IMG/VR virus record: IMGVR_UViG_3300028559_000007
Origin: an uncultured virus (IMG/VR IMGVR_UViG_3300028559_000007)
Lineage: Duplodnaviria; Heunggongvirae; Uroviricota; Caudoviricetes
Direction: 5' to 3' (one strand)
DNA length: 64,000 nucleotides
The notes below the pieces were generated by a model that was not told the DNA's origin, made no database searches, and saw nothing but the letters and a program-made list of their open reading frames with translations. How positions within the stretch are numbered: the first letter of the stretch is position 1; each line of letters begins with the position of its first letter. The position numbers were made by a program, and so were the translations under genes. Below are positions 1-64,000 of this stretch, one piece after another.

Positions 1-2
1 TA

Positions 3-1376
3 CAGCTCGCTCTTTTTTAACCCCCTCAAATTTATTTGAGGGGGTATTGACTAAAACTTATATTGAACGGATCTTATGGTGCATTTGCGACGCAATACTT
101 CATACTTTTCAACCAACACGTTGCTGGCACAATTACAGCGCAAGGAAGGGATCTAACTAAAACAATGCATGCTGTAAATGAAAAATACTGGTATACACAA
201 TGGCATTTAGATTATGAGTTACATGCTAGATTGTGTGTAAAAAATGTTACACCAATTTCTAAAAAAAATGGAGAAGAAGTAAGTATCTATGCAGATACAG
301 ATTCACTATTCGTATCGTTTGAACCAGCTATTCAACACTGTGAGTGGAGAAATTTATTTATAAATAATATAGATTTATTAGATTCAAAATTCGCCATATT
401 AGAATATAGACAACAAACAAAAACTGATAACAATAACTGTCTTGGTATTTTTAGAAATACAGATGAGTTAAAAGAATTTTTGGAAAATAATAAGGTAGAT
501 TATTTAATTATTGATGGATATTTTGCTAAAGATAGAGGATTTAATTCACCTGATTTACAAAATGCTTTAAAAGATATTGTAATAAGATGGAACTGGTTTA
601 ATGAATTAGATTTTATTCATGGTATAGACGAATTTAGATTTGGAGGATATTTTAAAAATTGTTTAGAAGAGTATGCTGAAAGTTTTGGAGTTAAAAATCG
701 AGAGGATTTTGAGTTAGAGAGGGTTTCAGAATCTATTATGAATTTTTCTAAAAAGAAATATATACAGAATATTGTATATGAAGACGGAATTCCATTTGAT
801 AGACTATCATATATATTTCCTAAGGGTGTAGAACTTGTAAGATCATCAACACCCTTATTTGCAAGAGAGAAAATCATACAAATTGTTAAATATTTATTTG
901 AGCATCCAGATAATTTTAATATTAAAGATTTGCTTAAATTGGTTAAAAATTTAAGAAAAGAGTTTGAATTGGCTAATATTGATGATATATCAATGCAATC
1001 ATCCTGTTCTAACTATGAAACAAAAGTTTTAGAAGATAAAGATAGATTGAGTTTTGTTTCTGGTGCTCACTTTGCCGTTAAATCAGCAGCTTATTATAAT
1101 TTTCTTCTAAATCAAAATAAAGGATTACAATCTAAATATGAATTTATTAAATCTGGAACAAAGATTAAATATTATCATTGTAAAAATAAGAAGATTAATG
1201 AGATATTTGCTTTTATAAGAGGTTCTTATCCTATTGAATTCGCTCCAGAGGTTGATTATGATTTACAATTTTATAAAACAATTATAAGTCCTATAAATTC
1301 AATTATTACACCACTTGGAATGCCAGAAATAACTAAAAGACTAAGTGTTGTATTAGATATTTTTGGAGGTTTTTAA
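3..1376 (+). CDS. Family B DNA polymerase (T4 gp43-like), C-terminal part; 5' part lies upstream of the window; motif B interrupted by a 39-nt insert (about 12-50)
   Basis: Motif B reads QLAL (3-14) then LKLILNGSYG (51-80) in the same frame; motif C YADTDS, KKKY and KGVE.VRSSTP are present in ORF 63..1376. Confidence 0.93.
12..50 (+). other. 39-nt in-frame insertion with two stop codons and a hairpin inside polymerase motif B
   Basis: TAA 18-20, TGA 48-50, stem ACCCCCTCAAA (20-30)/TTTGAGGGGGT (35-45); removal restores QLALKLILNGSYG. Confidence 0.8.
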
Positions 1377-1405
1377 TGGATAGAGATCATTTTTTTGAAT
1401 AAGAG

Positions 1406-1926
1406 TTAAATATTAACTAAACTTTTAAATATTTTACAATGAGATTTATTAATTATGACTGAATCAATAATTTGGAAGTAGTTATCTGATATAATTGGAT
1501 ATTTACTAGGAGAAATTAGAACAAAGTATTCACAATTTATAGATAAATTGTATAATAGATTATTGAAATAAGATTTATCACAAAGATGTAAAGCATAAGA
1601 GCATATAATAGTTTGATAAAAATTATTCAATCCATTATCTGAAATATTTTCAAAAGAATAGTCTAAGCATTTTTTCCCTGTATTTTTTTCATATGCTTCA
1701 GATAAATAAGGATCACAACCAGTTGCATCAGTTATTCTTTTATTTTTTAGATATGATGTGACTTCTCCATTACCCGCGGCAAGGTCTAAAAAATTATCAA
1801 TTTTAATTTTGTCAATACCTTTTCTAGATGAGGATTTATATAAGATGTTTTATTGAATTTATAAAAATTCACAACACCTATTTTTGAATATTCATCTCTT
1901 ATACCATATTCTTTGATATATTTCAT
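1406..1926 (-). pseudogene. Class I SAM-dependent methyltransferase, frameshifted near 1800-1850
   Basis: ATG 1926 gives MKYIKEYGIRDEY..NPHLEK then a TAG; the -1 frame gives FLDLAAGNGEVT..GCDPY..SYALHL, continuous with ORF 1406..1630. Confidence 0.7.
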
Positions 1927-2006
1927 AGTATTTATATATTAAATATATTCAAACAAAAATAATTTATTAACCTAAAAGAAATAGGTATATAAACAATATA
2001 TAATTC

Positions 2007-2234
2007 GTGTTTAAAAATCATGAATTATATAAATTTTATGAAATCTATATTGATAATAAAAAAATATCAAATGGTGCTAAAAAACTAATGAAGATGTCTG
2101 AATCCTCATTTGAGGATTTCAAATTCCAATATGATAAAAATATAGATTTCAAATATAGAATTGATGAGATTGTTAAGACTGAAATTAGAGATAATAAAAT
2201 AGATGATATTTTAGATGATGATATTTTTAGATGA
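2007..2234 (+). CDS. Hypothetical protein with C-terminal RDNKIDDIL motif
   Basis: ORF; motif shared with other ORFs in the window. Confidence 0.6.
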   Translation: MFKNHELYKFYEIYIDNKKISNGAKKLMKMSESSFEDFKFQYDKNIDFKYRIDEIVKTEIRDNKIDDILDDDIFR

Positions 2235-2559
2235 AATAAACGTTTCTGGTGAAGTTATAAAATTTTGGAAAGGGTTTGACTTAAATACCATTTCAAATCA
2301 TCCAAAAGATGGTAAAAATGGGTTTATGGTAGTTTTAATTGATTCAGTAAAGTCATGTCAAAGAGATAATAAAATAGATTCTATACTTTATAATAGAAAA
2401 TCGGATAATATTTATAAAGTATTTCAAAAATTAAATAATAATTGGTTAATGATCTATGAATCTTTAGGTGAGGATGATAAAATTATTCAAATACTAAAAG
2501 ATAAATTTTCTAAAAAACTGTTTTTTACTCCATATAAAACAATTGATGGTTTTAGATAA
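2215..2559 (+). CDS. Hypothetical protein (RDNKIDSIL motif)
   Basis: ORF overlapping neighbours. Confidence 0.6.
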   Translation: MMIFLDEINVSGEVIKFWKGFDLNTISNHPKDGKNGFMVVLIDSVKSCQRDNKIDSILYNRKSDNIYKVFQKLNNNWLMIYESLGEDDKIIQILKDKFSKKLFFTPYKTIDGFR

Positions 2560-2572
2560 AATATATATTAAT

Positions 2573-3058
2573 ATGAATCACTTGATGAGATATGAAGGTT
2601 ATAGTTCAGTTGAAAGAATGGATGATATTTTAGATAAGATATCCAAATATGGTATTAATTCCTTATCAAAATTAGAAAAAGATTTTTTAGATTCATATAA
2701 GTCAGGAATTGAAAAAGAAACACATAAGGAATTAATAAAAAAAGAATCTGAAATAGTTTTTGAAGATGATATGGGCAATTTCAAATTCGAATTTGAAAAT
2801 TTTGAAAACCACGTAAATGAATATCATTATATTGGAAAATTATATGTCAAAGATTTAGAACTTGAAAATGGTGAAAAAATTAAAGGATGTTTAGATGGTA
2901 AAATTATAAAATTTGAAAATGAAAGTATATCTCCTGACTTTTATAGTAAAGAAGGTTATGACATTTTTGAGTTTACTAACGGTTTAGAATATGAGTTAGA
3001 TTCATTTATTGATTATGTTATTTCAGAAATAGATGAAAAACTTAAATATAAAGATTAA
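2573..3058 (+). CDS. Hypothetical protein with DUF6576-like motif (DDILDKISKYGINSLS..EK.FL)
   Basis: Motif recognised by eye; likely start ATG 2573 after AAATATATA. Confidence 0.6.
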   Translation: MNHLMRYEGYSSVERMDDILDKISKYGINSLSKLEKDFLDSYKSGIEKETHKELIKKESEIVFEDDMGNFKFEFENFENHVNEYHYIGKLYVKDLELENGEKIKGCLDGKIIKFENESISPDFYSKEGYDIFEFTNGLEYELDSFIDYVISEIDEKLKYKD

Positions 3059-3064
3059 TATATA
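3056..3064 (+). promoter_or_regulatory. TAATATATA putative phage late-promoter motif (representative copy)
   Basis: Recurs shortly upstream of many starts on both strands (e.g. 17677, 26118, 36966, 47083, 51730). Confidence 0.6.
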
Positions 3065-3083
3065 ATAAAAAATACAATAATAT

Positions 3084-3503
3084 ATGAAATTAAAGAAATA
3101 TAATCAATATGTCAAAGAAGATCTTCAATCAGTTGATAATATTGAAGATAACTCAAATAGACCAGTAGGTAGAAGATCAGGATCTCCATCTCCGGACTTT
3201 TCTAAGCCTAAAGGTATTTTTGATGAGAATGAAAATGATATGACTGGAGAATTAGAAGGTGAAAGAAAAGTGGGTCAGGATAACTTAAATGTTGATGAAC
3301 TTGAGGAAGAAGAAGGTCATGAATATGAGGGAACTAAACTAATGAAAAGTTTAGCTGAAAAGTTAGGAACAGAAATTATAAACAATTCTATTGAATATAA
3401 AGGTAAAAAAATAAACTTCTTCTCTGAAACAGAGGCTTTTCATATTGACAAAAAGAAATTTAAAACAATTGAAGAAGTTCTAACCTATTTAGGTAAAAAC
3501 TAA
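3084..3503 (+). CDS. Acidic hypothetical protein with capsid-targeting-like N-terminus
   Basis: MKLKKYNQYVKED start; upstream TAATATATA; downstream terminator. Confidence 0.7.
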   Translation: MKLKKYNQYVKEDLQSVDNIEDNSNRPVGRRSGSPSPDFSKPKGIFDENENDMTGELEGERKVGQDNLNVDELEEEEGHEYEGTKLMKSLAEKLGTEIINNSIEYKGKKINFFSETEAFHIDKKKFKTIEEVLTYLGKN

Positions 3504-3525
3504 AATACTTTAAATATCAATTAAG

Positions 3526-3554
3526 ACTCAAAATTAATAATTTTGAGTTTTTTT
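3526..3554 (+). terminator. Intrinsic terminator
   Basis: ACTCAAAATT/AATTTTGAGT stem plus T-tract. Confidence 0.7.
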
Positions 3555-3618
3555 ATTTCTGAAAATAGAGGATGATGTTTTAGATATATACTGAGAGAAG
3601 AAGATAACTCTTAATTTT

Positions 3619-4086
3619 ATGAATATTATAGAAGTTATCAGTTTTATTAGAAAATCAAAAGATCATCATTTTTTATCAGTAGATAAAAAAATCTGGAATA
3701 GATGGTCAATATTAATAAAATTATTTGTTTTACTAAACAAAAATTATGTACCATGTGTTATTTATAGGAAAAAATATAAATTTCTTAAAAATATTGTTAT
3801 AATTGGACTAAAATGGAATGGTAAAAATGTTAAAAGAAGAACTAGTGGATTTGCAAAAGAGTTTTTAAAAAACAATGAAAATGTAAAATGTATTTATTGT
3901 GGATCTAAATTAACAGTAGATAACGCTACAACAGATCATATTATACCAATATCAAAAGGTGGAAACAACTGTCAGATAAACCTTGTCGTTGTTTGTTTTG
4001 ACTGTAATAATGAAAGAGGAGATTTAAACTTTTATGAATATATGAAAATTAAAAATCCTAAATATTTTAAAAGTCATTATTTTTAA
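3619..4086 (+). CDS. HNH endonuclease
   Basis: CIYCG..TTDHIIPISKGG..NLVVVCFDCN. Confidence 0.9.
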   Translation: MNIIEVISFIRKSKDHHFLSVDKKIWNRWSILIKLFVLLNKNYVPCVIYRKKYKFLKNIVIIGLKWNGKNVKRRTSGFAKEFLKNNENVKCIYCGSKLTVDNATTDHIIPISKGGNNCQINLVVVCFDCNNERGDLNFYEYMKIKNPKYFKSHYF

Positions 4087-5260
4087 AAGATTTTAAATAA
4101 TCTTTTTCAGTTTTAATACTTTTTCTGTAAATATTTTTAGGTAAATATTTTATATCAAATAAATCATTTGAAAAAAAATTATATATATTTAATTTTTTAA
4201 AAGAATTAGGTACTAATTCATTAAGTTTATTTAAATCCTTTACTTTAGAAATTCTATATAAAAGCTTGTGAGGATCATCAGACTTTTTTTTAGATATAAT
4301 ATCTTCAAATAATTTTTTCCATAGAAATACCTTACCACCTTCTCTTATTTTTTCTTCTGATTTATTAAATCCTGCTGTATCATTATCGAAAAAATATTGC
4401 AAATCTAAATTGTTATTTTCTAAAAATTGCAAATCTGTATTTACTCCAACTATACCAATTGAATTTGGATAAAATAGAGAATCTAAATATCCTTCAAAGA
4501 TTGTTATTGTATTTTCAAAATTAACATTTAGAATATTAAAAAAATATGATAATTTATTATAAATAACGGACTTATGAATATCTAGTTCAACATCTTCACC
4601 ATGTATCCATTTATAAATAGATTCCCAATTATAAATAACAAAAAATCTCCTACGTCCTTCTTTTAGATTACGAACTTGCAATCCTAATACTTTATCTTCT
4701 CTTCTATTTAAGAATACGATAACATGTTCAAATCCTTCATCACCTTTAGAAAATTTAGCTTGGTATATATTTTTATGTAACTCTTTTGGAATACCGCGAC
4801 CTATTAAATATTTAAATACACCACTTCTTTCATTAATAGGGGCAAAGTCAAATATAGGTGTAGTTTTTTTAACATTAAATAGTTCTTCTAATTCTTTCAT
4901 ATTAATTAGATCATCTAATTTGAAATCTGCAAGATCTGTATCATAGTCAGAATAACTAACAATTGAATCTAAATATTCAATCATTTCAAGTTTTTTCTGA
5001 GGATCTATGACTTCATCAAAATCAGTAGCCATTCTATCAAATGAAGTTTTTTTATCACATCTGAAACAAATGAAGAATAATTTATTAAAATAAAGATTAC
5101 CTCTTTTTTTGTGTTGAGATTTACCTTCTTTACAATAAGGACATCGCATATTTATACGATCTTCATAAACAATAACCTTTCTAAATATTGGCGATGTAAA
5201 TTCTTTATCTAATAAATTTTGAATAATACTTTGTATATAAACTTTATCCATATATATCAT
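4067..5260 (-). CDS. DNA primase (T4 gp61-like)
   Basis: Zn finger CPYC..CFRC; TOPRIM motifs IFEGYLDS and FFDNDTAG; KDLN. Confidence 0.9.
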   Translation of the reverse strand: MIYMDKVYIQSIIQNLLDKEFTSPIFRKVIVYEDRINMRCPYCKEGKSQHKKRGNLYFNKLFFICFRCDKKTSFDRMATDFDEVIDPQKKLEMIEYLDSIVSYSDYDTDLADFKLDDLINMKELEELFNVKKTTPIFDFAPINERSGVFKYLIGRGIPKELHKNIYQAKFSKGDEGFEHVIVFLNRREDKVLGLQVRNLKEGRRRFFVIYNWESIYKWIHGEDVELDIHKSVIYNKLSYFFNILNVNFENTITIFEGYLDSLFYPNSIGIVGVNTDLQFLENNNLDLQYFFDNDTAGFNKSEEKIREGGKVFLWKKLFEDIISKKKSDDPHKLLYRISKVKDLNKLNELVPNSFKKLNIYNFFSNDLFDIKYLPKNIYRKSIKTEKDYLKSFKNNDF

Positions 5261-5307
5261 GATATGTTATTTAAACAAATTGTTTTTAGTTTATAAAATT
5301 TGTATAT

Positions 5308-5694
5308 TTGAAAATAAAATTTATTAGTATGAATAATCATGGTAAAGTTCTATATAGTGTTAAAGTTGATGGTATTAAATCATTGGGTGATGATGTAAAT
5401 GTCGGAGTTTATGGTATTTTTGAATCAAATTCTGGAACTGGTAAATGGAAATATTATTTGATATCATATAAAGTACAATCGAATGGAAATATTCGACTTA
5501 CTGATGAATGGCATTCATATTTAATAGATGCAACATATGATACAATAAAAAAACATGCTAAAGAAATTCAATCTACTGAGGATGGTATAAAAATATGTGA
5601 TGAATATAAAGCTAAATGGTTAAGTGGATCTAATGATGTCTTACAACAAAAAAGAGACAAAAAGTTAAATGAGATACTTGATGATAAGAATTAA
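5308..5694 (+). CDS. Hypothetical protein with C-terminal RDKKLNEIL motif
   Basis: ORF; TATATTTG at 5303-5310 suggests true start ATG 5329. Confidence 0.65.
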   Translation: MKIKFISMNNHGKVLYSVKVDGIKSLGDDVNVGVYGIFESNSGTGKWKYYLISYKVQSNGNIRLTDEWHSYLIDATYDTIKKHAKEIQSTEDGIKICDEYKAKWLSGSNDVLQQKRDKKLNEILDDKN

Positions 5695-7628
5695 GTATTC
5701 TTCCACTTATACCACATTTTATATATCTCTGGATCTGTAAATACATCTTTAATAAAAGATTGTGCCAATATCACCATGTTATAGATACTATCATACGTTC
5801 CTTCTGATAAGGTCTTGAAGTTACCAAAAACAATATTAGACTTTTCTCCAAGAAGTTGTTTTAAAAATTCTTCATCAAAATTAATTATAGAATTTTTGAA
5901 TCTACGCATACGATCACTTTGAGATCTTAGGTCTGGATAATTCAAAGATGGTAGTCCATCTTTTTGCATTGATTTCTCTGGGTATGAGTATAATACATAC
6001 TTAATACATTTTTTTAAAAATTCTAAATTTTGATGTTGATCCATTCCAAGATATATTTTATATATTGATCTAATTTCAATAATCTTTCTTTTATTTAGAT
6101 CAAAATCAGTTGTAAGTAAATAGTTTTTAATCTTATCTTTATCAACCTCTATATCCTCTAATTTAGAAGATATGTAATTTTCAATTTTAATATCTCCCTC
6201 CATTTTTTCATCTCTAAAATAATATTTATCATCTAACGGATTTAATATAACATACCTGTTTAAAGTCATTGTCTCACTACCATCTTTATGTATAACTTTA
6301 ACAAATAAATCACTAGATAAATTATTTGGAATAAAATCTTCATCCCCAACAGCATTAATAACAATGATCATTGAATCATCAGTTAGCATATAATCACTCA
6401 TAATTTCTGAATGAACCACATCATCTAAATAATATGTTTGATCAAACCATTCAGAATAAGCAGTTTCTTCATTTGGACTTGCATAAATATCCTTATATTC
6501 TAAATATATTGCAGAATCTCCATGTACATAATCTCCAGCATTTGGGCAATAAATAGCTTCTTCACTATTAATATATTCTCCATGATATTCAGACCAAACA
6601 CTATCAGTCTCATCAGTATATGATCCATCAGTATTTTGTAGTTTATATAATCCACTACTAGGCCAAAGATTTTCACTAGTGTGTAAGGTACCATTATTTG
6701 TATCTAATATCATAAAACTATCCATATATGGATATTGATCAAACATAAATTTATTTAATTTAACACTAAATTCTCTTCCTCCAAGATTAGAAATCCAATT
6801 TTTAGATGATGCATAGCTTCTAAAAACCACAACATCATAGTCATTTATTGTATATACTCTATCCATTAACTTATTACCATTAATATCAGTCCAAACTAAT
6901 GCTCTACCACATATTTTAGTTTTAGATTGATCAGAGTACATTATTAATAGATTACAAACCTCTGGATTTTCAACATAAATATTAAAAAATGATTGACTTG
7001 TATTATGTCTCATACAGGAATTTCCTAATTGTCCTTTTACTTCTGAATAATTAGACTGTAAATACCATTTTCTTATATCCTCACCCGATACTAAATCCAT
7101 CCTTTGGTCAAGATTAAAATCAAAATCAAAAGTGGCTTTATAGGCGTTTGAGAATTTTTCAATTGCAGCATCAGTCACAGATATATTATTATCTTTAAAA
7201 ATCTTTTTAGAAAATTTACCAACTTTTACTTCACTTCTTTGGTCTTTCCATAGTGAATTAAATGCATCAATATTGATTATACGGACACCAAGATCTTTAT
7301 ATGTCCAAGCAGATTTTACCCATGCCTTAAAATCTGAATTTGAATCTGAATTTCCTTTGTTTAGATCATCATATTTTCTTTTAACTCTATTAACTTGAAT
7401 AAATGATAACATATCATTTTTATCAGTCATGTCTATAAGAGTAATATCAGATGACATTTGATTTGAATTTTCGGAAAATCTAATAGCATTCGCTAATCTT
7501 GAAACTTCAGTATCCTTACTGGATTTTTCTATTTTAAAGATAAACTCTCTAAGTCTTTTAGAATAATATATTGGTATCTTTAACTTTGAATCGGACTCAA
7601 AAATATATTCAAGGAAACTTTTTAACAT
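5691..7628 (-). CDS. Conserved phage protein (SCMR..GRALVW..MDRVY type), function unknown
   Basis: 645-aa ORF; motif pattern recognised from phage proteins; MLKSFLEYIFES start. Confidence 0.7.
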   Translation of the reverse strand: MLKSFLEYIFESDSKLKIPIYYSKRLREFIFKIEKSSKDTEVSRLANAIRFSENSNQMSSDITLIDMTDKNDMLSFIQVNRVKRKYDDLNKGNSDSNSDFKAWVKSAWTYKDLGVRIINIDAFNSLWKDQRSEVKVGKFSKKIFKDNNISVTDAAIEKFSNAYKATFDFDFNLDQRMDLVSGEDIRKWYLQSNYSEVKGQLGNSCMRHNTSQSFFNIYVENPEVCNLLIMYSDQSKTKICGRALVWTDINGNKLMDRVYTINDYDVVVFRSYASSKNWISNLGGREFSVKLNKFMFDQYPYMDSFMILDTNNGTLHTSENLWPSSGLYKLQNTDGSYTDETDSVWSEYHGEYINSEEAIYCPNAGDYVHGDSAIYLEYKDIYASPNEETAYSEWFDQTYYLDDVVHSEIMSDYMLTDDSMIIVINAVGDEDFIPNNLSSDLFVKVIHKDGSETMTLNRYVILNPLDDKYYFRDEKMEGDIKIENYISSKLEDIEVDKDKIKNYLLTTDFDLNKRKIIEIRSIYKIYLGMDQHQNLEFLKKCIKYVLYSYPEKSMQKDGLPSLNYPDLRSQSDRMRRFKNSIINFDEEFLKQLLGEKSNIVFGNFKTLSEGTYDSIYNMVILAQSFIKDVFTDPEIYKMWYKWKNT

Positions 7629-7632
7629 AATA

Positions 7633-8415
7633 ATGGTATATATTAAAAAATATAATTATATTTGTATTATGAAAAATCATATAGTATATAGAGAAAAATA
7701 CCTTTTGGGTGATATACATGGAGAGTGGAGTGTTATATTAAATCATCTGCGTAGAGGTAATAATTTGGATTTAGAAGAAAAAAGAAATATTTGCTATATT
7801 CAAGTTGGAGATTTTAGTATTGGATACAATGATCCAAAATTAGAAATCAAAAAATTATTAGTGCTTAATAATGAACTAAAAGATAGAGAAAGTGATCTTT
7901 TTATAATTCGCGGAAATCATGATGATCCAGAATGGTTTCATGTTGATAAAAAAACAAAATATAAAGAACAATTAAGTAATATTTTCTTTGTACCAGACTA
8001 TACAGTTTTAAATATTGATTTAGAAAATATACTTTTTGTTGGTGGTGCTGTTAGTATTGACCGAAATTATAATAAAATATATGGTGGTAAATATTGGGAA
8101 GATGAAGTTGTTAAATTCGATTTTGATTTTGTTAAAGGCTTAAGAGATATTGATAGAATGATTTGTCACACAAGTCCAGATTTTGTTGAACCATTAACAT
8201 TTAATAATCTTGTCTATCATTATGCTAAAAATGATGATTTACTTTTAGAGGATCTTAGAAATGAAAGACAGAATATGACAAAATTGGTTACCGAAGTTAT
8301 GAATAATAACAAGATAAAAACTTTTGCCTATGGTCACTTTCATAGAAGCTATAGATTTTATCATAATAATTGTGAGTTTCTTGGATTAAATATCAATCAA
8401 TTTATACAAACATAA
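7633..8415 (+). CDS. Calcineurin-like metallophosphoesterase
   Basis: GDIHG, VGDF, RGNHD, GHFH motifs; likely start ATG 7669. Confidence 0.9.
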   Translation: MVYIKKYNYICIMKNHIVYREKYLLGDIHGEWSVILNHLRRGNNLDLEEKRNICYIQVGDFSIGYNDPKLEIKKLLVLNNELKDRESDLFIIRGNHDDPEWFHVDKKTKYKEQLSNIFFVPDYTVLNIDLENILFVGGAVSIDRNYNKIYGGKYWEDEVVKFDFDFVKGLRDIDRMICHTSPDFVEPLTFNNLVYHYAKNDDLLLEDLRNERQNMTKLVTEVMNNNKIKTFAYGHFHRSYRFYHNNCEFLGLNINQFIQT

Positions 8416-8441
8416 TAGTCTGAAATGTTTGTATAAATTGA

Positions 8442-9773
8442 TTAATAGGAATTCTTTAAAAAATTATAAACATGTTCTATATTTTCATTAGCAACTGAAA
8501 TGTGATCAGATGCCCAATCATGTTCATTTAATATTTCATCAATATTTGAACTATCCATTTGAAGTAGTTCATCAATCATTTTTTTCATTGTTTCTAAATT
8601 ATTAAAAAACATATAATTAGTTTGATTCTCTTTTAATAATTTAGATTTTTTAATTTTTTTCTTACCTTTTATATCTTTTTTAAAATCTTCTGTCCATTCT
8701 TTAGATTTTTTTGATATATAATCAGTCGCCATTCTATGTGTATGTGCAACAGGATCATTATCTCCTATATTACTCGGAAATAATCTAGATCCTTGATTAT
8801 TAAAAGAACTAAAAGACATTATTGAACTTGCCATACCGGGTGCTTGAGTAGAAACAGTTGATTCGTTTGATTTTTCTTCACCTTTTCTAAATTTGGTTAT
8901 TTCTCCTCCTTTGATATTTCTATCAGTCGTTTTATGTAGTGATAATTTTAATTCATGACTAAGATTATCAGATAGTGATGATTTTTCTTTAAAATATTTT
9001 CTAACGTGATCAACATTTTTTGGATCATCATCAGAAAATCCAATAGAAACCGATTTGGCACCAACTTTTTTACCAAAATCATTACACTTTTCTATGAATT
9101 GTTCAAGTGCCATTTCTTTTGCTTTTTCAGGATTAGAAGCAGATGCCTCACCAAATTGACTAGCAAATGATTGTGAACTAACCCCATAAAAATCACAGTG
9201 TTCTAAATAAATTTGTATTAATTTAGTTTTTGAAATATCACCTTTTGGAATTCTATCAAAATTTGTATCATGTCCAAAAATATAAGCGTGTTTTAAACAA
9301 TTATTATAGAGTAAGTGTTGGTCATCATCAGACAAAAAATCATCTATAATATATTCAACAGCTCTTTTAATGGTATCTGGCTCGTGCCCACGAGCAGTTA
9401 TTATGGAAAATATTGATCCATCTTTTAAACAATTTAAAAACTTCTCCCATGATGGTCCAAAATCTTTTTTATCTATCGCTGTTTTAACATCTTCTATAAA
9501 AGAATTTGACCCTCTAGGTCCATTATCTCTAAAGCCTGAGAAAGATATTATAGGATCGTTATTTCTTAATCGATAATTTTCAGCATCTGTTCTAACTTTG
9601 GCATATTCAGAAGTTGATACCTCTACAGGTAACCATTTTTCTCCTTCTTTTTTATCCATAAGTATAGTTGTTGACATATGTAGAATATTATCATCCCAGT
9701 CAAATGCAAAATAATGCAATTCTGGTCTATCATTAAGGGACTCTTTAAAGATCTTAAATTTTATAATGGACAT
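8442..9773 (-). CDS. HAD-superfamily phosphatase-like protein
   Basis: FDWDDNI motif I, ITARGH motif II, FSDDD motif IV. Confidence 0.7.
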   Translation of the reverse strand: MSIIKFKIFKESLNDRPELHYFAFDWDDNILHMSTTILMDKKEGEKWLPVEVSTSEYAKVRTDAENYRLRNNDPIISFSGFRDNGPRGSNSFIEDVKTAIDKKDFGPSWEKFLNCLKDGSIFSIITARGHEPDTIKRAVEYIIDDFLSDDDQHLLYNNCLKHAYIFGHDTNFDRIPKGDISKTKLIQIYLEHCDFYGVSSQSFASQFGEASASNPEKAKEMALEQFIEKCNDFGKKVGAKSVSIGFSDDDPKNVDHVRKYFKEKSSLSDNLSHELKLSLHKTTDRNIKGGEITKFRKGEEKSNESTVSTQAPGMASSIMSFSSFNNQGSRLFPSNIGDNDPVAHTHRMATDYISKKSKEWTEDFKKDIKGKKKIKKSKLLKENQTNYMFFNNLETMKKMIDELLQMDSSNIDEILNEHDWASDHISVANENIEHVYNFLKNSY

Positions 9774-9784
9774 AGTATTAGTTT

Positions 9785-10147
9785 TTATCTTCTTTTTTCA
9801 ATAAATGATTTGAAAGATTCAAGCTTAACTTCTTTATCATCTTCTTCATCCATATCATCATCCATATCATCTGATTCTTCTTCATCCATATCATCATCTG
9901 ACTCTTCATCATTTTCCGATCCTTCAAAATCTTCCTCTTCTTCACCATCAAAAGATTCCATATCATCTTCAGAATTTTTATCAAAATCATCAAATCCTTG
10001 AACTTCATCATCATCTTGTGATTCTTCACCAGATTGTAATTCAAATTCTTCAATAGTTTCTTCGTCTTTTATAGCACTAACAGTAACAAGACCATCAATT
10101 TCTTCTATAACGATTTCAAAACCGTTTACTTCAATTGTAGTTTTCAT
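9785..10147 (-). CDS. Highly acidic hypothetical protein
   Basis: D/E-rich ORF with upstream TAATATATA; C-terminal KLESFKSFIE. Confidence 0.7.
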   Translation of the reverse strand: MKTTIEVNGFEIVIEEIDGLVTVSAIKDEETIEEFELQSGEESQDDDEVQGFDDFDKNSEDDMESFDGEEEEDFEGSENDEESDDDMDEEESDDMDDDMDEEDDKEVKLESFKSFIEKRR

Positions 10148-10201
10148 ATATTTTCTATTTTTTTTTATATATTAATTTAAGAAATCAATTTTTGTCAAAT
10201 T

Positions 10202-10813
10202 TTATTTCTTACTTAATCTATATATTAAATTAATTTCAAACCCATTAACTATTCGATAATAATTATCTCCTAGTCTAGTAAAGTTTGAACTAAATAGAAA
10301 AGAATATGTAGTTTTTTTTGATAGATGACTATGTATACCAGCTTTACCCATTAATCCAATTTTAGATGTTTTATTATTTAAAAAATATGAATAAACTGGA
10401 CCACCTTCAATAATAAATGATTGATGATTTGTTGAAGCCTGTGTGAATAAAACAGGTATTTCAATAAAAGAATAGACATTTCTAACACTATAAATATCAT
10501 TTAAATTAACATCAGGTGTGGGATCATAAGATATTTTTTGAGAAGATGTTGATTTTAGAATGGAAACTTTAATTCCATATTGTTTTGATTGATAATATGA
10601 AAATTTGTTCCTTCTTAAAAAGGTACCGCTTATACCATAAGTGGTTGATCTATTAAATAATTTAGATTCATTTCTAAAATCAACAAAAGATGTATTTTTA
10701 TCAACTATTACGGAATTTCCAAAAAAATAAGTTGGTGATAAATTAAAACTTATTTTTTGAGAAAATAAAATAGAAGGTATTAAAATTAATAGAGTTAGTA
10801 TAAAACTTTTCAT
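10202..10813 (-). CDS. Secreted outer-membrane beta-barrel-like protein
   Basis: Signal peptide MKSFILTLLILIPSILFSQ; FIEIPV and EGGP segments; amphipathic terminal strand FEINLIYRL. Confidence 0.6.
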   Translation of the reverse strand: MKSFILTLLILIPSILFSQKISFNLSPTYFFGNSVIVDKNTSFVDFRNESKLFNRSTTYGISGTFLRRNKFSYYQSKQYGIKVSILKSTSSQKISYDPTPDVNLNDIYSVRNVYSFIEIPVLFTQASTNHQSFIIEGGPVYSYFLNNKTSKIGLMGKAGIHSHLSKKTTYSFLFSSNFTRLGDNYYRIVNGFEINLIYRLSKK

Positions 10814-10897
10814 GGCTTTAACAAATATTTATAGTATATATTATGTCTATAATAAACTTAAATCCTTATTCCTTCTATAATAGAGAAAAATTGATAT

Positions 10898-11566
10898 ATG
10901 GATTTTAGAAAATATGCCACTAAACATCACAATATAAATAGTCTCTATTTTGATGACTATTTTAATAAAATGTCTAACAAAACAAACCAATTTATAGATG
11001 ATGGATTTACACCATCTATGTTTGATGTTTTTGGTAAAATGTTAACAGATAGAATTATTTTTCTAAATACAGATTTAGAATCTGGTGTTTGTAATTTAAT
11101 CAAAGCTCAGTTACTTTATCTTGAAAACACATCAAATGATGATATTTCAATATACATTGACTCACCTGGAGGTTCTGTTTATAGTGGACTAGGATTATTA
11201 GATGTAATGGAATATGTTAAACCAGACATTGAAACAATAAATACTGGACTTGCTGCATCAATGGCAGCTATAATTTTATGTTCTGGTACTAAAGGTAAAA
11301 GAAAAGCACTTAAAAGAAGTAGAACAATGATACACCAACCACTTGGATATGGTGGATGGGTTCAACAAGCATCGGATATGGAAATAGAAGCCCGTGAGAT
11401 AAATGAATTGAAAAAGGAATTATATGAGATAATCTCAGAAAGAACTAACCAAAAATATGATAAAGTATATAAAGATGGTGATCGAGATTATTGGATGACT
11501 GCAAAATCCGCTTTAGATTATGGAATGATTGATAGCATTGTTACTAAGAAAAAAAAGAAGAAATAA
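10898..11566 (+). CDS. clpP: ATP-dependent Clp protease proteolytic subunit
   Basis: DRIIFL, YIDSPGGSV, GLAASMA, MIHQPLG, DRDYWM..ALDYGMID. Confidence 0.96.
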   Translation: MDFRKYATKHHNINSLYFDDYFNKMSNKTNQFIDDGFTPSMFDVFGKMLTDRIIFLNTDLESGVCNLIKAQLLYLENTSNDDISIYIDSPGGSVYSGLGLLDVMEYVKPDIETINTGLAASMAAIILCSGTKGKRKALKRSRTMIHQPLGYGGWVQQASDMEIEAREINELKKELYEIISERTNQKYDKVYKDGDRDYWMTAKSALDYGMIDSIVTKKKKKK

Positions 11567-11605
11567 TCTAAAAATATTTGTATATTTGTAATTCGATAAG
11601 AGAAA

Positions 11606-11920
11606 ATGGAAAAAAACCTTCTTAAACAAAATAAAGTTTATAAATTCTTTTTTAAAGATGATGAAGGAGAACATATATTACAATGTAAATTGACAGAATA
11701 CGGATGGTCATTACATAGGGAAATAATATATTACGATTTTAGTGTTATAGACTCTGACAGTTTAAAATATAGAGCAGGATCTAGAATGATATTAGGTCTA
11801 GATTTCAATAATAAAGATAATGAATTTAATTTCTATCCATACTATAACGAGAAAGATTCAAAATATTGTGTGTTAGTTATGAATAAAAAAACTTACAAAT
11901 CTTTTATTAAATTAATTTAA
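11606..11920 (+). CDS. Hypothetical protein
   Basis: ORF after a TATATTTG promoter motif. Confidence 0.6.
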   Translation: MEKNLLKQNKVYKFFFKDDEGEHILQCKLTEYGWSLHREIIYYDFSVIDSDSLKYRAGSRMILGLDFNNKDNEFNFYPYYNEKDSKYCVLVMNKKTYKSFIKLI

Positions 11921-11923
11921 AAT

Positions 11924-11953
11924 AAAAAACCTCTGATTTTTCAGAGGTTTTTT
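11924..11953. terminator. Bidirectional intrinsic terminator
   Basis: AAAAAACCTCTGA/TCAGAGGTTTTTT between convergent genes. Confidence 0.85.
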
Positions 11954-12400
11954 TTATTCACCTTGTTTTGGATCTTGTTTTGGTTTTTTAGACTTATAAG
12001 GTCTTTTCCTTTTCGTCTTAGGTTTGTCAGATTTTGTAGAATCTTGAACCACTTTTTCAGTTTTTTCCGTATTTACTTTATCTTTTTTTAAACTTTCATT
12101 TTTTGAAACTGATTTTAAATCTGGATTAGGCTCTTCAACTTTAGTTTTTTCTGATAAAGTAGGTTTTTGATAACCTTGATAACCTTGTTGACCTTCATGT
12201 CCTTTATTTTGTTCAGGACTTGGAAAATGGATTTCTCTCTTATATTGCAATTGCTCATTTCCATTAATTTTTATAGTTCCTGAAGAAGGATCAATAACTT
12301 CATTTTTTTCTATTACAATTTTATCAACTAATGGAGTACTAACTTCTGGTTTAGAATTTTTTGTAAAAAGTAAATCTTTGAAAAATTTAAAAAATTTCAT
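11954..12400 (-). CDS. Low-complexity hypothetical protein
   Basis: ORF with Lys-rich tail. Confidence 0.6.
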   Translation of the reverse strand: MKFFKFFKDLLFTKNSKPEVSTPLVDKIVIEKNEVIDPSSGTIKINGNEQLQYKREIHFPSPEQNKGHEGQQGYQGYQKPTLSEKTKVEEPNPDLKSVSKNESLKKDKVNTEKTEKVVQDSTKSDKPKTKRKRPYKSKKPKQDPKQGE

Positions 12401-12493
12401 ATTTTATTATTTTTTTAATATATATAGTAAGATCTAATGTCCCTTGTAAAAAACCTTAAAAAACTTAAAACATTTTAAAATATATAATATACA

Positions 12494-14110
12494 ATGAAGT
12501 TTCGTTATGAACCACAAACAGAAGAACTAGTTGTATCTGCAGCAACAAGGGTTGAATATCACCAAATAAATATTTGGCTAACAAGATATGTCAAAGGATA
12601 TAAGTATATGCCTGCTTTTAAATTAGGTGTTTGGAATGGTCAGAATTCATATTTTAGAAATGGTAGAATAAACCTTGGACTTTGGAAAGAGTGTTATAGA
12701 GGATGCAAAGAAATAGAAGTTCCATTTGTTATAGAAAATAAAGAAGACTTTCCAGTTAACAGGGATGTTACTATTGATAAAGTTAAAGATTTTTGTAAAG
12801 ACTTTTTTAAAAATCATAAGATTAAGAACAAAAAAGGTGAATGGATTGAATTTATGCCTTATGATCATCAAATAGATGCCGCTTATAAAATACTTAAAAA
12901 TAGATTTTGTATGGCAGAGGTTGCGACTTCAGGTGGTAAATCTTTGATTATATCAATAGTTATATTTTATACTCTAAAAAATATAAAATCAGATGCTAAA
13001 TTTTTATTAATTGTACCATCAATAACACTTGTAACACAATTTTATGATAATATAGTTGAATACAATCACGGTGTAAATAATTTAGAAGAAATTAGAGATA
13101 AAAAATTAGACTCTTTATTAACTGATAAGGATTATACTGCTTGTGATATAAGAATAGAAGAAGTTATGTCTGATAAACCACGTAAATATTCGGGAACTGA
13201 AAATCCGAATATTTATATTGGAACTTATCAATCTTTAGAAAAGTGGCCTAAACAATTTTTTCAACAATTTCATACAGTAGCTTGTGATGAAGCACATGGT
13301 TCTAAAAGTAAGACAATAACTGGAATTTTACATAAAACATTCGGATCAGCTTATTCAAGATTTGGAGTTTCTGGTACTTTTCCACTAGACGAATCTTGTG
13401 AGATATTAACAATACAATCTGTCTTAGGCCCTAAAATAACCGAAGTTTCTGCAAGTGAATTAAAAGAAAAAGGTATAATAGCTCCAATGGAAGTTAAAGT
13501 TATTATGATGAATCATCAAGATTTAGATTATAGTGAAAGGCTTGAAGCAATTAAAAGATCTGGAATGGGTAAGGAAGCTCTAGAATTAGAAAAAAGCTTT
13601 ATACATGAATCAGATAAAAGATTAAATTTTATTAAAAAAATTGTTGAAAAATGTGATAAAAACACTCTTATTCTTTTTCATAGTATTGAATATGGTCAGA
13701 AGATTTTTAATAAATTAAAAACAGAAGTATCTGGTAAAGATTTTTTCTATATTGATGGTGAGGTTAGAAATAAAGAAAGAGAAGCTATTAAAAAGTTCAT
13801 GGAAGAAACTGCACATAATACTAAAGTATTATGTGCAAGTTTTGGTACTTTAAGCACCGGGGTCTCAATAAATGCAATATTTAATGTTATTTTTGCTGAT
13901 TCTTTTAAATCTGAACAAATTATTATTCAGTCAATAGGTAGGGCATTAAGATTACATGAAGAAAAGAAAACAGCATTAATTTTTGATTTAGTTGATGTAT
14001 TTACACACGATAACCCTAAAAATACTTTATTTAGACATTTCAAAGAAAGAGAAACTTTTTATATTAAACGAAAGTATCCTTATACTCTAACTAAAATTAA
14101 TTTAATTTAA
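12494..14110 (+). CDS. uvsW: UvsW-like SF2 DNA helicase
   Basis: ATSGGKS, DEAH, SGT, QSIGRALR motifs; N-terminal T4-UvsW-like segment. Confidence 0.92.
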   Translation: MKFRYEPQTEELVVSAATRVEYHQINIWLTRYVKGYKYMPAFKLGVWNGQNSYFRNGRINLGLWKECYRGCKEIEVPFVIENKEDFPVNRDVTIDKVKDFCKDFFKNHKIKNKKGEWIEFMPYDHQIDAAYKILKNRFCMAEVATSGGKSLIISIVIFYTLKNIKSDAKFLLIVPSITLVTQFYDNIVEYNHGVNNLEEIRDKKLDSLLTDKDYTACDIRIEEVMSDKPRKYSGTENPNIYIGTYQSLEKWPKQFFQQFHTVACDEAHGSKSKTITGILHKTFGSAYSRFGVSGTFPLDESCEILTIQSVLGPKITEVSASELKEKGIIAPMEVKVIMMNHQDLDYSERLEAIKRSGMGKEALELEKSFIHESDKRLNFIKKIVEKCDKNTLILFHSIEYGQKIFNKLKTEVSGKDFFYIDGEVRNKEREAIKKFMEETAHNTKVLCASFGTLSTGVSINAIFNVIFADSFKSEQIIIQSIGRALRLHEEKKTALIFDLVDVFTHDNPKNTLFRHFKERETFYIKRKYPYTLTKINLI

Positions 14111-15657
14111 AGTTCAGGAACATTATTTCGAGTAATTAAAGTATAAGTAAATTTATTACCATATTTAATTCTGTGTTTTTCTAATAATCCGAATATTTGA
14201 TCCAAATCAGTTGGACTTTGAATAACTTGACATCCCTCAGACCAATTATTAACACCATAAGTATTTTTACCTTGGTTTCTATTAAACCCTTTATGAATTA
14301 ACATACCAGCATTACCCTCATCACTTTTATTGTATGTTATTTTATCAATTCCTGTATTAGTATCTCTGTAAAACTTTTGCTTACCAGGTCTTAAACATTT
14401 TTCACCGTGATATTCACTAATAGTCCAAGAATTTTTATACTGAGCCGGTTGTAATATACCTAATCCCCCTCTTAATTTAATTTTTGGAAGGTCTTTTTGT
14501 AAAGTTTTACTTTTACTAGACACATATTTTCCAGGAATTGTAGATATTGGATACCAATGGGCTTTTAAAGATCCTTGTTCATTATTATAAATAATATAAA
14601 GTCTATCAATAAATTTATTTGAATATTGATCTCCTGCGTTTTGATATCTTATTCCAACTATATTCATCTCATATGGTCTTGAATATATCTCATAATTTAA
14701 TCTTTTTAGTTGAGTAAGTATATATTTCCCATCATCATTATTTTCCATAGAAGATGGGGGTATTTCTTTTTGTTCAGTATCTGGTTGATTAGGATCTTGA
14801 GAGCCACTAGCTTCTGTTAGATTTCCTTCTGGTGAAATTGCCGCTTTAGGTCCAAAATCGATAGGTTCGGAATCAACATTACTTACTTCAGAAACTCCAG
14901 TTTTTGTTGTTTTCCATCTATCCCCAACTTGACCTTCTTGGATTCTATCCTTTTGTGTTTTAACAACACTAGAATCTATTAATTTGTTATCATTTAGATT
15001 CACATTGTGTGATAAAAATTTAGGATCTTTTAACGCTTTATATTTTTGACAAATTTCTATAAATTCAGGATTAGCAACAACCGGAGCACCCATATTTCCT
15101 AAATAAGGCCCACTATTTTCTCCAAGTAAATTAGATATAAAATCATCAAACCAATTTAAAAAATTAGTACCTAATATAGCTTGTTGGTTTGCACTCTCAT
15201 GTCCTAAATTTATACTGGAATTATTATCTTTTAGATTTAAATGAATACTATTACTTGTAATGTTTATTTGATTCATTTTATGATCAATTACAAGACCTTC
15301 AGTATCATTAACAAATATCTGAGTCTTATGATCAAATATAACCGATTTCATTGATGTATAATCTTGGCCTGAAAGAGTTTTTAATTTATTTTCTAAATTT
15401 ATATTATAATGTTCAGCATAAATATATTCTGGTTTATAAATATTACCAGAATCAAAAACAACTGTAAGTATTTTACCTTTTTCTGGAACATTGAATGAGT
15501 TACCATTTAAATCTTTCCAAGGTGAAGCCCAAGGTATATCATTTTTTGGAATTCCATCAAAAATATCTATAACTCTTATTCGACATCTACCAATCTTTTT
15601 AGGATCTTCATTATCTTCAACTATACCAATATAGGTTCTTGCGCTATCAACATACAT
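14107..15657 (-). CDS. gp5-like baseplate protein (N-terminal OB fold) fused to a putative peptidoglycan-active C-terminal domain
   Basis: GIVEDNEDPKKIGRCRIRV..IPWASP; C-terminal LIHKG..WSEGCQV (L,D-transpeptidase-like His/Cys). Confidence 0.8.
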   Translation of the reverse strand: MYVDSARTYIGIVEDNEDPKKIGRCRIRVIDIFDGIPKNDIPWASPWKDLNGNSFNVPEKGKILTVVFDSGNIYKPEYIYAEHYNINLENKLKTLSGQDYTSMKSVIFDHKTQIFVNDTEGLVIDHKMNQINITSNSIHLNLKDNNSSINLGHESANQQAILGTNFLNWFDDFISNLLGENSGPYLGNMGAPVVANPEFIEICQKYKALKDPKFLSHNVNLNDNKLIDSSVVKTQKDRIQEGQVGDRWKTTKTGVSEVSNVDSEPIDFGPKAAISPEGNLTEASGSQDPNQPDTEQKEIPPSSMENNDDGKYILTQLKRLNYEIYSRPYEMNIVGIRYQNAGDQYSNKFIDRLYIIYNNEQGSLKAHWYPISTIPGKYVSSKSKTLQKDLPKIKLRGGLGILQPAQYKNSWTISEYHGEKCLRPGKQKFYRDTNTGIDKITYNKSDEGNAGMLIHKGFNRNQGKNTYGVNNWSEGCQVIQSPTDLDQIFGLLEKHRIKYGNKFTYTLITRNNVPEL

Positions 15658-15678
15658 GTAATATATATTGTTTAACTT

Positions 15679-17667
15679 TTAACCTCCTACTATTCCACCA
15701 AGAAGATCTCCTCCAAAATTTCTTAATGTATTTTTAACATCAGAATAAAATTGACTACTAGAACGTGTATCACTATAAACATTTGTAGGATTACTCATTC
15801 TACCAACCCCAAATGAATTTTTAACTTTATCAAGACTATTATTTACCAATCTAAATTGACTATTTAATTGTCTTTGAGATTCATTTAGTGATGTGTTTTT
15901 AATATTTTGTAATAGTCTTTCTCCGGAATTTTTAAGCAATCCATTAGAATTTGTATTTTTATCAGTTATTGTCTTTGTATATTGTCTATTATAAATATTA
16001 GACTTTTCATCTTTTTTAAAATTATCTAATACAACTGTTTCTGTCTCAGGTATATCAGATTGTGATCTATTTTCAATCAATGACGATATAATATCTTTAC
16101 CAGAATATCCATTATTTAAAGTATTTGTAGTTCCTCTATCAAGTAAAATTATTTCATCACCTGTTAGATTAGCCGCTTTTGCATCACTTGGTGTTAATTC
16201 AGTTGGATTTTTTCTAGCATTATTTAAAAATGAATACTGATTAGAATTAAAATTAAACCTATCAAATCTCATAGTTGAAAACTTATAACTAAATGTTACT
16301 TCCAATAAATCAGAATTTGTTAAAGAACCACCTCCAATATCTATTGAATCACCATGAGTCATTTTATCAAAAAATAATTGACACTCATATAAATTATAAA
16401 CATATCTTGAAACATTTTCTTTTAATGTCTCAAGACCAGCTTTCCCATTAGCTGCTTTAACAACTCTTGTTAAATTCCTTACCTCAGATGCAATTATATA
16501 ACAATCAAATCTAAGCAAGTTTTCTGGTATTATATTCTTACCATTTATTCTAGACCAATATAGTGCTTTATATAAGGATGCAAGTGTTCCAAGATTTAAA
16601 GTAGTATCTTCATAAAATGATAATTTTATTAAATCTTGTCTATATTTCACAAAAGATGATTGAGATGACGGTGTATTGGCCTCAATTAGTTTATCAAGTC
16701 CTGATACTTTTTTAATATAATGTCTTTTAGTATTTATTAGTTTACTATCACCATCTAAATTAGTTGTATTAAAAATAGATTGCCTCATATCATCTGTAAA
16801 TGAATTGGTTATTGAATTTAAAGTAGTATTAAATTTAAAAAATTTTGAAAATTCATTTATAGTGTCTATTAGTATTCTACCTCTTGATTTTATTTCACTA
16901 TTTCCTTTAAACATATTAATAAATTCTGCTGCTTCTCCATTAAATAATGGAGAATTTGGCACATCTATTATTAACTCAAATCCTAGAAATAATGGATCTT
17001 CATTATCTTTAGGTGTCACTGATAAATTATCATTTGTTGTTAACAGTCTATCTTCTTCTAGTCCAAATTTAAACCTATAATCAGAAGATTCTTTTCCCTC
17101 ATAGAATCCAGTGTCTCCAACTTTCTTTGTATATAATTTGGCTTCATTACTATCGACAATACCAGTTGTTCTGCTATTAGGAATAACTCCACCCATTGCT
17201 TGAGATCCTAATCCTAAGTTTACTTCTTTACCTGTTCTATAATAAACAACTGGTGTGAATCCGGACGGTGATAAATTACCAGTATCTTCATCAACTAACT
17301 GAACAGATGGACTAGCAGGTGATAATATTGTACCACTAACTAAAGTTCTAGAAACACCCGGCATTTCTTTTATAATAGAACTTAATTTATCATCTATCCA
17401 TTGATTAGTTTGGTTAAAATAACCAACTGGTGTAAATGCTGCTATTCTGGTAAGACCATTATTTATAAATGTATTCTCATCTATTCCTTTAAGATCAGGT
17501 CTAGTAATTCCACCGCCAGGTCCACTATAGATGCCACTAAAATTGGTGGATCCTTGTGGATTTTGTTTTGAATTAAATAATTTAGATGATAAAGTGTCTC
17601 CTAACTTTTGCATTCCCGAATTTAAACTATCTGCCATAACATATATATTTAAACAAGCTAAATACAT
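15679..17667 (-). CDS. Probable virion structural protein
   Basis: Long ORF next to gp5-like gene; likely start 17637. Confidence 0.55.
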   Translation of the reverse strand: MYLACLNIYVMADSLNSGMQKLGDTLSSKLFNSKQNPQGSTNFSGIYSGPGGGITRPDLKGIDENTFINNGLTRIAAFTPVGYFNQTNQWIDDKLSSIIKEMPGVSRTLVSGTILSPASPSVQLVDEDTGNLSPSGFTPVVYYRTGKEVNLGLGSQAMGGVIPNSRTTGIVDSNEAKLYTKKVGDTGFYEGKESSDYRFKFGLEEDRLLTTNDNLSVTPKDNEDPLFLGFELIIDVPNSPLFNGEAAEFINMFKGNSEIKSRGRILIDTINEFSKFFKFNTTLNSITNSFTDDMRQSIFNTTNLDGDSKLINTKRHYIKKVSGLDKLIEANTPSSQSSFVKYRQDLIKLSFYEDTTLNLGTLASLYKALYWSRINGKNIIPENLLRFDCYIIASEVRNLTRVVKAANGKAGLETLKENVSRYVYNLYECQLFFDKMTHGDSIDIGGGSLTNSDLLEVTFSYKFSTMRFDRFNFNSNQYSFLNNARKNPTELTPSDAKAANLTGDEIILLDRGTTNTLNNGYSGKDIISSLIENRSQSDIPETETVVLDNFKKDEKSNIYNRQYTKTITDKNTNSNGLLKNSGERLLQNIKNTSLNESQRQLNSQFRLVNNSLDKVKNSFGVGRMSNPTNVYSDTRSSSQFYSDVKNTLRNFGGDLLGGIVGG

Positions 17668-17705
17668 ATTAGAAATTAATATATAATAAAAAGTATAAAA
17701 CTTTT

Positions 17706-19094
17706 ATGAAATTTTTAAAAAGTCCTTATCTATTCGAATCAAACAGTATCAATACTAAAACCTATTATACACCAAAAAATCTAGTCTTTGAGATATGCAC
17801 ATCAATGGTTCTTCTGAACAATGAATTTCTGGATAATTTATTAGATAGAGGTTTGAAAGCTAGATATTCTGAAAATTCTTCTGTATTTTTAACAGATCTA
17901 AAAAATATTTTATTATCAAAAAATAGATTAGAGTTAGGTCAATATTTAGGTAAAGAATTTAAATCAGATGATGAATTATCAAAAATTAACAATATTTTTG
18001 ATCAAGTTGAATTTGATATTGAGAAAAATTGGGAACAATTAGTTAGTGCTAGACAAACAGCTAGAAATATAATTGATAAATTATTACCAAATGAGAAATT
18101 AAAATCAGATAGAATTTCAAAGATATATTGGTTAGGTCCTAATAAAAATGAGGATTTACAAGAAGATATAGTTATCGAATTAACAGATGGATTACAATTT
18201 TCTTTTTATTTAAATAAAAATCTTTCTCTACAAAAAACATCAAGTTTTAACACATTTGCTGATGATTTAATTCCAAATGATATTGATAATTTATTTAATG
18301 AAGAAAACATTAAAAAATGGGATAAATTAACTCAAGAATGGGTTAGAATAGTTTATGAAAATTCAAATAAAAACATACAATCATATATTGAAAAATTCAT
18401 AGATACTAAAAGAATTGAATCAATTGGTTATTTTGAATATTTTGATTTAAGACATCAAGATCCAAGATTTAAATATCTTGGTGAATATATGAAAGAATTT
18501 GAGAAAAATATTCTTAAACTTTCTGAATTAATGAATGAAATTTGGAAAAATAGAGATATATATTTTATAGATTTAGATCGAGCTAATAAAGAATGGTATG
18601 AAACTAAGATCACAATTCTTAATTCTAGAATATTAGAAAACTTATTTACAACTTCTTTAAAAAGAGATAAGCTAGAAGAAATAGAGAAGAAAGAAGATAG
18701 ATTTAAAAAATCATCAGGTACTATTAAAATGAAATTAATGAAAACTCTAGTTAATAAAATGAATTGCTTGGAAAGACCTATCTATTATCTTTCAAACTCT
18801 GGTAATAATTTTATACAAATTCCAAGCAGAGAGTTTTTTAGAAAAAATTATGATAATATAGAAATATTATTTGACTATCATGTTAGATTTCAAGTTTCCT
18901 CAGAAGAAGAAAATAATAATTTTAATTTTAAAATTAAATTAGTTATGGATAATCAAGAAGTTATTAATATGTCAATAATAGTTGGGTTTTCTGGAGGTGA
19001 GTTTTCGGGTAAATTAAATGCTAAATTTAAATATGATTTACCAGAAAATTTTAATTATATAATATCAAAAATAGAAGGAATAGAGGAAATTTGA
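17706..19094 (+). CDS. Hypothetical protein
   Basis: 462-aa ORF after TAATATATA. Confidence 0.7.
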   Translation: MKFLKSPYLFESNSINTKTYYTPKNLVFEICTSMVLLNNEFLDNLLDRGLKARYSENSSVFLTDLKNILLSKNRLELGQYLGKEFKSDDELSKINNIFDQVEFDIEKNWEQLVSARQTARNIIDKLLPNEKLKSDRISKIYWLGPNKNEDLQEDIVIELTDGLQFSFYLNKNLSLQKTSSFNTFADDLIPNDIDNLFNEENIKKWDKLTQEWVRIVYENSNKNIQSYIEKFIDTKRIESIGYFEYFDLRHQDPRFKYLGEYMKEFEKNILKLSELMNEIWKNRDIYFIDLDRANKEWYETKITILNSRILENLFTTSLKRDKLEEIEKKEDRFKKSSGTIKMKLMKTLVNKMNCLERPIYYLSNSGNNFIQIPSREFFRKNYDNIEILFDYHVRFQVSSEEENNNFNFKIKLVMDNQEVINMSIIVGFSGGEFSGKLNAKFKYDLPENFNYIISKIEGIEEI

Positions 19095-19140
19095 TAAAAA
19101 AACTAAGTTTTAATATATATAAATAAATTTAACTTAGTAA

Positions 19141-22100
19141 ATGTCAAAAGTATTGCCAATATTTCCACTATATCCATCTTCAACATTTCTAGAATATAAC
19201 GTATCATTAGCTATACCTGGTCCTAAATTATGGGATTTACCAACGATTGGAGATTTTTCAAAAAAAAATAACTATCCTAATACTGAATCAGCTATTTTAA
19301 TACCTGATGTTGAATATATTAAAAGATTTGCAAACTATGAATTGGGAATATCAGATGATCTTTTAAAATCAGCTCAAAAGCAAAATATATCTAGAATAAA
19401 AAATCCACAAGTTAGAGAAACATTTGATCAATTATATGGTCAGTCATCTTCTAAGACCGGAGCTTTTAAAGATGGAATTGGATTTTCATCAATTGAGAAA
19501 ACAATATTATCATCAATTTTTGAAACACAAAAGCCATATTTTGAAATAGCTCAATTTGTTATAAAAAGTCTTTCAAAAATTGAAGATATAATAGCTAGAA
19601 TTTGTCCACTAATAGGAGCTGCTACAAATCCTCCTTTAGCTCTTGCTATAAAATCTAGAAAGCCTAAGGGAAATGGTCCACAGCAAAATGGTAGTTTGGG
19701 TCCATATGGAACTCCACCAGCATTAGGATATAAAAATAGTGAAGAAATTTTAAAAAAATTAGATAAAGTTTCTACATTATTACAAAAAGGAGATGGTTTT
19801 AAAATTGATAAAAATGGAAAATATACTAAAGTCCCTAAAAAGTTTACTAATGAAAATAATGTAAAAATTGAATCTTTTGATAATTCAATTTTTACATATG
19901 TTACAGTATCAACTATATATTCAACAGGAATATTTAAGCCAACAGAAAACTATTTTTATAAATATATTGATATAGAGGCTGATCAAGAATTACCAGAATT
20001 TATAACACCCCCAGAAGATTTAGATATAGATAATAGTCCAGATAAAATAATTTTAGGAATTTTTAATAAAAATGGAACACCAATTGACCCAAATTCAAAA
20101 TTACAATATTGGGGGATTACTCAGGATGGATTAGATTTAGAAAAAAAAGACTCAATTTTTGAAAAAGCACCATGGATAAAAAGTGAGAAATGGGTTTTTG
20201 ATAAATCAATAGATTATAAAAATAGTATTACTTGGCAAACTATTGATAGTCCAATTTATTCTTGGAAAAAGAATGGTAGAGTTTTGAAACAAGAAAATAG
20301 TCCAGGTGATGGATGGGATAAGATTAAATATAAAGATGTAATAAATTTTGATAAAGAGGAAAATCAGTATTTAAAATATTTAGAAGATGATTTCTTTGTT
20401 GAATTTAAAAAATCAAGCATAAATGAATATAGATCATATTATTTATACTTAACTGAACAAGCATTTGATAAAAATAAGGTTCCAGCTGAGGATAGATATG
20501 AAATTCTTCAACAAATTGAAAAGTTATTTAGTGATAAATCACCAAATGATAAAATAGTCGAACAGTTAAGAAATCTTATAAAATTTAGTGAGTTTAACTC
20601 ATCATATTATGAAAATATTATAGATAAAAAAGATTGGATTTATAATACAAATCCACCTAATGATAAATTACCAAATGAATTAAGAAGAATATTTAAACCA
20701 ATGAGATTTGATATAAATGGAAAAACAGTTTGGATAGATCCAGAAGGAGATTATGATATAAAAGTTATAAAAATAGATCCTGTTTTAAGGATAGATTATA
20801 ATGATAATGTTATAACAACAGAAGACAGTAATATTTCAGCTAATAAAAGTTTAGAGAAGAGTTCAAATATTAAATCATTTGTTAAAAATAAATTATCTAT
20901 AAATGTATTTACAAAATCAGGAGATATTCTAAAGTTTTCAATAGATGTAAGTAGGGGTGATAATATAGATACTTATAAAAATGTAGAATCTTATGATTTA
21001 GTAAATTGGAATGTTTATTTTGATAGTTTTACTGGTGAAAAATATATAACAGACTTAGAATATAATTTCAAAATATATTTTGAAATAAATAATAATAAAT
21101 ATGTTTTGTTTGAAATGGTAGTTGATCAAACAACAAAAATAAATGGAGTTAACTTGTTACCTCTTTTCTTTAAAAGAAATACTTTAAATATAAATTTAGG
21201 ATATAATAGTTTAGAAGAAGCATTAAAAGGAAATAATTTAATAAATTTTAACTCATCTATATCAGTTAGTGAACTACCAAGATTTCAAGTTGAATTAAGT
21301 GAGTCAGGATCTAGTTTAAAATTAATAAATTCTAAAGATTATAATATTAAATCAATTTTGAATAAGAATTTACAAGACTTATCAAATATTAATAAACTAT
21401 ATTCAAAAGGAAGATATGGTGCTGGTTGGAAAGGTGGTCCTTGCTTCGATAGCAATAATAGTCCAATATTAGATGATAGTGGTAATATAGTTATAGAACC
21501 AGATAATCCACAATTTATAGGATATAATAGAAGATCTCAATTAACAGAATTAGACATAGAACCGTATTATATAATTGAAGCTTATAAAAAATCAAGAAAT
21601 GAGGAAGAGGATCAATCAAATAGTGGTTCTGGAGGTTCTTCATCTGGTGAAAGCTTTTATAGAATGCCTGCAGCAGTTGGAATAACTAAAGTAATGATAG
21701 ATTTAACAATAGATTTATCAGTTAAACTTTTTCCGGCAATAACTAAACTAATTGAACTAATTAAAAATCCATCTTCTTTTGTTACAACAATAATACAGTC
21801 AAAATTAGAAGATCATTTTTTAATATTTAATCCAAAAGTTACTGATATAATTAGTGAAGTTAATAATTTTAGAACAAAGTTTAAAAGTTCATCTAACGAT
21901 GATGATAAATTTAATATTTTAAAAGATATGAAAAGCTTTGCCAAATCATCAGAAATTGGAAACTATTTACATATAGATAATCAGGCAGATTTTAAATTTC
22001 TACTAGATGGTCCAGCTTTAATAGGATTTTTCGGAATATTATTTGGATTAGATTTAAATTTAACTAAATCGTTCAGTGGTTCTGCAATAACTCCAATATT

Positions 22101-23379
22101 CTCTACCAAATCTGCAGGTAATATTGATCAGTTTTTTGAAGAATTTAAAATAAATGAAAAAACAAAAACTATTTTTGGAGATCAAACTGGTAAAACTGAC
22201 GACCAGATTCAGAAAGAATTAGAAAATAAGATAATAGACCTAACTAAACCAGATGAATCAATTAAAAATAAAATAGTTTCAAAAAATGGTGATAATGATT
22301 ATTATGAAGAAGTCACAACAACCTATTCAACAGGTAAATTTATTAAAGGGGTTGATTATAAATACATTTATTTAACACAACAAATAGATCAAGTTATTAG
22401 AGAAGCTGATGAATTAATTAACAAAACATCTGAAATAGATTTCTCAGGAACTGCATCTAATCCTTTAGATGGTTTACAATTAGCTTCTGATAAATATCAA
22501 CAAGCATATGATATGATAGATAAAAATGATAATACAAAAGATTCTTTAAAGAGAATATTATTAGATAAGATAAAGGCATTAAAATCTAAAATAAATATAG
22601 TTTCACAACCCTTATTTAAATTAGTATTAGGTATAGTTACACTACCATTAAAAGTAGTTTTTAATATAATCAAATGGTTAATATATTTTTTTAAAAAATT
22701 AGTTAATCCAATAAAATTTCCAGCATTAATTGCTGAGTTTTTATCATTTAAATGGATTATGCAATTTTTCACACCAAAAGGTTTATTGGAATTAGCTGGA
22801 ATTAAATTTAATCCACAAAAGGTATCAGAATGGTGTGCTAGTGTTAATGTTCCTAATCCACTTTTCGGAATTGTTCCAAATGTTAGTAGGTATCTAATAC
22901 CTGATGATTATGTTATAGCTGATTTAAATGAATTTTTGAATGTTGGTTTTATGGCTAAATTACCATCTTATACAGCAAAACAATATAGAGATTTATGTAA
23001 AAAGCCATTTAGATTATTTAATGTATTCTTTTGTTTTATAGAGAAAATTATAAATTCTTTTATAATGTTAATTTGGTCTATTATGGGTATTACTGCTGTT
23101 ATTCCACCACCACTAATTAAATTATGTAAAAGAATTCCAGAAAATATTGATATAAAAGATTTACAAGACTTAGTTAGTGGTTCATTTAAAGATTCAGAAA
23201 TAAGCTTTGGTAAATTGAACGATGATCAGACAACTGGTGCATCATATGATTTTATATATGAAGTAAAATTACCAGATGGTACAGTTAGAAAAGATATAGA
23301 TAGAGAATCTGTTCAAAACCTAATAGATCAAAATAAAGGACTTAATTTTGATTTTTTAAATTTTGAAACACTTGAATAA
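19141..23379 (+). CDS. Large (1412 aa) probable virion protein
   Basis: Long ORF, late motif upstream, internal repeat TxYSTGxF. Confidence 0.65.
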   Translation: MSKVLPIFPLYPSSTFLEYNVSLAIPGPKLWDLPTIGDFSKKNNYPNTESAILIPDVEYIKRFANYELGISDDLLKSAQKQNISRIKNPQVRETFDQLYGQSSSKTGAFKDGIGFSSIEKTILSSIFETQKPYFEIAQFVIKSLSKIEDIIARICPLIGAATNPPLALAIKSRKPKGNGPQQNGSLGPYGTPPALGYKNSEEILKKLDKVSTLLQKGDGFKIDKNGKYTKVPKKFTNENNVKIESFDNSIFTYVTVSTIYSTGIFKPTENYFYKYIDIEADQELPEFITPPEDLDIDNSPDKIILGIFNKNGTPIDPNSKLQYWGITQDGLDLEKKDSIFEKAPWIKSEKWVFDKSIDYKNSITWQTIDSPIYSWKKNGRVLKQENSPGDGWDKIKYKDVINFDKEENQYLKYLEDDFFVEFKKSSINEYRSYYLYLTEQAFDKNKVPAEDRYEILQQIEKLFSDKSPNDKIVEQLRNLIKFSEFNSSYYENIIDKKDWIYNTNPPNDKLPNELRRIFKPMRFDINGKTVWIDPEGDYDIKVIKIDPVLRIDYNDNVITTEDSNISANKSLEKSSNIKSFVKNKLSINVFTKSGDILKFSIDVSRGDNIDTYKNVESYDLVNWNVYFDSFTGEKYITDLEYNFKIYFEINNNKYVLFEMVVDQTTKINGVNLLPLFFKRNTLNINLGYNSLEEALKGNNLINFNSSISVSELPRFQVELSESGSSLKLINSKDYNIKSILNKNLQDLSNINKLYSKGRYGAGWKGGPCFDSNNSPILDDSGNIVIEPDNPQFIGYNRRSQLTELDIEPYYIIEAYKKSRNEEEDQSNSGSGGSSSGESFYRMPAAVGITKVMIDLTIDLSVKLFPAITKLIELIKNPSSFVTTIIQSKLEDHFLIFNPKVTDIISEVNNFRTKFKSSSNDDDKFNILKDMKSFAKSSEIGNYLHIDNQADFKFLLDGPALIGFFGILFGLDLNLTKSFSGSAITPIFSTKSAGNIDQFFEEFKINEKTKTIFGDQTGKTDDQIQKELENKIIDLTKPDESIKNKIVSKNGDNDYYEEVTTTYSTGKFIKGVDYKYIYLTQQIDQVIREADELINKTSEIDFSGTASNPLDGLQLASDKYQQAYDMIDKNDNTKDSLKRILLDKIKALKSKINIVSQPLFKLVLGIVTLPLKVVFNIIKWLIYFFKKLVNPIKFPALIAEFLSFKWIMQFFTPKGLLELAGIKFNPQKVSEWCASVNVPNPLFGIVPNVSRYLIPDDYVIADLNEFLNVGFMAKLPSYTAKQYRDLCKKPFRLFNVFFCFIEKIINSFIMLIWSIMGITAVIPPPLIKLCKRIPENIDIKDLQDLVSGSFKDSEISFGKLNDDQTTGASYDFIYEVKLPDGTVRKDIDRESVQNLIDQNKGLNFDFLNFETLE

Positions 23380-23413
23380 AAAATTAATATAAATTAAAAT
23401 ATTATTTAAATAT

Positions 23414-23626
23414 ATGTCAAAAAATAAACATAGAAAAGATCATAAGAAAAAGCTTGAAGCTAGAAAACAAAGATTGTTACAAGATAAAAATAGAAATGAA
23501 AAGTTTCAAAGAGAAATGATAATGAAACTTATTAATAAAGAAAAAGAAAAAGGATTATTTGATAATCTACCAAATATTAATCCAATATCTGGTCCTCAAA
23601 TAGATTTAAATGGACCTACTATATAA
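23414..23626 (+). CDS. Small basic hypothetical protein
   Basis: ORF. Confidence 0.6.
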   Translation: MSKNKHRKDHKKKLEARKQRLLQDKNRNEKFQREMIMKLINKEKEKGLFDNLPNINPISGPQIDLNGPTI

Positions 23627-23865
23627 ATTAATAAGTTAAAGATATAGAATATAGAATCATCTCTAAAAGATTTAGGCCTACTAATTGAGTTTAATTTATG
23701 TGATAAATATAATCTAACAAATTTAGTTTTTGTACAATTTGGATTTTTCAATTTACAAATAGTCAAATAATTATTAATTAATAATATAGATTTTAAATTT
23801 GTATTATTCATCTATCTAAGGGTATAAAATTTTATTATATATTAATTAAAAAATAAATAAAAAAT

Positions 23866-24921
23866 ATGAACATGAATATAAATATTAATAAAGATGATTC
23901 TTCATTAAATGACTTTTTAACTATCTTTGATTCAATTAAATCAAGACCTAATAGATTTATACTACATGATAGATTCTCAGGAAAAGAATTTATTGATATA
24001 ATAGAAAATTTTTCATATGAGTCAGAAAAAAATATTCTAACAGAATATATTCCAAGTGATGATAATTATATTATAAATGAAAAAGTATTCTTAAAAATTG
24101 CTGAAAATATTTGGATTTCATATGTAATTATAAATAAACAATTAGAAGATTATATAATAAATGAAGTTTGTTTTTATTATAAAGATATTATTCAAAAAGA
24201 TGATATTGAAGAAATAGTCAACAAAATTACAGAATGTATAGTTGATTATGAAGATAATATTAATAAATTAAATACATTATCTATTAGTAATAATATTATA
24301 GATTTAGAACCATTATTAATGGAAGAAGAATTTGATATTGAAAATATGTATTCAGATTTAGTCTCTAAAAATATTGAAAAATTAATAAAAAATATTAAGA
24401 AAGAAAAAAAAGGACTTAGTATATTAACTGGGGAGAGAGGATTAGGTAAGACTAATATATGCAAGTATATTGTATCTAAGGTAGATAGAATATCTATTTT
24501 TATACCAAATAATATGATAGAACAAACAATTAATAGTCCGGATTTTAAAAACTTTTTATCAAAATTTGATAAAGCATTAATAATTATAGATGATTGCGAA
24601 TTTCTTTATAATCCAGTTTATAGTAAATTAAGTTATTTCAGTAATAATATATTGCAATTAGTTGATGGATTAATGTCAGATCATTTAAATGTACATTTTT
24701 TATTGGTATTTAATACAGATGAAGATGAATTAGATGATAGCTTGATAGAATGTAATAGTTTAATAGATATTATAAACTTTGAGTTATTAACTTCTGATAT
24801 GGCTACTGAGTTAAGCAAATCTTTAGGAATTAATAAAAAATACAAAAATAATACTAGACTTATAGATGTTATAAATAGTAAAAAGAAAAAATCTTTTAAA
24901 GGAGAAATAGGTTTAAAATAA
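23866..24921 (+). CDS. AAA+ ATPase
   Basis: Walker A GERGLGKT, Walker B IIIDDCE. Confidence 0.85.
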   Translation: MNMNININKDDSSLNDFLTIFDSIKSRPNRFILHDRFSGKEFIDIIENFSYESEKNILTEYIPSDDNYIINEKVFLKIAENIWISYVIINKQLEDYIINEVCFYYKDIIQKDDIEEIVNKITECIVDYEDNINKLNTLSISNNIIDLEPLLMEEEFDIENMYSDLVSKNIEKLIKNIKKEKKGLSILTGERGLGKTNICKYIVSKVDRISIFIPNNMIEQTINSPDFKNFLSKFDKALIIIDDCEFLYNPVYSKLSYFSNNILQLVDGLMSDHLNVHFLLVFNTDEDELDDSLIECNSLIDIINFELLTSDMATELSKSLGINKKYKNNTRLIDVINSKKKKSFKGEIGLK

Positions 24922-24931
24922 ATATCTTATT

Positions 24932-25282
24932 ATGATATCAGAATTAAAAGATGATGAAATATTGGAGTACTTGATTACTTCGGATATAAATGAGAACCTC
25001 AAACCAGAAGATTATAAATATCTAATATTTAAATTTAGATATTTTTATAAAATACTCTATGGAAATTTTCAATTATATAAGACAAATATTTCCTCCGAAA
25101 ATAAAACATTAAATGACTCACTAGATAATATCAAAAAAGAATTATTATCTACACAGATCGAAAAAGCTAATCTCCAAAATGATATTGATCAAATGTCGAA
25201 TCCCAGAAGATTAACTTGGAAAGAAAGAATAAGCGGAGACTTAATTCCAAAAGTTAAAAAAACTACTAGTATAAATAGTTAA
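24932..25282 (+). CDS. Coiled-coil hypothetical protein
   Basis: ORF with RLTWKERISG tail. Confidence 0.6.
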   Translation: MISELKDDEILEYLITSDINENLKPEDYKYLIFKFRYFYKILYGNFQLYKTNISSENKTLNDSLDNIKKELLSTQIEKANLQNDIDQMSNPRRLTWKERISGDLIPKVKKTTSINS

Positions 25283-25329
25283 AAAATCATATTTAGTATT
25301 TTATATATAATTAAATTTAAATACTAAAT

Positions 25330-25812
25330 ATGATTATTTTAAAATTTACAGACTTTATTAATGAAGCTAGAAAAGACAAAAAAGAATTAACAGAAGTATT
25401 AAGAGAACTTCTTGATAAAAAACCACCTGTTAAAATATCAGATAATACACAGAAAGATGTGTATTCTATGTCTGGAATAATTAAGTATTTTAAAAACAAT
25501 AATTTAACTAGTCAAAATGCGACTGATGCTATACACACATACCAAAACGATAGAGAGTTAAAAAAATCATTTAAACATATTAGTGTAAAGGATTTTGAAA
25601 CTGGTAAAAGTTATCCATATTATTATATGGATTTGACTAAAGAAGAAGTTGATAAAATCAAAGAAAATTTAGAAAAAAATAGTAAAGAAAAGGCAGCTCC
25701 GGAATTAGCAAAAAAGGCTGAAGTTAAAAAGAAATCAGTAGCTTTATCAAAAGAAAGGAAAGAAAAAAAGACTACTATTGCTTCTAGAAAAAAAGTGACT
25801 GAAAAGAAATAG
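25330..25812 (+). CDS. Hypothetical protein with capsid-targeting-like N-terminus and basic tail
   Basis: MIILKFTDFINEA. Confidence 0.65.
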   Translation: MIILKFTDFINEARKDKKELTEVLRELLDKKPPVKISDNTQKDVYSMSGIIKYFKNNNLTSQNATDAIHTYQNDRELKKSFKHISVKDFETGKSYPYYYMDLTKEEVDKIKENLEKNSKEKAAPELAKKAEVKKKSVALSKERKEKKTTIASRKKVTEKK

Positions 25813-25855
25813 TCATTAATAAAAAATAATATATACTAAAAAATAATAAAAATTT

Positions 25856-26071
25856 ATGGAATACATTGACAAATACGAACAACTTCTAAGTTTATTAACT
25901 GAGGAGATTGAAATAGATGGTAAGAAATATTTTCTAAAAGATGAATTTGATAAATTCTTCGTTAAGGGAAATAAAACTGCTGCTACTAGAATAAGAAAAT
26001 TTATGCAAGAGATTAAGAAAAAATCTCAAGAAATTAGAGATGATGTTCAAGATTATAGAAAAACAATCTAA
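25856..26071 (+). CDS. Histone H1-like (Hc1-type) DNA-binding protein
   Basis: KFFVKGNKTAATRIRKFMQEIKKKSQEIR motif. Confidence 0.75.
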   Translation: MEYIDKYEQLLSLLTEEIEIDGKKYFLKDEFDKFFVKGNKTAATRIRKFMQEIKKKSQEIRDDVQDYRKTI

Positions 26072-26082
26072 TATAAAAAATT

Positions 26083-26113
26083 AAAAAAGTCAGAGTTTAA
26101 CTCTGACTTTTTT
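26083..26113 (+). terminator. Intrinsic terminator
   Basis: AGTCAGAGT/ACTCTGACT stem flanked by A and T tracts. Confidence 0.8.
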
Positions 26114-26130
26114 GTTTTAATATATAATCT

Positions 26131-26565
26131 ATGAAGAAATTTTCAAAAATAATAAACGAGTCTAATGATCTTGATAAAAACGATATTGATAAAGTTATAG
26201 ATATATTATCAGATTTTAGAGATGATTCCAATTTTGAAATCACTTTTATGAAAAAGGCTTCAGGTAAACCTGGATTACCATATTATGATCATATTCCAAA
26301 ATATATTAACAATTTTATATATTTTGAAATTGTTATTTTTTATAAAAAAAATTCAAATGAAGTTAATTTTTTTGAAGAGGTTAGTTTTTTCAACGAAAAT
26401 ATACAGAATGTAATCTCACATTTAGAATCAATTGGTAAAGTATTTCATAAAACAAAGATTGAATATGATCGTGAGTATTTAAATGAAACTGATAAAAAAG
26501 ATAAATTTACTTATAAAAAATGCCGAGTTGAATTACATTCAACAATAAAAGTATTTCCAAATTAA
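26131..26565 (+). CDS. Hypothetical protein, capsid-targeting-like N-terminus
   Basis: MKKFSKIINES. Confidence 0.65.
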   Translation: MKKFSKIINESNDLDKNDIDKVIDILSDFRDDSNFEITFMKKASGKPGLPYYDHIPKYINNFIYFEIVIFYKKNSNEVNFFEEVSFFNENIQNVISHLESIGKVFHKTKIEYDREYLNETDKKDKFTYKKCRVELHSTIKVFPN

Positions 26566-26575
26566 TATATAAACT

Positions 26576-27145
26576 ATGAAAAAATTCTCAAATGTGACTG
26601 GTCAAAAAGTAAATGAAGAACCAAAAGTTGAAATCAAAATAAATGAAGAAGATGTCTTTAAAAGTAAAGTTATGAAACTTATGGATGACTTACTAAGGGT
26701 TCAAATGTATGGTCCTATAACTCGATATCATGTTGCTGGTACTATGAAAGTAGTTGGTAAAGAATTGTTTTTAGAAGCTCTATTAGACATTCTAAGTGAT
26801 ACATCTAATAAAGATAAATCAAAATTATTGGAATCATTGAAATCTAAAATAACCGATTGGAAAGTATTAGATGAAACAATAGATGAAATAAATTCTCAAC
26901 CAACTGGATTATATAAACATAGATCTCTCATAAAATCTTTATATAACAAATATAAACATGATACAAATCTTTTAATAGAACAGACTGAGAAATCTGCCAC
27001 CAAGATTAAATCTTTAGATAATTTATTTTTAAGATATAAAGCTTGTGAATCACTTTTAAATGATAATAATTTTAATTCGGATTTAATACAAAGAATGTCA
27101 AACAAATATTTAGATAAATTAAATAGTAAGAAAAATGAAAATTAA
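26576..27145 (+). CDS. Hypothetical protein, capsid-targeting-like N-terminus
   Basis: MKKFSNV..VNEE. Confidence 0.65.
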   Translation: MKKFSNVTGQKVNEEPKVEIKINEEDVFKSKVMKLMDDLLRVQMYGPITRYHVAGTMKVVGKELFLEALLDILSDTSNKDKSKLLESLKSKITDWKVLDETIDEINSQPTGLYKHRSLIKSLYNKYKHDTNLLIEQTEKSATKIKSLDNLFLRYKACESLLNDNNFNSDLIQRMSNKYLDKLNSKKNEN

Positions 27146-27401
27146 AAAAATTTATGAGGATTTTGATCCAATGATTAATAATTTTTTAGATAATAATTTA
27201 TTATTAGTATTAGTTACTTCATGGATATTAAATAGTAAAACAAAGTTATCTAAGTTAGATAGTAATATAAAATCACTTAAAAATGATTTTATATTTTATG
27301 CGAATGCTTTGGGATATCAAATAGATCCTGTTATCTTGGAAATGGCCGATTTAAAGTTTAAACAATTAATCAAAAGAGTAAAAAATATACTTAAAAAATA
27401 A
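27135..27401 (+). CDS. Hypothetical protein
   Basis: MKIKKIYED start. Confidence 0.6.
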   Translation: MKIKKIYEDFDPMINNFLDNNLLLVLVTSWILNSKTKLSKLDSNIKSLKNDFIFYANALGYQIDPVILEMADLKFKQLIKRVKNILKK

Positions 27402-28007
27402 TTATTTTTGAGTAACTATTCTAAAATCACTAAGTATATTATTTCTTAATCCTCTAAATTCTAAATCTAATTCTTCCCAACTCCATTTCTTGGAAAATAT
27501 TTTTTCGTGTATATAATTTCCTTCTGAAAAATCATAAATTTTTCCTTTTTTAGCTATCTGTATTCCAAATAATGGAATTCTTAGGCTATGGAATAACGAT
27601 TTAATACCAATATAATAGTCACCTTGTTTCATTTTCTTCTTACACTTAACCCAAGAATTTGATGATATATGAGAAAATGAATGCCTTAGAGAAGAAATAT
27701 CGGGTTTCCAATTAATCTTAATATCCTCTTGCAATCTAAATTCTTTTGGTGTTAAAAAAGCTTCAATAGAACTTGAGTGATGTTTTTTTAAATTTTTAAG
27801 AAATTGTTCTTCTGTCATAACATGTATGTTAAAATTACCAGATCGAATTTCTTGATTAGTATTTGGAGTATTAGCAATCATAATAAAATCCCAATCTGAT
27901 TCATACGTTATAGTCCCATAAACTTGACTACCAAATACATAAATATTTTTTACACGAATTGGATGTATTTTTGATCTTTTAATTACTTCTTCTGATGTCG
28001 GTATCAT
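27402..28007 (-). CDS. Pol-beta-type nucleotidyltransferase
   Basis: YVFGSQVYG..SDWDF signature. Confidence 0.85.
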   Translation of the reverse strand: MIPTSEEVIKRSKIHPIRVKNIYVFGSQVYGTITYESDWDFIMIANTPNTNQEIRSGNFNIHVMTEEQFLKNLKKHHSSSIEAFLTPKEFRLQEDIKINWKPDISSLRHSFSHISSNSWVKCKKKMKQGDYYIGIKSLFHSLRIPLFGIQIAKKGKIYDFSEGNYIHEKIFSKKWSWEELDLEFRGLRNNILSDFRIVTQK

Positions 28008-28043
28008 TTCTAATGTTTAAATAACTAAGCAATATAATAAATT

Positions 28044-29873
28044 TTATTTAAATTTAGTAAAATTTTCAAATTTTGCTATAATTTTTTTATTATCATTATC
28101 AATTATTACTTTCTCCGGCTTCATCGCTTTAGGAGCGCCTGCTTTAACAAAATCTTCTTTAGTTACTTTATTACTTTTACCTTCTTTATTAACTAAAATA
28201 TATTCATAGTTTTCATTAGTATCTTGTCCAGCAAATTCAATTCCTTTAGTATCATATTCAATAGCTTTACCTTTTTCAAATAAGTCTATTTTATCTTTAA
28301 GATTATCTACAAATTCACGAGCTACTTTTTTCATAACATCTGTATATTTATCTGTCTCATAAGCAGCTTTAGTAGCATTTATATTATATTTCAAAAATCC
28401 CCAGCCTTGTAGGTTTGTAATAGATGAATGTCCTCCGGAGTTTCTAGTTATAAGCTCCCAAACCGGTATTTTATATTCTTTAAGAGTAGATAATTGTTCA
28501 TCATTTAATTTATCATAAATAGTATCCATTATACCTTTAATATCTAAATTTTTAATATCAACTATTTCTCCATTTTTATAAATACATCCATCATAAAATG
28601 CTTCTAAGTCAGAATATTTAAAACCAACTCCAACATAATCTACACCCTCTTCTTTCTGCATTTTTTTCCAATCCTGTGATGTTTCAAATTCTTTTTTAAT
28701 ACAATCTATAGATATAAGTATTTTATTTAATATTAATTGATGTTTAGAAATAACTTCTTTTGCTATTTCTCCAAGATTAATATCTTTCAATTTTTTTTCT
28801 TTAAATGGATTGCAACTAACTTGAATAAGACCCATTGCCCAAATTATACAAATGAAATTAGCTTCTGGAAAGTTTTTAAAAGGAACATATCGATCATACG
28901 AACCAGGTTGAATCATATTACCACCACCATATTGAATAATAATTTTATTTTTCTCATCATAATGAACTCCTTTACCAACTTTTGCTCCTTTGGCAGATGA
29001 TAAGAATTGATGTTTTCTACTTGATGGATCAAATTCACTAACTTCTCCACTATCTGGATCTTCAATGAATCTATAATTCTTCATTCTATCTATATAATTA
29101 GAAAGGTTTTTCATAAGTTCCTCAGGCTTAGCAAGCACACCAGCTCTATCAGATACTCTAGCATTAGTAATATAATGTCTAATATTATTAAACATTGAGT
29201 ATAGTGAAGGATTGCAGTCTAAAACCATACATTCAAGAATGTTTCTATTAATATGATCTCTTTTACCATCCATACCCTTAACACTAATTCTTTTATTTTT
29301 ATAAGCTAATAATAATCTATTAACTACAAATCCCATCATAAATCTATTTTTTTCACCTGACAATTCTCTTTTAAATTGAAAAATAGAATTTTGAATATCT
29401 TCAGGTTTTAAATTATGTTTTAAAAAATTAGCAGAATCAACAGTTTGTATTAGTTCAATATCACCCGGAGTAAATACGTCCGAATATGAAATTTCTCCTG
29501 AAATTATTTCAACATTTGATCGAGCAGTTTTAAAATAAGTACTTTTTGTATCACCAGCTCCAATTTGTTTATCATGATGGTCAGTTGCTATTTGAAAAGT
29601 TGGTTTAGAATGTGCAAAATCCACAAGAACTTTAAGAGTTCCTTTTTTACCTTCTTTTACTGCAAACTCCATACCACCATATTGTATAATATGACAATCA
29701 ACCAATTTTAATTTATAATAAGTCTCAAGAAAATATTTCATTGCTAATGCTGATGTTACACCATCTAAGTCTTTATGAAACCATATTTCAAATTCTTTAT
29801 TGTTTCCTACTAAACTTTTTAAATTTCTTATCCCAACTTCTTCGTTGATATAATCTTGATAATTTTTAAACAT
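28044..29873 (-). CDS. DHH-family phosphoesterase
   Basis: HKDLDG, LVDF, TDHH and C-terminal SGGH. Confidence 0.8.
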   Translation of the reverse strand: MFKNYQDYINEEVGIRNLKSLVGNNKEFEIWFHKDLDGVTSALAMKYFLETYYKLKLVDCHIIQYGGMEFAVKEGKKGTLKVLVDFAHSKPTFQIATDHHDKQIGAGDTKSTYFKTARSNVEIISGEISYSDVFTPGDIELIQTVDSANFLKHNLKPEDIQNSIFQFKRELSGEKNRFMMGFVVNRLLLAYKNKRISVKGMDGKRDHINRNILECMVLDCNPSLYSMFNNIRHYITNARVSDRAGVLAKPEELMKNLSNYIDRMKNYRFIEDPDSGEVSEFDPSSRKHQFLSSAKGAKVGKGVHYDEKNKIIIQYGGGNMIQPGSYDRYVPFKNFPEANFICIIWAMGLIQVSCNPFKEKKLKDINLGEIAKEVISKHQLILNKILISIDCIKKEFETSQDWKKMQKEEGVDYVGVGFKYSDLEAFYDGCIYKNGEIVDIKNLDIKGIMDTIYDKLNDEQLSTLKEYKIPVWELITRNSGGHSSITNLQGWGFLKYNINATKAAYETDKYTDVMKKVAREFVDNLKDKIDLFEKGKAIEYDTKGIEFAGQDTNENYEYILVNKEGKSNKVTKEDFVKAGAPKAMKPEKVIIDNDNKKIIAKFENFTKFK

Positions 29874-29932
29874 AAAAAAATATTTTACAGTATATATTAA
29901 TAGAATATTTCCACTTTTAAAGAATTTGAAGT

Positions 29933-30328
29933 CTATTTTTTATATATTAAAAATATTATTGAACTAACATCAACATGAACTTTAATCAAATCTAAATCAT
30001 GATAATTTAGTCTAGCTACTATTTCAGATTTTCTATCTAAAAAATCATCAGAATTAATATATTGATTTAATCGATAAGGACTTGTTTTAATTAAATTTAC
30101 TAATCTAACTTGTATATATGGTTGGAATCCTAATTTTATCAGCCGAAGGTCATGTGGTGTATCTTGATTAGTAATTTCATTATCAATTATATTAAATTGG
30201 TGTAATTTCTTACCAAAAGTTACCATTATTTGGAAATCATCAATTAAATCAATAAATATATCTTTAATATCATCTTTATTGACATTCCAAATTTGTTCTC
30301 TAGATTCGAAATATTTTAAATGGTTCAT
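29933..30328 (-). CDS. Hypothetical protein, capsid-targeting-like N-terminus
   Basis: MNHLKYFES. Confidence 0.65.
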   Translation of the reverse strand: MNHLKYFESREQIWNVNKDDIKDIFIDLIDDFQIMVTFGKKLHQFNIIDNEITNQDTPHDLRLIKLGFQPYIQVRLVNLIKTSPYRLNQYINSDDFLDRKSEIVARLNYHDLDLIKVHVDVSSIIFLIYKK

Positions 30329-31701
30329 TTTTTATAAGTATCAATAGTTCCTTTTTTATCACCTTTATCTTGACTATCAAACTTTGTATCAAAGAAATTA
30401 TCAGAACTTCCAACAATTTTAGTATCAGGAGATATTGAAGCATAAGGTCCCAATTCACCACTTCTGAATATACCACCATTCATGTCACTATTAAGGAATC
30501 CATTCATAAAATAACAATTATCTAAAGTTGAATTTTCAACTCTACAACTTAAAACTTTACTTCCACTAACATCAGATGATTCTATTTTAGATGTAGATAT
30601 CTGTACATTATCTATTTCACATCCATAAAAATTACAATTATTATAAATACCATCTAATATTTTACAATTTACAAATTCAAAAGAATTAATCGGTAAATTT
30701 GACTTAATCTGAGCATCAACAATTTCCATTTTCTGTGTTTCTGTTATATAATTTATAATACAATCTTTTAAATCATCAGTACCTTCAATTATATCCCATA
30801 ATTTTTCATATATTCTACCAAAATATGAGGTAACTAATTCGTACATATGATTTTGATCTATTTGTATTTGAATAGTTGGAAATTCTACGATAAAATTATC
30901 ATATTTAGAAAATGTTTTAAACTTATCTATATTATCTTCTAGATACTTTTCTAGTTTATCTGCATCATTCTTATTAAAACCAACATCGATTGAATTATAT
31001 GTATCAAGTATAAATCTATCAAGAAAATAAATAATATTTCCGATATTTATTTCATATTCTTTTCCACCAATATATCTATATTCAACTCTTTGACTATCTT
31101 TACTATTTATAATATTTGAGAAATTTATTCCATAGTATTTATCATCTGGAAGAATTAAATTATTTTTAACAGAATCGATTGAAATATTAAAAAAATCATA
31201 TTCTTTAAATGGAATAATTTTTTTAATAGATTTTGCATAAATATTATCTTTTCTCGATGGATAAAATCTATAAATTTCATCTTCATCAGTATTTAATATT
31301 AATTTTAAGACATTTAAATCATTTAAATTTTTATCACCAAAAAAAGAAAGATTAAAATGTATTGATGATTTATCATTTGTGTATCCGTAATTTTGTATGA
31401 ATTTTAATATTTTGATTAAATAGAATTTAGAATCATTATATTCCATAGGTCCAGTTACTAACTCAACCATATTACTACCACCAGATAAATCTGGTTCGAA
31501 TTTAAAATTTTTATCATCAGGTTTAAAATCAGAATGATATTGTCTAAATCCATGTACTTTAACAGGATATAATTCTTTATTTAAAATTTCCATTGTTTTA
31601 TAAAAAGATAGCTCTTTCATATAAAATTCAAACTCTATTCCTATTTTAGCTTTTGATAGTTTGCTATATTCGTGTATAAATTTTTCAGAATATTTTTTCA
31701 T
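30325..31701 (-). CDS. Putative amidoligase (COOH-NH2 ligase-type) with C-terminal repeat region
   Basis: IGIEFEF, ELVTGP, SIHFNLS, KY..IN, RVEYR. Confidence 0.75.
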   Translation of the reverse strand: MKKYSEKFIHEYSKLSKAKIGIEFEFYMKELSFYKTMEILNKELYPVKVHGFRQYHSDFKPDDKNFKFEPDLSGGSNMVELVTGPMEYNDSKFYLIKILKFIQNYGYTNDKSSIHFNLSFFGDKNLNDLNVLKLILNTDEDEIYRFYPSRKDNIYAKSIKKIIPFKEYDFFNISIDSVKNNLILPDDKYYGINFSNIINSKDSQRVEYRYIGGKEYEINIGNIIYFLDRFILDTYNSIDVGFNKNDADKLEKYLEDNIDKFKTFSKYDNFIVEFPTIQIQIDQNHMYELVTSYFGRIYEKLWDIIEGTDDLKDCIINYITETQKMEIVDAQIKSNLPINSFEFVNCKILDGIYNNCNFYGCEIDNVQISTSKIESSDVSGSKVLSCRVENSTLDNCYFMNGFLNSDMNGGIFRSGELGPYASISPDTKIVGSSDNFFDTKFDSQDKGDKKGTIDTYKK

Positions 31702-31811
31702 ATTCTATATATTAATTAGATATATCCGAATTTAAATAATAGAAATTTATAATTTATATAGAATCTAATAGGGAGGTGACATACTAATATATAAAAAAAC
31801 ATTAGAATTGT

Positions 31812-32219
31812 GTGGATACATCCGTTAAAATGGCTTTTTTTTGTGTTTATTGTAAAACCAGAAAGAAGTTTGATAAGTTTATTAAAGTTAATAAAATAAA
31901 AAACAAGTATATAATTGATATTAAAAAAATTATAGAAGAGGAAGAAGTTAATTTTAAAGACGATACAACTTATTTAAAAATTTTAATTTTTAATAAAATA
32001 CAACAAGCAATAGATAAAAAGAAAGATATCTATTATATCCCTGATTTTGATAATGAATTTTCTATAAAAAAACTACTTAATTTAAAGAAAATACTTTGTG
32101 AAAATGATTTTAATGTTTTAATATTCTATAATGAATTTAGAAAAAATCAAGAAGTTATAGATGATGTTTTTTCAAATCTTTCAAAATTTAGTAACTCTCA
32201 AATTATTCGAGATTATTAA
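31812..32219 (+). CDS. Hypothetical protein
   Basis: ORF after TAATATATA. Confidence 0.6.
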   Translation: MDTSVKMAFFCVYCKTRKKFDKFIKVNKIKNKYIIDIKKIIEEEEVNFKDDTTYLKILIFNKIQQAIDKKKDIYYIPDFDNEFSIKKLLNLKKILCENDFNVLIFYNEFRKNQEVIDDVFSNLSKFSNSQIIRDY

Positions 32220-32260
32220 TTTGGTAACCCAGGGATTGTTAGTCAAATAATATATAATTT

Positions 32261-34204
32261 ATGGCTAAATACACTGCATCACCATTAGGTTTAATATCAG
32301 AAGAATCATTTAATTATCAACAACAAACTGGTAATTTAAATAGTTCAAGATTCAGCACAAAAAATACATTAAATAGAAGTCCAGAAAATGGTAATGGGAT
32401 TGTTAGACATCCATTAAGTTTCGGTTCAGTTAGTGATATACATTCGGATGCTGTATATGATATATCAACTTCAAATATTATTACACAATTAGATAAATAT
32501 AATACAATGAGATTAAAATGGGCAGATTTTGCCTATTGTAGGGATTTTGGTGTTTATCCAAATAATAGATTAGTCGTTTGTAGAAGATTTGATCATCCTG
32601 TTATAGATGATTTAACATTTGCGGGTGTTAATATAAATACTGAACCAATTTCAACACTTATCTCTTGGATACCAGATACTGAAAATATATTATCATTTAG
32701 TTTTGGTGAGGTTTGGGTAGATTCACAACCATCATTTAAAGATCTTTTAAATGATGTTGGTAATGATGCTGGCTTAGGATCTATTAATTTTAAATTAGGA
32801 GATGTTTTAGCTTCTGGATCGAATCTTGTACCACTTCCTGGATTTACGGAAGGACTTCAAAGACAAATATTAACAAAAGCTGGATTTATTGATCCTAAAT
32901 CAACTGATATAATACCATCAGGAACTCCAAATTTAATTAAAGAATCTAAACAAAGACAATTAATTAAAGAAGATCAAGCAGGTTCTGGGTTGAGTGGTAA
33001 ATTTTCAGTTAAAATTAAGTGTTCTTGGGAACAAAAGTTTATATCTGGTGTTGATCCAACTTTAATTTACTATGATATTTTACAAACGATATTATCATTT
33101 GGTGGTTCACAAGCTGTTTTTTATTTAGGTAAAAGATCAAGCTTGGGAAAACTTGATGGTATTCTAAAAGATTTTCTAAAACCAGGTGGTGCTACCGATT
33201 TAATAAAAAAGATTGTACAATCATTTGTAGAATCACTAAAAAGTATAATTACAGAAGTTTCTGTTTTGATTGGTAAATTTTTTGACTCAACCTATGGTGA
33301 AAAAGATTCAGGATCTTCTGATAGTTCAAAAGATGCTGATTATTTAGCAAGGATAGAAAAAGAAAAAAATGATAACTTAATTTTAAGCACACAAATTAAA
33401 GTAGGAGGCATATTAAAATCATTTACAGACACCGTACTTAAAAAGTATAGAATACAGGCTTTAGGTGTTGTTACAACATTAACTGGTTTACCATCAACTC
33501 CTTGGCATATAACAATTGGCAATCCACTTAGACCAATATTTTCAAGTGGTGATATGTTAACTCAAGATGTTACTGTTAATTTAGGTCCACAATTAGCTTT
33601 TAACGATCTACCATCATTTATAGAGTGTGAATTCACTCTTGTTAGTGCTAGAAACTTAGGAACAGATGAGATAATGGAAAAATTAAGTTCTAGTGGAATA
33701 AGAGTTTCTAATGAACATCCAACATTTTGGAATGCTGACCCGGATCCAGGATACCCACCAATAAAAAATATTATAGATAATTTACCTTTAACTCCACTTC
33801 CACCGACTGATGGAAAAGAAGAAGATACTCAGGCAAATTCAAATGGTCCTATTCAATCTAGTTCAGACCAATCAAAAGTTGGTAGTGAAAATTCAACTGG
33901 AACATCATCAACAACTGGACAAACTGTTAATTCGGATCCTAATAGTTCAGACTCTGTTTTAGGAAAAACAGACTTGCCAAAATCAAATGAAGAAGCATAT
34001 ACTGTTAAACCCGGAGATAGTATTTGGAAAATAGCTAAAAACAAATTAGGACCAAATGCTACAAATGCTGAAATAAATGCTGAGAAGAATAGAATTATTT
34101 CTAAAAATAAAAATAAAAATCCAGCTGAGGCTGATGGAATTGTTAAATCCGGACAAGATAGTGATCCAGATTTCCTTCAAGTTGGTGATAAATTAATTAT
34201 ATAA
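32261..34204 (+). CDS. Tail/baseplate protein with C-terminal LysM domain
   Basis: YTVKPGDSIWKIA..LQVGDKLII; baseplate context. Confidence 0.75.
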   Translation: MAKYTASPLGLISEESFNYQQQTGNLNSSRFSTKNTLNRSPENGNGIVRHPLSFGSVSDIHSDAVYDISTSNIITQLDKYNTMRLKWADFAYCRDFGVYPNNRLVVCRRFDHPVIDDLTFAGVNINTEPISTLISWIPDTENILSFSFGEVWVDSQPSFKDLLNDVGNDAGLGSINFKLGDVLASGSNLVPLPGFTEGLQRQILTKAGFIDPKSTDIIPSGTPNLIKESKQRQLIKEDQAGSGLSGKFSVKIKCSWEQKFISGVDPTLIYYDILQTILSFGGSQAVFYLGKRSSLGKLDGILKDFLKPGGATDLIKKIVQSFVESLKSIITEVSVLIGKFFDSTYGEKDSGSSDSSKDADYLARIEKEKNDNLILSTQIKVGGILKSFTDTVLKKYRIQALGVVTTLTGLPSTPWHITIGNPLRPIFSSGDMLTQDVTVNLGPQLAFNDLPSFIECEFTLVSARNLGTDEIMEKLSSSGIRVSNEHPTFWNADPDPGYPPIKNIIDNLPLTPLPPTDGKEEDTQANSNGPIQSSSDQSKVGSENSTGTSSTTGQTVNSDPNSSDSVLGKTDLPKSNEEAYTVKPGDSIWKIAKNKLGPNATNAEINAEKNRIISKNKNKNPAEADGIVKSGQDSDPDFLQVGDKLII

Positions 34205-34681
34205 ATGAAAATAGATGACATAGATAAACTTAAAAGATCTTCGAATGATAATTTATATGATTTGACTAAATTAACTTTTAGATCAACATTTGATGGTTTA
34301 AATTTTGGTGAATATAAAATTCAAAAAGGAGAAGAAATGAGGATTGACTTAATTTGTCAATCGATATATGGTAATATTGATTATATCGATATTATTTTAA
34401 ATATAAATAATATAAGCAATCCATTAAATGTTAAAGAAGGAACTATAATTATTTATCCAACTGCTGATTCTATAACAGAACTTAGAATAAAAGATAGTAA
34501 AAGTAATAATATTCAAATTAGTTTATCAAGTGGTAATAAAGCATCTACACCGGATCCATCAAGACAAAAATATGTTGAAGAGAATTATTCACTACCACCA
34601 ACTATAATGGATAAACCTACAGAACAAGTTACCGTATCAGGAGATACTATTAAAATAGGAAACGGATTATTTAATAAATAA
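34205..34681 (+). CDS. Baseplate wedge protein (gp53-like)
   Basis: EMRIDLICQSIYGN..ILNINNISNP..GT.I.YP. Confidence 0.75.
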   Translation: MKIDDIDKLKRSSNDNLYDLTKLTFRSTFDGLNFGEYKIQKGEEMRIDLICQSIYGNIDYIDIILNINNISNPLNVKEGTIIIYPTADSITELRIKDSKSNNIQISLSSGNKASTPDPSRQKYVEENYSLPPTIMDKPTEQVTVSGDTIKIGNGLFNK

Positions 34682-34684
34682 TCT

Positions 34685-36961
34685 ATGTCTTATGAAATTA
34701 AAAATGGTAATATTGTTGCCAAAGGTACTGATGGTAATATAAGAAACTTTAACAAACAATCTGTTGATGCGATAATATCAGAATGTAAAAGAAAGGGAGT
34801 TACTAATAAATATATTATAGCTGGAATTTTAGCAACTATATCAAAAGAGTCTGCATTTATACCACAAAGTGAAAATTTAAATTATAGTGCAGATGGACTT
34901 AGAAAAACATTTCCATCATATTTTGGTGGTAAAAATACAAAATCTGGTATTAATGCTAATGATTATGCCAAAAAGCCAGAAAAAATAGCTAACTATATAT
35001 ACGGTTCAAGAGGAGGAAATGAAAATCCTGGTGACGGATGGAAGTTTAGAGGAAGAGGATTTAATCAAATAACTTTTAAAAGTAATTATAAATTATATGG
35101 TAAAAATATACCTGGGTTAATTGAAAATCCTGATTTATTAAATCAAATAGGACCTGCGGCTGTTTCTTGTGTAGCTTTTTATGTTGAGGGTGATTTTAAA
35201 AGTAAAGATAAGATAAAAAAGAAATTTGGAAAATCATCTATAAGTGATTTTAATGATTGGAATGAAGCTCTACTTTGTATAATAAATATGACAGCTGGTT
35301 TTGGAAATTCAGCTAATAGTCAAGTTGTTAGATATAATTATGATAAAGCTAAATTGTGTCATGGTTTTTTAATTGATTATTTAGAGAAAAATCCACAAGG
35401 AACAACTGCTCCACCACCAGATAATGTATCAAATACTGATAATAATATTTCACAAGATCAAGAAAATCAAAATGACCAGCAAGATAGTACAAATTCTGAT
35501 AATAATTTTAATGATAGTCCTTTAAATAATGGTCAACCTATAAAAAATTTAACACAGTTTTTTAAACCATCTATTAAGCCTATGAATATTCAATTTGATA
35601 TAGAGTCTAGTAAAAATGATAAAAATAAGATTGCTAAACAATCCGGATATATACCATTTGTTTGGTATAATGGTGTTCAAATATCATACCAGGATGTTTT
35701 AAAATTTAATTTATATCATAAAGGAATCCTACCAGCAATAGAAATAACAATTTTAGATAGCTGGGGAATTCTCAGAGAAGATGGATTTCCACATGATGAT
35801 ACAAGTGTTTCAATATATTTAAATTCAAAATCATTAAATTTAAGATCTATAAATATGGATTTTAAAATTTTAGATTTTAAATTTAATGGTAATAATACTT
35901 ATGTTATATCCGGAATATGTAATATTCCTCAAATTTATTTGAGAAAATTTCTAAGCTATGGATCTAAAACATCACATGAAACGATTCAAGAAATTGCTAA
36001 ACAATGTGAATTAGGATTTTGTTCTAATATAAATAATAGTGATGATAAAATGACTTGGATAAATCCCGGTTTTAGAAAATTAGAATTTATTGAGGATGTT
36101 ATTAATAATTCATATGTATCAGAAACATCTTTTCAATATTGCTATATTGATTATTATTATAACATATGTTATATTGACTTAAACAAAGAGCTAGAAAGAG
36201 ATGTTTCTCAAGATAAAATGGTAACCGGGTTTGGATATAAGTTTTTATCCGAAGAAGATTCGGATATAGATGAAGAAACAACAAATCTTATTTTATCTAA
36301 CGATAGAAGTATAAAAGAATCAATTGCTTATTTTTCAAAATTTGATATAATTAATAAATCAACAAAAGTTTCTTTACAAAAAGCTTATAGAACAAGAACT
36401 AAATATTATGATTCAATTAAAAAAGAATTATTGATGTTTGATATAGAATCACAAACATCAGATGGTAGTAAATCCATAATATTAAAAGGATCATTAAATG
36501 ATGAGAAGTTTTTTGAAGAAAATTCAACTAGTACATATGTTGGTAAATTCGATCCATTTGATAATGGTGAAGGAAATGTTCATAAAAACTTTAATTATTC
36601 AATACCACAAAATAGACAAAATTTAGATGATATTACTAAAATATCTTGTATATTGACACTTCCAAGTAATAATTTTAATCTTTATGTTTATCAAAAAATA
36701 CCAATCTATTTTTCTCCTCAAAAACAAACACCCACAATTCAGAATGAATTTTATAAAAGAATATCCGGAGATTGGTTGATTACAAGTATAGAGTTTGAAT
36801 ATGAGGGAGGTAAAACAAATCAAGTAGTAAAAGCAATAAAAAGAGAACTCTCTCTATTACAAGAAGAAGCAAAAGAATCAAAAACAAGAAAAGATAAAAA
36901 ATCTGGTAATAGTAATAATGAAAATAATATAAATGAATTATCTCCAAATGATATTATTTAA
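34685..36961 (+). CDS. GH19 lysozyme/chitinase domain fused to a baseplate-hub-like domain
   Basis: KES..ENLNYS, GDGWKFRGRGFNQIT.K.NY; C-terminal ISGDWLITSIEF hub-like end. Confidence 0.85.
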   Translation: MSYEIKNGNIVAKGTDGNIRNFNKQSVDAIISECKRKGVTNKYIIAGILATISKESAFIPQSENLNYSADGLRKTFPSYFGGKNTKSGINANDYAKKPEKIANYIYGSRGGNENPGDGWKFRGRGFNQITFKSNYKLYGKNIPGLIENPDLLNQIGPAAVSCVAFYVEGDFKSKDKIKKKFGKSSISDFNDWNEALLCIINMTAGFGNSANSQVVRYNYDKAKLCHGFLIDYLEKNPQGTTAPPPDNVSNTDNNISQDQENQNDQQDSTNSDNNFNDSPLNNGQPIKNLTQFFKPSIKPMNIQFDIESSKNDKNKIAKQSGYIPFVWYNGVQISYQDVLKFNLYHKGILPAIEITILDSWGILREDGFPHDDTSVSIYLNSKSLNLRSINMDFKILDFKFNGNNTYVISGICNIPQIYLRKFLSYGSKTSHETIQEIAKQCELGFCSNINNSDDKMTWINPGFRKLEFIEDVINNSYVSETSFQYCYIDYYYNICYIDLNKELERDVSQDKMVTGFGYKFLSEEDSDIDEETTNLILSNDRSIKESIAYFSKFDIINKSTKVSLQKAYRTRTKYYDSIKKELLMFDIESQTSDGSKSIILKGSLNDEKFFEENSTSTYVGKFDPFDNGEGNVHKNFNYSIPQNRQNLDDITKISCILTLPSNNFNLYVYQKIPIYFSPQKQTPTIQNEFYKRISGDWLITSIEFEYEGGKTNQVVKAIKRELSLLQEEAKESKTRKDKKSGNSNNENNINELSPNDII

Positions 36962-36978
36962 AATTTAATATATAGTAG

Positions 36979-37608
36979 ATGAAATGGATTAAAGGATTTA
37001 AAAAGTATAAGGAATCATTACATATCAATTTGACTTATAATAATGTAGATTTGATGGAATCTTTAAATATATGGCATGATGTTTTAATGACTTCAATTTC
37101 AGCGGAAAAAGTAGACTTATTAACTACAATTAAATTATCTGATAATTTTAAAGATAAATTAGATTTAGATATATTAGTAGATAATAGTGAATTTATAAAT
37201 TCATTATCTTCTATTGGATTAAAAAAATCAGCAATAAATAATTCTGATGATTTTCAAACATTTATTAATAAACCTTGTAAATTTATGTTTTTATATGATT
37301 TCAATTCTAATGAATTAGAAAATCCAGAATATATTCTTTTTCAAACTTGGAATGAAACATTAAAAGAATGGGAAGAAACTAAGCTTTTTAAGGTTAAAGA
37401 TGATATTAAAAAATTTTATGATAAATTAACCAGTAAAACAATTGAAATAGTAGATGGTGCTGAAAATTATATCTATTCTACTTCAAATGGAAATGATTGG
37501 GAACTTCAAAATTTAGATAAAAGTAATGATACTTATAAAAAAACTTTTAGAAAAGAAGAATTACAGGATATTTTAAATAATAATAAAGTTACTTTAAATA
37601 TTATTTAA
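36979..37608 (+). CDS. Hypothetical protein, capsid-targeting-like N-terminus
   Basis: MKWIKGFKKYKES. Confidence 0.65.
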   Translation: MKWIKGFKKYKESLHINLTYNNVDLMESLNIWHDVLMTSISAEKVDLLTTIKLSDNFKDKLDLDILVDNSEFINSLSSIGLKKSAINNSDDFQTFINKPCKFMFLYDFNSNELENPEYILFQTWNETLKEWEETKLFKVKDDIKKFYDKLTSKTIEIVDGAENYIYSTSNGNDWELQNLDKSNDTYKKTFRKEELQDILNNNKVTLNII

Positions 37609-38185
37609 TTTTATTTTCAATGAAGTTAAGAATTATTTTTAATTTGTCAATATCATTATCACATTTTAACCACTTAAATGTATATGTCGATTCTATGAAA
37701 TTAATTTGACTTTTATACTTTTCAATTCTTTCTTTTATTTTTAATATTTCATTATCAGACCAATTAAAATCTATCATTAGTTCTGAACAAACTTTATATA
37801 ATGTTATTAAATCGTTAGATTCATAAGCTCCAGTAGATTCTAAATATAATTCATTTAATTTTGTATTTTTAATTATATCAGGATGTGTAGATTTTACAAT
37901 TTCTCTATAAATCTTTTTAATTTCTAAACTATGTGTTGGTTTATGAATTATTTCATCAATTTCTATTTTTGAAATATTTTCTATTTTTAATAATGTTTTT
38001 TCTGAAATATTTTTATTATCCCATACTTTCTTAATATCTGGATATTTTTCTAGAATAACATTTACAGAATTTAAAAATATTTTATCACTTTCTTTTATCA
38101 CTTCTGATTGATATAAGTAATCTGATTCAACAAATTGTAATTCTTTTATTATTCTTTGAAATTCTAAATATTTAAGATTATACAT
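37601..38185 (-). CDS. J-domain-like protein
   Basis: IKKIYREIVKSTHPD. Confidence 0.7.
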   Translation of the reverse strand: MYNLKYLEFQRIIKELQFVESDYLYQSEVIKESDKIFLNSVNVILEKYPDIKKVWDNKNISEKTLLKIENISKIEIDEIIHKPTHSLEIKKIYREIVKSTHPDIIKNTKLNELYLESTGAYESNDLITLYKVCSELMIDFNWSDNEILKIKERIEKYKSQINFIESTYTFKWLKCDNDIDKLKIILNFIENKIK

Positions 38186-38245
38186 TTATATTGATATTAA
38201 AATAATACTTTGATGTTTTAATATATAATAAAATTATAATTATAG

Positions 38246-39079
38246 ATGAAAGATATTTCTTTATATGAACTTTATGTTCTACTTGAAAAAATGAAAAATG
38301 GAAATTATAGCAATTCTGATATCAAAATAGTAGAAAGACTTATTGATAAAAAGGAAAGAATCTTTGAAGATACTTCAGCTACCGGTGGACCTTCTGGTTC
38401 AGCAGGTTCATCTAGTGTTGGATTTGGAGGAGGCGGAGTATCGCTTGCAAATGCATCAACTGCTGGCATGGGTGGAGTTGTATCATCACAACCATCAGCT
38501 TTTCCAGGATCTTTAAATGGTGCTAATTGGATTAATGGTGGTGGTAAAGAAGGATCAGGAGATATTTCAGTTCCTTATAATCCAAGCGGTGCTAATAGAA
38601 TGTTTCAAAAAATGCCTGGAGGTAGAAAAAGAAAAGAAGGTGATCCAAATGTAATTACTAAAAAATCAAGACACAAACAATTAGATATGAAAACAATTAA
38701 AGATATGTTATCAAATAAAAAATCCTCAGGTAAAATAATGAATTTTAGTGATTTTGAAAATAAAACACTTACTACAAAAGTAACTAAAGTTAAAGAGGGT
38801 AAAGCGTATAAAGCAGTTAACTCAAAAGATAATGATATCAAGATATCATCTTTTCAGGACAAAATAGAATCACATATTAAAGGATTAGGGGCTAAGACTA
38901 AAAAAGTTGGAAGTGATTTTGAAATTCATTTTGGTGATGAACATATTGGTCAAGTTATGTTTAGAGAAGATTATATAGGTGTTAAAAAACAAGGAAATAA
39001 ATTTCCGAAGGAATTTGAATATACAGAACTTGGTAAAATTAAATCTGAAATAACAGACATTATAAAAAATTCTAAATAA
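38246..39079 (+). CDS. Hypothetical protein with Gly/Ser-rich segment
   Basis: ORF after TAATATATA. Confidence 0.65.
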   Translation: MKDISLYELYVLLEKMKNGNYSNSDIKIVERLIDKKERIFEDTSATGGPSGSAGSSSVGFGGGGVSLANASTAGMGGVVSSQPSAFPGSLNGANWINGGGKEGSGDISVPYNPSGANRMFQKMPGGRKRKEGDPNVITKKSRHKQLDMKTIKDMLSNKKSSGKIMNFSDFENKTLTTKVTKVKEGKAYKAVNSKDNDIKISSFQDKIESHIKGLGAKTKKVGSDFEIHFGDEHIGQVMFREDYIGVKKQGNKFPKEFEYTELGKIKSEITDIIKNSK

Positions 39080-39086
39080 TTTTAAC

Positions 39087-39842
39087 ATGAGGATTAAATT
39101 ATTTGAAAATTTCAAAAATGAAGAATTACTTGAAAATGCCAAAGAATGTTTTCAAGATTTATTTGATGAAGACATTGCAGAATTGACAGATTCTGAACAA
39201 TTTACAGAAGAATATAAATCATCTGTAATAATATGTTGTACAGTTCCATGTGATGAAACATCATCTTCGTCATTTGATAATTTTTTTAATCAAAAGAAAA
39301 AACATTTTGATGTTTTATCACAAATAAAAGACTGTTTAGAACGACTAAGAAAAGCTCACCCTGAAGAAATTGATATTAATTTTGATTATAGTGAAGACAG
39401 TAATGGAGATCTTCAAATTAATCTTTATATAAATGAAGGAACTCCAGAGGCTGGAGATTTTTGGAAAATAGGAAAAGATGTTTTATTAAGATTGGATTTT
39501 GATAATTTAAAAGAATACTTAAAGATACCTAAAAATTGCATAATAACAATGTCAACTACAGGAAGAAATAATTTATTAAATATTTATTTTAAAAATCAAG
39601 AAGAACTTGAATCATATCAGAAAAAAACAATTGAGGATTTTTTAAATATTAAAATAAATGGTATAGAATTAACCTCTTCAACAAATTGGGTTTATCCACC
39701 ATCTAACCCAGAAGATACGGGTAGATATAAAATACATAAAAACTACAATAGACATCGTAGTACAGGTTATTATGATGATAAAAAAGATATAGTTAATTAT
39801 ATTGAATTTTGTTTAAATCCAGAATTTGATATCTCTTGGTAA
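39087..39842 (+). CDS. Hypothetical protein, capsid-targeting-like N-terminus
   Basis: MRIKLFENFKNE. Confidence 0.65.
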   Translation: MRIKLFENFKNEELLENAKECFQDLFDEDIAELTDSEQFTEEYKSSVIICCTVPCDETSSSSFDNFFNQKKKHFDVLSQIKDCLERLRKAHPEEIDINFDYSEDSNGDLQINLYINEGTPEAGDFWKIGKDVLLRLDFDNLKEYLKIPKNCIITMSTTGRNNLLNIYFKNQEELESYQKKTIEDFLNIKINGIELTSSTNWVYPPSNPEDTGRYKIHKNYNRHRSTGYYDDKKDIVNYIEFCLNPEFDISW

Positions 39843-39843
39843 T

Positions 39844-40386
39844 CTAGTCCATTAGATTATAAATATCTTCCACTGTGAATTCCGAATCTGTTATTTTTAA
39901 ATCGTAGTCTTTAAAGTTTTTAAAATCTATTTCATCTGCATCTAATCTTCTAACAATAGAATCATTTCTATCATCTCTTTTAAAGAGCCTGGATTCTCTA
40001 ACTAATCTATCTATATCTAGATAAACAACAAAACACTTCTTTCTTTGATCTTCTGATATATTACTGAGTTCTCCAGGTGTCATTATAAAAACTTGTGAAT
40101 CATTAAATTCTTGATTAGTTATTCCATAATACCAAGTTTCAGGTGAAGAATTTTCAGGAGTCACATTAAATGTTTGATGTACTAAGAACTTATTTTTATT
40201 TATCGATTGTATAAACTCAGACTCTGATATAAAATTATAAGTAATTCCCTGAATCTCATTTTTTCTTTGAGGACGAGTTGTTGTTTTAAGACATCCCCTT
40301 AAACCCTTGGCGACAAGGCCTCTCATAAGATAATCTTTCCCAGATCCACTTGGTGCGATTATTAAACACTTTTCTTTTTTATTCAT
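39844..40386 (-). CDS. gmk: Guanylate kinase-like protein
   Basis: APSGSGKD P-loop, TTTRPQRKNE..G..Y.F, WYYG. Confidence 0.85.
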   Translation of the reverse strand: MNKKEKCLIIAPSGSGKDYLMRGLVAKGLRGCLKTTTRPQRKNEIQGITYNFISESEFIQSINKNKFLVHQTFNVTPENSSPETWYYGITNQEFNDSQVFIMTPGELSNISEDQRKKCFVVYLDIDRLVRESRLFKRDDRNDSIVRRLDADEIDFKNFKDYDLKITDSEFTVEDIYNLMD

Positions 40387-40430
40387 TAAACTATTATTTT
40401 TAGTTTTCTATTAAAAATAATGTTACTTGT

Positions 40431-41216
40431 TTATACATATTTCCATATATAACCACCAGCGGTTTTAACCTTACCTTTACAACAAGCACATATATTAACA
40501 CTTAATATATTTGTTTCTTTTTCAGCCATTTTTATTGATGAGTATCTATTTATCTCATTTAAATTCTTATCAAATTGAATAACTTGCTTTCTTAGAAACC
40601 TAATCTCAACCTTATTTAAATCTACATCATTATCATATTTCCAAATAAACCCCCTATGATGATTCCTCTTACCTTTAAGACAATTAGATATTTTAGAAGC
40701 ACTGAAATATCCACCACTTTCAAATATAGCATCACTAATACACTTATATCTTTTTATTTGATTATAATCAGTATCGTATTGAATTATTGGTTTATAACTA
40801 GCAACATTAGAAATTCCAATTAATTTATTTTTAATTTTCTGTTTAGTTTCGTCACTACAAGCAATACCTTTATTATGAGGTATATTACCCTTTTTAAATG
40901 ATCCCTTATTACCAAAAGTCGAACCATCCCCACCTAATGTATAATTAACTAAATCAAATCCCCATGTTTTAAATAAAGAGATATAGAATTTCTCCCAATA
41001 ATGCCATTCAATAATTGGAACCTCATCTATAATAATTAATTCTGGTCTAAAACCATCCTTTCTAATACTATTTATCCAATTTCTTTTGTGTGTGTTTTTA
41101 TCTCTTGATGAATTGAAATGATTTGTATATCTATCTTTTGGATTATTAGCCTTACCAATATATCTAACTTGATTAGTTCTTGGATCAGATAAAGCATATA
41201 TGAAAACATTTTGCAT
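40431..41216 (-). CDS. GIY-YIG homing endonuclease with NUMOD-type repeats
   Basis: FIYAL..RYIGKA..R; two I.QYD..CxKG..GxIWKY repeats. Confidence 0.88.
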   Translation of the reverse strand: MQNVFIYALSDPRTNQVRYIGKANNPKDRYTNHFNSSRDKNTHKRNWINSIRKDGFRPELIIIDEVPIIEWHYWEKFYISLFKTWGFDLVNYTLGGDGSTFGNKGSFKKGNIPHNKGIACSDETKQKIKNKLIGISNVASYKPIIQYDTDYNQIKRYKCISDAIFESGGYFSASKISNCLKGKRNHHRGFIWKYDNDVDLNKVEIRFLRKQVIQFDKNLNEINRYSSIKMAEKETNILSVNICACCKGKVKTAGGYIWKYV

Positions 41217-41261
41217 TATTTATATATTAAACACAGTTCCTCCTTTACCGAATATTATCGA

Positions 41262-41987
41262 TTAAGGTTCTTTATAAGTTTTACCACCCTCTATTATAAC
41301 CAACCCCTTTAATTGACCGTTTATTGAATTACAAACACTTTGAGAATTTGAAATTGTATTTTCTAATATTGAAAGTAAAATATTTAATATAGAATACATC
41401 TTTAAAAGATTCTTCTTACTTTCATAAAATTGAGAATTTGAAATACTTTCAATCAAATCAATAGTTAATGTTATAGTATCATTATTTTTTGATTTCATTT
41501 TTAAAACAATTATTTTTGGAATATTTGCTTCTTCACATTCTTTTTCATATTCCCATACTATTTTATTAATTAATTCCAATAAATTTTTCCATAGTTGAGA
41601 CTGATCCATATTATGGTAATCTCTATTTTGTACAAATTCTGAAAGTCCTTTTTTATAACATTTTAGGAAAATTGTTAAATATCTTTTAAAAATAACTGTT
41701 CTATATTCAGTTGAAAATTGAAAAGTTGGAACTTTTGAATATGTCCAGAAGTCTATATAGTTAAAAATATCATGATTTATGATATCAGATTCTGAAATCT
41801 CACCATTTGGTATTTCTTTAACCTTCTTTTTTATAAAAAATTGTATTATTTTATCTGTTGCTTTAGACCACCAATCTGAGAACCAACTAGTTTTAATAAT
41901 TGTCCCAATAGTAAATAATATAATCCCGAATAGTAGTCCTCTGATCCCGTAAGCACTTAAAAGCTTATATAATTCTTGTGTTTCCAT
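41262..41987 (-). CDS. Membrane-anchored hypothetical protein
   Basis: N-terminal hydrophobic helix. Confidence 0.6.
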   Translation of the reverse strand: METQELYKLLSAYGIRGLLFGIILFTIGTIIKTSWFSDWWSKATDKIIQFFIKKKVKEIPNGEISESDIINHDIFNYIDFWTYSKVPTFQFSTEYRTVIFKRYLTIFLKCYKKGLSEFVQNRDYHNMDQSQLWKNLLELINKIVWEYEKECEEANIPKIIVLKMKSKNNDTITLTIDLIESISNSQFYESKKNLLKMYSILNILLSILENTISNSQSVCNSINGQLKGLVIIEGGKTYKEP

Positions 41988-42011
41988 ATAATATATATTA
42001 ATTTAATAACA

Positions 42012-42140
42012 ACAAAAATCCCTTAGTGTTTAAATCTAAGGGATTTGCGACACTTGATGAGGATAGCGAATCACATCTGGCCTAAACTTAGCGGTCCTAA
42101 GTCATATTTTAAATAATAATGGATTATTCCATTTAAAAAT
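42012..42140 (-). ncRNA. Candidate small RNA between a late motif and an intrinsic terminator
   Basis: TAATATATA at 42141-42149 (minus), hairpins including ACTTAG-GACCG-CTAAGT, terminator AAATCCCTTAG/CTAAGGGATTT with U-tract; no sizeable ORF. Confidence 0.5.
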
Positions 42141-42198
42141 TATATATTAAGAAGGTATATCTACAATTAATATATAATTAAAAATTAAATAAAAACTT

Positions 42199-42516
42199 AT
42201 GGATATTCGTTATAATATTAATAGAATTCATTCAATACTTTCTTCTGAACATGAAGATGTCGAAATAAAAGAAAAATCATCTTTAAAATTTGGAAATTAT
42301 TTTGAGATTTTAATTAAAGAATCAAAAGAAGTTAAAATTATTATTCCTAATAGAAGTATTGATAATGTCTATAATTTTAATTTTTTTTATTACTCAAATC
42401 CTCTGAATGAAGAATCAGATTTAATAACTAGAAATACTGATGTTGAAAGTATCAATTTAGTAATTGAAGATATTATATCTAATAATAGATTTTCAGAAGA
42501 ATATTTAAAAAGATAA
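42199..42516 (+). CDS. Hypothetical protein
   Basis: ORF. Confidence 0.6.
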   Translation: MDIRYNINRIHSILSSEHEDVEIKEKSSLKFGNYFEILIKESKEVKIIIPNRSIDNVYNFNFFYYSNPLNEESDLITRNTDVESINLVIEDIISNNRFSEEYLKR

Positions 42517-42523
42517 TTAAATT

Positions 42524-44290
42524 ATGAAGTTTATAGAAATTTCATTTAGTAATATAAAGGCAGAAGTTGAGAGATTTTTAAGAATTGAACATAATAAATC
42601 TTCTTTTCTCTATTCTCCAGCTTCACCTTATGGACAAATTCTTAGTATATTAGAGAATTTACACCAATTATCTTTTTTATATTTAAAAAACTCTATAAAG
42701 CAATTTGATTTAAGCGAGCCAAATTCACTTAATGAATTAATTATTAAAAATGCTGCTATTTTTGCGGGACATATCCCAGGTAGAAATATATCAGCAACTG
42801 GCAACCTTAAATTAACAGTTAAACCTGGTATAGACTTGGAGAAAGAACTTAAAGGCGGAAGAATTAGTTTTAATAATAAAAATGGATTAAAAAATAAAAC
42901 TAATTCATTAGATTATTCATTAAATCTGGGGCAAGATAAGATCATCTATACAGTTAATAAAAATACACAGATATTTCTACCTATTATACAAGGTAGATTT
43001 AAAACTACAACATTTACAGGAACCGGAAATGCAAATCAAACTTTTCAAGTTTCATTAACCGGCAGACAAGATATTGAAAATTTTAATTATGAAATTTTAG
43101 TTAATGGGACTTACTGGACAACAAAAAAACATTTGTATGATCTAAAGCCTAATGAAGAAGCATGTGTCGTTAGAACAGGGTTTAATGGAGGCATTGATAT
43201 AATATTTGGAAATGGTGGATTTGGAGGCATACCAATCATTGGTTCTAATATTTCAGTTACCTATTTAGTATCTGATGGAGCGGATGGAAATATATTTAGA
43301 AGAACATTTAATGATTGGAAGTTTTTAGACGATGCAATAGATGGATTTGGATCAACTGTTGATGCTGCTAAAATATTTGATGTTGCAATATTTAATGATA
43401 TTAATTTTGGTGCTAATAAAGAAAGTGTAACTTTTACTAAAAATATACTACCAATTGTTTCAAATAATTTTGTGTTGGGATTGCCACAACAATACGCATA
43501 TGAAATAAAAAAGCTAGGTGTTTTCTCACATGTAAATGCTTATGAAGATTTAGGTATTGTTTATATAGTTGCGACTCCAAATATAAGATTATTTAAAAAT
43601 CAAAATGCTGACTATTTTAGTGTTAATACAAAAGCATTTGAGTTAGATAGATATGAAAAATCTAAAATAGATAAATATTTAAGAACTAATGGCAATATAC
43701 AAATTAGTAAAAAATATAGAATAGATTCTCCTAAATTATCATACTATATAATGAATATATTTATAATAAGGTATTCAGATTCAACTGATGATTCAATACA
43801 GTCACAAGTTGTAGATGTGGTTTCAGAGTATTTTTTAAATTTTAGTAGAATTGATAGAATACCCAAATCGGATTTAGTTAAAATAATTTCTAATATTAAT
43901 GATGTTCATTCGGTTGATGTTCAATTTATCTGTAAAAAGAATGAAGAATATCATAAGGAAGAAATTAAAAGACAAGAAGATAAAAGATTAAATGAAACAA
44001 AATTTGATGTTAATATAAGTGCAAATAAAAATAAAGATATACCTATTGAAAATTCTGGTATAGAGGTTGTTAAAACTAATCCAGATTATAAACCTAATGC
44101 GACTTTAGGATTGGATCCTGTTTTAGGTGACATAATATTTGATCCACAAGAGATACCTATTATAAGAGGAGGATGGTATGATAGAAATGGAATATATTTT
44201 TCAGATGAAATGGATAGTACTGGACTTAAATCAATTAATATAATTAAGAAAGGTGTTGTAGATTCAAAATTAAGAAATAACGAAATATGA
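42524..44290 (+). CDS. Baseplate wedge protein (gp6-like)
   Basis: SPYGQIL, IIQG, IIFGNG.FG.IP..G.I.VTYL..DGADGN. Confidence 0.85.
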   Translation: MKFIEISFSNIKAEVERFLRIEHNKSSFLYSPASPYGQILSILENLHQLSFLYLKNSIKQFDLSEPNSLNELIIKNAAIFAGHIPGRNISATGNLKLTVKPGIDLEKELKGGRISFNNKNGLKNKTNSLDYSLNLGQDKIIYTVNKNTQIFLPIIQGRFKTTTFTGTGNANQTFQVSLTGRQDIENFNYEILVNGTYWTTKKHLYDLKPNEEACVVRTGFNGGIDIIFGNGGFGGIPIIGSNISVTYLVSDGADGNIFRRTFNDWKFLDDAIDGFGSTVDAAKIFDVAIFNDINFGANKESVTFTKNILPIVSNNFVLGLPQQYAYEIKKLGVFSHVNAYEDLGIVYIVATPNIRLFKNQNADYFSVNTKAFELDRYEKSKIDKYLRTNGNIQISKKYRIDSPKLSYYIMNIFIIRYSDSTDDSIQSQVVDVVSEYFLNFSRIDRIPKSDLVKIISNINDVHSVDVQFICKKNEEYHKEEIKRQEDKRLNETKFDVNISANKNKDIPIENSGIEVVKTNPDYKPNATLGLDPVLGDIIFDPQEIPIIRGGWYDRNGIYFSDEMDSTGLKSINIIKKGVVDSKLRNNEI

Positions 44291-45006
44291 AATATTTGAA
44301 AAAAATATTTGAAAATGAGAAAAAATATTCTCTTATAGAAGAAGAAATATCAATTATCAAAGATATATTTACTGGATTATCAGATATAGATTTGGAAGTA
44401 AAAATAAAAGATATTAATTTTTCTATTTATAATTTTACTAATATTAGTGATATTGATAAAAATATTAATTATAGATATGGTGATAACGATGGATTAGCTT
44501 ATGAACTAGCAATAAAAAGTGTAGGATATGAGGTAACTATTACTTATTCTACTGGAAATGGTCATGCATTTAGCGATTTAGACTTTTCAAACTTTGGAGA
44601 ACTTATAAATGAGTTAAAATTAATTTCAGATAGAGTAAATAATTATATTAATTCAAAATCAGTATTTAGATTAGAAGTTGCTGGTGAAAATTGGAATGTA
44701 TTATTAATTAATTTTATTAAAAATGATCCATCTGAAGAAGACTACTATTATGTTTTTGCACAAATGTTAGCATTTATAAGCAGTACTAGTGATTTTTTTA
44801 AAAATTTTTCATTTGATAAAGTTGGAAATGATTATTATTTAACTTTATATTTAGAAGATCCTGAACCAGTATATTTAAAACAAATTGGGTTATTAAAAAA
44901 TTTCTTTGTAAGTGAATTTGAAACAATTACTTATGATAGTTTCATAAAAATTGATAATACAATGTTTAAACTTAAAAATCCAAAAATAAAATCAATTAAA
45001 TTTTAA
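44287..45006 (+). CDS. Hypothetical protein, capsid-targeting-like N-terminus
   Basis: MKYLKKIFENE. Confidence 0.65.
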   Translation: MKYLKKIFENEKKYSLIEEEISIIKDIFTGLSDIDLEVKIKDINFSIYNFTNISDIDKNINYRYGDNDGLAYELAIKSVGYEVTITYSTGNGHAFSDLDFSNFGELINELKLISDRVNNYINSKSVFRLEVAGENWNVLLINFIKNDPSEEDYYYVFAQMLAFISSTSDFFKNFSFDKVGNDYYLTLYLEDPEPVYLKQIGLLKNFFVSEFETITYDSFIKIDNTMFKLKNPKIKSIKF

Positions 45007-45007
45007 T

Positions 45008-45262
45008 ATGTTATACGAAAGAAAAGATATACCTGAATTACATTATTTAAAACATCGACATGATGATAATGATCAATATGTCAATTATGAAAAAAATATA
45101 TTGAATTCGTCTTTATCACCCTATATGTATGAAAACGATATGATGAGTGGTTGGTTAAATAAAATGCAACCTTTAGTTTCAATATTATTTGATCAAATGA
45201 ATGTTATGAAAAATTTCAAAAACTACATCGTAGACAAGTATTATTATAAACATAATGGATAA
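45008..45262 (+). CDS. Hypothetical protein (possible baseplate component)
   Basis: ORF in baseplate cluster. Confidence 0.55.
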   Translation: MLYERKDIPELHYLKHRHDDNDQYVNYEKNILNSSLSPYMYENDMMSGWLNKMQPLVSILFDQMNVMKNFKNYIVDKYYYKHNG

Positions 45263-45349
45263 AATATATTAATAATTAAATATATTTGAAAAATAAGAAA
45301 AACTATTATTTTTATATAATATATAATAGACAAAGAAAATTAAAGAATT

Positions 45350-45985
45350 ATGGCAGATGAGAAAAAAATATCAGGATTCAAAAAATTCACTGAAATGAAA
45401 AGTGAGAAAAAAGAATTAGAAGAAGCTAAATTAAATTCTGCTCCTATTACTGATTCTGATAGACCTGGTAATCCTAATACGCCTAATACATCAAAAAAAA
45501 TAGAAAAAATGCCATCTAGAAAAGGTATTATACCTAAAGAACAAAATGTTGATTTAGAAAATAAAATTGGCGACGAAGAGAAATCTAATGAAGATAAAGA
45601 TACTCAAGTAAAACTTTATGGTAAAGTTGCTAAATTTCCTAAAAAAACAAAGGCATCTAAGGCATATAATTTTTTAGAAAATGTGAAAATTTCTAAAAAT
45701 TCAATTTGGTATATTCTTATCGAAAAACAAGATAATGAACTTCAAATGGTTAAGTATAACAATAAAAAAGGTTTTGATATGGCTAAATTCGTTTTAGAAT
45801 TAAAGAATTTTTATCTAAATCAATATTCCAAAGACCATAATATGATTAAACTTATTGAATCTATTGAAGTTGGTGGAGCTGAAGAATTTTCTTCTATTAA
45901 AAATATTCCGAATATTGATATTGCGGTTGGTAAGAAATTAATTTCTAAAATTACAGAAGATTTAATTAAACTTTTAAGTAAATAA
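45350..45985 (+). CDS. Hypothetical protein
   Basis: ORF after TAATATATA. Confidence 0.65.
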   Translation: MADEKKISGFKKFTEMKSEKKELEEAKLNSAPITDSDRPGNPNTPNTSKKIEKMPSRKGIIPKEQNVDLENKIGDEEKSNEDKDTQVKLYGKVAKFPKKTKASKAYNFLENVKISKNSIWYILIEKQDNELQMVKYNNKKGFDMAKFVLELKNFYLNQYSKDHNMIKLIESIEVGGAEEFSSIKNIPNIDIAVGKKLISKITEDLIKLLSK

Positions 45986-45987
45986 TC

Positions 45988-46314
45988 ATGATTACTTTAT
46001 CTGAAAAAGCATATCAGAAAATTAAACAACTTATTATAGAATCAAATTATGATTCAGACTATTCTCTAAAAGTAGAAGTTACTAGTGGTGGTTGTTCAGG
46101 ATTAAAATATGTTATGGATTTTACAAATCAATTAAATACAGAAGATCAAATATTTTATCATCAAGATTTAAAAATTATAACAACTAAAAAATCACTTTTA
46201 TATTTAGTAGGAACTGAATTAGACTATTCGGATGGATTAAATGGTAAAGGTTTTGAGTGGATAAATCCAAATTCTAAGAGGGTTTGTGGTTGTGGTGAAT
46301 CATTCTCCATATAA
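45988..46314 (+). CDS. iscA: IscA/HesB Fe-S cluster carrier
   Basis: SGGCSGLKY, GTELDY, NPN..CGCGESF. Confidence 0.95.
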   Translation: MITLSEKAYQKIKQLIIESNYDSDYSLKVEVTSGGCSGLKYVMDFTNQLNTEDQIFYHQDLKIITTKKSLLYLVGTELDYSDGLNGKGFEWINPNSKRVCGCGESFSI

Positions 46315-46336
46315 ATAGAAATGTCTGAATATAGTA

Positions 46337-47092
46337 ATGAAAATGGATAACAAGCTACATCAGGATGATTGTTTTAATATCTTTCCTATAATAAAAGACA
46401 AATCAATAGATTTAATACTATGTGATTTACCTTATAATACTACAAAAGCAAAATGGGATATTCAATTAGATCTAAATTTATTATGGGAACAATATAAAAG
46501 AATTATTAAAGATAACGGTGCTATATTATTATTTGCTCAAACACCTTTTGATAAAATTTTGGGTTGTTCAAATTTAAGTTGGTTGAAATATGAATGGATT
46601 TGGGAAAAAACACAAGCTACTGGTTGGTTAAATGCTAAGAAGATGCCTATGAAATCACATGAAAATATATTAGTTTTTTATAAAAATCCACCAATTTATA
46701 ATCCTCAAAAAACTACTGGACATAAGCCTATAAATACATACACAAAAAAGCCAGAAGTTCAAAATAAAACTGAATTATATGGTAATATGAATAAATTAAT
46801 AAGTGGTGGTGGAGATACTGATAGATATCCAAGATCCGTATTAATCTTTCCATCAGATAAACAGAAAAATAAATTAGATGGAACAATACATCCAACTCAA
46901 AAACCATTAGCACTTTGTGAATATTTAATAAAAACATACACGAATGAAGGCGCCTTAGTATTGGATAATACAGCAGGGAGTGGAACTACTGGTTTGGCTG
47001 CTAAAAATACAAATAGAAAATATATCTTAATTGAAAAAGAAGAAAAATGGTGTCAAGTTATTAAGAAAAGAATTCCAGATATTAATATATAA
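46337..47092 (+). CDS. DNA N4/N6 methyltransferase (beta class)
   Basis: DLPY, HPTQKP, VLDNTAGSGTT. Confidence 0.92.
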   Translation: MKMDNKLHQDDCFNIFPIIKDKSIDLILCDLPYNTTKAKWDIQLDLNLLWEQYKRIIKDNGAILLFAQTPFDKILGCSNLSWLKYEWIWEKTQATGWLNAKKMPMKSHENILVFYKNPPIYNPQKTTGHKPINTYTKKPEVQNKTELYGNMNKLISGGGDTDRYPRSVLIFPSDKQKNKLDGTIHPTQKPLALCEYLIKTYTNEGALVLDNTAGSGTTGLAAKNTNRKYILIEKEEKWCQVIKKRIPDINI

Positions 47093-47095
47093 AAA

Positions 47096-47404
47096 GTGAA
47101 AAAGTTTTCAAAATTAAATGAATCCGTTAATATAGATATTGATAAGGTTAATTTATTATTATCTAAATTAGAAGGGTTTGAATATAAAATATTCGATTAT
47201 TATTACCATATTAATAAATCTTTAATAAAGTTATATACTGATGAAAAAGATTTAATTGAAGATTCATATTATTCAACTTTAATTGTTATAAAAAATACTG
47301 AAATACCAAAAAATTGGTCTAATAGTATAGAGGGCTGGAATGATAAGTTAGGATTTAATAGTTCAGGATTTGATTTTTGTGATTTTGATAATGCTAAAAA
47401 ATTA
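47096..47404 (+). pseudogene. 5' part of a gene disrupted by the IS1595-family element
   Basis: 103 codons to the target duplication; joins in frame with 53565..54077. Confidence 0.85.
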
Positions 47405-47515
47405 GGGAACTATATACTTGTTTAACCTAAACTAATTCCTATTATTTATATATTATTTTTAATTTTTGTTCTTTTTCCTTATCTTTGAGGAATTAATTTA
47501 TTTAATAAATACTAA

Positions 47516-49666
47516 ATGAAAGATTTATACCTTATATCAACCAAAACCTTACAATATCCTGCTGATTTGGATAGAACAGAACATGGATTAGAGCCATTAA
47601 GAAGAGGTTGTATTATTAAAGTCGGAGAAGCAATTGATGCTGATGTCCGAGTTGAAACACTTGATGGGACTTTTGTTTTTGAAAAACCAACTATACTAAA
47701 AGTTTGGAAAAATTCTCCTTTATCAGATAAAGAAGTTCATCCTGAACTTGAGAAAAGAGGATTTCCTAAATATAGAGAGGATAGAGATAGAGAATTTTTT
47801 GAATTTGATACAATAGAGCAAGCAACAAGAGAAGTTAATGATATTCTTTATGGAACAAAAAATTTGAAAACTTATCCACCAAGAGAAGAACAAAGGGATA
47901 TTGTTGATGGTGTTTGTAAATTATTCAAATTGAATATTAGTAGAACTGAAAAGAGAAAGATTGTAAGAGCGTTAGTTAATGCTAAAATGCGTTCTGGTAA
48001 GTGTCATATCTCTTATAGAATTGTTAAAAATATGGAATTCAAAAGAGTTCTTGTTTTAACATATAAACCAAATGGTGTTGCTGAAAGTTGGCAAGATGAT
48101 ATTGATCATATTGAGTTCAAAGATTTTATTTTCAAAAAATCAATTGGTTTAGATGAAGTTAAATTTGAAGAAACTGATAAAGTTCAAATTATATTCGCTT
48201 CATTTCAAGATGCTCTTGGAGAAGTTAAGGATGATGAAGGAAATATTATAAAACAACATAAAGATAAATGGAACCCAATTTTTGAACAAAGAATTGATTT
48301 AATTATAAAAGACGAGGATCACTACGGATATGAAACAGAAAGATCTAAAAACTTCTTATCAAAGTTAAATTACGACTATGAACTTGCTTTATCAGGAACT
48401 CCGTTTAAGGCAATTTTAGATGGAAAATATAATAAAGAAGAAGTTTTTACATGGACATATCTACAAGAACAATTAAAGAGAAGAGTGGAGAAAGAAAGTG
48501 CTTGGAAAACAGACATTTATCGTTCATTGCCTGAATTTGAAGTTTTTTTGTGTAAATATAACAATGATATTGTTAAGGATTTCTTAAAATTCTATACAGA
48601 GGATGAAAAAATAACCAACTATAAGTTATTTTCTAATGAGAAATTAGTTTATGATTATTTAACTTGGATTAAAATGGATCCGAGTATGAATAAACTCATA
48701 ACTAATCATATGTTTTGGTATTTACCACAAATTGTAAATTGTGATACTATTGAAAAAGTTATATCTGAACATCCTTATTGGAAGGATTATGTTTTGATAA
48801 ATGCTTCTGGTGATAAAGTTAAAGATTTAGAAGGAACAAAAAGTAGAATTTATAACAAAGTTGCTAAAACTATAACTCTTTCTTGTGGTAGATGGAATAC
48901 AGGATCGACCGTAAAACAATGGAATTCTGTTTGGATGTTAGATGATGGATACTCTGCTGAAAATTGGTTTCAAACAGGAATGAGAAGTGGAAGTCCTTGG
49001 ATTGGAAAAGAAGGAGAATTTCTTAAAGAAAAAGTTCATATCGTAGATTTTAATTCGGATAGAATGTTGAAATGTTATATTGAATATTCAACCGTTATTT
49101 CCAAATATACAGGATATGAACCTGCTGAATTTAGTAGAGAAATGTTGAATTGTATGCCTATTTTCAGCGTTGATGGTGCTTCTGTTATTAAAATGGATGG
49201 AGATAATTTAATTGAACACTTTAATAGGGTTTTAACGGATTCATTTGGATCTCTTTCTCTTTTAGATAGAGATAAATTTGATGATGATATTAAGTCTATA
49301 TTAGAAGGAATTAATGGTAATCTATCAAAAGAAGAACAAATTTCAATGAATAAATCATCAAAGGGTAGAGGTAAAAATAATAAAAGAAGTAAAGTAAGTG
49401 AAGGTAGTAAAAGTGATGTTGAAAGAATTGAAGATTATGTCATAAAAGCAAGATTGATTACAAATAGATTTAAGAACTTTCTTTTTGTAGTTGATAAGGT
49501 TTCAAACATAAATGATATTTTTAACTATAAAGATGAATTTAAAACACAAACAGGAGTTGATGCTGAAAAATTTAAAGTTCTTTTGGATAAAGGATTTATT
49601 TTAGAAGAAAAGATTAATGATAGTATTGATTTATTCAATATTAATAACGAATATTTATATAACTAA
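47516..49666 (+). CDS. Restriction-like subunit: N-terminal GIY-YIG/T5orf172-like nuclease plus SF2 helicase
   Basis: IKVGEA..R..DKEVH..EFF; AKMRSGK, DEDH, LSGTP. Confidence 0.8.
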   Translation: MKDLYLISTKTLQYPADLDRTEHGLEPLRRGCIIKVGEAIDADVRVETLDGTFVFEKPTILKVWKNSPLSDKEVHPELEKRGFPKYREDRDREFFEFDTIEQATREVNDILYGTKNLKTYPPREEQRDIVDGVCKLFKLNISRTEKRKIVRALVNAKMRSGKCHISYRIVKNMEFKRVLVLTYKPNGVAESWQDDIDHIEFKDFIFKKSIGLDEVKFEETDKVQIIFASFQDALGEVKDDEGNIIKQHKDKWNPIFEQRIDLIIKDEDHYGYETERSKNFLSKLNYDYELALSGTPFKAILDGKYNKEEVFTWTYLQEQLKRRVEKESAWKTDIYRSLPEFEVFLCKYNNDIVKDFLKFYTEDEKITNYKLFSNEKLVYDYLTWIKMDPSMNKLITNHMFWYLPQIVNCDTIEKVISEHPYWKDYVLINASGDKVKDLEGTKSRIYNKVAKTITLSCGRWNTGSTVKQWNSVWMLDDGYSAENWFQTGMRSGSPWIGKEGEFLKEKVHIVDFNSDRMLKCYIEYSTVISKYTGYEPAEFSREMLNCMPIFSVDGASVIKMDGDNLIEHFNRVLTDSFGSLSLLDRDKFDDDIKSILEGINGNLSKEEQISMNKSSKGRGKNNKRSKVSEGSKSDVERIEDYVIKARLITNRFKNFLFVVDKVSNINDIFNYKDEFKTQTGVDAEKFKVLLDKGFILEEKINDSIDLFNINNEYLYN

Positions 49667-51018
49667 TGATAACAAAGGAACAACAATCAAGAATTGATAT
49701 TCTTTTTAAGCAAATAGACAACTTGGAGTCTTCGGATTCTTTTACTATGACACCAAGAGGTGTTTGTGAGGAATTGGTTTCACAAAAATTTGATATTGGA
49801 TTATCATACTTAGATATTTGTTGTGGTAAAGGAACTATATTATTGTGCTTATATTTAAGATTTTGGGAGACATTGGATATATCAGATATAGAAGAGAAAA
49901 ATAAATATATACTTGATAGAATATGTGGTGTGGATATATCAAAATCTCAGGCGGATATTGCTAAAAACACACTAAAAAAGGTTCAAAAGATACTAAAAAT
50001 ATCAAACATTATTGAACCTTTTGTATATAATTATAACATCCTTGATGTTGATAAAAAAGAAGTTAATGATTTGAAAAGAAAGTTTAGTTGTGTGATTACA
50101 AATCCTCCTTATAATTCTGAAAGAGGTGATAATAATCAATCTGTGGATATTTACCCAGAATTTGTAGATAAGGCTTTTGAATTGGCTGATAGATATGTGA
50201 TTATGATTACAAAATCTAATTGGATGAATTTTCCTTCTCATAAAAAATTCAGAGAAAAAATGATAAATGGGTATAATGTTGATAAAATTATTCATTATCC
50301 TGAAAATCCATTTAAGGGAACTGATATACAAGGAGGTGTATCTTATTTTGTTATTGATAATCAAAATACAAAAGATACATTTGAATTAAATGGTGTTGTT
50401 TATGATAGAAAAACTGCTTTACATTTTTTACCATATGAATTAGGTGAAAAAGAACTTAAATTATTAGATAAAATAATGTCATTTGAAAAAATAAATTTAA
50501 TAAATTATAGATCAAAGGGTTATTATGATATAAAATCAAATGATAGTAGGTTAATAAAAGAGAAAAAAGAAAATTATATTTATTGTCATGTTTCAGAATT
50601 AAAAGGAAAAGATATGTATTTTCCTACATCAGAATTTAATGAAAAGATTAAAAAAGATTTTGATAAATATAAAGTATTTACAACATCAAGTTATGGTGTT
50701 CCAAATAAATTAGGTAGAATTTTAATTGGTAAAAATGAACTGAATAGTGAAAGTTTAGTAAATTGGGTATTTGATACTGAGCAAGAAATGTATAATTGGT
50801 ATAATTATATGAATACTAAATTATTCAGAGTTTGTGTATCAATGATTAAAAATAAAAAAGATGTTAGTAAAATAACATTTTCTCTAATACCACAAATTGA
50901 TTTTTCAAAATTAGAAAAAGTAGATGATGAAAACATTTATAAGTATCTAAATTTAACAGAGGAAGATATTCAAACTATTGAAGAAAGATGTGAAAGATTA
51001 AAATTAATTAAAAAATAA
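49666..51018 (+). CDS. Eco57I-like N6-adenine DNA methyltransferase
   Basis: LDICCGKG motif I; NPPY motif IV; C-terminal target-recognition-like region. Confidence 0.9.
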   Translation: MITKEQQSRIDILFKQIDNLESSDSFTMTPRGVCEELVSQKFDIGLSYLDICCGKGTILLCLYLRFWETLDISDIEEKNKYILDRICGVDISKSQADIAKNTLKKVQKILKISNIIEPFVYNYNILDVDKKEVNDLKRKFSCVITNPPYNSERGDNNQSVDIYPEFVDKAFELADRYVIMITKSNWMNFPSHKKFREKMINGYNVDKIIHYPENPFKGTDIQGGVSYFVIDNQNTKDTFELNGVVYDRKTALHFLPYELGEKELKLLDKIMSFEKINLINYRSKGYYDIKSNDSRLIKEKKENYIYCHVSELKGKDMYFPTSEFNEKIKKDFDKYKVFTTSSYGVPNKLGRILIGKNELNSESLVNWVFDTEQEMYNWYNYMNTKLFRVCVSMIKNKKDVSKITFSLIPQIDFSKLEKVDDENIYKYLNLTEEDIQTIEERCERLKLIKK

Positions 51019-51028
51019 TAATAAAATT

Positions 51029-51316
51029 ATGAAAATTGTAAAAGAAATTTATTGTGTAAATAAAGACAAAGATGGGGTGATTATAAATGTTGGAGTTATC
51101 AATGAAAAATTGAACGAAAAAGGACAGAAAACATATTCTTCAAAGAAGAAAGAAGATTTCATCAAAGAAGTTAGAGATTTGGAAAAGAAAGGTAATGATG
51201 TAGAAATTAAAACAACAGAAGGAACAGAAGTTCATATCGTAAAAGATAAATATTTAAGAACTGATGGTGATCAATCAAAAGATAATGATCTTTTAGATTT
51301 AAGAGAATGTAAGTAA
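51029..51316 (+). CDS. DUF3892-like protein
   Basis: YLRTDGDQSKDNDLLDLREC ending. Confidence 0.75.
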   Translation: MKIVKEIYCVNKDKDGVIINVGVINEKLNEKGQKTYSSKKKEDFIKEVRDLEKKGNDVEIKTTEGTEVHIVKDKYLRTDGDQSKDNDLLDLRECK

Positions 51317-51331
51317 AAATAATCAGAAGAT

Positions 51332-51739
51332 GTGTCAAAAATTAAAGGAATTGAGAAAATAAAAGAAGAAATAAACAATCTTACCAAATATAGGAAAGAA
51401 CATGCTGATACTTTTGGTGAGGTTTTTACAGATTTCTATCTCATAGAAGAACATGTGTCTAATATTGATCCTAAATTATTTAAGGATCCAACATCAACAT
51501 TTCTTGATCCTTGTGCTGGATTTGGATCATATTCAATTATTCTTATTGAAAAATTAATGGAAGGATTAAAAGACTGGGAACCTAATCCAGAAAAGAGATG
51601 GAAACACATACTTGAAAATCAAATATTTATGGTGGAATTACAAAAGGAATCCTGTGAAATAATAGAGAAATTATTTAATCCATCAGGAAAATATAAGTTA
51701 AATTTATACAATCAGTCATTTTTAGATTTTAATATATAA
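51332..51739 (+). CDS. Methyltransferase SAM-binding half lacking the catalytic NPPY motif
   Basis: FGEVFT and FLDPCAGFG present; ORF ends before motif IV. Confidence 0.75.
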   Translation: MSKIKGIEKIKEEINNLTKYRKEHADTFGEVFTDFYLIEEHVSNIDPKLFKDPTSTFLDPCAGFGSYSIILIEKLMEGLKDWEPNPEKRWKHILENQIFMVELQKESCEIIEKLFNPSGKYKLNLYNQSFLDFNI

Positions 51740-51752
51740 AAATAAAAATCTT

Positions 51753-51956
51753 ATGAAGACAAAAAAATTCAAAGAATTTGTTAATATGGAAGTTGGTTTA
51801 GATTTAGTTAAAAACAAAACTGAAATTAAAACTATTGATTTAACTAAATACAAAGGAATTAACGAAAGTAAAAGCCCAGAAGAACTTAAAAAGGCAGCAG
51901 AAACAATTGGATTAGATCTTACAAAAAATCTATCAAAAAGAATTGATTTGATATGA
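51753..51956 (+). CDS. Small protein with capsid-targeting-like N-terminus
   Basis: MKTKKFKEFVNME; TAATATATA at 51730. Confidence 0.6.
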   Translation: MKTKKFKEFVNMEVGLDLVKNKTEIKTIDLTKYKGINESKSPEELKKAAETIGLDLTKNLSKRIDLI

Positions 51957-52306
51957 AAGTATTAACTGATATTTATATTTTCAAAACATCTGATGATATA
52001 AGAATTTACAAATCACTTTGGGACACTGGTGCTACCGAAACTTTAATTTCAAGTAAAGTCATAACTGAACTGAATTTAGAACAAACAGGAGAAGTTGAAG
52101 TATCAACTATAAATGGAACTATAAACAGCAAAAGATTTGGTTGTGGTTTATTATTAGAAAATCACTCAAAGTCAATAAATATTCAACCGGCTGAATTTTC
52201 TCATAGAAAAGAATGTGATGTAATAATTGGAATGGATATAATCCAACACGGATTATTTATTTTAGATAAAGGTAAATTTTCATTTACAATAGATCAACTC
52301 AAATAA
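51953..52306 (+). CDS. Retropepsin-like aspartic protease
   Basis: LWDTGAT and DVIIGMDII. Confidence 0.88.
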   Translation: MKVLTDIYIFKTSDDIRIYKSLWDTGATETLISSKVITELNLEQTGEVEVSTINGTINSKRFGCGLLLENHSKSINIQPAEFSHRKECDVIIGMDIIQHGLFILDKGKFSFTIDQLK

Positions 52307-52511
52307 TTGATTTTAACATATCATTAAAGTCAATATCAATCACACCATCTAAATCACTATAAAGTTCTCTTAAAATCATCTTTAACCTAACCATTTCATC
52401 ATCCGAAAGCAAACCATCATTCAGTTTATTTCCAAAAACAACTTTTGACATTCCCATTTTCTGAGCCAATAATGTTTGGTTCAATTTCCATTTTTTAATT
52501 ACTTCTAACAT
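52299..52511 (-). CDS. Small HTH protein downstream of the transposase
   Basis: LNQTLLAQKMGMSK. Confidence 0.65.
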   Translation of the reverse strand: MLEVIKKWKLNQTLLAQKMGMSKVVFGNKLNDGLLSDDEMVRLKMILRELYSDLDGVIDIDFNDMLKSII

Positions 52512-53439
52512 TTTTTAATTCTTTATAGGTTAAACGATTGTTAATATTATTAAGGACATAATCAAATCTATAACTTTCTGAAAATCCACGAGTGTTATAT
52601 CTGAAAACAAATTCATCAACATATCTTTGTAAATGTTTCTTACTCATTGAATGATAAATACCCATTATTCCTCTCTTCAAAATTGCCCAAAATCCTTCAA
52701 TTGTATTTGTGTGAATATCACCTTTAACATATTCCTTACTATTGTGTTTTACAACATTATGATCAAAGATTTTAGATAATCCTTTATATCCTAACCATTC
52801 ATCAGTATTTAACGGATTTCCTGATTTTAAGTTTTTGTGTATAAACTTCTTCAAGATTTCTCCTGATGTTCCATCTACAACATTGGCTCTCAATTCGCCA
52901 CCTCTTTTAATAATTCCAACAACTGGGATTTTAGTTTTCAAACTTCTACCTTGTGTTCCCTTTGTCTTTTTACTTTGATGTTTATTCTTTTCTTGACCAC
53001 CAATATAAGTTTCATCTGCTTCACAAGTTCCTTCTAATTTATCAGTTGGTTGATTATTTAATCCTAAACTATGTCTAACTCTATGAAGCATAAACCAAGC
53101 AGTTTTTTGAGTAATTCCTAAATCTTTGTGTAATTGTAAAGATGATATACCTTTCTTATGCGAAGTTATAAGATAAATAGCAGCAAACCATTTTTGTAGA
53201 GATATTTTACTTCCTTCAAACATTGTTCCAACTCTTACTGAAAATTGTTTCTTACATTTATCACACTTATAAACTTTACCATTACTATATTTGAAAACTT
53301 TATCGTGCTTACAATCTTCATAAGGACAGGTTATATTACCATTCCATCTAATTTGTTCCAAATATTCTCTACACACTTGTTCATTATTGAAGTATGTGAA
53401 AAGTTGGACTAAATTATTGAATTTCTGTAAGATTATCAT
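52495..53439 (-). CDS. IS1595-family DDE transposase
   Basis: Zn ribbon CPY..C..CDKC, GISSLQL..TAWFM.HR, EADETY.GG, TDEW..Y, HTNTIEGFW. Confidence 0.96.
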   Translation of the reverse strand: MIILQKFNNLVQLFTYFNNEQVCREYLEQIRWNGNITCPYEDCKHDKVFKYSNGKVYKCDKCKKQFSVRVGTMFEGSKISLQKWFAAIYLITSHKKGISSLQLHKDLGITQKTAWFMLHRVRHSLGLNNQPTDKLEGTCEADETYIGGQEKNKHQSKKTKGTQGRSLKTKIPVVGIIKRGGELRANVVDGTSGEILKKFIHKNLKSGNPLNTDEWLGYKGLSKIFDHNVVKHNSKEYVKGDIHTNTIEGFWAILKRGIMGIYHSMSKKHLQRYVDEFVFRYNTRGFSESYRFDYVLNNINNRLTYKELKNVRSN

Positions 53440-53564
53440 ACATATTATATGATAAAATCACGAAAAAGTTTTTACAAATGTAAATAAAATAATTAAACTT
53501 TCCTAATTTTATTTATATAATTAATAAGAATTAGGTTAAACAAGTATATAGTTCCCAAAAATTA

Positions 53565-54077
53565 TTTAATACAATATTTGAACTAGTAGATAAATTAAAA
53601 GATTATTCTCCAAAATTTTCTTTTAGAGATGATAGTTTTTTAATTATACTTAAAGGAGAAAAAGTTCCTGAAAAATTAATGATATTAAAAGAAGACTTAA
53701 TAAATGCTTATAGAAAATTATATAAATTATTAGATGATTTAAATTCATCTCTTATTAAGAGTGGTGAAGATGTAATAGAGAGAATTGTTTTTTTTAATCA
53801 ATTTAATAAACTATCTATTAAATTTTATGATAGTGCAAAAAAATCTCGATATGGTGCATCAAGAAACTTAGATGATCTACATCAACAAAAAATGTTAAGT
53901 GTTTTAGCATCAATTTGCACATCAATGCAAAATAAAGAAGGATTTGAATGGATCAAAGATCAAGAGAAAATTACAGAATATGAAGAAATAAGAGATGAAA
54001 TTAATGATCTAGGATTTAATATAAAATTTAAAGGAACTGATAGTTTTAATTACGAATTAATAATCTATGAACAATAA
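53565..54077 (+). pseudogene. 3' part of the gene disrupted by the transposon
   Basis: Open frame from the duplication (FNTIFELV..) into ORF 53679..54077; reconstituted protein 273 aa. Confidence 0.85.
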
Positions 54078-54079
54078 AT

Positions 54080-54793
54080 TTATATTAACTTATTTTTTAT
54101 TAATTTATCATTAAAATCACCACTTCTTTCAAAATATTTATTTACAACTTTAAAAGATTTATTTACAAATCTACCACTTGATGTTTTAATAACAATTCCT
54201 TCTCTAATACCATTTCTATAATCAGAATTTTTCTCAGACCATTCAACAATATCTGAAATAGAATTAATTTTTAATTTAATAGGTTTAATATATTTAATAT
54301 TTGTTTTAGATAATAATTCTTCAACTACTTCAGGTGATAAAAACTCATAATCCTCAGCAGACCATATATCATAAGCTATAAATAAATCAGGAATTTTGTC
54401 ATAATATAAGGAATGTTTTGCAAACATCCACTCACCATATATTGTAATTGGTGAATAACACAACTCACTAATAATTTTAATATCATCTTCATGTTTATGA
54501 ATCCAATTCCAAGCTGATGTGAATTGCATCTTAGCAGGTGTTTTTATTTTAGTATATCCTTTTTTAAGAATATGACTTCTATTTCGAAGAATGGGTCCAT
54601 CTGTCCAAGATATACCCATATTAGCACCATCAATTTTTTCTTGAATAAAACACTCAAATGGAAATTGCATAGGAGTATCTAACTCGATATCATCGTGAGT
54701 CATATTAGAAATTTCTTTACTAAAATGTGGTATTCTCCAATAGTCTGGGGCAATATTTCTAATTTTCATTTTCTGTATTTTTATATTTATCAT
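54080..54793 (-). CDS. ATP-dependent RNA ligase family protein
   Basis: EKIDGAN, YGEW, FIAYDI, EGIVIK, FKVV; likely start 54769. Confidence 0.85.
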   Translation of the reverse strand: MINIKIQKMKIRNIAPDYWRIPHFSKEISNMTHDDIELDTPMQFPFECFIQEKIDGANMGISWTDGPILRNRSHILKKGYTKIKTPAKMQFTSAWNWIHKHEDDIKIISELCYSPITIYGEWMFAKHSLYYDKIPDLFIAYDIWSAEDYEFLSPEVVEELLSKTNIKYIKPIKLKINSISDIVEWSEKNSDYRNGIREGIVIKTSSGRFVNKSFKVVNKYFERSGDFNDKLIKNKLI

Positions 54794-54932
54794 AAAGATG
54801 CCATATAGATATAGCGCTCAATTCCAACAGAAAAAAGAAAACTTTATCCGTTGGTTTATCATTGGTTAAAAATGTATATACTACAAATCCAATGATTACA
54901 AATATTTCTAATATTGATATTATCTTTTTCAT
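54759..54932 (-). CDS. Small (57 aa) membrane protein absent from the ORF track
   Basis: MKKIISILEIFVIIGFVVYTFL.., overlaps both neighbours as in an operon. Confidence 0.5.
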   Translation of the reverse strand: MKKIISILEIFVIIGFVVYTFLTNDKPTDKVFFFLLELSAISIWHLYDKYKNTENEN

Positions 54933-55204
54933 CTTTTTAATATACTTTGTATTAATTTATCTAAGTTATATTCTCGTAAATTAGTCTCCTCAACTTTTAC
55001 ATGAACTTTACTTTGTCTTATTTTTTCTATTTTAAGTATTCTAAGATACTTGCTATTCCAATATACTAAATTATCATTAGAATTTATAAAGTTAATAACT
55101 TCTTTATTGTTTTTAAACTCTAAAATAACAATTCCCGGTAAATGATCAAATTTTGTTAATTTCCATCTATCTTGATTGGATAAAACTTTTGCGTGTTGTA
55201 TCAT
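54929..55204 (-). CDS. Hypothetical protein (REYNLDKLI tail)
   Basis: ORF in ligase operon. Confidence 0.6.
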   Translation of the reverse strand: MIQHAKVLSNQDRWKLTKFDHLPGIVILEFKNNKEVINFINSNDNLVYWNSKYLRILKIEKIRQSKVHVKVEETNLREYNLDKLIQSILKR

Positions 55205-55859
55205 ATATTTCTAATAGTTTTTTATCTCCGTTAAGTTCTTCAAGAAGAGCTCTTTCTCCATGTAAAGTCTTTACTTTTTGAATCCAATCAATAGTTTTAA
55301 CTTTTACCATCCAAATTTCATCTTTTTGTTTTTTCGTTTTTGAAATACCTTTAACAATGACTCCCTCTTTTAATTTATATTTATTGTTTCTAATATCTTG
55401 AACAAAATCCATTGTATATTTTCCCTTATAAATAATATCTGGTATATGTAAATGTCCAAAATCTTCAATAAAGTTTTTTGGAGTAACAAATCCATGTTTA
55501 TATTGGTCAACATCAAATAGTATAATATCTTTTGGATCACTATCAATATGACGACCAGCAAAGGATTCATCTCCAAAATATTCAGCAAATACTAAAAAAC
55601 TTTCAATTCGTTTATAACTTTTATTTGTTCTGAATACTTTAGGAAGACTATCACCATACTTATTTAAAAATAGTGTGATAGCCTCTCCAAATTGTAAATC
55701 TCTTTCATCAATCATTATATTTCTGGTTCCAAATTTATACCATCCTCTTTTAGGATTCCATTCAGCACGAATATTACTACCATCTAATTTATCAAATGCA
55801 TAGATGTCTTCGTTAAATATACCCTGGTTAAAATATTGTATTCTTGGATAACTTTTCAT
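55167..55859 (-). CDS. RNA ligase-like nucleotidyltransferase
   Basis: DKLDGSN, FAEY, LFDV, EGVIVK, VKVK. Confidence 0.85.
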   Translation of the reverse strand: MKSYPRIQYFNQGIFNEDIYAFDKLDGSNIRAEWNPKRGWYKFGTRNIMIDERDLQFGEAITLFLNKYGDSLPKVFRTNKSYKRIESFLVFAEYFGDESFAGRHIDSDPKDIILFDVDQYKHGFVTPKNFIEDFGHLHIPDIIYKGKYTMDFVQDIRNNKYKLKEGVIVKGISKTKKQKDEIWMVKVKTIDWIQKVKTLHGERALLEELNGDKKLLEIYDTTRKSFIQSR

Positions 55860-55863
55860 AATT

Positions 55864-56070
55864 TTATTTATTTAATTCTTTTTTAATCCACTCTTTAAGC
55901 TGATGCTTTTCAGAGCGTTTTACTCCACGTTTTTCACGTTCAAGATCTTTTTTGATTTTCTTAACCATATTTGGATCTTGTATAAAATGAAGAGCTCTTT
56001 TTCTTTTCTTTATGCTTTGGACCTTTTCTTCATATATGTTTTCAAAGTCCTCGTTAACATCGGTTTTCAT
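55864..56070 (-). CDS. Small basic protein
   Basis: ORF in operon. Confidence 0.55.
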   Translation of the reverse strand: MKTDVNEDFENIYEEKVQSIKKRKRALHFIQDPNMVKKIKKDLEREKRGVKRSEKHQLKEWIKKELNK

Positions 56071-56411
56071 AGTCTTTCAGATTTTTTATAAGCTAATTCA
56101 TAGCTTGAGTTAATTTTTTTATATAGCTTTTCAGCCGTAAATTCTTCTAAATGTTTTCCCTTAGTTTGGATAATATACCACTCAGTATATCCACAATTAA
56201 ATTGTTCTGCTTTAAAGTGACAACCATCATAACAATCGCAAAGTGTTATACCATTCTCCTTTACATATCCACCATTTGGTATATTTTTTCTTGAAGTTAT
56301 ATGATGTGCATCAAGTTTAACATCACTTTTACCGCACATTACACACTTAAAGTTGTCTCTTTCAAAAACATCTTTTCTAAATTTATCTCTTATTTGTTGT
56401 TTGATTTTCAT
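56067..56411 (-). CDS. HNH endonuclease
   Basis: VFERDNFKCVMCG..DAHHI..NGITLC..CH. Confidence 0.88.
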   Translation of the reverse strand: MKIKQQIRDKFRKDVFERDNFKCVMCGKSDVKLDAHHITSRKNIPNGGYVKENGITLCDCYDGCHFKAEQFNCGYTEWYIIQTKGKHLEEFTAEKLYKKINSSYELAYKKSERL

Positions 56412-56439
56412 ATCTGTTTAATTTTTTATTTTTGGGCAT

Positions 56440-56600
56440 AAAAAACCCAGTCAACTTTTGATTGACTGGGTAGATAGTTATAGCACTACTGACCTTGGTC
56501 AATCATTTCTGAATATGTAGTACATTATTTTCATTTATATTATATTTTATTTATTATCTGTTTATATTACAAATATACAAAAAGTTTTTAAACTTCCAAA
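56440..56600 (-). promoter_or_regulatory. Attenuator: promoter, leader peptide MKIMYYIFRND (56534-56499), antiterminator and terminator upstream of the RNA ligase operon
   Basis: TTTG-19-TATATTTG; terminator ACCCAGTCAA/TTGACTGGGT plus U-tract; TGATTGAC at the leader stop is complementary to terminator arm GTCAATCA. Confidence 0.75.
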
Positions 56601-56617
56601 ATTAATTATTTTAGATT

Positions 56618-57109
56618 TTATCTACTTCCATATTGTATACCTTGCAGTACTATTGTTCCATCAGTTCTTTCGTGTATAAATCCAGATGATTTTATTATTT
56701 CTTGTGGAGTATTACCTTTAGAATAATCTGATGAAATGATTACTTCTGTTTCTAATCCCAAAGTTTCAAGATATTGTATAATATCTTTTACTCTAATTTT
56801 AGTATTTGATTTTTCTTGACTCCATTCACCATCAGTCCTTTCACCATCAATCATATATTCTTCTAAACTTTCATTTAAAAAATTTTTAAACTCTTTAATA
56901 TGAGTAAGTTTTTGATCTTTAGCTAAAAACTTCTCAGCATCAATTTTTTTCGAGTTAGGTTTTCTATAAGTTCCTTTCTTTGGTTTTTCAGCTAAATGAT
57001 CTTCACTTGATAAAGTCGAATTATTTGGTTTTTTAGATGAAACATGTCCTTGTTTCTTCATGTCTTTAGACAACTTCTGGTCTTTGTGGTTTATTTGTTT
57101 ATGATTCAT
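56618..57109 (-). CDS. Hypothetical protein
   Basis: ORF; internal HIKEFKNFLNES motif. Confidence 0.6.
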   Translation of the reverse strand: MNHKQINHKDQKLSKDMKKQGHVSSKKPNNSTLSSEDHLAEKPKKGTYRKPNSKKIDAEKFLAKDQKLTHIKEFKNFLNESLEEYMIDGERTDGEWSQEKSNTKIRVKDIIQYLETLGLETEVIISSDYSKGNTPQEIIKSSGFIHERTDGTIVLQGIQYGSR

Positions 57110-57127
57110 AATAGTATATATATTTTT

Positions 57128-57562
57128 TTACCAACCAATATTTTTACTTAAACTTGAATTAAATCCACCAAAATGATTAAATAATCTATCTTTCATATAT
57201 TCACCAGCTTTACCATGAAATAATTTATTATCTGAACTACCATGTCTCCAAAGGTATGCTAACTCACGGTGTGACATACTATCGATCTTTTCTTTGTCTT
57301 CTGGTGATAATTCTTCTTCTTTATTCTCGTTTAATTTGGAAAAAGAGTTGAAATTTAAAATCTTACACTCTTTAACTTTTTCAGGTAAGTTTTTATGTTT
57401 AGTTTTTGCAAATTTCTTTAATTGTTCTTCGGTCATTGAGTTGGCTAATTTCTTTATTTCATCAGCATATTGAGGACTTAAATCTTTAAATTTAACATCG
57501 CCTCTTTTATAAGCAAGTGCTTGGGCCATTAACCGTTGTTGAGCTATTGATTTAGACGGCAT
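57128..57562 (-). CDS. DUF3008-like protein
   Basis: MPSKSIAQQRLM..SMTEEQLKKFAKTKHKNLPEK. Confidence 0.7.
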   Translation of the reverse strand: MPSKSIAQQRLMAQALAYKRGDVKFKDLSPQYADEIKKLANSMTEEQLKKFAKTKHKNLPEKVKECKILNFNSFSKLNENKEEELSPEDKEKIDSMSHRELAYLWRHGSSDNKLFHGKAGEYMKDRLFNHFGGFNSSLSKNIGW

Positions 57563-57626
57563 ATAAGTATTTAATTTTACTTATATATTAACTATAATTA
57601 TTGACTTTTATAAATTGTATCGAAAG

Positions 57627-57715
57627 CAGAGGTAGCCGTAATCGAAACGGGCCCGTCATTACACGGTTCTTGTTTTCCAAACAAGCGAGAGCCACCTGCT
57701 CTACCTACTACCTCT
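57627..57715 (-). tRNA. tRNA-Ser(GGA)
   Basis: AGAGGTA/TACCTCT acceptor, CTTGT-TTGGAAA-ACAAG, long variable arm; non-canonical T arm. Confidence 0.8.
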
Positions 57716-57722
57716 AAATTTG

Positions 57723-57795
57723 TAGTTCCAGTGAGATTCGAACTCACATTATATCTTTCGCAAAGATATGTCCTATCCAATTGGACGATGGAACC
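57723..57795 (-). tRNA. tRNA-Arg(GCG)
   Basis: Full cloverleaf; TATCT-TTGCGAA-AGATA. Confidence 0.88.
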
Positions 57796-57801
57796 TAATT
57801 T

Positions 57802-58500
57802 TTATTTTACTCTACCTCTTAATATATCTGAAATTGTACTTCTAGCACATCCTAATCTTAATGATATTTCTTTATTTGTTAGTCCTTCTTTGTGCCACTC
57901 AAAGACAATTTCTCTATCTATTTTTTTTGAAATTTTTTTTATTTTATAGTTTTTTATTAAATCTATATTTTCTATATAAAAATTCATATCAAAATGTTCA
58001 GAAACGTGACAATTAGAACAAAGTACTTCACATTTTTTTATCTCATTTTTAATAATATTATTCAATTCATGTATTGAGTTTAATCTCTCACTCAAAGATC
58101 CAATTGAAAATGTTTTTTCATTCGGATCTCGATGGTGAAATGTCAATCCTGATGCACACTTATTATATCCACATTTTACACATTTAGCACCGGCATATTC
58201 TAAATAGATAATTTTATCATTTCTTCTTTTATCATTTATGTTTGACTTCTCTGAAAAATGTAATTCTCTATGGCAATTTTGACATAGTAATTGACACTTT
58301 TTAGCTTCCTTTAATATCATGTCAAAAGAACAAGATGATTTCTCACTAATTCGGAACTCTTTTTCTTTATCAACATGATGAAAACAGAGATGTATAAAAT
58401 CATCATTTCCACATATCTGACAACATCCACCTAATTCACTTACTAATAAAATTTTATTTTTTATTCTTCTTATTTTTTGTAATATGTTCTTATTACTCAT
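57802..58500 (-). CDS. Homing endonuclease with two HNH-like domains and C-terminal HTH, inside the tRNA array
   Basis: Two CxxCG..FHH..C..LCxNCH units; NKEISLRLGCARSTIS. Confidence 0.85.
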   Translation of the reverse strand: MSNKNILQKIRRIKNKILLVSELGGCCQICGNDDFIHLCFHHVDKEKEFRISEKSSCSFDMILKEAKKCQLLCQNCHRELHFSEKSNINDKRRNDKIIYLEYAGAKCVKCGYNKCASGLTFHHRDPNEKTFSIGSLSERLNSIHELNNIIKNEIKKCEVLCSNCHVSEHFDMNFYIENIDLIKNYKIKKISKKIDREIVFEWHKEGLTNKEISLRLGCARSTISDILRGRVK

Positions 58501-58542
58501 GGTCGAGTTTTATTTTTATATATAAAAATAAAACTCGACCAT
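58499..58542. promoter_or_regulatory. Perfect 44-bp palindrome overlapping the endonuclease start codon
   Basis: ATGGTCGAGTTTTATTTTTATA/TATAAAAATAAAACTCGACCAT. Confidence 0.8.
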
Positions 58543-58553
58543 TTGTACTTTTG

Positions 58554-58645
58554 CGGAAGTGGTGAGTGCCGACCTCACTCGCCGGTTTTTAGCCGGCCTA
58601 TCACGTTAGCAATGTGACCCCTTTGCCATCATTGGGTACACTTCC
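58554..58645 (-). tRNA. tRNA-Ser(GCT)
   Basis: GGAAGTG/CACTTCC acceptor, loop TTGCTAA, long variable arm; T loop GTCGGCA. Confidence 0.8.
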
Positions 58646-58712
58646 AAAAATAAGAATACAAGGGTTACCAATCTTTACCAGTGGTTAATTGGTGGCTTAT
58701 ATATTCTTTAAG

Positions 58713-58801
58713 CGGAGGTAACAGGAGTCCAACCTGTACGCCGGAGTTTCACCGACCTAGCCGTTTTCAAGACGGTGTACCTCTGTCAACTGGGTACCTC
58801 C
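58713..58801 (-). tRNA. tRNA-Ser(TGA), atypical D and T loops
   Basis: GGAGGTA/TACCTCC, CCGT-CTTGAAA-ACGG, long variable arm. Confidence 0.7.
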
Positions 58802-58809
58802 AAAATTTG

Positions 58810-58898
58810 AGGAGGAAATCAGATTCGAACTGATGAATCATATTTCTACGATTTTCGCTTTTCAAGAGCGACGGAATAAACCACTCTCCCATTCCTCC
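58810..58898 (-). tRNA. tRNA-Ser(TGA)
   Basis: Canonical class II cloverleaf; TCGCT-CTTGAAA-AGCGA. Confidence 0.88.
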
Positions 58899-58904
58899 AA
58901 TAAT

Positions 58905-58977
58905 TCGGTGTCATTCTCCTATTATGATACTATGTGTAGCTATTTCACACGATGGGATTCGAACCCACATCTACCGA
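58905..58977 (-). ncRNA. Circularly permuted tRNA-like RNA (YrlA-type arm order)
   Basis: TCGGT/ACCGA closing stem, then T arm GTGGG-TTCGAAT-CCCAT, loop-closed stem GTGTG/TACAC, D-like arm TCAT-AATAGGAGA-ATGA. Confidence 0.65.
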
Positions 58978-58980
58978 TTG

Positions 58981-59059
58981 ACCTCCAGGTGAGATTCGAA
59001 CTCACATCTATCCGTTACGGTATTTAACTTGTTTCGAAGACAAGGCCGATACAGGAGGT
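58981..59059 (-). tRNA. tRNA-Arg(TCG)-like RNA lacking a D arm, with extended variable region
   Basis: ACCTCC/GGAGGT acceptor, CTTGT-CTTCGAA-ACAAG, GTGAG-TTCGAAT-CTCAC. Confidence 0.65.
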
Positions 59060-59062
59060 TAT

Positions 59063-59102
59063 AAAATAAAAAATCCTCGAACTTTTTCAAATTCGAGGAT
59101 TT
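59063..59102 (-). terminator. Attenuator terminator upstream of the Ser/Arg tRNA block
   Basis: AAATCCTCGAA/TTCGAGGATTT stem plus U-tract on minus strand. Confidence 0.85.
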
Positions 59103-59127
59103 CGTGTATTTTTATTTTAGCAATACA

Positions 59128-59196
59128 TTACCATCTTCGAATTTTATTCGAACTACGACTTGACGACGATAATGATGTATTGTTCATGATTTTCAT
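59128..59196 (-). CDS. Ser/Arg-rich leader peptide MKIMNNTSLSSSSRSSNKIRRW
   Basis: 7 Ser and 3 Arg codons in 22; lies between promoter and terminator; overlaps antiterminator segment. Confidence 0.8.
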   Translation of the reverse strand: MKIMNNTSLSSSSRSSNKIRRW

Positions 59197-59211
59197 ATTA
59201 TTTATATATTA

Positions 59212-59243
59212 CAAATATACTTTTTTGTTTTTAAATTTCCAAA
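59212..59243 (-). promoter_or_regulatory. Bacteroidota-type promoter (TTTG-20-TATATTTG) directly followed by TAATATATA
   Basis: Exact consensus match. Confidence 0.75.
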
Positions 59244-59249
59244 TTTTAT

Positions 59250-59747
59250 TTAAAAATTATCTGATACTTCTCTAATTTCTTTATATTTTTCATAAAATAC
59301 AAACATTTTTTCTGCATCACTTATGTTAAGATATTTTAAAGAAAAGAATGTTGGCATTCCATTTACTGAAGTTGGTCCGGCTTGATCTAAATATTCATAG
59401 ATAAGTCCTATATTTCCCAAGAATACTTTTTTAAAAATTTTATATTCTTGATTATATAATATAATATCATTATCATATTTTTTTTGTTCAATCTCTCTAT
59501 CAACAATATCATAAATTACATTATCTCTTTTACCAGATAATGTACTATTTTCTGATGGATAAGATGGTGATTTAGGAACATCGGGCCCAATAAACATTAA
59601 ACACATGAAACAACTATTAACATCAGAAGATGATCTACAGTGGCGGTCAGTATATATGATTCCATTATATAGATCTTTAGCTATTTTTTTTAGTTCATCT
59701 TCTGTTGATGAATTAATAGTCCATTTATTTATCCAATCTTGTTCCAT
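59250..59747 (-). CDS. Hypothetical protein
   Basis: ORF; IYEYLDQAGP..VNGMP.F motif. Confidence 0.65.
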   Translation of the reverse strand: MEQDWINKWTINSSTEDELKKIAKDLYNGIIYTDRHCRSSSDVNSCFMCLMFIGPDVPKSPSYPSENSTLSGKRDNVIYDIVDREIEQKKYDNDIILYNQEYKIFKKVFLGNIGLIYEYLDQAGPTSVNGMPTFFSLKYLNISDAEKMFVFYEKYKEIREVSDNF

Positions 59748-59764
59748 TTTGTAAATATAATAAT

Positions 59765-60061
59765 TTATTCAATTATATCATTTAAAACTTTACCAAATTG
59801 TATAATATATTGCTCAAGTAATCTAAACTCATTATCTGAATCACCATCAAGTCTATAATGTCTGAAGTTTTTTATATCCATAAATCTCATTTCATAACCA
59901 CAATTAAATGGTGTTTCTATCTGATTAGTGTAGAAAATAGTAAATACTAATCTAGCATTTCCAGAATTAACTCCTTGAACCCATACTTTTGTAATATTAG
60001 GTCTTAATCTAGAGTTAATAATATCTCTTAATTTAATTAATGTAATTGAGAATGTGTCCAT
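59765..60061 (-). CDS. Hypothetical protein
   Basis: ORF. Confidence 0.6.
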   Translation of the reverse strand: MDTFSITLIKLRDIINSRLRPNITKVWVQGVNSGNARLVFTIFYTNQIETPFNCGYEMRFMDIKNFRHYRLDGDSDNEFRLLEQYIIQFGKVLNDIIE

Positions 60062-60086
60062 ATAATTATTTATTTTTAAAGATTTG

Positions 60087-60215
60087 CGGGGAGGGTTGGA
60101 TTCGAACCAACGACTTATATGTTCAAAATATACGAAGTAACTCTTTCGATCAACACTCTTTTCAGAGGTAAAGTTTCAAAAGAGATAGTTTACTCTACCA
60201 CTGAGCTACCTCCCC
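60087..60215 (-). ncRNA. tRNA-like RNA with about 55-nt insertion after the D arm
   Basis: GGGGAGG/CCTCCCC acceptor, D arm GCTC-AGTGGTA-GAGT, T arm GTTGG-TTCGAAT-CCAAC, inserted hairpin CTCTTTT..GAAAAGAG. Confidence 0.7.
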
Positions 60216-60220
60216 ATTTG

Positions 60221-60303
60221 TGGAACTGGTGGGACTCGAACCCACGACGTGATTTATCAGGCGGCTTAAGAGGCCGATGCAATCGCCACTATGCGACAGT
60301 TCC
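60221..60303 (-). tRNA. tRNA-Lys(CTT) with long variable arm
   Basis: CGGC-CTCTTAA-GCCG; variable arm TGAT-AA-ATCA. Confidence 0.82.
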
Positions 60304-60308
60304 GAATG

Positions 60309-60394
60309 TGTGCCTGGTGGGATTCGAACCCACGATGTGGTATTAACCAGACGGTTTAAAAGACCGTTGCTCTCAGCCGCTGAGCGACAAGCAC
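60309..60394 (-). tRNA. tRNA-Lys(TTT) with long variable arm
   Basis: ACGGT-CTTTTAA-ACCGT; variable arm TGGT-TAAT-ACCA. Confidence 0.82.
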
Positions 60395-60399
60395 ATTAG

Positions 60400-60482
60400 T
60401 CCGTCCGGTAGAATTCGAATCTACGATGTCACAAGGAGTCAGATTAAAAGTCTGATGGTATCAGCCACTCACCCACGGACGG
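60400..60482 (-). tRNA. tRNA-Lys(TTT) with long variable region
   Basis: TCAGA-CTTTTAA-TCTGA; 14-nt variable region. Confidence 0.8.
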
Positions 60483-60495
60483 ATTATATATTTTG

Positions 60496-60568
60496 TGCGT
60501 CCGAAGGGATTTGAACCCTTAACCTGCTGGTTAAAAGCCAGCTACTCTAACAATTGAGTTACGAACGC
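60496..60568 (-). tRNA. tRNA-Lys(TTT)
   Basis: Class I cloverleaf; GCTGG-CTTTTAA-CCAGC. Confidence 0.9.
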
Positions 60569-60611
60569 GGTTTACTTTCGGGTCGGTTCGTGAATCAACC
60601 ACTTACCAACC

Positions 60612-60653
60612 CTATCGTTTATATTTTCGTTTTATTATTGTAATAGTTCTCAT
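60612..60653 (-). CDS. Lys/Arg-rich mini-ORF MRTITIIKRKYKR ahead of the Lys tRNAs
   Basis: 13 codons; stop overlaps hairpin 60580-60612. Confidence 0.45.
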   Translation of the reverse strand: MRTITIIKRKYKR

Positions 60654-60746
60654 TTTATTATAATTTTTTAGGTCAATTCGATGTAGCTTATAACACCTCG
60701 ATTTAATCTTCTGTTCGTATGAAGAACTTCTCGAATTAACATTTAG

Positions 60747-60817
60747 CACGAGTGGCTACAATCGAAGTAGCTCGTGAAGATTTTGGAGATCCCACCGACA
60801 CCAAGCCTGTCACCCGT
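60747..60817 (-). tRNA. tRNA-Trp(CCA), atypical D arm
   Basis: ACGGGTG/CACTCGT, GGGAT-CTCCAAA-ATCTT, CTAC-TTCGATT-GTAG. Confidence 0.7.
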
Positions 60818-60822
60818 ATTTG

Positions 60823-60895
60823 TGGTTTCAGACGGACTTGAACCGCCGACGCTCGCCTCTTCAGGGCGACGCTCTACCAACTGAGCTATGAAACC
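60823..60895 (-). tRNA. tRNA-Phe(GAA)
   Basis: Canonical; TCGCC-CTGAAGA-GGCGA. Confidence 0.93.
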
Positions 60896-60900
60896 TTTTG

Positions 60901-60990
60901 CATACTCGTAGGGATTCGAACCCTCACCAATCGTTAGACCCCTTTCGGAGAGCGGGTTGGAGCCGCCTGGTCACGCCTATGAGCGAGTAC
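60901..60990 (-). tRNA. tRNA-Trp(CCA)-like RNA with extra arm
   Basis: GTACTCG/CGAGTAT, GCGG-CTCCAAC-CCGC, extra GAAA-tetraloop hairpin, T loop TTCGAAT. Confidence 0.65.
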
Positions 60991-60998
60991 ATTTTTTG

Positions 60999-61072
60999 GG
61001 TGAATGACGGGTTTCGATCCCGCTGCCTTAGGTGCCACAAACCTACGCTCTACCAATTGAGCTACAATCACC
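60999..61072 (-). tRNA. tRNA-His(GTG)
   Basis: G-1/C73; TAGGT-TTGTGGC-ACCTA. Confidence 0.9.
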
Positions 61073-61102
61073 ATTTTGTCATCCTGTTAAATCAGGACTT
61101 CG

Positions 61103-61175
61103 TGGAGTCTCCCGGTTACGATCCGGGTCCTCTGGTTTTTCAGACCAGTGCTTCTACCAAGTTAGCTTAGACTCC
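61103..61175 (-). tRNA. tRNA-Phe(GAA)
   Basis: GGAGTCT/AGACTCC; CTGGT-CTGAAAA-ACCAG. Confidence 0.85.
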
Positions 61176-61180
61176 ATTTG

Positions 61181-61253
61181 GGTGTTATATGGGATTTGAA
61201 CCCATCCCCTGGTTTTCACAGAACCAGATGCTTACCACTACAACAACAACACC
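61181..61253 (-). tRNA. tRNA-His(GTG)
   Basis: G-1/C73; TGGTT-CTGTGAA-AACCA. Confidence 0.82.
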
Positions 61254-61255
61254 AT

Positions 61256-61292
61256 AAAAACAAAAAACCCGAATCTTTTGGATTCGGGTTTT
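61256..61292 (-). terminator. Attenuator terminator upstream of the His/Phe/Trp/Lys tRNA block
   Basis: AAAACCCGAATC/GATTCGGGTTTT stem plus U-tract. Confidence 0.85.
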
Positions 61293-61320
61293 GGAATTTC
61301 TCTATCAAAAACTACGATAA

Positions 61321-61425
61321 TTATACTATCTCATTTTTTGGCAGTTCGTTCTTAGTACCGAATCGATGGCTAAAATGCCATTTAAACGATTTACTAAAAG
61401 ATTTATGTGTACGAACTGTTGTCAT
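61321..61425 (-). CDS. Leader peptide MTTVRTHKSFSKSFKWHFSHRFGTKNELPKNEIV
   Basis: 3 His, 4 Phe, 5 Lys, 1 Trp; contains GATTCGG complementary to the terminator 5' arm. Confidence 0.75.
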   Translation of the reverse strand: MTTVRTHKSFSKSFKWHFSHRFGTKNELPKNEIV

Positions 61426-61473
61426 TATTTCTATATATTAAATTTTATTTCTCTCTTTGTTTCTTTTACATTA

Positions 61474-61504
61474 CAAATATACAAAAGTTTTCTGTAATAC
61501 CAAA
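61474..61504 (-). promoter_or_regulatory. Bacteroidota-type promoter (TTTG-19-TATATTTG)
   Basis: Exact consensus match. Confidence 0.75.
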
Positions 61505-61657
61505 TTATTTATTATTTATTTTTATCTTCTATTGTTTACTTGGTAAAATCAGTATTTTTTATTATTTTTAACATTACAAATGTATATAAACTTTTTTAAA
61601 CCACCAAATTAATTTTATTAACAAAATTTTCATATATTTGTGTTATATATAATTATA

Positions 61658-61813
61658 ATGGAAGAAAGACCAAGTAAACCTATAAAAGAATATGCTCCAC
61701 AAGGAACAAAAGATTGTGAATCTAATTGTGAGAGAGAAGTAATAATGACTCCAAGGGGGCCTGTTATTGTTTGCCATTTTTGTGAACGAATAGTTCTTGA
61801 GATTCGCAAATGA
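61658..61813 (+). CDS. Small 51-aa Cys-containing (Zn-ribbon-like) protein absent from the ORF track
   Basis: MEERPSKP..CESNC..CHFC..; TATATTTG upstream at 61633-61640. Confidence 0.55.
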   Translation: MEERPSKPIKEYAPQGTKDCESNCEREVIMTPRGPVIVCHFCERIVLEIRK

Positions 61814-61823
61814 TATATAAGAT

Positions 61824-62327
61824 ATGAAACATCTTAAGAAATTTAATGAATCAATAAATATATATGATATAGATTGGCATAATATAGTTCCAAAGTATCT
61901 TACCATAATTAAAGATGATAGAACTACAAAATTTAAATGTGGTAATATAATGAAACATTTTGATATGGTTCAAGTTACCTATGATACTGATCAAGGAGAA
62001 ATATGGGGAGTTCCGGATACACTAGAGTTTGATGTATATTTTGTAAAACCAGGCGGTAAAATTGATAAATCACTAAGATTAGATATAGATATAACATATG
62101 GTAATTTAGTTACTTCAGAATTTAGTATTACAACACCTAGTAAAGTTAATGTAATACAATATACATCATATCATTCTAAATTTGATCCATCAAATACAGT
62201 ATTTGCTTTTGATGAAGATAGCCTTGAAAAATTAATTAAATTTTTTAATGTTTTTAATGGAATTAAAGTATCAAGAGAACAATTTAATTTTCTTGATGCA
62301 GATCCTAACAATTACTATCCTAATTAA
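61824..62327 (+). CDS. Hypothetical protein, capsid-targeting-like N-terminus
   Basis: MKHLKKFNES. Confidence 0.7.
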   Translation: MKHLKKFNESINIYDIDWHNIVPKYLTIIKDDRTTKFKCGNIMKHFDMVQVTYDTDQGEIWGVPDTLEFDVYFVKPGGKIDKSLRLDIDITYGNLVTSEFSITTPSKVNVIQYTSYHSKFDPSNTVFAFDEDSLEKLIKFFNVFNGIKVSREQFNFLDADPNNYYPN

Positions 62328-62328
62328 A

Positions 62329-62365
62329 AATTAAAACCCCTTCAATATTTGAAGGGGTTTTAATT
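62329..62365. terminator. Bidirectional terminator
   Basis: 17-bp stem AATTAAAACCCCTTCAA/TTGAAGGGGTTTTAATT between convergent genes. Confidence 0.8.
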
Positions 62366-62384
62366 ATAAGATATCAAATTATTA

Positions 62385-62660
62385 TTAAGAGTTAACAACA
62401 TTTGAAAGACCTGATCCTGCCTTAAAACGAGCAGCTCTTTTAGATGGAATATTAAGTTCTACACCAGTTTTTGGATTACGACCTTTACGAGCTTTACGTG
62501 TGATTGTATCAAAAGTTCCAAAACCAACTAATGTTACTTTTTCACCATTTACAAGAGCTCCTTGGATAGATTCTACAATACTATCAACAACCTCCCCAGT
62601 TTTTGTTTTTGTTAAACCAGTTTTCCCGGAAATTTCGTTAACTAAATCTGCTTTATTCAT
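62385..62660 (-). CDS. hup: HU family DNA-binding protein
   Basis: MNKADLV..GEKVTLVGFGTF..RKGRNPKTG. Confidence 0.96.
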   Translation of the reverse strand: MNKADLVNEISGKTGLTKTKTGEVVDSIVESIQGALVNGEKVTLVGFGTFDTITRKARKGRNPKTGVELNIPSKRAARFKAGSGLSNVVNS

Positions 62661-62737
62661 TTATTTAATTTGTTTTTTCTATGAATTTCTTCATTAATAA
62701 TTATATACATAGAATCAATCAAGGTTTTAAAAGTTTA

Positions 62738-62977
62738 CTAGTTTTTTGTATATTTTTCAATAAATTCATTTAGACTTTTCCCAGTATTTGCCAGATAAAT
62801 AACTGCAATAAATCCAATAATGAATAATATTGAAAATATAATTAAACATGGAATCCAATATGGCGAAAATACCCACCACCAAGACCAATTTATATTATTA
62901 GTTAATTTTAATATTGAAAAAATAATAACAAGTAAAGTTAAAAAATTGATACCGGATTTTTCATTTTACTGATCCAT
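62738..62977 (-). pseudogene. Small membrane protein (WSWWWV.SP.W type) with a stop at codon 4
   Basis: ATG GAT CAG TAA AAT GAA AAA TCC GGT..LKLTNNINWSWWWVFSPYWIP..TAG in one frame. Confidence 0.65.
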
Positions 62978-62978
62978 A

Positions 62979-63338
62979 TTAAAAAGATGTAGTCCTCATA
63001 TAATTTGTAAATATTTCTTCACCCGGATATATATCTTTAACAGCTGTGAATATATAACAGTTATTTTCTATATCAGTTGTCCAGGTTGCATTATTATCTT
63101 CTCTATGATTATAAATACTTCCGAACCCTAAAACAACTGCATGAGAATCCTTAGTAAATAAAGGCCATGAAAAAGTATATTCTTTCAATGAGTTATCTAA
63201 TTTTTCAAAATTAGATTCATTTAAGTGTATGAAATGACATTCTTCTATTACTTCACCAGATAATATCATGTCATTTGTAAAAACTCCTTTTCCGTGAATA
63301 GGAGAATCTTTAACTATAATTTTACTAGAAACAAACAT
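62979..63338 (-). CDS. SET-domain protein methyltransferase
   Basis: SPIHGKGVF, GSIYNH..N, DIYPGEEIFTNY. Confidence 0.92.
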   Translation of the reverse strand: MFVSSKIIVKDSPIHGKGVFTNDMILSGEVIEECHFIHLNESNFEKLDNSLKEYTFSWPLFTKDSHAVVLGFGSIYNHREDNNATWTTDIENNCYIFTAVKDIYPGEEIFTNYMRTTSF

Positions 63339-63410
63339 ATAATTTATATTTAGAATATTTTTTTTGTTTAGAATTATTCCTTATATTTATAAAACAAACA
63401 ACTATAAATA

Positions 63411-63842
63411 ATGGCTAATATTAATATATTTAAAGGTCAGTATAGAAATCAAAATGATCAAGTTTTCACTTTTGATGGTAAATATATCTACATAGGTAGA
63501 TATGCTCAAAGAAGTGCTATTAAATATACTTGGGATGGTAAACGCCTTTATAAAGGAGAATATCCTAATATTGGTAGTGTTATATTAACATTTGATGGAA
63601 AGTATATTTATGATGGTCAATATGAAATGTGGGGTAAAGTATCATATACTATTAAAGATAATATGGTTTACAGAAACTATGGTAATTCCGATAATGATAT
63701 TATCATGAAATTTGATGGTAAAAAACTTTACTCTGGTAGATATGAATATCAAAATAATATCATTTTGAATTGTGATGGACCACTTCCTTTATTTTTAATG
63801 TTTGTTATGTATTCTAATCCAGTTAAAGGACTTCCATTATAA
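63411..63842 (+). CDS. Beta-strand repeat protein
   Basis: About five 20-aa repeats T(F/W)DGKxxYxGxY. Confidence 0.7.
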   Translation: MANINIFKGQYRNQNDQVFTFDGKYIYIGRYAQRSAIKYTWDGKRLYKGEYPNIGSVILTFDGKYIYDGQYEMWGKVSYTIKDNMVYRNYGNSDNDIIMKFDGKKLYSGRYEYQNNIILNCDGPLPLFLMFVMYSNPVKGLPL

Positions 63843-63852
63843 TATATAATGT

Positions 63853-64000
63853 GTGAAAAATACAGATATACTTATTAAATTAAAGCCTATATTGAATGGA
63901 TTCAATTCTAAACAAAAAATAATCCTTAGTCAGATTATGTCAAATAATGATTACTCCTTTATAGATTATAAAGGAGATATTTGTATAAAAACAAAAGAAG
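63853..64000 (+). CDS. Partial hypothetical ORF running off the window
   Basis: GTG start after TAATATATA; open to the end. Confidence 0.45.
   Translation, partial: MKNTDILIKLKPILNGFNSKQKIILSQIMSNNDYSFIDYKGDICIKTKE

What the first reader, a model, noticed from the sequence alone, without database searches (positions are those of the whole stretch)
3..80. 39-nt stop-containing hairpin inserted in the dNTP-binding motif B of the DNA polymerase: candidate ribosomal bypass or mini-intron
Seen: CAG CTC GCT CTT [TTT TAA CCC CCT CAA ATT TAT TTG AGG GGG TAT TGA] CTA AAA CTT ATA TTG AAC GGA TCT TAT GGT. Both sides are in one frame, and deleting 39 nt gives QLALKLILNGSYG, a complete family B motif B (Q..K...N..YG). 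The insert has two stops, an 11-bp stem and Leu CUN codons at both edges. Known: T4 gene 60 hopping and Magnusiomyces mitochondrial byps use a take-off codon, a stalling codon, a hairpin and a matched landing codon. Inference: restarting at TTG 63 would lose the conserved Lys, so a plain split gene fits poorly. Bypassing, RNA splicing or DNA excision is implied if the gene is functional. Caveats: CTT/CTA is not an exact codon match and only 11 nt of upstream coding sequence are visible.
Basis: partly seen in the sequence, partly recalled or inferred. Interest (0 to 1): 0.85.

Follow-up and report, generated by a model that had tools for sequence, protein, structure and literature searches.

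The report
Ribosome-hop hairpin gap in phage polymerase
A huge lake phage carries 36 untranslatable, hairpin-forming bases inside the most conserved motif of its DNA polymerase gene, next to a selfish nuclease gene, and comparison with relatives suggests that ribosomes jump over them, a trick shown at the bench only for phage T4 gene 60.

Summary
Window 15-50 is a 36-nt gap with two in-frame stops and an 11-bp GC-clamped hairpin. It lies between Leu codons CTT (12-14) and CTA (51-53), inside motif B (QLAL|KLILNGSYG) of a family-B DNA polymerase.

The upstream DNA is not the polymerase N-half. The polymerase is split, and this C-terminal gene starts only 33 codons before the gap, beside a DUF7487 homing-endonuclease-like gene.

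Uninterrupted relatives in 635-735 kb phages read straight through the site. Of 80 related viral contigs, 41 carry such gaps, at five codon positions and in all frames.

Across 31 distinct gaps:
- all fold into one hairpin starting 5-6 nt after the take-off codon;
- 23 of 23 gaps of four types have take-off and landing codons sharing their first two bases;
- gap-bearing alleles alone have a co-varying 5' helix that ends at the take-off codon.

Both gene parts stay under purifying selection, and the gap tracks the nuclease gene.

Best reading, about 60%: a mobile nuclease cassette whose target-disrupting insert is skipped by programmed translational bypass. It is analogous to T4 mobA/gene 60 but not homologous. 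This is unproven, because there are no RNA or protein data, and one gap type (after Tyr) lacks matched codons. The scan found the same kind earlier on other genomes.

The parts
3..11 (+). Codons Q-L-A of the leader. They form the 3' arm (CAGCTCGCT) of a 5' stem-loop. Its 5' arm (AGCGAGTTG) lies 39 nt upstream, outside the window, at L001 9944-9952.
   Evidence: Searches show a 9-bp helix that ends at the base before the take-off codon. Covariation was counted. The Leu codon used here, CTC, is rare in this genome (0.8 per 1000).
12..14 (+). Proposed take-off codon CTT (Leu), the last codon read before the gap.
   Evidence: It lies 5-6 nt before the hairpin, as in nearly all of the 31 distinct gaps. 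It shares its first two bases with the landing codon.
15..50 (+). 36-nt coding gap, with in-frame stops TAA 18-20 and TGA 48-50.
   Evidence: The gap is absent from uninterrupted homologues.
20..45 (+). Hairpin: 11 bp, loop TTTA, base of five C-G pairs.
   Evidence: -18.8 kcal/mol; 0 of 200 shuffles fold as well. Relatives have different apical stem sequences at the same place.
51..53 (+). Proposed landing codon CTA (Leu).
   Evidence: It is the first CTN triplet after the hairpin. CTA fills this position in all 16 distinct type-A gaps.
54..1376 (+). The resumed reading frame of the polymerase C-terminal gene: K of motif B, NGSYG, the DTDS motif, the KKKY motif and the thumb. The stop is TAA 1374-1376.
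   Evidence: Pfam PF00136, E 1e-12. PHROG DNA polymerase families. A profile match to solved family-B polymerases runs across the gap site.
47..160 (+). Out-of-frame 37-codon ORF that starts at TTG ACT AAA inside the end of the gap. It is probably not a gene and is listed because it overlaps the landing site.
   Evidence: The string ATTGACTAAA also forms the start of the leader at L001 9892-9901. This repeat is unexplained.

Best explanation
The insert is the target-disrupting part of a mobile homing-endonuclease cassette, and ribosomes most likely skip it by programmed translational bypass.

Shown here:
- This huge-phage clade encodes its family-B polymerase as two distant genes.
- The C-terminal gene begins with a 33-codon leader (the second fingers helix) that runs into motif B.
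- In the window's phage, a DUF7487 homing-endonuclease-like gene sits on the opposite strand directly upstream of that gene.
- A 36-nt gap sits inside motif B.

Inferred:
1. The nuclease cuts the conserved motif-B DNA of phages that lack the cassette during co-infection.
2. Repair copies the nuclease gene, the recoded leader and the gap into the cut genome.
3. The gap protects the carrier from being cut itself.
4. During translation, the ribosome reads the leader and stops with peptidyl-tRNA-Leu on CUU (12-14), when the GC-clamped hairpin starting 5-6 nt downstream reaches the mRNA entrance.
5. The tRNA lets go of the codon and the ribosome slides over the gap.
6. A 5' helix, whose 3' arm ends exactly at the take-off codon, refolds behind the ribosome and makes the movement one-way.
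7. [quoted passage not shown]
8. Decoding resumes at AAA, giving one chain that reads QLALKLILNGSYG.
For: 1. The motif is continuous in relatives. Four huge-phage records (LR756502, LR745206, LR756501, LR756504) and 38 of the 80 related IMG/VR loci have no gap. A profile of the family aligns across the site to solved family-B polymerases.

2. Gaps are frequent. 41 of the 80 loci carry one (1 locus could not be judged). They sit at five codon positions: after Ala, Leu, Val, Ser or Tyr. Extra lengths are 36-48 nt and mostly not multiples of three, so readthrough cannot repair them.

3. All 31 distinct gaps fold into one hairpin of 9-16 bp (-16.8 to -31.5 kcal/mol, z -4.5 to -10.6). The apical stem sequences differ. 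The 5' spacer is 5-6 nt in 25 of 31, and shorter (0-4 nt) in the other six, where the predicted stem extends toward the take-off codon. A stop lies within the 6 nt after the take-off codon in 27 of 31.

4. Take-off and landing codons share their first two bases in 23 of 23 gaps of types A, B, C and E. In these 23, the landing codon is also the first such triplet after the hairpin. Take-off codons are nearly always NNT. Landing codons are mostly NNA.

5. Gap-bearing alleles have a 5' helix.
   - 21 of 23 distinct gap-bearing leaders (types A, B, C) have a helix of 8-13 bp. It ends exactly at the take-off codon in 19 of 23, and it shifts by one codon in type B.
   - The best helix scores a median 9.5 in gap-bearing leaders against 4.8 in 20 gap-free leaders (Mann-Whitney p 3e-8; the rows are not independent).
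   - On 17 type-A rows, 88.7% of cells pair, against 28-37% when the partner is slid. 6 of 12 pairs change on both sides, and 0 of 500 shuffles reach this.
   - On the same columns of 21 gap-free rows, 43.7% of cells pair, and 218 of 500 shuffles reach this.
   - The window's own fold shows both helices.

6. dN/dS is 0.07-0.21 for both the leader and the downstream part among gap-bearing pairs, similar to gap-free pairs. dS is saturated.

7. A homing-endonuclease-like gene lies directly upstream in 15 of 28 distinct gap-bearing loci: 12 by Pfam DUF7487, 2 by PHROG only, and 1 GIY-YIG. It lies upstream in 0 of 17 gap-free loci (Fisher p 1e-4).

8. Gap presence needs at least 10-12 changes on the polymerase tree, and near-identical polymerases differ in it.

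9. In the pair L014/L021, the flanks are 90-95% identical, but the 137 nt between the nuclease gene and the gap are only 84% identical. This is what a co-converted cassette would look like.

10. The layout parallels T4. Gene 60 starts beside mobA and has its 50-nt gap after codon 46. Passages of the Manning and Atkins preprint describe the same design.
Against: - No RNA, ribosome or protein data exist.
- The window's pair is CTT/CTA, not an identical pair. It needs one tRNA-Leu that reads both codons. No tRNA-Leu is among the 12 tRNAs of the window, and the host is unknown.
- The codon after the take-off codon is TTT, the commonest codon here (50 per 1000). It is not a stop or a hungry codon. 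The stop comes one codon later.
- Type D gaps (after Tyr, 8 distinct) lack a synonymous landing codon in 6 of 8 (AAC x3, AGC, GAC, CAA; TAA in the other 2). Their 5' helices are weaker.
- The hairpin starts 5-6 nt after the take-off codon, whereas in T4 it includes that codon.
- The G-run cannot simply be called a landing Shine-Dalgarno sequence. 0 of 58 ORFs in the window have such a motif before the start codon.
- The shared first two bases could be a 2-3 nt target-site duplication left by insertion.
- Purifying selection could partly date from times when the lineages had no gap, because the cassette moves between genomes.
Confidence: 0.6

Rival explanations
1. RNA-level excision. The hairpin and its flanks are cut out of the mRNA and the ends are rejoined by phage enzymes, acting as a mini-intron, so ribosomes translate a continuous message.
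For: The window encodes two RNA-ligase-family proteins (54080-54793 and 55167-55859, minus strand). The two conserved helices could be recognition elements. Type D gaps have no matching landing codon, and an excision mechanism would not need one.
Against: There is no Rfam match. At 36-45 nt the gap is far below the size of group I or II introns. The 3' boundary lies in an A-rich spacer of variable length (2-10 nt) with no conserved structure. Excision does not explain the duplicated synonymous codon in 23 of 23 gaps of types A, B, C and E, or why it is the first such triplet after the hairpin. I know of no precedent in phages (recalled).
Confidence: 0.15
2. The insert is a selfish element that is merely tolerated. 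Either the gene is broken, or it works in pieces: the leader peptide plus a product restarted downstream.
For: The polymerase is already split into two distant genes. Some relatives are split again at motif C by intein-like sequence. TTG 63 exists in the window. L002 has a 111-nt deletion in the same gene. One complete relative (W02) has further weak PolB-exonuclease matches, so a spare polymerase cannot be excluded.
Against: There is no in-frame start between TGA 48-50 and the Lys codon. A restart at TTG 63 would lose the motif-B Lys, and that codon is not a start codon in most relatives. The downstream ORFs are intact, with dN/dS 0.08-0.16, in all gap-bearing pairs tested. The leader is equally constrained. 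A broken gene would not explain the helix found only in gap-bearing alleles or the fixed spacing.
Confidence: 0.12
3. DNA-level removal. The palindrome is excised or skipped during replication in part of the population, which restores an intact gene.
For: Short direct repeats (CT...CT) flank a perfect palindrome, and such a layout can favour slippage.
Against: The contigs of 4 runs carry the gap without a difference, and no gap-less contig was laid, although contigs hide rare variants. A 2-nt repeat is very short. 31 distinct gaps kept across diverged phages argue for stable inheritance.
Confidence: 0.04

Closest known systems
Phage T4 gene 39 / mobA / gene 60 cassette with its 50-nt translational bypass, and its homologues in myovirus topoisomerase genes (Manning and Atkins, bioRxiv 10.1101/2022.08.31.505936; I read the abstract, passages and section 12)
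   Same: - An essential replication gene is split, with a free-standing homing endonuclease gene at the split.
- The downstream gene has a short leader: 46 codons in T4, 33 here.
- The leader is followed by an untranslatable gap inside an invariant motif.
- Both have a stop close to the take-off codon, a stable hairpin, a separate 5' stem-loop, an A/U-rich 3' part of the gap, a G-rich stretch 5-9 nt before landing, and related take-off and landing codons.
- Cassettes are found with and without the nuclease gene.
   Different: - The host gene is the family-B polymerase, not the topoisomerase. The word 'polymerase' occurs 0 times in that preprint, which calls the bypass cassette unique.
- The nuclease is DUF7487, with no HNH match in Pfam, and it lies on the opposite strand.
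- The gap is 33-45 nt, not 50.
- The hairpin starts 5-6 nt after the take-off codon instead of containing it.
- The codon pair is NNT then NNA, rather than identical.
- There are five insertion positions.
- The gene split itself predates the cassette, because gap-free relatives are split too.
- The genome shows no Shine-Dalgarno use.
byp elements of Magnusiomyces capitatus mitochondria (Lang et al. 2014 PNAS, recalled; mentioned in passages)
   Same: Short GC-rich hairpin inserts sit inside conserved coding sequence. They have matching take-off and landing codons, occur in many copies or variants, and behave as mobile DNA.
   Different: Those elements are mitochondrial and are not linked to a homing endonuclease. 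There the codon after take-off has no tRNA. There are dozens of sites per genome, whereas this 64 kb has one.
Split and 'fractured' phage replication genes: T4-like gp43A/gp43B, and the split-intein plus endonuclease loci of Dassa et al. 2009 (PMC2677866; passages read)
   Same: A family-B polymerase is encoded in two genes. Free-standing endonuclease genes lie at or near the breaks. Some relatives of this phage also carry intein-like sequence plus an endonuclease at motif C.
   Different: Those systems restore function by subunit assembly or protein trans-splicing. Here a non-coding hairpin lies inside one of the pieces, and there is no intein at that site.

Membership tests
Programmed translational bypass of the gene 60 kind (mechanistic class) | An untranslatable gap (stops or a frame change) interrupts an otherwise conserved, selected reading frame. 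| tested here: met
Programmed translational bypass of the gene 60 kind (mechanistic class) | [quoted passage not shown] | tested here: inconclusive
   The window has CTT and CTA. The first two bases agree in 23 of 23 gaps of types A, B, C and E, but in only 2 of 8 of type D. The decoding tRNA is unknown.
Programmed translational bypass of the gene 60 kind (mechanistic class) | A stop or slowly decoded codon directly follows the take-off codon. | tested here: not met
   In the window the next codon is TTT, the commonest codon, and the stop is one codon later. Across relatives a stop lies within 6 nt in 27 of 31 gaps, but directly after the take-off codon in only a few.
Programmed translational bypass of the gene 60 kind (mechanistic class) | A stable stem-loop lies at the take-off site. 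| tested here: met
   It starts 5-6 nt downstream of the take-off codon rather than including it.
Programmed translational bypass of the gene 60 kind (mechanistic class) | A separate 5' stem-loop lies upstream of the take-off codon. | tested here: met
   It is specific to gap-bearing alleles and shows compensatory changes.
Programmed translational bypass of the gene 60 kind (mechanistic class) | A Shine-Dalgarno-like sequence about 6 nt before the landing codon acts through 16S rRNA. | tested here: inconclusive
   The G-run of the stem lies 5-9 nt before the landing codon in most gaps. However, 0 of 58 ORFs in the window have such a motif at their starts.
Programmed translational bypass of the gene 60 kind (mechanistic class) | A nascent-peptide signal acts, and one polypeptide is made across the gap. 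| not testable with these tools
   No RNA run is listed. No proteomics or translation assay is available.
MobA / gene 60 mobile element (homology) | The element is inserted in the topoisomerase II large-subunit gene. | tested here: not met
   The host gene is a family-B DNA polymerase.
MobA / gene 60 mobile element (homology) | The element carries an HNH endonuclease of the Mob family. | tested here: not met
   The neighbour matches DUF7487 and PHROG 'homing endonuclease' families. Pfam gives no HNH match, even at E 5, on the C-terminal 150 residues. A fold comparison was not done.
Self-splicing or BHB introns | The sequence matches a known intron RNA family or has the conserved intron architecture. 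| tested here: not met
   No Rfam match at E up to 1 on L001 9800-10107. The gap is only 36 nt.
Family B DNA polymerase, split form | Motif B, motif C and the thumb lie in the C-terminal gene. The exonuclease domain and motif A lie in a separate gene. | tested here: met
   PF00136 in the window. A PF03104 ORF of about 510 aa with motif A lies more than 100 kb away in three relatives that are complete or nearly so. The N-terminal gene of this particular phage was not found, because no genome is held and it is not in the window.

The most novel reading that the evidence does not exclude
This is a second, independently evolved family of long-range programmed translational bypass, and it is common in nature: about half of the related huge-phage contigs carry it. 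It has its own design:
- a 5' helix that ends at the take-off codon;
- a GC-clamped hairpin 5-6 nt downstream;
- a weakly paired NNU take-off codon and a fully paired NNA landing codon;
- operation on ribosomes of hosts that do not use Shine-Dalgarno initiation.

It spreads with a DUF7487 homing endonuclease as that enzyme's self-immunity device. The after-Tyr variants would then show landing with little or no codon-anticodon match.
Probability: 0.5. Interest if true: 0.9.

Novelty: new variant of a known kind. Interest (0 to 1): 0.8.

Why it matters
Efficient long-range ribosome hopping has been shown at the bench only for T4 gene 60. Its published homologues all lie in topoisomerase genes. 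A second natural family would matter for three reasons.

- It would offer dozens of diverged variants, five insertion sites and clear covariation. That would give an independent test of which features of bypass are essential: the 5' helix as a ratchet, hairpin position, and the strength of codon pairing at take-off and landing.
- It would show that homing endonucleases have more than once paired a target-disrupting insert with recoding.
- Gene callers truncate these polymerase genes, so annotation of huge phages would need to account for such gaps.

Tried and rejected
- **Own genome:** none is held, so the N-terminal polymerase gene and a possible second polymerase of this phage could not be looked for. 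Pfam on 58 window ORFs found no polymerase N-half.
- **Near-identical DNA in the phage collection:** no match.
- **RNA evidence:** no RNA holder was listed among 24 runs, so expression and splicing could not be examined.
- **Gap-less DNA variants:** laying the contigs of 4 runs showed none, but contigs cannot show rare forms.
- **Solved structures:** the single sequence gave no match. Only the family profile did.
- **Rfam:** no match.
- **HNH domain in the nuclease C-terminus:** none found.
- **Barrier hairpin after the landing site:** 75 nt downstream fold only slightly better in gap-bearing alleles than in gap-free alleles (median -12.1 against -9.3 kcal/mol, p 0.04). I do not count this as a feature.
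- **The G-run as a landing Shine-Dalgarno sequence:** not supported by how this genome starts its genes.
- **Alternative take-off at the codon just before the stop (TTT in the window):** rejected. No matching landing codon exists, and the product would gain a residue inside the motif.
- **Readthrough of the stops:** rejected, because relatives differ in frame.
- **Type D landing:** I could not find a rule that fits all 8 variants.
- **Terminator reading:** the hairpin has a T-run before it and none after it, unlike the window's A-run/stem/T-run terminators at 61264-61292 and 62329-62365.
- **Literature:** four full-text searches found no paper that describes a bypass gap in a phage DNA polymerase. 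Subscription journals are not covered.

Full report
**What is in the window**

The frame from base 3 reads QLALF*PPQIYLRGY*LKLILNGSYGAF and continues as an open frame to the stop at 1374-1376. That frame is the C-terminal part of a family-B DNA polymerase: Pfam PF00136 at E 1e-12 and PHROG polymerase families.

Bases 20-45 form an 11-bp hairpin with five C-G pairs at its base. It folds at -18.8 kcal/mol, and 0 of 200 dinucleotide shuffles fold as well. It is the only C5...G5 hairpin in 64 kb of 25.9% G+C. The stops are TAA 18-20 and TGA 48-50. Removing 39 nt restores QLALKLILNGSYG.

**Upstream context**

No genome is held for the window. An exact 53-nt match found the same DNA at the end of an IMG/VR contig (L001; window position = L001 position minus 9980). 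Upstream of the window lie, in order:
- only 30 more codons of the same frame, starting at a TTG (L001 9893);
- an AT-rich spacer;
- a 381-residue gene on the opposite strand that matches Pfam DUF7487 and PHROG 'homing endonuclease' families;
- a 258-residue gene with no family match.

There is no polymerase N-half within 10 kb upstream or in the window. In three relatives that are complete or nearly so, an ORF of about 510 residues lies more than 100 kb from the C-terminal gene. It carries the exonuclease domain, motif A and the first fingers helix. So the polymerase of this clade is split at the tip of the fingers, and the gap lies 33 codons into the C-terminal gene.

**Relatives without the gap**

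The closest records in the phage collection are uncultured phages of 635-735 kb. In four of them the C-terminal gene starts with a similar leader and reads ..DYYNA[LM]QLALKL[VI]LNGSYG.. without a break. A profile of the family aligns across this site to solved family-B polymerases. The single sequence gave no match.

**Relatives with gaps**

A profile scan of IMG/VR matched 137 stretches, of which 93 were relatives, and kept the best 80. Of these 80:
- 41 have a gap in motif B (in L032 only the 3' end of the gap is on the contig);
- 38 have none;
- 1 (L084) could not be judged.

A pattern scan added three more variants.

The gaps sit at five positions:

| Type | Position | Distinct gaps |
|---|---|---|
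| A (the window's type) | after Leu | 16 |
| B | after Ala | 4 |
| C | after Val | 2 |
| D | after Tyr of NGSY | 8 |
| E | after Ser | 1 |

L075, also type A, was examined separately.

The extra length is 36-48 nt and mostly not a multiple of three. Stop-codon readthrough therefore cannot be the answer.

All 31 distinct gaps fold into one hairpin of 9-16 bp, at -16.8 to -31.5 kcal/mol. The C/G base of the stem is conserved but the apical pairs differ. The hairpin starts 5-6 nt after the last in-frame codon in 25 of 31; in the other six the predicted stem extends toward that codon (spacer 0-4 nt). A stop lies in the 6 nt after that codon in 27 of 31.

**Evidence bearing on the mechanism**

1. 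*Flanking codons.* In all 23 gaps of types A, B, C and E, the codon before the gap and the codon before the resumption point share their first two bases: CTT/CTA, GCT/GCT or GCA, GTT/GTA or GTT, TCT/TCA. The second of the pair is also the first such triplet after the hairpin. Translational re-pairing would require this. A precise excision would not need it. A 2-3 nt target duplication could mimic it.

2. *A 5' helix in gap-bearing alleles only.*
   - 21 of 23 distinct leaders of types A-C have a helix of 8-13 bp. It ends exactly at the take-off codon in 19 of 23, and it moves by one codon in type B.
   - On 17 type-A rows, 88.7% of cells pair (28-37% when slid). 6 of 12 pairs change on both sides, and 0 of 500 shuffles reach this.
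   - The same columns in 21 gap-free rows pair at 43.7%, which is no better than shuffles (218 of 500).
   - In the window the 3' arm is bases 3-11 and uses the rare Leu codon CTC (0.8 per 1000).
   - The fold of L001 9940-10040 shows both helices separated by the take-off codon plus five bases.
   - A 5' stem-loop that refolds behind the ribosome is part of the published gene 60 model (passages).

3. *Selection.* dN/dS is 0.07-0.21 for the leader and 0.08-0.16 for the downstream part among gap-bearing pairs, the same as in gap-free pairs. dS is saturated.

4. *No restart.* No in-frame start lies between TGA 48-50 and the Lys codon. TTG 63 would drop the Lys, and that codon is TTA, CTA, CTT or CTG in most relatives.

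**Why the gap exists**

- A homing-endonuclease-like gene lies directly upstream of the C-terminal gene in 15 of 28 distinct gap-bearing loci: 12 by Pfam DUF7487, 2 by PHROG only, and 1 GIY-YIG. It does so in 0 of 17 gap-free loci (Fisher p 1e-4).
- On a tree of 44 polymerase rows, gap presence needs at least 10-12 changes, and near-identical polymerases differ in it (L014/L021, L015/L017, L055/L056, L030/L071). For that tree I left out 14 distant rows, and also loci without an unbroken ORF of 250 residues after the motif.
- L014 and L021 are 95% identical downstream and 90-94% identical upstream. L021 has about 860 extra bases holding the nuclease gene. The 137 nt between that gene and the gap are only 84% identical.

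This pattern fits a cassette made of the nuclease gene, a recoded leader and the gap, spread by homing. The gap would disrupt the nuclease's target in conserved motif-B DNA. That role is inferred by analogy with MobA (section 12 of the preprint). It has not been tested here.

**Problems for the bypass reading**

- There are no RNA or protein data.
- The window's pair is CTT/CTA, and the tRNA that would read both is unknown.
- The codon after take-off is the common TTT.
- The hairpin does not include the take-off codon.
- The genome shows no Shine-Dalgarno use (0 of 58 ORFs), so the G-run cannot be assumed to guide landing. The absence also hints at a host with Shine-Dalgarno-independent initiation, such as Bacteroidota. 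That is my inference.
- Type D gaps lack a synonymous landing codon in 6 of 8 (AAC x3, AGC, GAC, CAA; TAA in 2), and their 5' helices are weaker. Minimal-pairing landing has been reported for gene 60 constructs (recalled, not read here), but I cannot show it.

**Comparison with what is known**

T4 gene 60 starts beside mobA, and its 50-nt gap follows codon 46. Its homologues all lie in topoisomerase genes. The word 'polymerase' does not occur in the Manning and Atkins preprint, which calls the cassette unique. Four full-text searches found no description of a bypass gap in a phage polymerase.

The present element works like the gene 60 cassette but fails its membership tests: a different host gene, a different nuclease family (no HNH match), and a different hairpin geometry. 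I rate it a new variant of a known kind.

Earlier notes of this scan describe the same kind of gap in other huge-phage windows. I re-derived the shared points independently. The gap-specific 5' helix is not mentioned in the lines of those notes that I saw.

**Verdict**

The best explanation is programmed translational bypass within a homing-endonuclease cassette, at about 0.6. The rivals are RNA excision (0.15), a tolerated break or working in pieces (0.12), and DNA-level removal (0.04).

Noticed in passing
L002 vs L003, about 6700-6800 in L003: L002 (a 172-kb contig) lacks 111 nt (37 codons) of the polymerase C-terminal gene, including the KKKY motif region. L003, otherwise identical there, has them. 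This could be a defective variant or an assembly difference.
   Followed up: no
L062, L063, L064, L069 (about 240 nt after motif B) and L067, L068, L073: In these relatives the same gene is broken again at motif C (YADTDS followed by Cys and intein-like sequence, then stops). In L062 and L063 a long ORF with KYG-type repeats and a Vsr-like C-terminus follows. This looks like the 'fractured gene' layout of Dassa et al. 2009.
   Followed up: partly
window 54080-54793 (-) and 55167-55859 (-): Two RNA-ligase-family genes (PF09414) lie next to a cluster of 12 tRNA genes at 57626-61252. The cluster holds 4 Lys, 3 Ser, 2 Phe, 2 His and 1 Arg. This bears on the RNA-excision rival.
   Followed up: no
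window, all 58 ORFs of 110 codons or more: No ORF has a GGAG, GAGG, AGGA or GGGG motif 4-20 nt before its first ATG (background 6.8%). The upstream regions are 88% A+T. In several relatives (L014, L015, L018, L022, L031, L043, L044) a phage-encoded IF3 gene lies next to the polymerase C-terminal gene.
   Followed up: partly
window 46-55 and L001 9892-9901: The string ATTGACTAAA occurs at the end of the gap (TGA, CTA, AAA in the polymerase frame) and again as the start of the leader (TTG ACT AAA). In my reading of the sequences, about half of the type-A gaps end in NTGACTAAA. This may hint that the gap derives from a gene's 5' region. It is unexplained.
   Followed up: no
window 52495-53439 (-): An IS1595-family transposase gene (DDE_Tnp_IS1595 at E 1e-44) lies inside the phage window. 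Other mobile-element genes are an HNH gene at 3619-4086 (+), a GIY-YIG gene at 40431-41216 (-) and a short HNH gene at 56067-56411 (-).
   Followed up: no
L001 822-4358: An NAD salvage set lies upstream of the polymerase: a NUDIX-domain protein (822-1823), an aminotransferase-like gene (1820-2911) and a nicotinamide phosphoribosyltransferase (2919-4358). A GIY-YIG endonuclease gene is at 275-883.
   Followed up: no
L052, L055, L056, L057, L060: The polymerase C-terminal proteins of this subclade are about 78 residues shorter (354-356 residues after the GAFA motif, against about 430). They appear to lack a variable region after motif C.
   Followed up: no
L001 10078-10107 (window 98-127): In three of the four runs laid (X1-X3), two extra contigs each (different depths in X1 and X2) have an end lying here. 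The IMG/VR contig also ends at window 127. Strain variants probably diverge just downstream of motif B.
   Followed up: no

Follow-up and report, generated by a model that had tools for sequence, protein, structure and literature searches.

Codon-matched leader peptides and intrinsic terminators as probable attenuators of tRNA blocks and RNA ligase genes in a huge lake phage

Three units on the minus strand of the DNA analyzed here (64 kb of an uncultured virus, in the following called the window) are quite likely ribosome-mediated transcription attenuators, which use host-type promoters in a huge phage infecting Bacteroidetes and would keep tRNA supply under feedback control. Judging from the sequence, the tRNA sets and the two RNA-repair ligases encoded in these units are probably made only when the codons of short leader reading frames are decoded slowly. 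The window is part of the genome of a huge lake phage, related to the uncultured phages LR745206.1, LR756502.1 and LR756501.1 (634-735 kb). Units A, B and C share a common layout consisting of a promoter, a short ORF, a stretch that complements the 5' arm of the terminator, an intrinsic terminator and a payload, the latter being His/Phe/Trp/Lys tRNAs in unit A, Ser/Arg tRNAs in unit B and two RNA ligases in unit C. A sequence-only reading had proposed three minus-strand units with this one layout, and every element it claimed was found in its place. The anatomy of the units, their conservation and covariation and the match between leader codons and tRNAs are established by comparison of the sequences. 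Our search of the literature found no published case of codon-matched attenuators in front of phage tRNAs.

The pattern TTTG-N17-21-TAnnTTTGTAAT matches four times in the 64-kb window (0.03 matches expected), and all matches are located within the region under study. We take this pattern to be the Bacteroidetes -33/-7 consensus. Pattern matches mark the promoters of unit A (-33/-7 type, TTTG ... TATATTTGTAAT, 61470..61504), unit B (TTTG ... TATATTTGTAAT, 59208..59243) and unit C (TTTG ... TATATTTGTAAT, 56566..56600) as well as an upstream tandem host-type promoter (TTTG ... TACATTTGTAAT, 61573..61608) roughly 100 nt upstream of that of unit A; these and all features below are on the minus strand. 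The motif TTAATATATA (61432..61441), present in 25 copies in the window compared to 3.6 expected, lies 7 nt before the ATG of leader A and is possibly a second, phage-type promoter of this unit. Behind the TTTG...TAnnTTTG promoters of units A, B and C stand ORFs of 34, 22 and 11 codons, respectively, two of which start with MKIM, as had been noted before. Their start ATG is invariant in 34 (leader A), 15 (leader B) and 7 (leader C) aligned homologues. Scanning the whole window for strong terminator-like sites yielded 11 sites, some of them one hairpin counted on both strands, and only at the terminators of units A, B and C do a short ORF (11-34 aa) and a TAnnTTTG motif lie upstream.

The leader of unit A is MTTVRTHKSFSKSFKWHFSHRFGTKNELPKNEIV (34 codons and stop, 61321..61425). 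Its core, HKSFSKSFKWHF, is written in His, Lys, Phe and Trp codons and also contains Ser codons, for which block A has no tRNA; over the whole peptide the enrichment of residues matching the block is modest in some copies (p=0.095 for L001). ARAGORN calls tRNAs for His, Phe, His, Phe and four times Lys after the leader. The complete payload (60087..61252) comprises His, Phe, His and Phe tRNAs, a probable tRNA-Trp (60817-60746), a Lys mini-ORF (60652-60611), the four Lys tRNAs and a tRNA-like RNA with an insert (60215-60087). The tRNA-Trp was missed by ARAGORN and Rfam; the earlier assignment of a Trp tRNA to this payload holds, since the sequence folds as a cloverleaf with the anticodon CCA. 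Homologues of leader A were found at 33 metagenome loci, and each of these (33 of 33) encodes one or more His, Phe, Trp or Lys tRNAs downstream. Insertions and deletions in leader A are multiples of three with the exception of a single 1-nt frameshift variant, in which the regulatory codons are kept and the C-terminal peptide, which is not conserved, is lost.

The unit A terminator (61264..61292) has a stem of 12 bp with a U-run behind it; the stem ends 11 nt before tRNA-His, and 9 of its 12 pairs covary across the unit A family. Segment 2 (61350..61364) contains GATTCGG, which pairs with the 5' arm of the terminator to give the antiterminator, while the 3' portion of the segment base-pairs with segment 1 (61387..61399; F-S-K-S codons), the anti-antiterminator strand of the MFE fold. 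RNAalifold likewise predicts this 1:2 helix (columns 30-42 with 75-85); the invariance of segment 1 is by construction, because the search pattern fixed it. In the antiterminator alignment 96.8% of cells are paired and five of seven pairs have changed on both sides, a level that none of 500 shuffles reached; the duplex between leader and terminator arm was matched by 6 of 300 dinucleotide shuffles.

Unit B is built in the same way. Its leader (MKIMNNTSLSSSSRSSNKIRRW, 22 codons and stop, 59128..59196) has seven Ser and three Arg codons, so that these two amino acids account for 10 of 21 residues (2.3 expected). Segment 2 (AAAATTCGAAGATG, 59132..59145) is complementary to the 5' arm of the intrinsic terminator (59070..59103), and a 1:2 anti-antiterminator is predicted. 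Across 15 sequences 93.3% of the antiterminator cells are paired, with three of eight pairs changed on both sides, and 10 of 300 dinucleotide shuffles matched the leader-to-arm duplex. The payload (57626..59058) contains an Arg(UCG)-like tRNA of odd form, Ser(tga), Ser(gct), an HTH/HNH-like ORF (58500-57802) that breaks the array, Arg(gcg) and Ser(gga); the four regular tRNAs are ARAGORN calls. All 11 loci at which a leader B homologue occurs have Arg and/or Ser tRNAs downstream.

From this arrangement we infer that ribosomes translate the leaders, that transcription ends at the hairpins, that it is coupled to translation and what the natural signal is. Host RNA polymerase would start at the promoter and a ribosome would translate the short leader. 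A ribosome clearing the regulatory codons would then cover segment 2, or segments 1 and 2 would re-pair behind it; with segment 2 occupied or re-paired, the terminator could form and transcription would end a few bases short of the payload. A ribosome delayed at the regulatory codons would leave segment 2 to bind the 5' arm of the terminator, and the polymerase could enter the payload. The tRNAs of units A and B would relieve the very stall that induced them, because they read the regulatory codons. Such a closed feedback loop would fit each tRNA set to the decoding demand, arising for example from the loss of a host tRNA or from the codon usage of the phage itself.

Folding with a ribosome footprint as constraint is consistent with this scheme: with the ribosome stalled no further than the regulatory run the antiterminator forms, and a ribosome beyond this point prevents it. 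Inside the stall-sensitive part of the leaders 281 of 650 residues match the block, versus 51 of 257 outside (odds ratio 3.1). The z value of the antiterminator duplexes averages -2.6 (37 units); complementarity is weak in the Gln, Glu/Tyr and Pro/Asp classes, with several units at z -0.1 to -1.8. A ribosome-free, truncated leader already favors the antiterminator in unit C and in many units of the relatives; untranslated transcripts would then read through, unlike those of trp.

The same device recurs in the related huge phages, where 32 of 37 runs of at least two tRNAs lie directly behind a leader and a terminator; same-class units are homologous, and counts over units are therefore not independent events. 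A scan of related genomes for this combination had been suggested together with the reading as leader-peptide attenuators, which is strongly supported by leaders, terminators and antiterminator pairings that are conserved and covary in the relatives. The stop codon of the leader is located 18-35 nt upstream of the terminator stem. The gap between the stem and the first tRNA is at most 21 nt in 21 of 34 units (11 nt in unit A) and leaves no room for a separate promoter; therefore, expression of the tRNAs needs read-through. Seven leader classes occur in these genomes, each written in the amino acids of its own tRNA block, as in the leader MTTTQQIQQQQINQTD before Gln tRNAs. Where Ala, Tyr, Glu, Ile and Gly tRNAs form a merged block the leader is merged too (IEAIGYAYEAG), and in the more distant phage of 735 kb five Leu tRNAs follow a leader rich in Leu.

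The repeated module of promoter and hairpin, with its near-identical promoter sequence, could also be viewed as a set of ordinary small genes or of cassettes like the PeSL modules of T4, in which a repeated promoter and stem-loop mediate gene shuffling; terminators would then be constitutive, the tRNAs leaky and the codon match due to chance or composition. Mobile genes (HNH, HTH/HNH-like ORF, IS1595) next to the units would suit such cassettes. We nevertheless regard this as the least probable explanation, with hardly any weight. The proposed correlation of codons and anticodons was found: three genomes were each compared with 5040 permutations of leaders and blocks, a fourth with 720, and the actual pairing ranked first every time. 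Moreover, the antiterminator covaries with the terminator, the leader changes along with the content of the block, and the C-terminal peptide shows no conservation and is frameshifted in one variant.

The agreement between leader codons and downstream tRNAs, claimed earlier, extends to the level of isoacceptors, with ATA versus ATT/ATC and CGN versus AGA following the tRNA encoded downstream. ATA is used for 11 of 15 Ile codons before tRNA-Ile(tat) and for one of 10 before Ile(gat) (p=0.004). Arg codons before Arg(acg) are CGN in 11 of 13 cases, against a background in phage ORFs of 458 AGR among 504 (91%). This bears on the nature of the signal. Leader-peptide attenuators such as trp and his read the availability of charged tRNA, which is set by amino-acid supply and tRNA level, so the units might respond to classical amino-acid starvation, that is to uncharged tRNA instead of tRNA abundance or damage, with the tRNAs belonging to a general starvation programme. 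In LR745206.1 the genes for AsnRS and an ArgRS-like protein stand behind a terminator and a leader whose codons read N-N-R-N-R, a charging-responsive arrangement of the pheST type that fits this explanation. We consider it unlikely, however: additional tRNA cannot relieve amino-acid starvation, and a sensor of amino acids has no need for codons that follow the downstream isoacceptor against genomic usage. The data agree with attenuators that monitor decoding capacity in general and, in the tRNA units, receive feedback directly from their product.

Could the leader RNA itself bind tRNA or another ligand, the ORFs being incidental? T-box leaders bind one uncharged tRNA directly via a specifier codon and the T-box sequence and need no ribosome. 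They would share with the units the sensing of tRNA status and a choice between mutually exclusive terminator and antiterminator helices ahead of translation-related genes; strong conservation of the leader nucleotides and an antiterminator that forms without a ribosome in many units also point in this direction. Against it, the matching triplets lie in one conserved reading frame, running from an invariant ATG to a stop at a fixed distance from the terminator, and indels preserve this frame. Runs such as QQQQQ and sets of several amino acids suit decoding better than a single specifier, and no T-box or riboswitch match was obtained with Rfam (E up to 1 in 53000-64000). A switch made of RNA only is accordingly very unlikely. 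None of the units reached the threshold of an Rfam leader family: the best hit was His_leader (RF00514) on unit B (31.6 bits versus 49, E=0.059), and units A and C had no match.

Among known systems the proposed attenuators resemble enterobacterial trpL, hisL, pheL, thrL and ilv in having a promoter-proximal short ORF with regulatory codons, a terminator and an exclusive antiterminator. For units A and B a 1:2 anti-antiterminator is predicted as well, and the sensing of several amino acids by one leader is known from thr and ilv. In contrast to these attenuators, the payload here consists of tRNA genes, whose product would act directly on the sensor, the units are phage-encoded with Bacteroidetes-type promoters, codons are matched at the isoacceptor level, and many units default to the antiterminator without a ribosome. 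In E. coli, the pheST attenuator places an aminoacyl-tRNA synthetase operon behind a leader with Phe codons. The units would share with it the control of a translation-apparatus gene by a cognate-codon leader, a type to which the N-N-R-N-R leader belongs; the payloads in the window, however, are tRNAs and RNA ligases in a phage context, not synthetases.

Unit C contains no tRNA genes, and here an identical switch at Tyr/Ile codons would gate an operon with two ligases. Its leader (MKIMYYIFRND, 11 codons and stop, 56499..56534) has homologues that read M-K-x-L-H-T-Y-K-I-x-I-D-W. Segment 2 (ATGATTGAC, 56498..56506) overlaps the stop codon and complements GTCAATC in the 5' arm of the intrinsic terminator (56445..56471), a duplex matched by none of 300 dinucleotide shuffles. 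The antiterminator is given here by complementarity only: the helices are identical across seven copies and, being invariant, yield no covariation. Both genes that had been taken for RNA ligases match PF09414, ligase A (55167..55859) with 30 bits at a cut-off of 27 and ligase B (54080..54793) with 89 bits. They are preceded by the gene for an HNH endonuclease (Pfam HNH, 56067..56411), a mobile element inserted right after the terminator, and by that for a 68-aa basic protein (55864..56070), the first conserved gene of the operon with tblastn matches in five relatives. Pfam matched none of the remaining ORFs in the operon (68, 91 and 57 aa), and no Pnkp was recognized among them; within the 64-kb window, the part of the phage genome covered, neither an anticodon nuclease nor a Pnkp was found.

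Phage T4 repairs tRNA with Pnkp and Rnl1 against the anticodon nuclease PrrC. As in T4, the RNA ligases adjoin tRNA genes; different from T4, both are of the PF09414 type, the operon has no recognized Pnkp and a leader-peptide attenuator would gate their expression. Unit C may sense the cleavage of tRNAs by anticodon nucleases and provide repair upon cleavage. In a wider sense, the largest known phages might possess a genome-wide, codon-addressed feedback regulon with unit C as damage sensor, in which every set of tRNA isoacceptors, one or more pairs of aminoacyl-tRNA synthetases and the RNA-repair ligases follow a mini-ORF in the codons they serve, a tentative extension whose chances we put well short of even. 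If it were true, the phage would gauge the decoding capacity of its host codon by codon and supply replacements as needed, with unit C turning on the RNA ligases when host anticodon nucleases cut Tyr, His, Thr or Lys tRNAs.

The HNH insertion after the unit C terminator is also present in L131 (80% identical).

The motif TTTG-N17-21-TAnnTTTGTAAT, which we take to be the -33/-7 promoter consensus of Bacteroidetes, is present at four minus-strand sites in the window compared to 0.03 expected. Two of these sites are located before unit A, one before unit B and one before unit C; a looser version of the pattern yields just three more matches, scattered elsewhere in the window at about chance level. 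Host-type promoters in the window are confined to the three units. Each promoter is followed by a short open reading frame (34, 22 and 11 codons in A, B and C, respectively) and then by a canonical intrinsic terminator. A scan of the whole window detected 11 strong terminator-like sites, some of them one hairpin counted on both strands, and only the terminators of units A, B and C are preceded by a short ORF and a TAnnTTTG motif. The layout proposed by the sequence-only reading, namely promoter, short ORF, segment complementary to the terminator 5' arm, terminator and payload, is complete in all three units. A different motif, TTAATATATA, occurs 25 times in the window compared to 3.6 expected, frequently right before gene starts (for example 61432-61441, 57582-57591 and 42141-42150, all on the minus strand), and is probably the phage's own promoter motif.

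All payloads are encoded on the minus strand. Using ARAGORN, the tRNAs His, Phe, His, Phe and four Lys were detected behind unit A, and Ser(tga), Ser(gct), Arg(gcg) and Ser(gga) behind unit B. The Trp tRNA that had also been claimed for payload A is probably encoded at 60746-60817 (minus strand), where a 72-nt cloverleaf with the anticodon CCA and one bulge in the anticodon stem was found; it is reported neither by ARAGORN nor by Rfam (E up to 1). Payload C consists of an HNH gene, a 68-aa basic protein and the two RNA ligases that had been noted behind the third unit, A (55859-55167) and B (54793-54080, minus strand), both of which belong to PF09414 according to Pfam.

The uncultured phages LR745206.1 (634,780 bases) and LR756502.1 (642,428 bases) share approximately 70% nucleotide identity with this region, and similarity to the window reaches LR756501.1 (735,411 bases) at the tRNA level. 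Phage genes located elsewhere in the window encode a family B DNA polymerase, ClpP, helicases, a baseplate protein, methylases and homing endonucleases. The main text of Al-Shayeb et al. (2020; PMC7162821) assigns its largest genomes to the "Mahaphage" clade, with predicted Bacteroidetes hosts.

The tRNA clusters of five related genomes were analysed together with those of the window. In this joint set, runs of at least two tRNAs are located directly behind a strong terminator and a preceding short ORF in 32 of 37 cases, and two of the five exceptions are blocks resumed behind an inserted stretch of about 0.8 to 1.1 kb. Single tRNAs, mostly Met, have such a leader and terminator in 2/8 cases. 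The distance between the leader stop codon and the terminator stem is 18-35 nt. Seven leader classes were seen; among them, leader MTTTQQIQQQQINQTD heads Gln tRNAs, ...NPQPQVVIDQDP... a Pro/Asp block, ...SYYYEE... a Glu/Tyr block, ...ISIAIIAGGAG... an Ile(tat)/Gly/Ala block and MTTMNLNMTMNLTLNVVNITLCNIR... an Asn/Leu/Met/Thr/Val/Ile/Arg(tct) block. When leaders and blocks were permuted within a genome, the true pairing ranked top of 5040 in three genomes and top of 720 in a fourth. The match between leader codons and payload tRNAs that had been suggested for the window extends to its relatives. At one locus (L047), a merged leader, ...IEAIGYAYEAG..., heads a merged block of Ala, Tyr, Glu, Ile, Gly, Ala and Ala tRNAs. 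In the 735-kb phage, five Leu tRNAs are located behind a Leu-rich leader, and the leader K-H-S-K-H-F-S-S-S-S-K-W-F heads Trp, His, Phe, Lys and Ser(cga) tRNAs.

The leader codons are those read by the downstream anticodons. Counted over leaders of which copies within one class are homologous and thus not independent, Ile is encoded as ATA in 11/15 cases before tRNA-Ile(tat) compared to 1/10 before Ile(gat) (Fisher p=0.004), and Arg as CGN in 11/13 cases in Ser/Arg leaders (blocks with Arg(acg), Arg(gcg) or Arg(tcg)) and as AGA in 7/9 cases in leaders of the block holding Arg(tct) (p=0.007). AGR accounts for 458 of the 504 Arg codons in the window's long ORFs. Since the leader codons track the downstream isoacceptors, the sequences argue that tRNA supply, and not amino-acid supply alone, would be sensed.

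The sequence-only reading depended on the leaders being conserved, and families of leaders A, B and C are indeed retained across relatives. Searching viral contigs with the leader A core pattern yielded 14 loci, comprising five true homologues and nine chance matches inside coding sequence; the same pattern found 78 loci in metagenome contigs, 39 of which passed the ORF filter. Loci L095, L107 and L111 were dropped from the set as chance matches, and L067, L087 and L080 were kept out of the alignment, their terminator being absent or cut off. In L067 and L087, a leader A variant continues into a longer ORF, no terminator was found and the sequence 3' of the leader is unlike that of the other homologues. 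A recognisable leader A plus terminator is found at 33 metagenome loci, each of which has one or more His, Phe, Trp or Lys tRNAs further downstream, and Arg and/or Ser tRNAs follow all 11 metagenome homologues of leader B.

The leader A peptide preserves the core H-K-[HSN]-F-S-K-S-x-K-W-F, and its C-terminal part is variable. One lineage (L082 and L106) carries a 1-nt frameshift after K-W-H, which alters the remainder of the peptide; all other indels in leader A ORFs are multiples of three. The idea that the leaders encode functional micropeptides was rejected in view of the unconserved C-termini and the existence of this frameshift variant.

Measured against dinucleotide shuffles, the best duplex between leader and terminator 5' arm is stronger, z averaging -2.6 over 37 units (-2.6, -2.1 and -3.7 in A, B and C of the window); in some Gln, Glu/Tyr and Pro/Asp units the duplex is no better than chance by the same shuffles. 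In the unit A family (34 distinct sequences), 96.8% of the cells of the 7-bp antiterminator, formed by the leader part termed segment 2 and the 5' arm, are paired, and five of the seven pairs show changes on both sides. None of 500 shuffles scored as high, and slid registers reached at most 66% paired. In the terminator of this family, 9/12 pairs covary, and in the L047 lineage leader, 5' arm and 3' arm are jointly altered from TTCGG/CCGAA to CTTGG/CCAAG. An anti-antiterminator between segments 1 and 2 (the 1:2 helix), in which the F-S-K-S codons pair with the 3' part of segment 2, is predicted by RNAalifold for unit A and shows one-sided changes only, the F-S-K-S segment having been fixed by the search pattern itself. 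The 8-bp antiterminator of the unit B family is 93.3% paired, with three pairs altered on both sides (15 sequences). The complementarity in unit C extends up to 11 nt and is invariant among the copies, and therefore gives no covariation signal. An Rfam search placed no unit in a curated leader family and found no T-box match, and direct tRNA binding as in T-boxes was considered and rejected; matches to microRNA, Plastid-ycf2, YrlA and tmRNA were far under threshold and taken as chance. PeSL-like cassettes were rejected as the whole explanation.

To model the switch, leaders were folded up to the 3' arm with a crude thermodynamic model, masking a ribosome footprint codon by codon (assumed to extend from about 15 nt before the A-site codon to 14 nt after it). 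In the ribosome-free RNAs of units A and B of the window, the model forms the 1:2 helix and leaves the 5' arm free, and therefore the terminator forms. When the A site is placed anywhere from codon 4 to codon 16 (A) or 15 (B), segment 2 is released and pairs with the 5' arm; a ribosome located further 3' covers segment 2. Over the 37 units modelled, the stall-sensitive window ends just past the regulatory run (KWF, SRSS, QQQQQI, GAG, YYEE, HTY), and block-matching residues make up 281/650 positions inside it compared to 51/257 outside (odds ratio 3.1). A rule common to all units would be that transcription is terminated by a ribosome that has passed the regulatory codons and reached segment 2. 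Because the ribosome-free RNA of unit C and many relatives already favours the antiterminator in the model, this rule would be simpler than in trp. The first tRNA starts at most 21 nt after the terminator stem in 21/34 units (11 nt in unit A), leaving no space for a separate promoter; the tRNAs would therefore be transcribed only by read-through. We infer here that the leaders are translated and that the hairpins stop transcription, and likewise what the natural signal would be; judged from sequence, the predicted mechanism is that of classical leader-peptide attenuators.

Payloads other than tRNAs were also found. In LR745206.1 (390300-394500, locus L133), a host-type promoter is followed by a leader with Asn and Arg codons (MKTMTINNRNRLTDII, 76-126), a terminator and then the genes for an asparagine-tRNA ligase and a divergent ArgRS-like protein (223-1401 and 1421-2599), the same logic as in pheST. 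The former scores 414.1 bits on NF003037 (cut-off 414) and 394.5 bits on TIGR00457 (342.6); the latter scores 26.4 bits on Pfam tRNA-synt_1d (cut-off 23.3) and is under threshold on TIGR00456. Within the His/Phe/Trp/Lys block of LR756502.1, behind a Trp-codon leader, lies a short TrpRS-like ORF of 239 aa (locus L002, 4396-5115; TIGR00233 132.7 bits, below the cut-off).

Unit C would be the switch applied to RNA ligases. It was found in six further loci with the leader M-[KR]-x-L-H-T-Y-K... and an unchanged terminator; the basic protein and RNA ligase A follow in four of these six, and RNA ligase B in three of the four. A search by terminator pattern gave 18 loci with three true copies (L116, L124, L131), the remainder being unrelated terminators, and four pattern matches to RNA ligase A in viral contigs yielded no confirmed relative. 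In the model, unit C of the window has Tyr-Tyr-Ile as its stall-sensitive codons, and the relatives have His-Thr-Tyr; it is attractive to think that these codons may signal when host nucleases cleave the corresponding tRNAs. Pfam recognised no end-healing enzyme in the operon, and a PDB sequence search with both RNA ligases gave no match.

Phage-encoded tRNAs are commonly regarded as constitutive supplements, and to our knowledge their regulation is largely unknown. In full-text searches, no title or abstract of the papers found described leader-peptide attenuation of tRNA genes, and the words terminator, attenuat and leader are absent from the main text of Al-Shayeb et al. (2020; PMC7162821). 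Novel aspects of the proposed device are its payload, direct feedback by the product, addressing at isoacceptor level, the phage setting and the regulon-like spread. If the reading is true, the phage gauges decoding speed and provides each tRNA set on demand, and the tRNA product acts back on its own sensor, a direct feedback loop that classical attenuators lack. Leader-peptide attenuation, a long-established mechanism, would then join three topics: tRNA arrays of phages, defence through depletion or cleavage of host tRNAs, and RNA repair. The switch is expected to be re-addressable by codon swaps in a leader of about 100 nt, and leaders could aid in assigning tRNAs to transcription units in uncultured huge phages.

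Several unusual elements were observed in and near the tRNA blocks. A second mini-ORF, nested and rich in Lys codons (60611-60652, minus strand; MRTITIIKRKYKR in the window), immediately precedes the sub-block of Lys tRNAs. It recurs in L001, L002 and over 20 further loci and reads MKTK[LMR]KYKR in relatives. A strong hairpin begins at its stop codon and has no U-run, and is therefore no intrinsic terminator. Three "tRNA-Lys" genes of 84-87 nt (60220-60482, minus strand) have a long variable arm, and these genes are kept in L001, L002, L003 and L016; Lys tRNAs normally belong to class I. At 60087-60215 (minus strand), a 129-nt tRNA-like RNA has a normal acceptor, D arm and T arm, and an insert of about 57 nt replaces the anticodon arm (Rfam tRNA score 46.6 bits, fold z -3.6); L015 contains a similar RNA. 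The first element past the unit B terminator (58975-59058, minus strand) resembles tRNA-Arg(UCG), with acceptor, anticodon arm, long variable arm and T arm; it has no normal D arm and was missed by both tRNA detection tools. Outside the three units, a strong terminator before a 241-aa gene (42016-42180, minus strand) is preceded by TTAATATATA and by CTTAGG/CTAAG repeats able to pair with its arms, without an ORF, and may represent another type of switch.

The region is dense in mobile genes (56067-56411, 57802-58500, 52495-53439 and 40431-41216, all on the minus strand), including an IS1595 transposase and a GIY-YIG endonuclease. L131 shares the insertion of the HNH gene directly after the unit C terminator, with 80% identity. 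An HTH/HNH-like ORF (57802-58500, minus strand) is located inside tRNA block B, and the junction between tRNA-Ser(gct) and the start of this ORF is marked by an AT-rich, perfect palindrome of 44 nt (58499-58542), the stem of which is 20 bp long.

Follow-up and report, generated by a model that had tools for sequence, protein, structure and literature searches.

The window, that is, the whole 64,000-nucleotide stretch of DNA that was analysed, carries between positions 56440 and 56600 what is probably a ribosome-mediated (leader-peptide) transcription attenuator that gates the RNA-ligase operon in a huge phage whose promoters are of the Bacteroidetes type. A preliminary description of this segment had placed an attenuator, with its antiterminator at the leader stop codon, before an HNH/RNA ligase operon. 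The observation behind it is confirmed and its interpretation is partly supported by the analyses reported here, which show the elements of the switch and how far they are conserved, where the ORF lies with respect to the switch, and which fold is thermodynamically preferred in each state.

The source of this DNA is a giant lake-water phage. All parts of the RNA-ligase switch lie on the minus strand of the window and are arranged as follows:

56600-56570, minus strand: predicted promoter of the Bacteroidetes sigma-A type, with TTTG (56600-56597), 19 nt and TATATTTG (56577-56570), from a motif scan
56534-56499, minus strand: leader ORF MKIMYYIFRND, 11 codons, with ATG at 56534-56532 and stop codon TGA at 56501-56499
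56522-56517, minus strand: the two leader Tyr codons
56523-56517 paired with 56489-56483, minus strand: outer stem of the leader hairpin, GTACTAC:GTAGTGC, 7 bp, from MFE folds
56501-56498 paired with 56493-56490, minus strand: inner stem of the leader hairpin, TGAC:GTCA, 4 bp with a CAAG loop, from MFE folds
56505-56498, minus strand: predicted antiterminator 5' strand (b), TGATTGAC, which includes the leader stop codon
56466-56459, minus strand: predicted antiterminator 3' strand (c), GTCAATCA, formed by the distal terminator 5' arm and the first two loop bases
56471-56445, minus strand, with six T at 56445-56440: intrinsic terminator ACCCAGTCAAT-CAAAA-GTTGACTGGGT, 11-bp stem, from a consensus scan

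The predicted transcription start is at approximately 56565 (motif scan), and promoter and terminator enclose approximately 125 nt. In PMC6847099, Bacteroidetes promoters are given a -33/-7 consensus of TTTG/TANNTTTG with a G at -5, and Shine-Dalgarno sequences are described as absent in Bacteroidetes. Among the relatives of the switch, the TAnnTTTG motif was found 5' of the leader in 23 of the 36 rows of the motif listing. The leader peptide and its stop codon are as the preliminary description had them, and so is the location of the antiterminator strand on that stop: GTCAATCA is the perfect 8-nt complement of the stop-spanning TGATTGAC. When the 150 nt upstream were shuffled preserving dinucleotides, a complement of at least 8 nt to the terminator 5' arm appeared in 5 of 300 shuffles, and complement and suitably placed ORF appeared together in none of the 300. 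The exact terminator sequence occurs once in the window. The competing hairpin had been described as TGACC-AA-GGTCA, and this string is indeed present at 56501-56490, but a 2-nt loop is unable to close, so that the fold contains the 4 bp of the inner stem only, and the 7-bp outer stem that encloses them had been omitted.

We analyzed the folding of this RNA in its successive states. In the nascent transcript, before the terminator 3' arm is made, the antiterminator is the MFE structure (-17.0 kcal/mol, probability 0.97) and consists of the b:c helix and two inner helices, whereas the leader hairpin fold reaches -11.7 kcal/mol. The leader hairpin forms before the antiterminator, however, and the nested refolding path between them has a barrier of 11.4 kcal/mol (pseudoknotted routes lie outside this scoring). 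This bears on the earlier proposal that absence of translation induces the operon, which agrees with the equilibrium of the nascent RNA but has the early leader hairpin and its barrier against it. The complete transcript folds into leader hairpin plus terminator, and the terminator is always favoured at equilibrium; the attenuator model therefore rests on kinetics. With a ribosome placed in silico on the leader, the probability of the antiterminator was 0.97 for an A-site at codons 2-6, 0.71 at codon 7, 0.36 at codon 8, and 0.00 from codon 9 to the stop. Hence, two further proposals hold in silico, namely that early stalling leaves the antiterminator intact and that a ribosome on the final codons or the stop blocks it, permitting termination. 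In the ligase-type relatives, the b:c probability of the nascent transcript was at least 0.79 in 30 of 30, and the last permissive A-site was codon 7-9 in 29 of 30 rows, the other one (L105) being permissive up to the stop (in silico). The idea that the b strand serves as a toehold, unpaired within the leader hairpin of ligase-type units, was rejected: just 0-6 of its 8-17 nt remain free of pairing, with 2 of 10 for the window's own unit.

From these states we infer a switch in which leader translation, ribosome-polymerase coupling and kinetics would decide the outcome. Transcription would begin near 56565, and the 11-codon leader would be translated while RNA polymerase proceeds. Left free, TGATTGAC on the last codons and stop would pair with the emerging 5' arm of the terminator and thereby prevent the terminator hairpin. 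A ribosome that has already reached the region from codon 9 to the stop would cover TGATTGAC, so that the terminator could fold and transcription would end at 56445-56440, giving a leader RNA of approximately 125 nt. If the ribosome is late, for example because it is held at codons 2-6, which include the two Tyr codons, the antiterminator would form and the polymerase would read into the HNH gene, the 68-aa gene and the two RNA ligase genes. A search of RNA runs returned one run, containing 6% of the words of the stretch, in contig form (without RNA ends).

The genes that such read-through would reach are the following:

56411-56067, minus strand: HNH nuclease gene, 114 aa (Pfam HNH), the first gene after the switch in the window
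56070-55864, minus strand: gene for a 68-aa basic protein, its start overlapping the HNH stop; the conserved first gene of the operon
55859-55167, minus strand: RNA ligase-like gene, 230 aa (PF09414, PHROG 548 'RNA ligase', KxDG)
55204-54929, minus strand: 91-aa gene between the two ligase-like genes
54793-54080, minus strand: second RNA ligase-like gene, 237 aa (PF09414, PHROG 548 'RNA ligase', KxDG)

The two ligases score 30.0 and 89.4 bits against PF09414 (cut-off 27) and both translations contain the KxDG motif; no sequence match to either was found in the PDB. From this family membership we infer a probable RNA-repair role for the operon. The 68-aa protein has no family match in Pfam, PHROG, NCBIfam or Atlas. 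The best PHROG match of the HNH protein is to the N-terminal part of an 'RNA ligase' family of 342 positions, which suggests that the HNH protein works together with the ligases. Among 33 ligase-type rows, the terminator is followed directly by the 68-aa gene in 22, which have no HNH gene at that place, and by the HNH gene in 6; in 2 the 68-aa gene lies 787-864 nt further on, and the remaining 3 have too little sequence or no match. Thus, the sequence comparison assigns the switch to the 68-aa/RNA-ligase operon: the attenuator of the preliminary description is conserved before the RNA ligases, and the HNH gene that it had included is an optional passenger. The operon starts 26-77 nt behind the terminator, and in none of 39 rows was the TAnnTTTG motif found in the stretch of at most 60 nt that follows the terminator, so that host-type transcription of the operon would need read-through. 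In the subfamily-A operons, whose leaders bear His, a truncated HisRS-like gene is present in 12 of the 12 rows with enough sequence.

The layout of the switch also precedes the same operon in 32 further distinct sequences. Promoter, mini-ORF, a GATTGAC element and terminator were found in 10 of the 15 contigs that had been retrieved via their proteins alone, each time before the 68-aa/RNA-ligase operon, and before the ligase operon in 28 further metagenome loci. The other 5 protein-retrieved contigs lack the GATTGAC element, 2 of them having promoter, mini-ORF and terminator only and 3 having nothing. Across 35 distinct sequences sharing the layout, with a mean column identity of 57%, the leader ATG and the GATTGAC core are invariant (35/35); the search pattern demanded this core and a terminator in loci L099-L136, and the core is unforced by the search in 9 protein-retrieved sequences. 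Four pattern matches (L104, L107, L113 and L114) that are coding-like by eye and have no leader layout were set aside as chance, and L112, which is cut before its ATG, was excluded from the ORF counts. In every complete relative, an ORF with a length of 11-18 codons terminates 3-22 nt past the start of GATTGAC. Although the element falls into each of the three reading phases (13, 4 and 16 of the 33 sequences), the ORF always ends within this short distance of its start, and the leader ORF therefore looks translated; over the leader span, one of the other two frames is open in 0 of 33 sequences and the other in 1 of 33.

Covariation supports the terminator and not the antiterminator. One terminator pair is AU in 21, UA in 12 and GC in 2 sequences, a score reached by 0 of 500 shuffles. 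For the antiterminator, covariation was not significant: its 7-bp core is invariant, and the score of its flanks, whose single variable pair is unpaired in 20 of the 35 sequences, was reached by 66 of 500 shuffles. The 8 closest relatives alone gave no significant covariation, including at the outer pair of the leader hairpin (UG 5, CG 2, UA 1). With RNAalifold, only the inner hairpin and the terminator of subfamily A were recovered, the outer stem being lost through alignment indels.

The same phage carries two sister units with the same promoter type before tRNA genes:

59243-59070, minus strand: Ser/Arg sister attenuator, with leader MKIMNNTSLSSSSRSSNKIRRW (59196-59128) and terminator at 59103-59070, followed by tRNA-Ser and tRNA-Arg
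61504-61264, minus strand: His/Phe sister attenuator, with a 34-codon leader (61425-61321) and terminator at 61292-61264, followed by tRNA-His, tRNA-Phe, tRNA-His and tRNA-Phe

Their stems are unrelated, the 3' arm of each terminator recurs upstream, within the leader of the same unit, and both units flip in silico just like classical attenuators. Ser and Arg make up 10 of 21 codons in the Ser/Arg leader (P = 3e-5), and His and Phe 7 of the first 21 codons of the His/Phe leader (P = 4e-4, for a window chosen post hoc). The sole match to a leader-type model is a sub-threshold one to His_leader (31.6 bits vs 49), at 59065-59178 on the Ser/Arg unit. In six relatives, a chassis with the GATTGAC element has 7 Gln among 16 leader codons (P = 1e-7) and stands before 2-4 tRNA-Gln genes, which in the one locus checked (L115) are followed by a GlnRS gene. 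The antiterminator is favoured without a ribosome also in an Asp/Pro unit of L115 and in 2 of the 6 Gln units, but not in the two sister units of the window. Run blind over all loci, a detector fired only on promoter-leader-terminator units of this kind. The segment 60570-60830 before the tRNA-Lys genes has a 13-codon ORF but no terminator and was not counted as an attenuator.

If the switch is an attenuator, its leader may report either translation in general or the decoding of Tyr/His. The window leader has no regulatory codon run (Tyr 2/10, P = 0.08), and for this reason we file the element in the attenuator class but outside the amino-acid-specific subclass; for the same reason a sensor of slow or failing translation in general is plausible, and we give it roughly even prospects within the attenuator explanation. 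Tuning to Tyr/His decoding is, within that explanation, a possibility that we regard with some doubt. In its full form, which is a special case of the attenuator and not a separate device, the leader would read a shortage of tRNA-Tyr or tRNA-His, for example when a host anticodon nuclease has cut the tRNA, and the ligases would reseal it; we consider this rather unlikely. Tyr-Tyr (or His-Tyr) stands at leader codons 5-6; in the fold model, the switch stays fully intact when the ribosome stalls no later than codon 6, codon 7 being the final stall position with an antiterminator probability above 0.5. Codons 5-6 align with the point where the Gln run ends in the sister chassis sharing the terminal GAT-TGA. 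Taking one leader per subfamily, 7 of the 20 last permissive codons encode His or Tyr, where the background is 6.2% (P = 1.3e-4, post hoc window), as do 9 of 69 codons over whole leaders (P = 0.026); the HisRS-like gene behind the His-bearing leaders of subfamily A points the same way. Against this, neither Tyr nor His occurs in one of the subfamily leaders, MKVTKTTLRIIMIDLTSQ, and the window taken by itself shows no significant enrichment. The counts are not independent either, since the subfamilies are related to each other, and this host is not known to have a nuclease target. The Tyr/His codons also overlap a stem strand, and the codon content may be due to RNA pairing, since His, Tyr and Thr codons fall on the outer-stem strand that is (CAUA)-like.

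Other readings dispense with the ribosome as a sensor. With a strong promoter motif at one end and a strong terminator at the other, the approximately 125 nt could be a stand-alone small RNA or micropeptide gene whose transcript acts in trans, the arm complement being incidental or serving RNA stability. Termination as the equilibrium outcome would make this RNA abundant, and trans-acting RNAs derived from attenuators exist, such as rnTrpL (PMC6614838). Nevertheless, an operon that has no host-type promoter of its own and always starts shortly behind the terminator, a GATTGAC element kept in three phases with an ORF ending on it each time, and sister leaders matched in codons to their tRNA genes make this reading improbable, and a trans role could coexist with attenuation. 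It is more improbable still that the terminator insulates a mobile HNH homing endonuclease with which the unit travels. The terminator of phage Aeh1 mobE reportedly keeps a mobile nuclease gene silent, and in 6 rows, the window's among them, the HNH gene comes first after the terminator; but synteny contradicts this reading, with the unit found without HNH at that place in most rows, and of the 56 loci with HNH relatives, just 2 show a terminator upstream near the gene, both of them RNA-ligase operons (among the other 54, L054 has a weak terminator site approximately 290 nt upstream). The PHROG match of the HNH protein to an RNA-ligase N-terminus also argues against it. Short ORFs are frequent in AT-rich DNA and promoter-like motifs occur across the region at about background (99 found, 95.9 expected), so an ordinary terminator of the upstream genes, with a chance mini-ORF and a chance complement, could be imagined. 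This is hardly credible given the shuffles, the dedicated promoter motif between the upstream gene and the leader, and the conservation, which contradicts it.

The attenuator that we favour shares features with several known systems. T-box riboswitches, found before aminoacyl-tRNA synthetase genes, recognise uncharged tRNA by direct binding and work without an ORF; they too report tRNA status through a terminator/antiterminator choice, whereas the proposed sensor of the phage switch is a translated ORF, and the T-box covariance model had no match within 50000-64000 (E up to 1). The RNA-repair operon rtcBA is controlled by the protein activator RtcR. There, as proposed for the phage, RNA-repair enzymes are induced upon damage to the translation apparatus, but through a protein, whereas the phage would use a cis-acting RNA switch read by the ribosome. 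Leader-peptide attenuators are known from enterobacterial amino-acid operons and pheST (trpL, hisL, leuL, thrL, pheL and pheM), and the phage unit resembles them in its promoter and short ORF, in predicted antiterminator and terminator hairpins that would exclude each other, and in a signal proposed to be given by the position of the ribosome; their codon-run logic is common to the Ser/Arg, His/Phe and Gln sister units. In contrast to them, the phage ligase leader lacks a codon run, its antiterminator strand itself bears the stop codon, its nascent RNA favours the antiterminator even without a ribosome, and no sequence or covariance-model match was found at its locus (Rfam leader families including His_leader, Trp_leader, Thr_leader and Leu_leader, 56440-56600, E up to 1). 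The cargo, an RNA-ligase operon of a phage, and the host type, Bacteroidetes without Shine-Dalgarno sequences (PMC6847099), differ as well from those of enterobacterial attenuators, among which pheL is described in PMC3082878. A functional likeness is offered by PA5471.1/armZ of Pseudomonas aeruginosa, a short leader without an amino-acid run that would act as a general sensor of translation trouble and in which stalled or impaired ribosomes are proposed to restructure the RNA and prevent termination; sequence and organism are unrelated to those of the phage switch, the cargo is an efflux-pump anti-repressor, and the mechanism awaits confirmation according to the review (PMC12057347). A full-text literature search, covering few subscription journals, returned no title or abstract on leader-peptide attenuation of phage RNA-ligase or tRNA genes.

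The classical view of phage RNA ligases is that they counteract the cleavage of tRNA by the host, and how a phage times their production is, to our knowledge, not known. The switch described here would likely allow transcription of probable RNA-repair genes only when ribosomes fail to read the leader quickly. If true, this ribosome-read cis switch would tie ligase expression directly to the state of translation without a protein regulator, using elements that are short, modular and conserved. A wider sense-and-repair loop may be sketched tentatively, although we think it unlikely as a whole: decoy Tyr/His (NAY) codons would report cleavage or depletion of tRNA by a host nuclease, the stall would induce the HNH/RNA-ligase module (with its HisRS-like gene in relatives), and the Gln, Ser/Arg, His/Phe and Asp/Pro sister units would induce replacement tRNAs and GlnRS, together forming a counter-defence network that is codon-addressed and programmable. 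The codon-matched leaders before tRNA genes in the same phage, together with the Gln leaders on the GATTGAC chassis of relatives, provide a testable model for why huge phages have tRNA arrays and for the way these are deployed.

The minus strand is the coding strand of the genes in this part of the window, and on it 206 nt separate a 163-aa ORF (57109-56618) from the HNH gene (56411-56067). The studied unit in this interval consists of the following features:

56600-56597 and 56577-56570, minus strand: promoter motif, TTTG and TATATTTG, separated by 19 nt
56534-56499, minus strand: leader ORF, ATG-AAA-ATA-ATG-TAC-TAC-ATA-TTC-AGA-AAT-GAT-TGA (MKIMYYIFRND)
56505-56498, minus strand: antiterminator strand TGATTGAC, with the leader stop codon inside
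56471-56445, minus strand: terminator hairpin ACCCAGTCAAT-CAAAA-GTTGACTGGGT, followed by six T
56466-56459, minus strand: GTCAATCA, the exact complement of TGATTGAC, made of the distal terminator 5' arm and two loop bases

The leader peptide and the 8-nt complement between its stop codon and the terminator, both reported in the preliminary description, are present as described. When the upstream 150 nt were dinucleotide-shuffled 300 times, a complement of at least 8 nt arose in 5 shuffles, and a complement together with a suitably ending ORF in none (0/300). According to passages of PMC6847099, Bacteroidetes sigma-A promoters have TTTG/TANNTTTG as their -33/-7 consensus and a G at -5, and passages of the same paper and of PMC9723704 state that Shine-Dalgarno sequences are missing from Bacteroidetes mRNAs. 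In 22 of the 33 distinct units, TATATA[AG] (often TAATATATAA) was seen no more than 25 nt ahead of the leader start; it sits 5-20 nt upstream of leader ATGs, also in units without a nearby promoter motif, and may serve in translation initiation or belong to a phage promoter.

Folding of the complete leader transcript gave the leader hairpin plus the terminator (-28.2 kcal/mol), and forcing the antiterminator on it cost 8.4 kcal/mol. When the transcript ended just before the terminator 3' arm, the antiterminator, formed by TGAUUGAC:GUCAAUCA and two inner helices, was the best fold (-17.0 kcal/mol, probability 0.97). A 7-bp outer stem, GTACTAC:GTAGTGC, spans the Met-Tyr-Tyr codons and encloses TGAC:GTCA with a four-base loop; of the competing TGACC-AA-GGTCA hairpin proposed earlier, the TGAC:GTCA stem therefore folds, while the two-base loop cannot close. 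To place a ribosome on the leader, we masked the A-site codon together with the 15 nt on its 5' side and the 12 nt on its 3' side. The antiterminator remained intact with the A-site at codons 2-6, and its probability was 0.71 at codon 7, 0.36 at codon 8, and 0.00 at codon 9 and every later position up to the stop. In silico, this agrees with the two proposals that early stalling permits read-through and that a ribosome at the stop permits termination. Pairing between the antiterminator strand (b, with its GATTGAC core) and its partner in the terminator 5' arm (c) had a probability of 0.79-1.00 in 30 of 30 nascent transcripts of ligase-type units, and in 29 of the 30 the last permissive codon was codon 7-9, the related locus L105 being permissive up to the stop. 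Free of ribosomes, the leader hairpin (-11.7 kcal/mol) forms first, and nested refolding to the antiterminator must cross a barrier of 11.4 kcal/mol, which in this model would be slow compared with the approximately one second that the polymerase needs. Pseudoknot pairing of b with c, leaving the outer stem closed, could be an alternative ribosome-free route.

Behind the terminator follow, in this order, HNH (114 aa), a basic protein of 68 aa, an RNA-ligase-like protein of 230 aa, a protein of 91 aa, and an RNA-ligase-like protein of 237 aa. The first related loci were retrieved by proteins alone (HNH, the 230-aa ligase, deposited phages), and 15 of these contigs carry a homologue of the 68-aa gene. 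The complete layout (promoter motif, mini-ORF, GATTGAC, and a terminator with GTCAAT arms) was found in 10 of the 15 (nine distinct sequences); promoter, mini-ORF, and terminator are present in two more (L065 and L066), in which the complement is not evident, and 3 of the 15 have no part of the layout. In the two deposited phages and four IMG/VR contigs (five if L063, with an element identical to that of L062, is counted) the unit lies directly before the 68-aa gene and there is no HNH gene, which indicates that it belongs to the ligase operon and not to HNH.

A pattern scan of metagenome contigs yielded 38 loci, in which GATTGAC and the terminator are present by construction because the pattern required them. 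Four of the 38 look like chance matches and were set aside, and one locus is cut before its ATG. The resulting comparison comprised 33 ligase-type rows and 6 rows of another type (Gln-run units). Among the ligase-type rows, the 68-aa gene starts 27-77 nt after the terminator in 22, HNH comes first in 6 (the window, L004, L005, L108, L112, and L126), the 68-aa gene lies 787-864 nt downstream in 2, and 3 had too little sequence or no match. The unit had been described as the attenuator of an HNH/RNA ligase operon; the ligase part of this description holds, but HNH is an optional member, as the 22 of 33 rows show. The TAnnTTTG motif was absent from the 60 nt (or fewer) after the terminator in all 39 rows. 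In close relatives (L102, L106, L109, L112, L119, L120, L125, L134, and L135), a second tandem terminator (ACCCAGTTAG...CTGGGT and a T run) was seen just after the first; the window has none. When the L106 fold was forced into the antiterminator state, the 3' arm released from the first terminator paired over 10 bp with the 5' arm of the second, and a single switch could, on this model, open both in domino fashion.

In every complete element, an ORF of 11-18 codons starts with ATG and ends 3-22 nt past the G of GATTGAC. Because the ORF criterion helped to choose the ATG, its presence in 33/33 is no test; the test is provided by the other two frames over the same span, which are open in only 0/33 and 1/33. 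The phase of GATTGAC relative to the ORF is 0, 1, and 2 in 13, 4, and 16 of the 33 distinct sequences. A GATTGAC in three phases on which the ORF always ends is, judged from these sequences, what an attenuator needs, and would not be expected from coding constraint alone or from purely RNA constraint alone. The terminator is supported by covariation (one pair is AU in 21, UA in 12, and GC in 2 sequences; score reached by 0/500 shuffles). No covariation support was found for the antiterminator, whose 7-bp core is invariant and whose flanking pair is UA in 13, CG in 1, and UG in 1, and unpaired in 20 of 35 (score of the flanks reached by 66/500 shuffles). Two loci appear to favour b:c pairing, as anecdotes rather than statistics: in L131, a terminator A-U is replaced by G-C and the base after GATTGAC by C, and in L059, the terminator 3' arm lacks the bases that pair with AAT, while the loop retains AATC, which can pair only with GATT of the upstream strand.

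Within the operon, the start of the 68-aa gene overlaps the stop of HNH, and the 230-aa and 237-aa proteins both score above the Pfam PF09414 cut-off. The best PHROG match of the HNH protein (56067-56411, minus strand; 3.4e-16) covers the first 65 positions of a 342-position RNA ligase family, whose C-terminal part is matched by the 237-aa ligase. Since the two match opposite parts of one family, HNH-ligase fusions seem to exist, and HNH may function within the module instead of acting as a homing nuclease. A 210-aa, fragment-like HisRS/HisZ-type catalytic core, below the NCBIfam cut-offs, was seen in related loci (L001 3098-3733 and 11 other rows); the HisRS-like gene is absent from the ligase operon of the window. 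An IS1595-family transposase gene (52495-53439, minus strand) lies two genes (approximately 0.6 kb) past the operon end. The window has a G+C content of approximately 25%, and its DNA relatives among deposited phages are only two uncultured phage genomes (634,780 and 642,428 bases), with matches that cover the RNA-ligase genes at 68-71% identity. Most window proteins belong to no Pfam family, and the ones with a family are a ClpP-type protease, helicases, methylases, and homing-type nucleases.

Two further units of the window, with the same promoter type, precede tRNA genes:

59070-59243, minus strand: Ser/Arg unit, leader MKIMNNTSLSSSSRSSNKIRRW (59196-59128), terminator 59103-59070
61264-61504, minus strand: His/Phe unit, 34-codon leader (61425-61321), terminator 61292-61264

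In the Ser/Arg unit, an upstream AAATTCGA is complementary to the 5' arm of its own terminator, and genes for tRNA-Ser(UGA), Ser(GCU), Arg(GCG), and Ser(GGA) lie behind it. The leader codons TCA, TCG, and AGT (Ser) and one CGT (Arg) can be read by these anticodons, and Ser plus Arg make up 10 of 21 residues (P 3e-5 against window protein composition). In the His/Phe unit, an upstream GATTCGG is complementary to an arm of its terminator, tRNA-His, Phe, His, and Phe follow directly, and the first 22 leader codons include 3 for His and 4 for Phe (together 7 of the first 21, P 4e-4, a span picked post hoc; 7/33, P 8e-3; same reference). The stems of the two units are unrelated in sequence. Both flip in silico like textbook attenuators: ribosome-free, they form a large leader hairpin that leaves the terminator arm free, a ribosome at codons 2-15 or 2-17 gives the antiterminator, and one further on gives none. 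Rfam gave only a sub-threshold His_leader match (31.6 bits) at the Ser/Arg unit and no family at the ligase-operon unit.

In six metagenome loci (L099, L101, L115, L118, L122, and L129; in L115 at 1453-1564, then 1568-1876 and 1895-3064), the GATTGAC/CCCTGTCAAT chassis itself carries the leader MTTFTQYQQQQQINQTD, with 7 Gln in 16 codons (P 1e-7), and 2-4 tRNA-Gln genes follow immediately. In L115, the single locus examined beyond these, a gene above the NCBIfam glutamine-tRNA ligase cut-off comes next. By their sequence, the Gln units appear to reuse one switch as a module in which the leader has been rewritten. L115 (550-703) and L101 also have a leader MKTFVNIFVSQPQPQVVIDQDPDTIKANCVFM with its own terminator before tRNA-Asp/tRNA-Pro genes, in which Asp plus Pro enrichment is weak (6/31, P 0.09), and L001 and L003 have Ser-rich leaders ahead of tRNA-Ser/Arg genes. 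A detector that asked for a terminator, an upstream complement of at least 7 nt, an ORF ending on the complement, and nothing else fired on 3 of 5 strong window terminators and, across all loci, only on such attenuator-type units. These sister switches are the strongest support for the mechanism class.

Several other observations were made in this region. The strict two-box motif followed by TAAT has four copies in the 64 kb, all on the minus strand (61608-56570); the fourth (61577-61608) lies approximately 100 nt upstream of the promoter of the His/Phe unit, and neither a leader ORF nor a terminator belonging to it was found. Several tRNA-Lys genes (60087-60482, minus strand) are 84-87 nt long, an Rfam tRNA match spans 129 nt (60087-60215), and insertions or introns may be present in these genes. 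The stretch from the Ser/Arg terminator to the first tRNA-Ser call (58900-59070, minus strand) has two T-arm-like stretches (...GTTCGAATC...), at which ARAGORN called no tRNA, and a weak tRNA-Sec-like Rfam match lies at 58714-58801. The tRNA array is interrupted by the gene of a 232-aa protein (57802-58542) with a repeated Cys/His nuclease-like motif and a C-terminal HTH, at the start of which is a perfect 20-bp palindromic hairpin (58499-58542).

Amino-acid-specific leader-peptide attenuators have a codon run, whereas MKIMYYIFRND has none (Tyr 2/10, P 0.08). This fits the proposal that the leader is a general sensor of slow or failing translation, to which we give about even chances. Termination would need a ribosome at the end of the 11-codon ORF at the right moment, and any delay in initiation or elongation would lead to read-through. 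Consistent with this, the antiterminator is already favoured in the nascent RNA of 32/32 ligase-type rows when no ribosome is present, a preference that the Ser, the His/Phe, and 4 of 6 Gln units lack but that 2 Gln units and the L115 Asp/Pro unit have. Such logic is described in part of PMC12057347 for the PA5471.1/armZ leader of Pseudomonas.

Tuning of the sensor to Tyr/His decoding is, in our judgement, rather unlikely, although several features point to it. Tyr-Tyr or His-Tyr occupies codons 5-6, just before codon 7, the last permissive one in the model, and in an alignment they coincide with the place where the Gln run of the sister chassis ends. Counting one leader per subfamily, His plus Tyr account for 7 of the 20 last permissive codons, where 6.2% would be expected (post hoc P 1.3e-4), and for 9 of 69 over whole leaders (P 0.026). 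A truncated HisRS-like gene is present in 12 of 12 subfamily-A rows with enough sequence, and their leaders contain His. However, one subfamily has neither Tyr nor His, the lineages are related, and the Tyr/His codons double as a strand of the outer stem.

The unit would work like classical leader-peptide attenuators and shares their hallmarks of promoter motif, short ORF, and terminator, together with a predicted antiterminator. Leader-peptide control of phage RNA-ligase or tRNA genes was not found in the titles and abstracts searched, which covered few subscription journals and are not proof of absence. For Flavobacteria, part of PMC9723704 reports 'strong clues' that amino-acid operons are preceded by leader-peptide attenuation, from which it would follow that the host machinery can support such control. 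The anatomy given in the preliminary description is right and its logic largely plausible. Altogether, the regulatory element is genuine and conserved, and it is very likely an attenuator, read by the ribosome, that controls a phage RNA-ligase operon with a putative role in repair.
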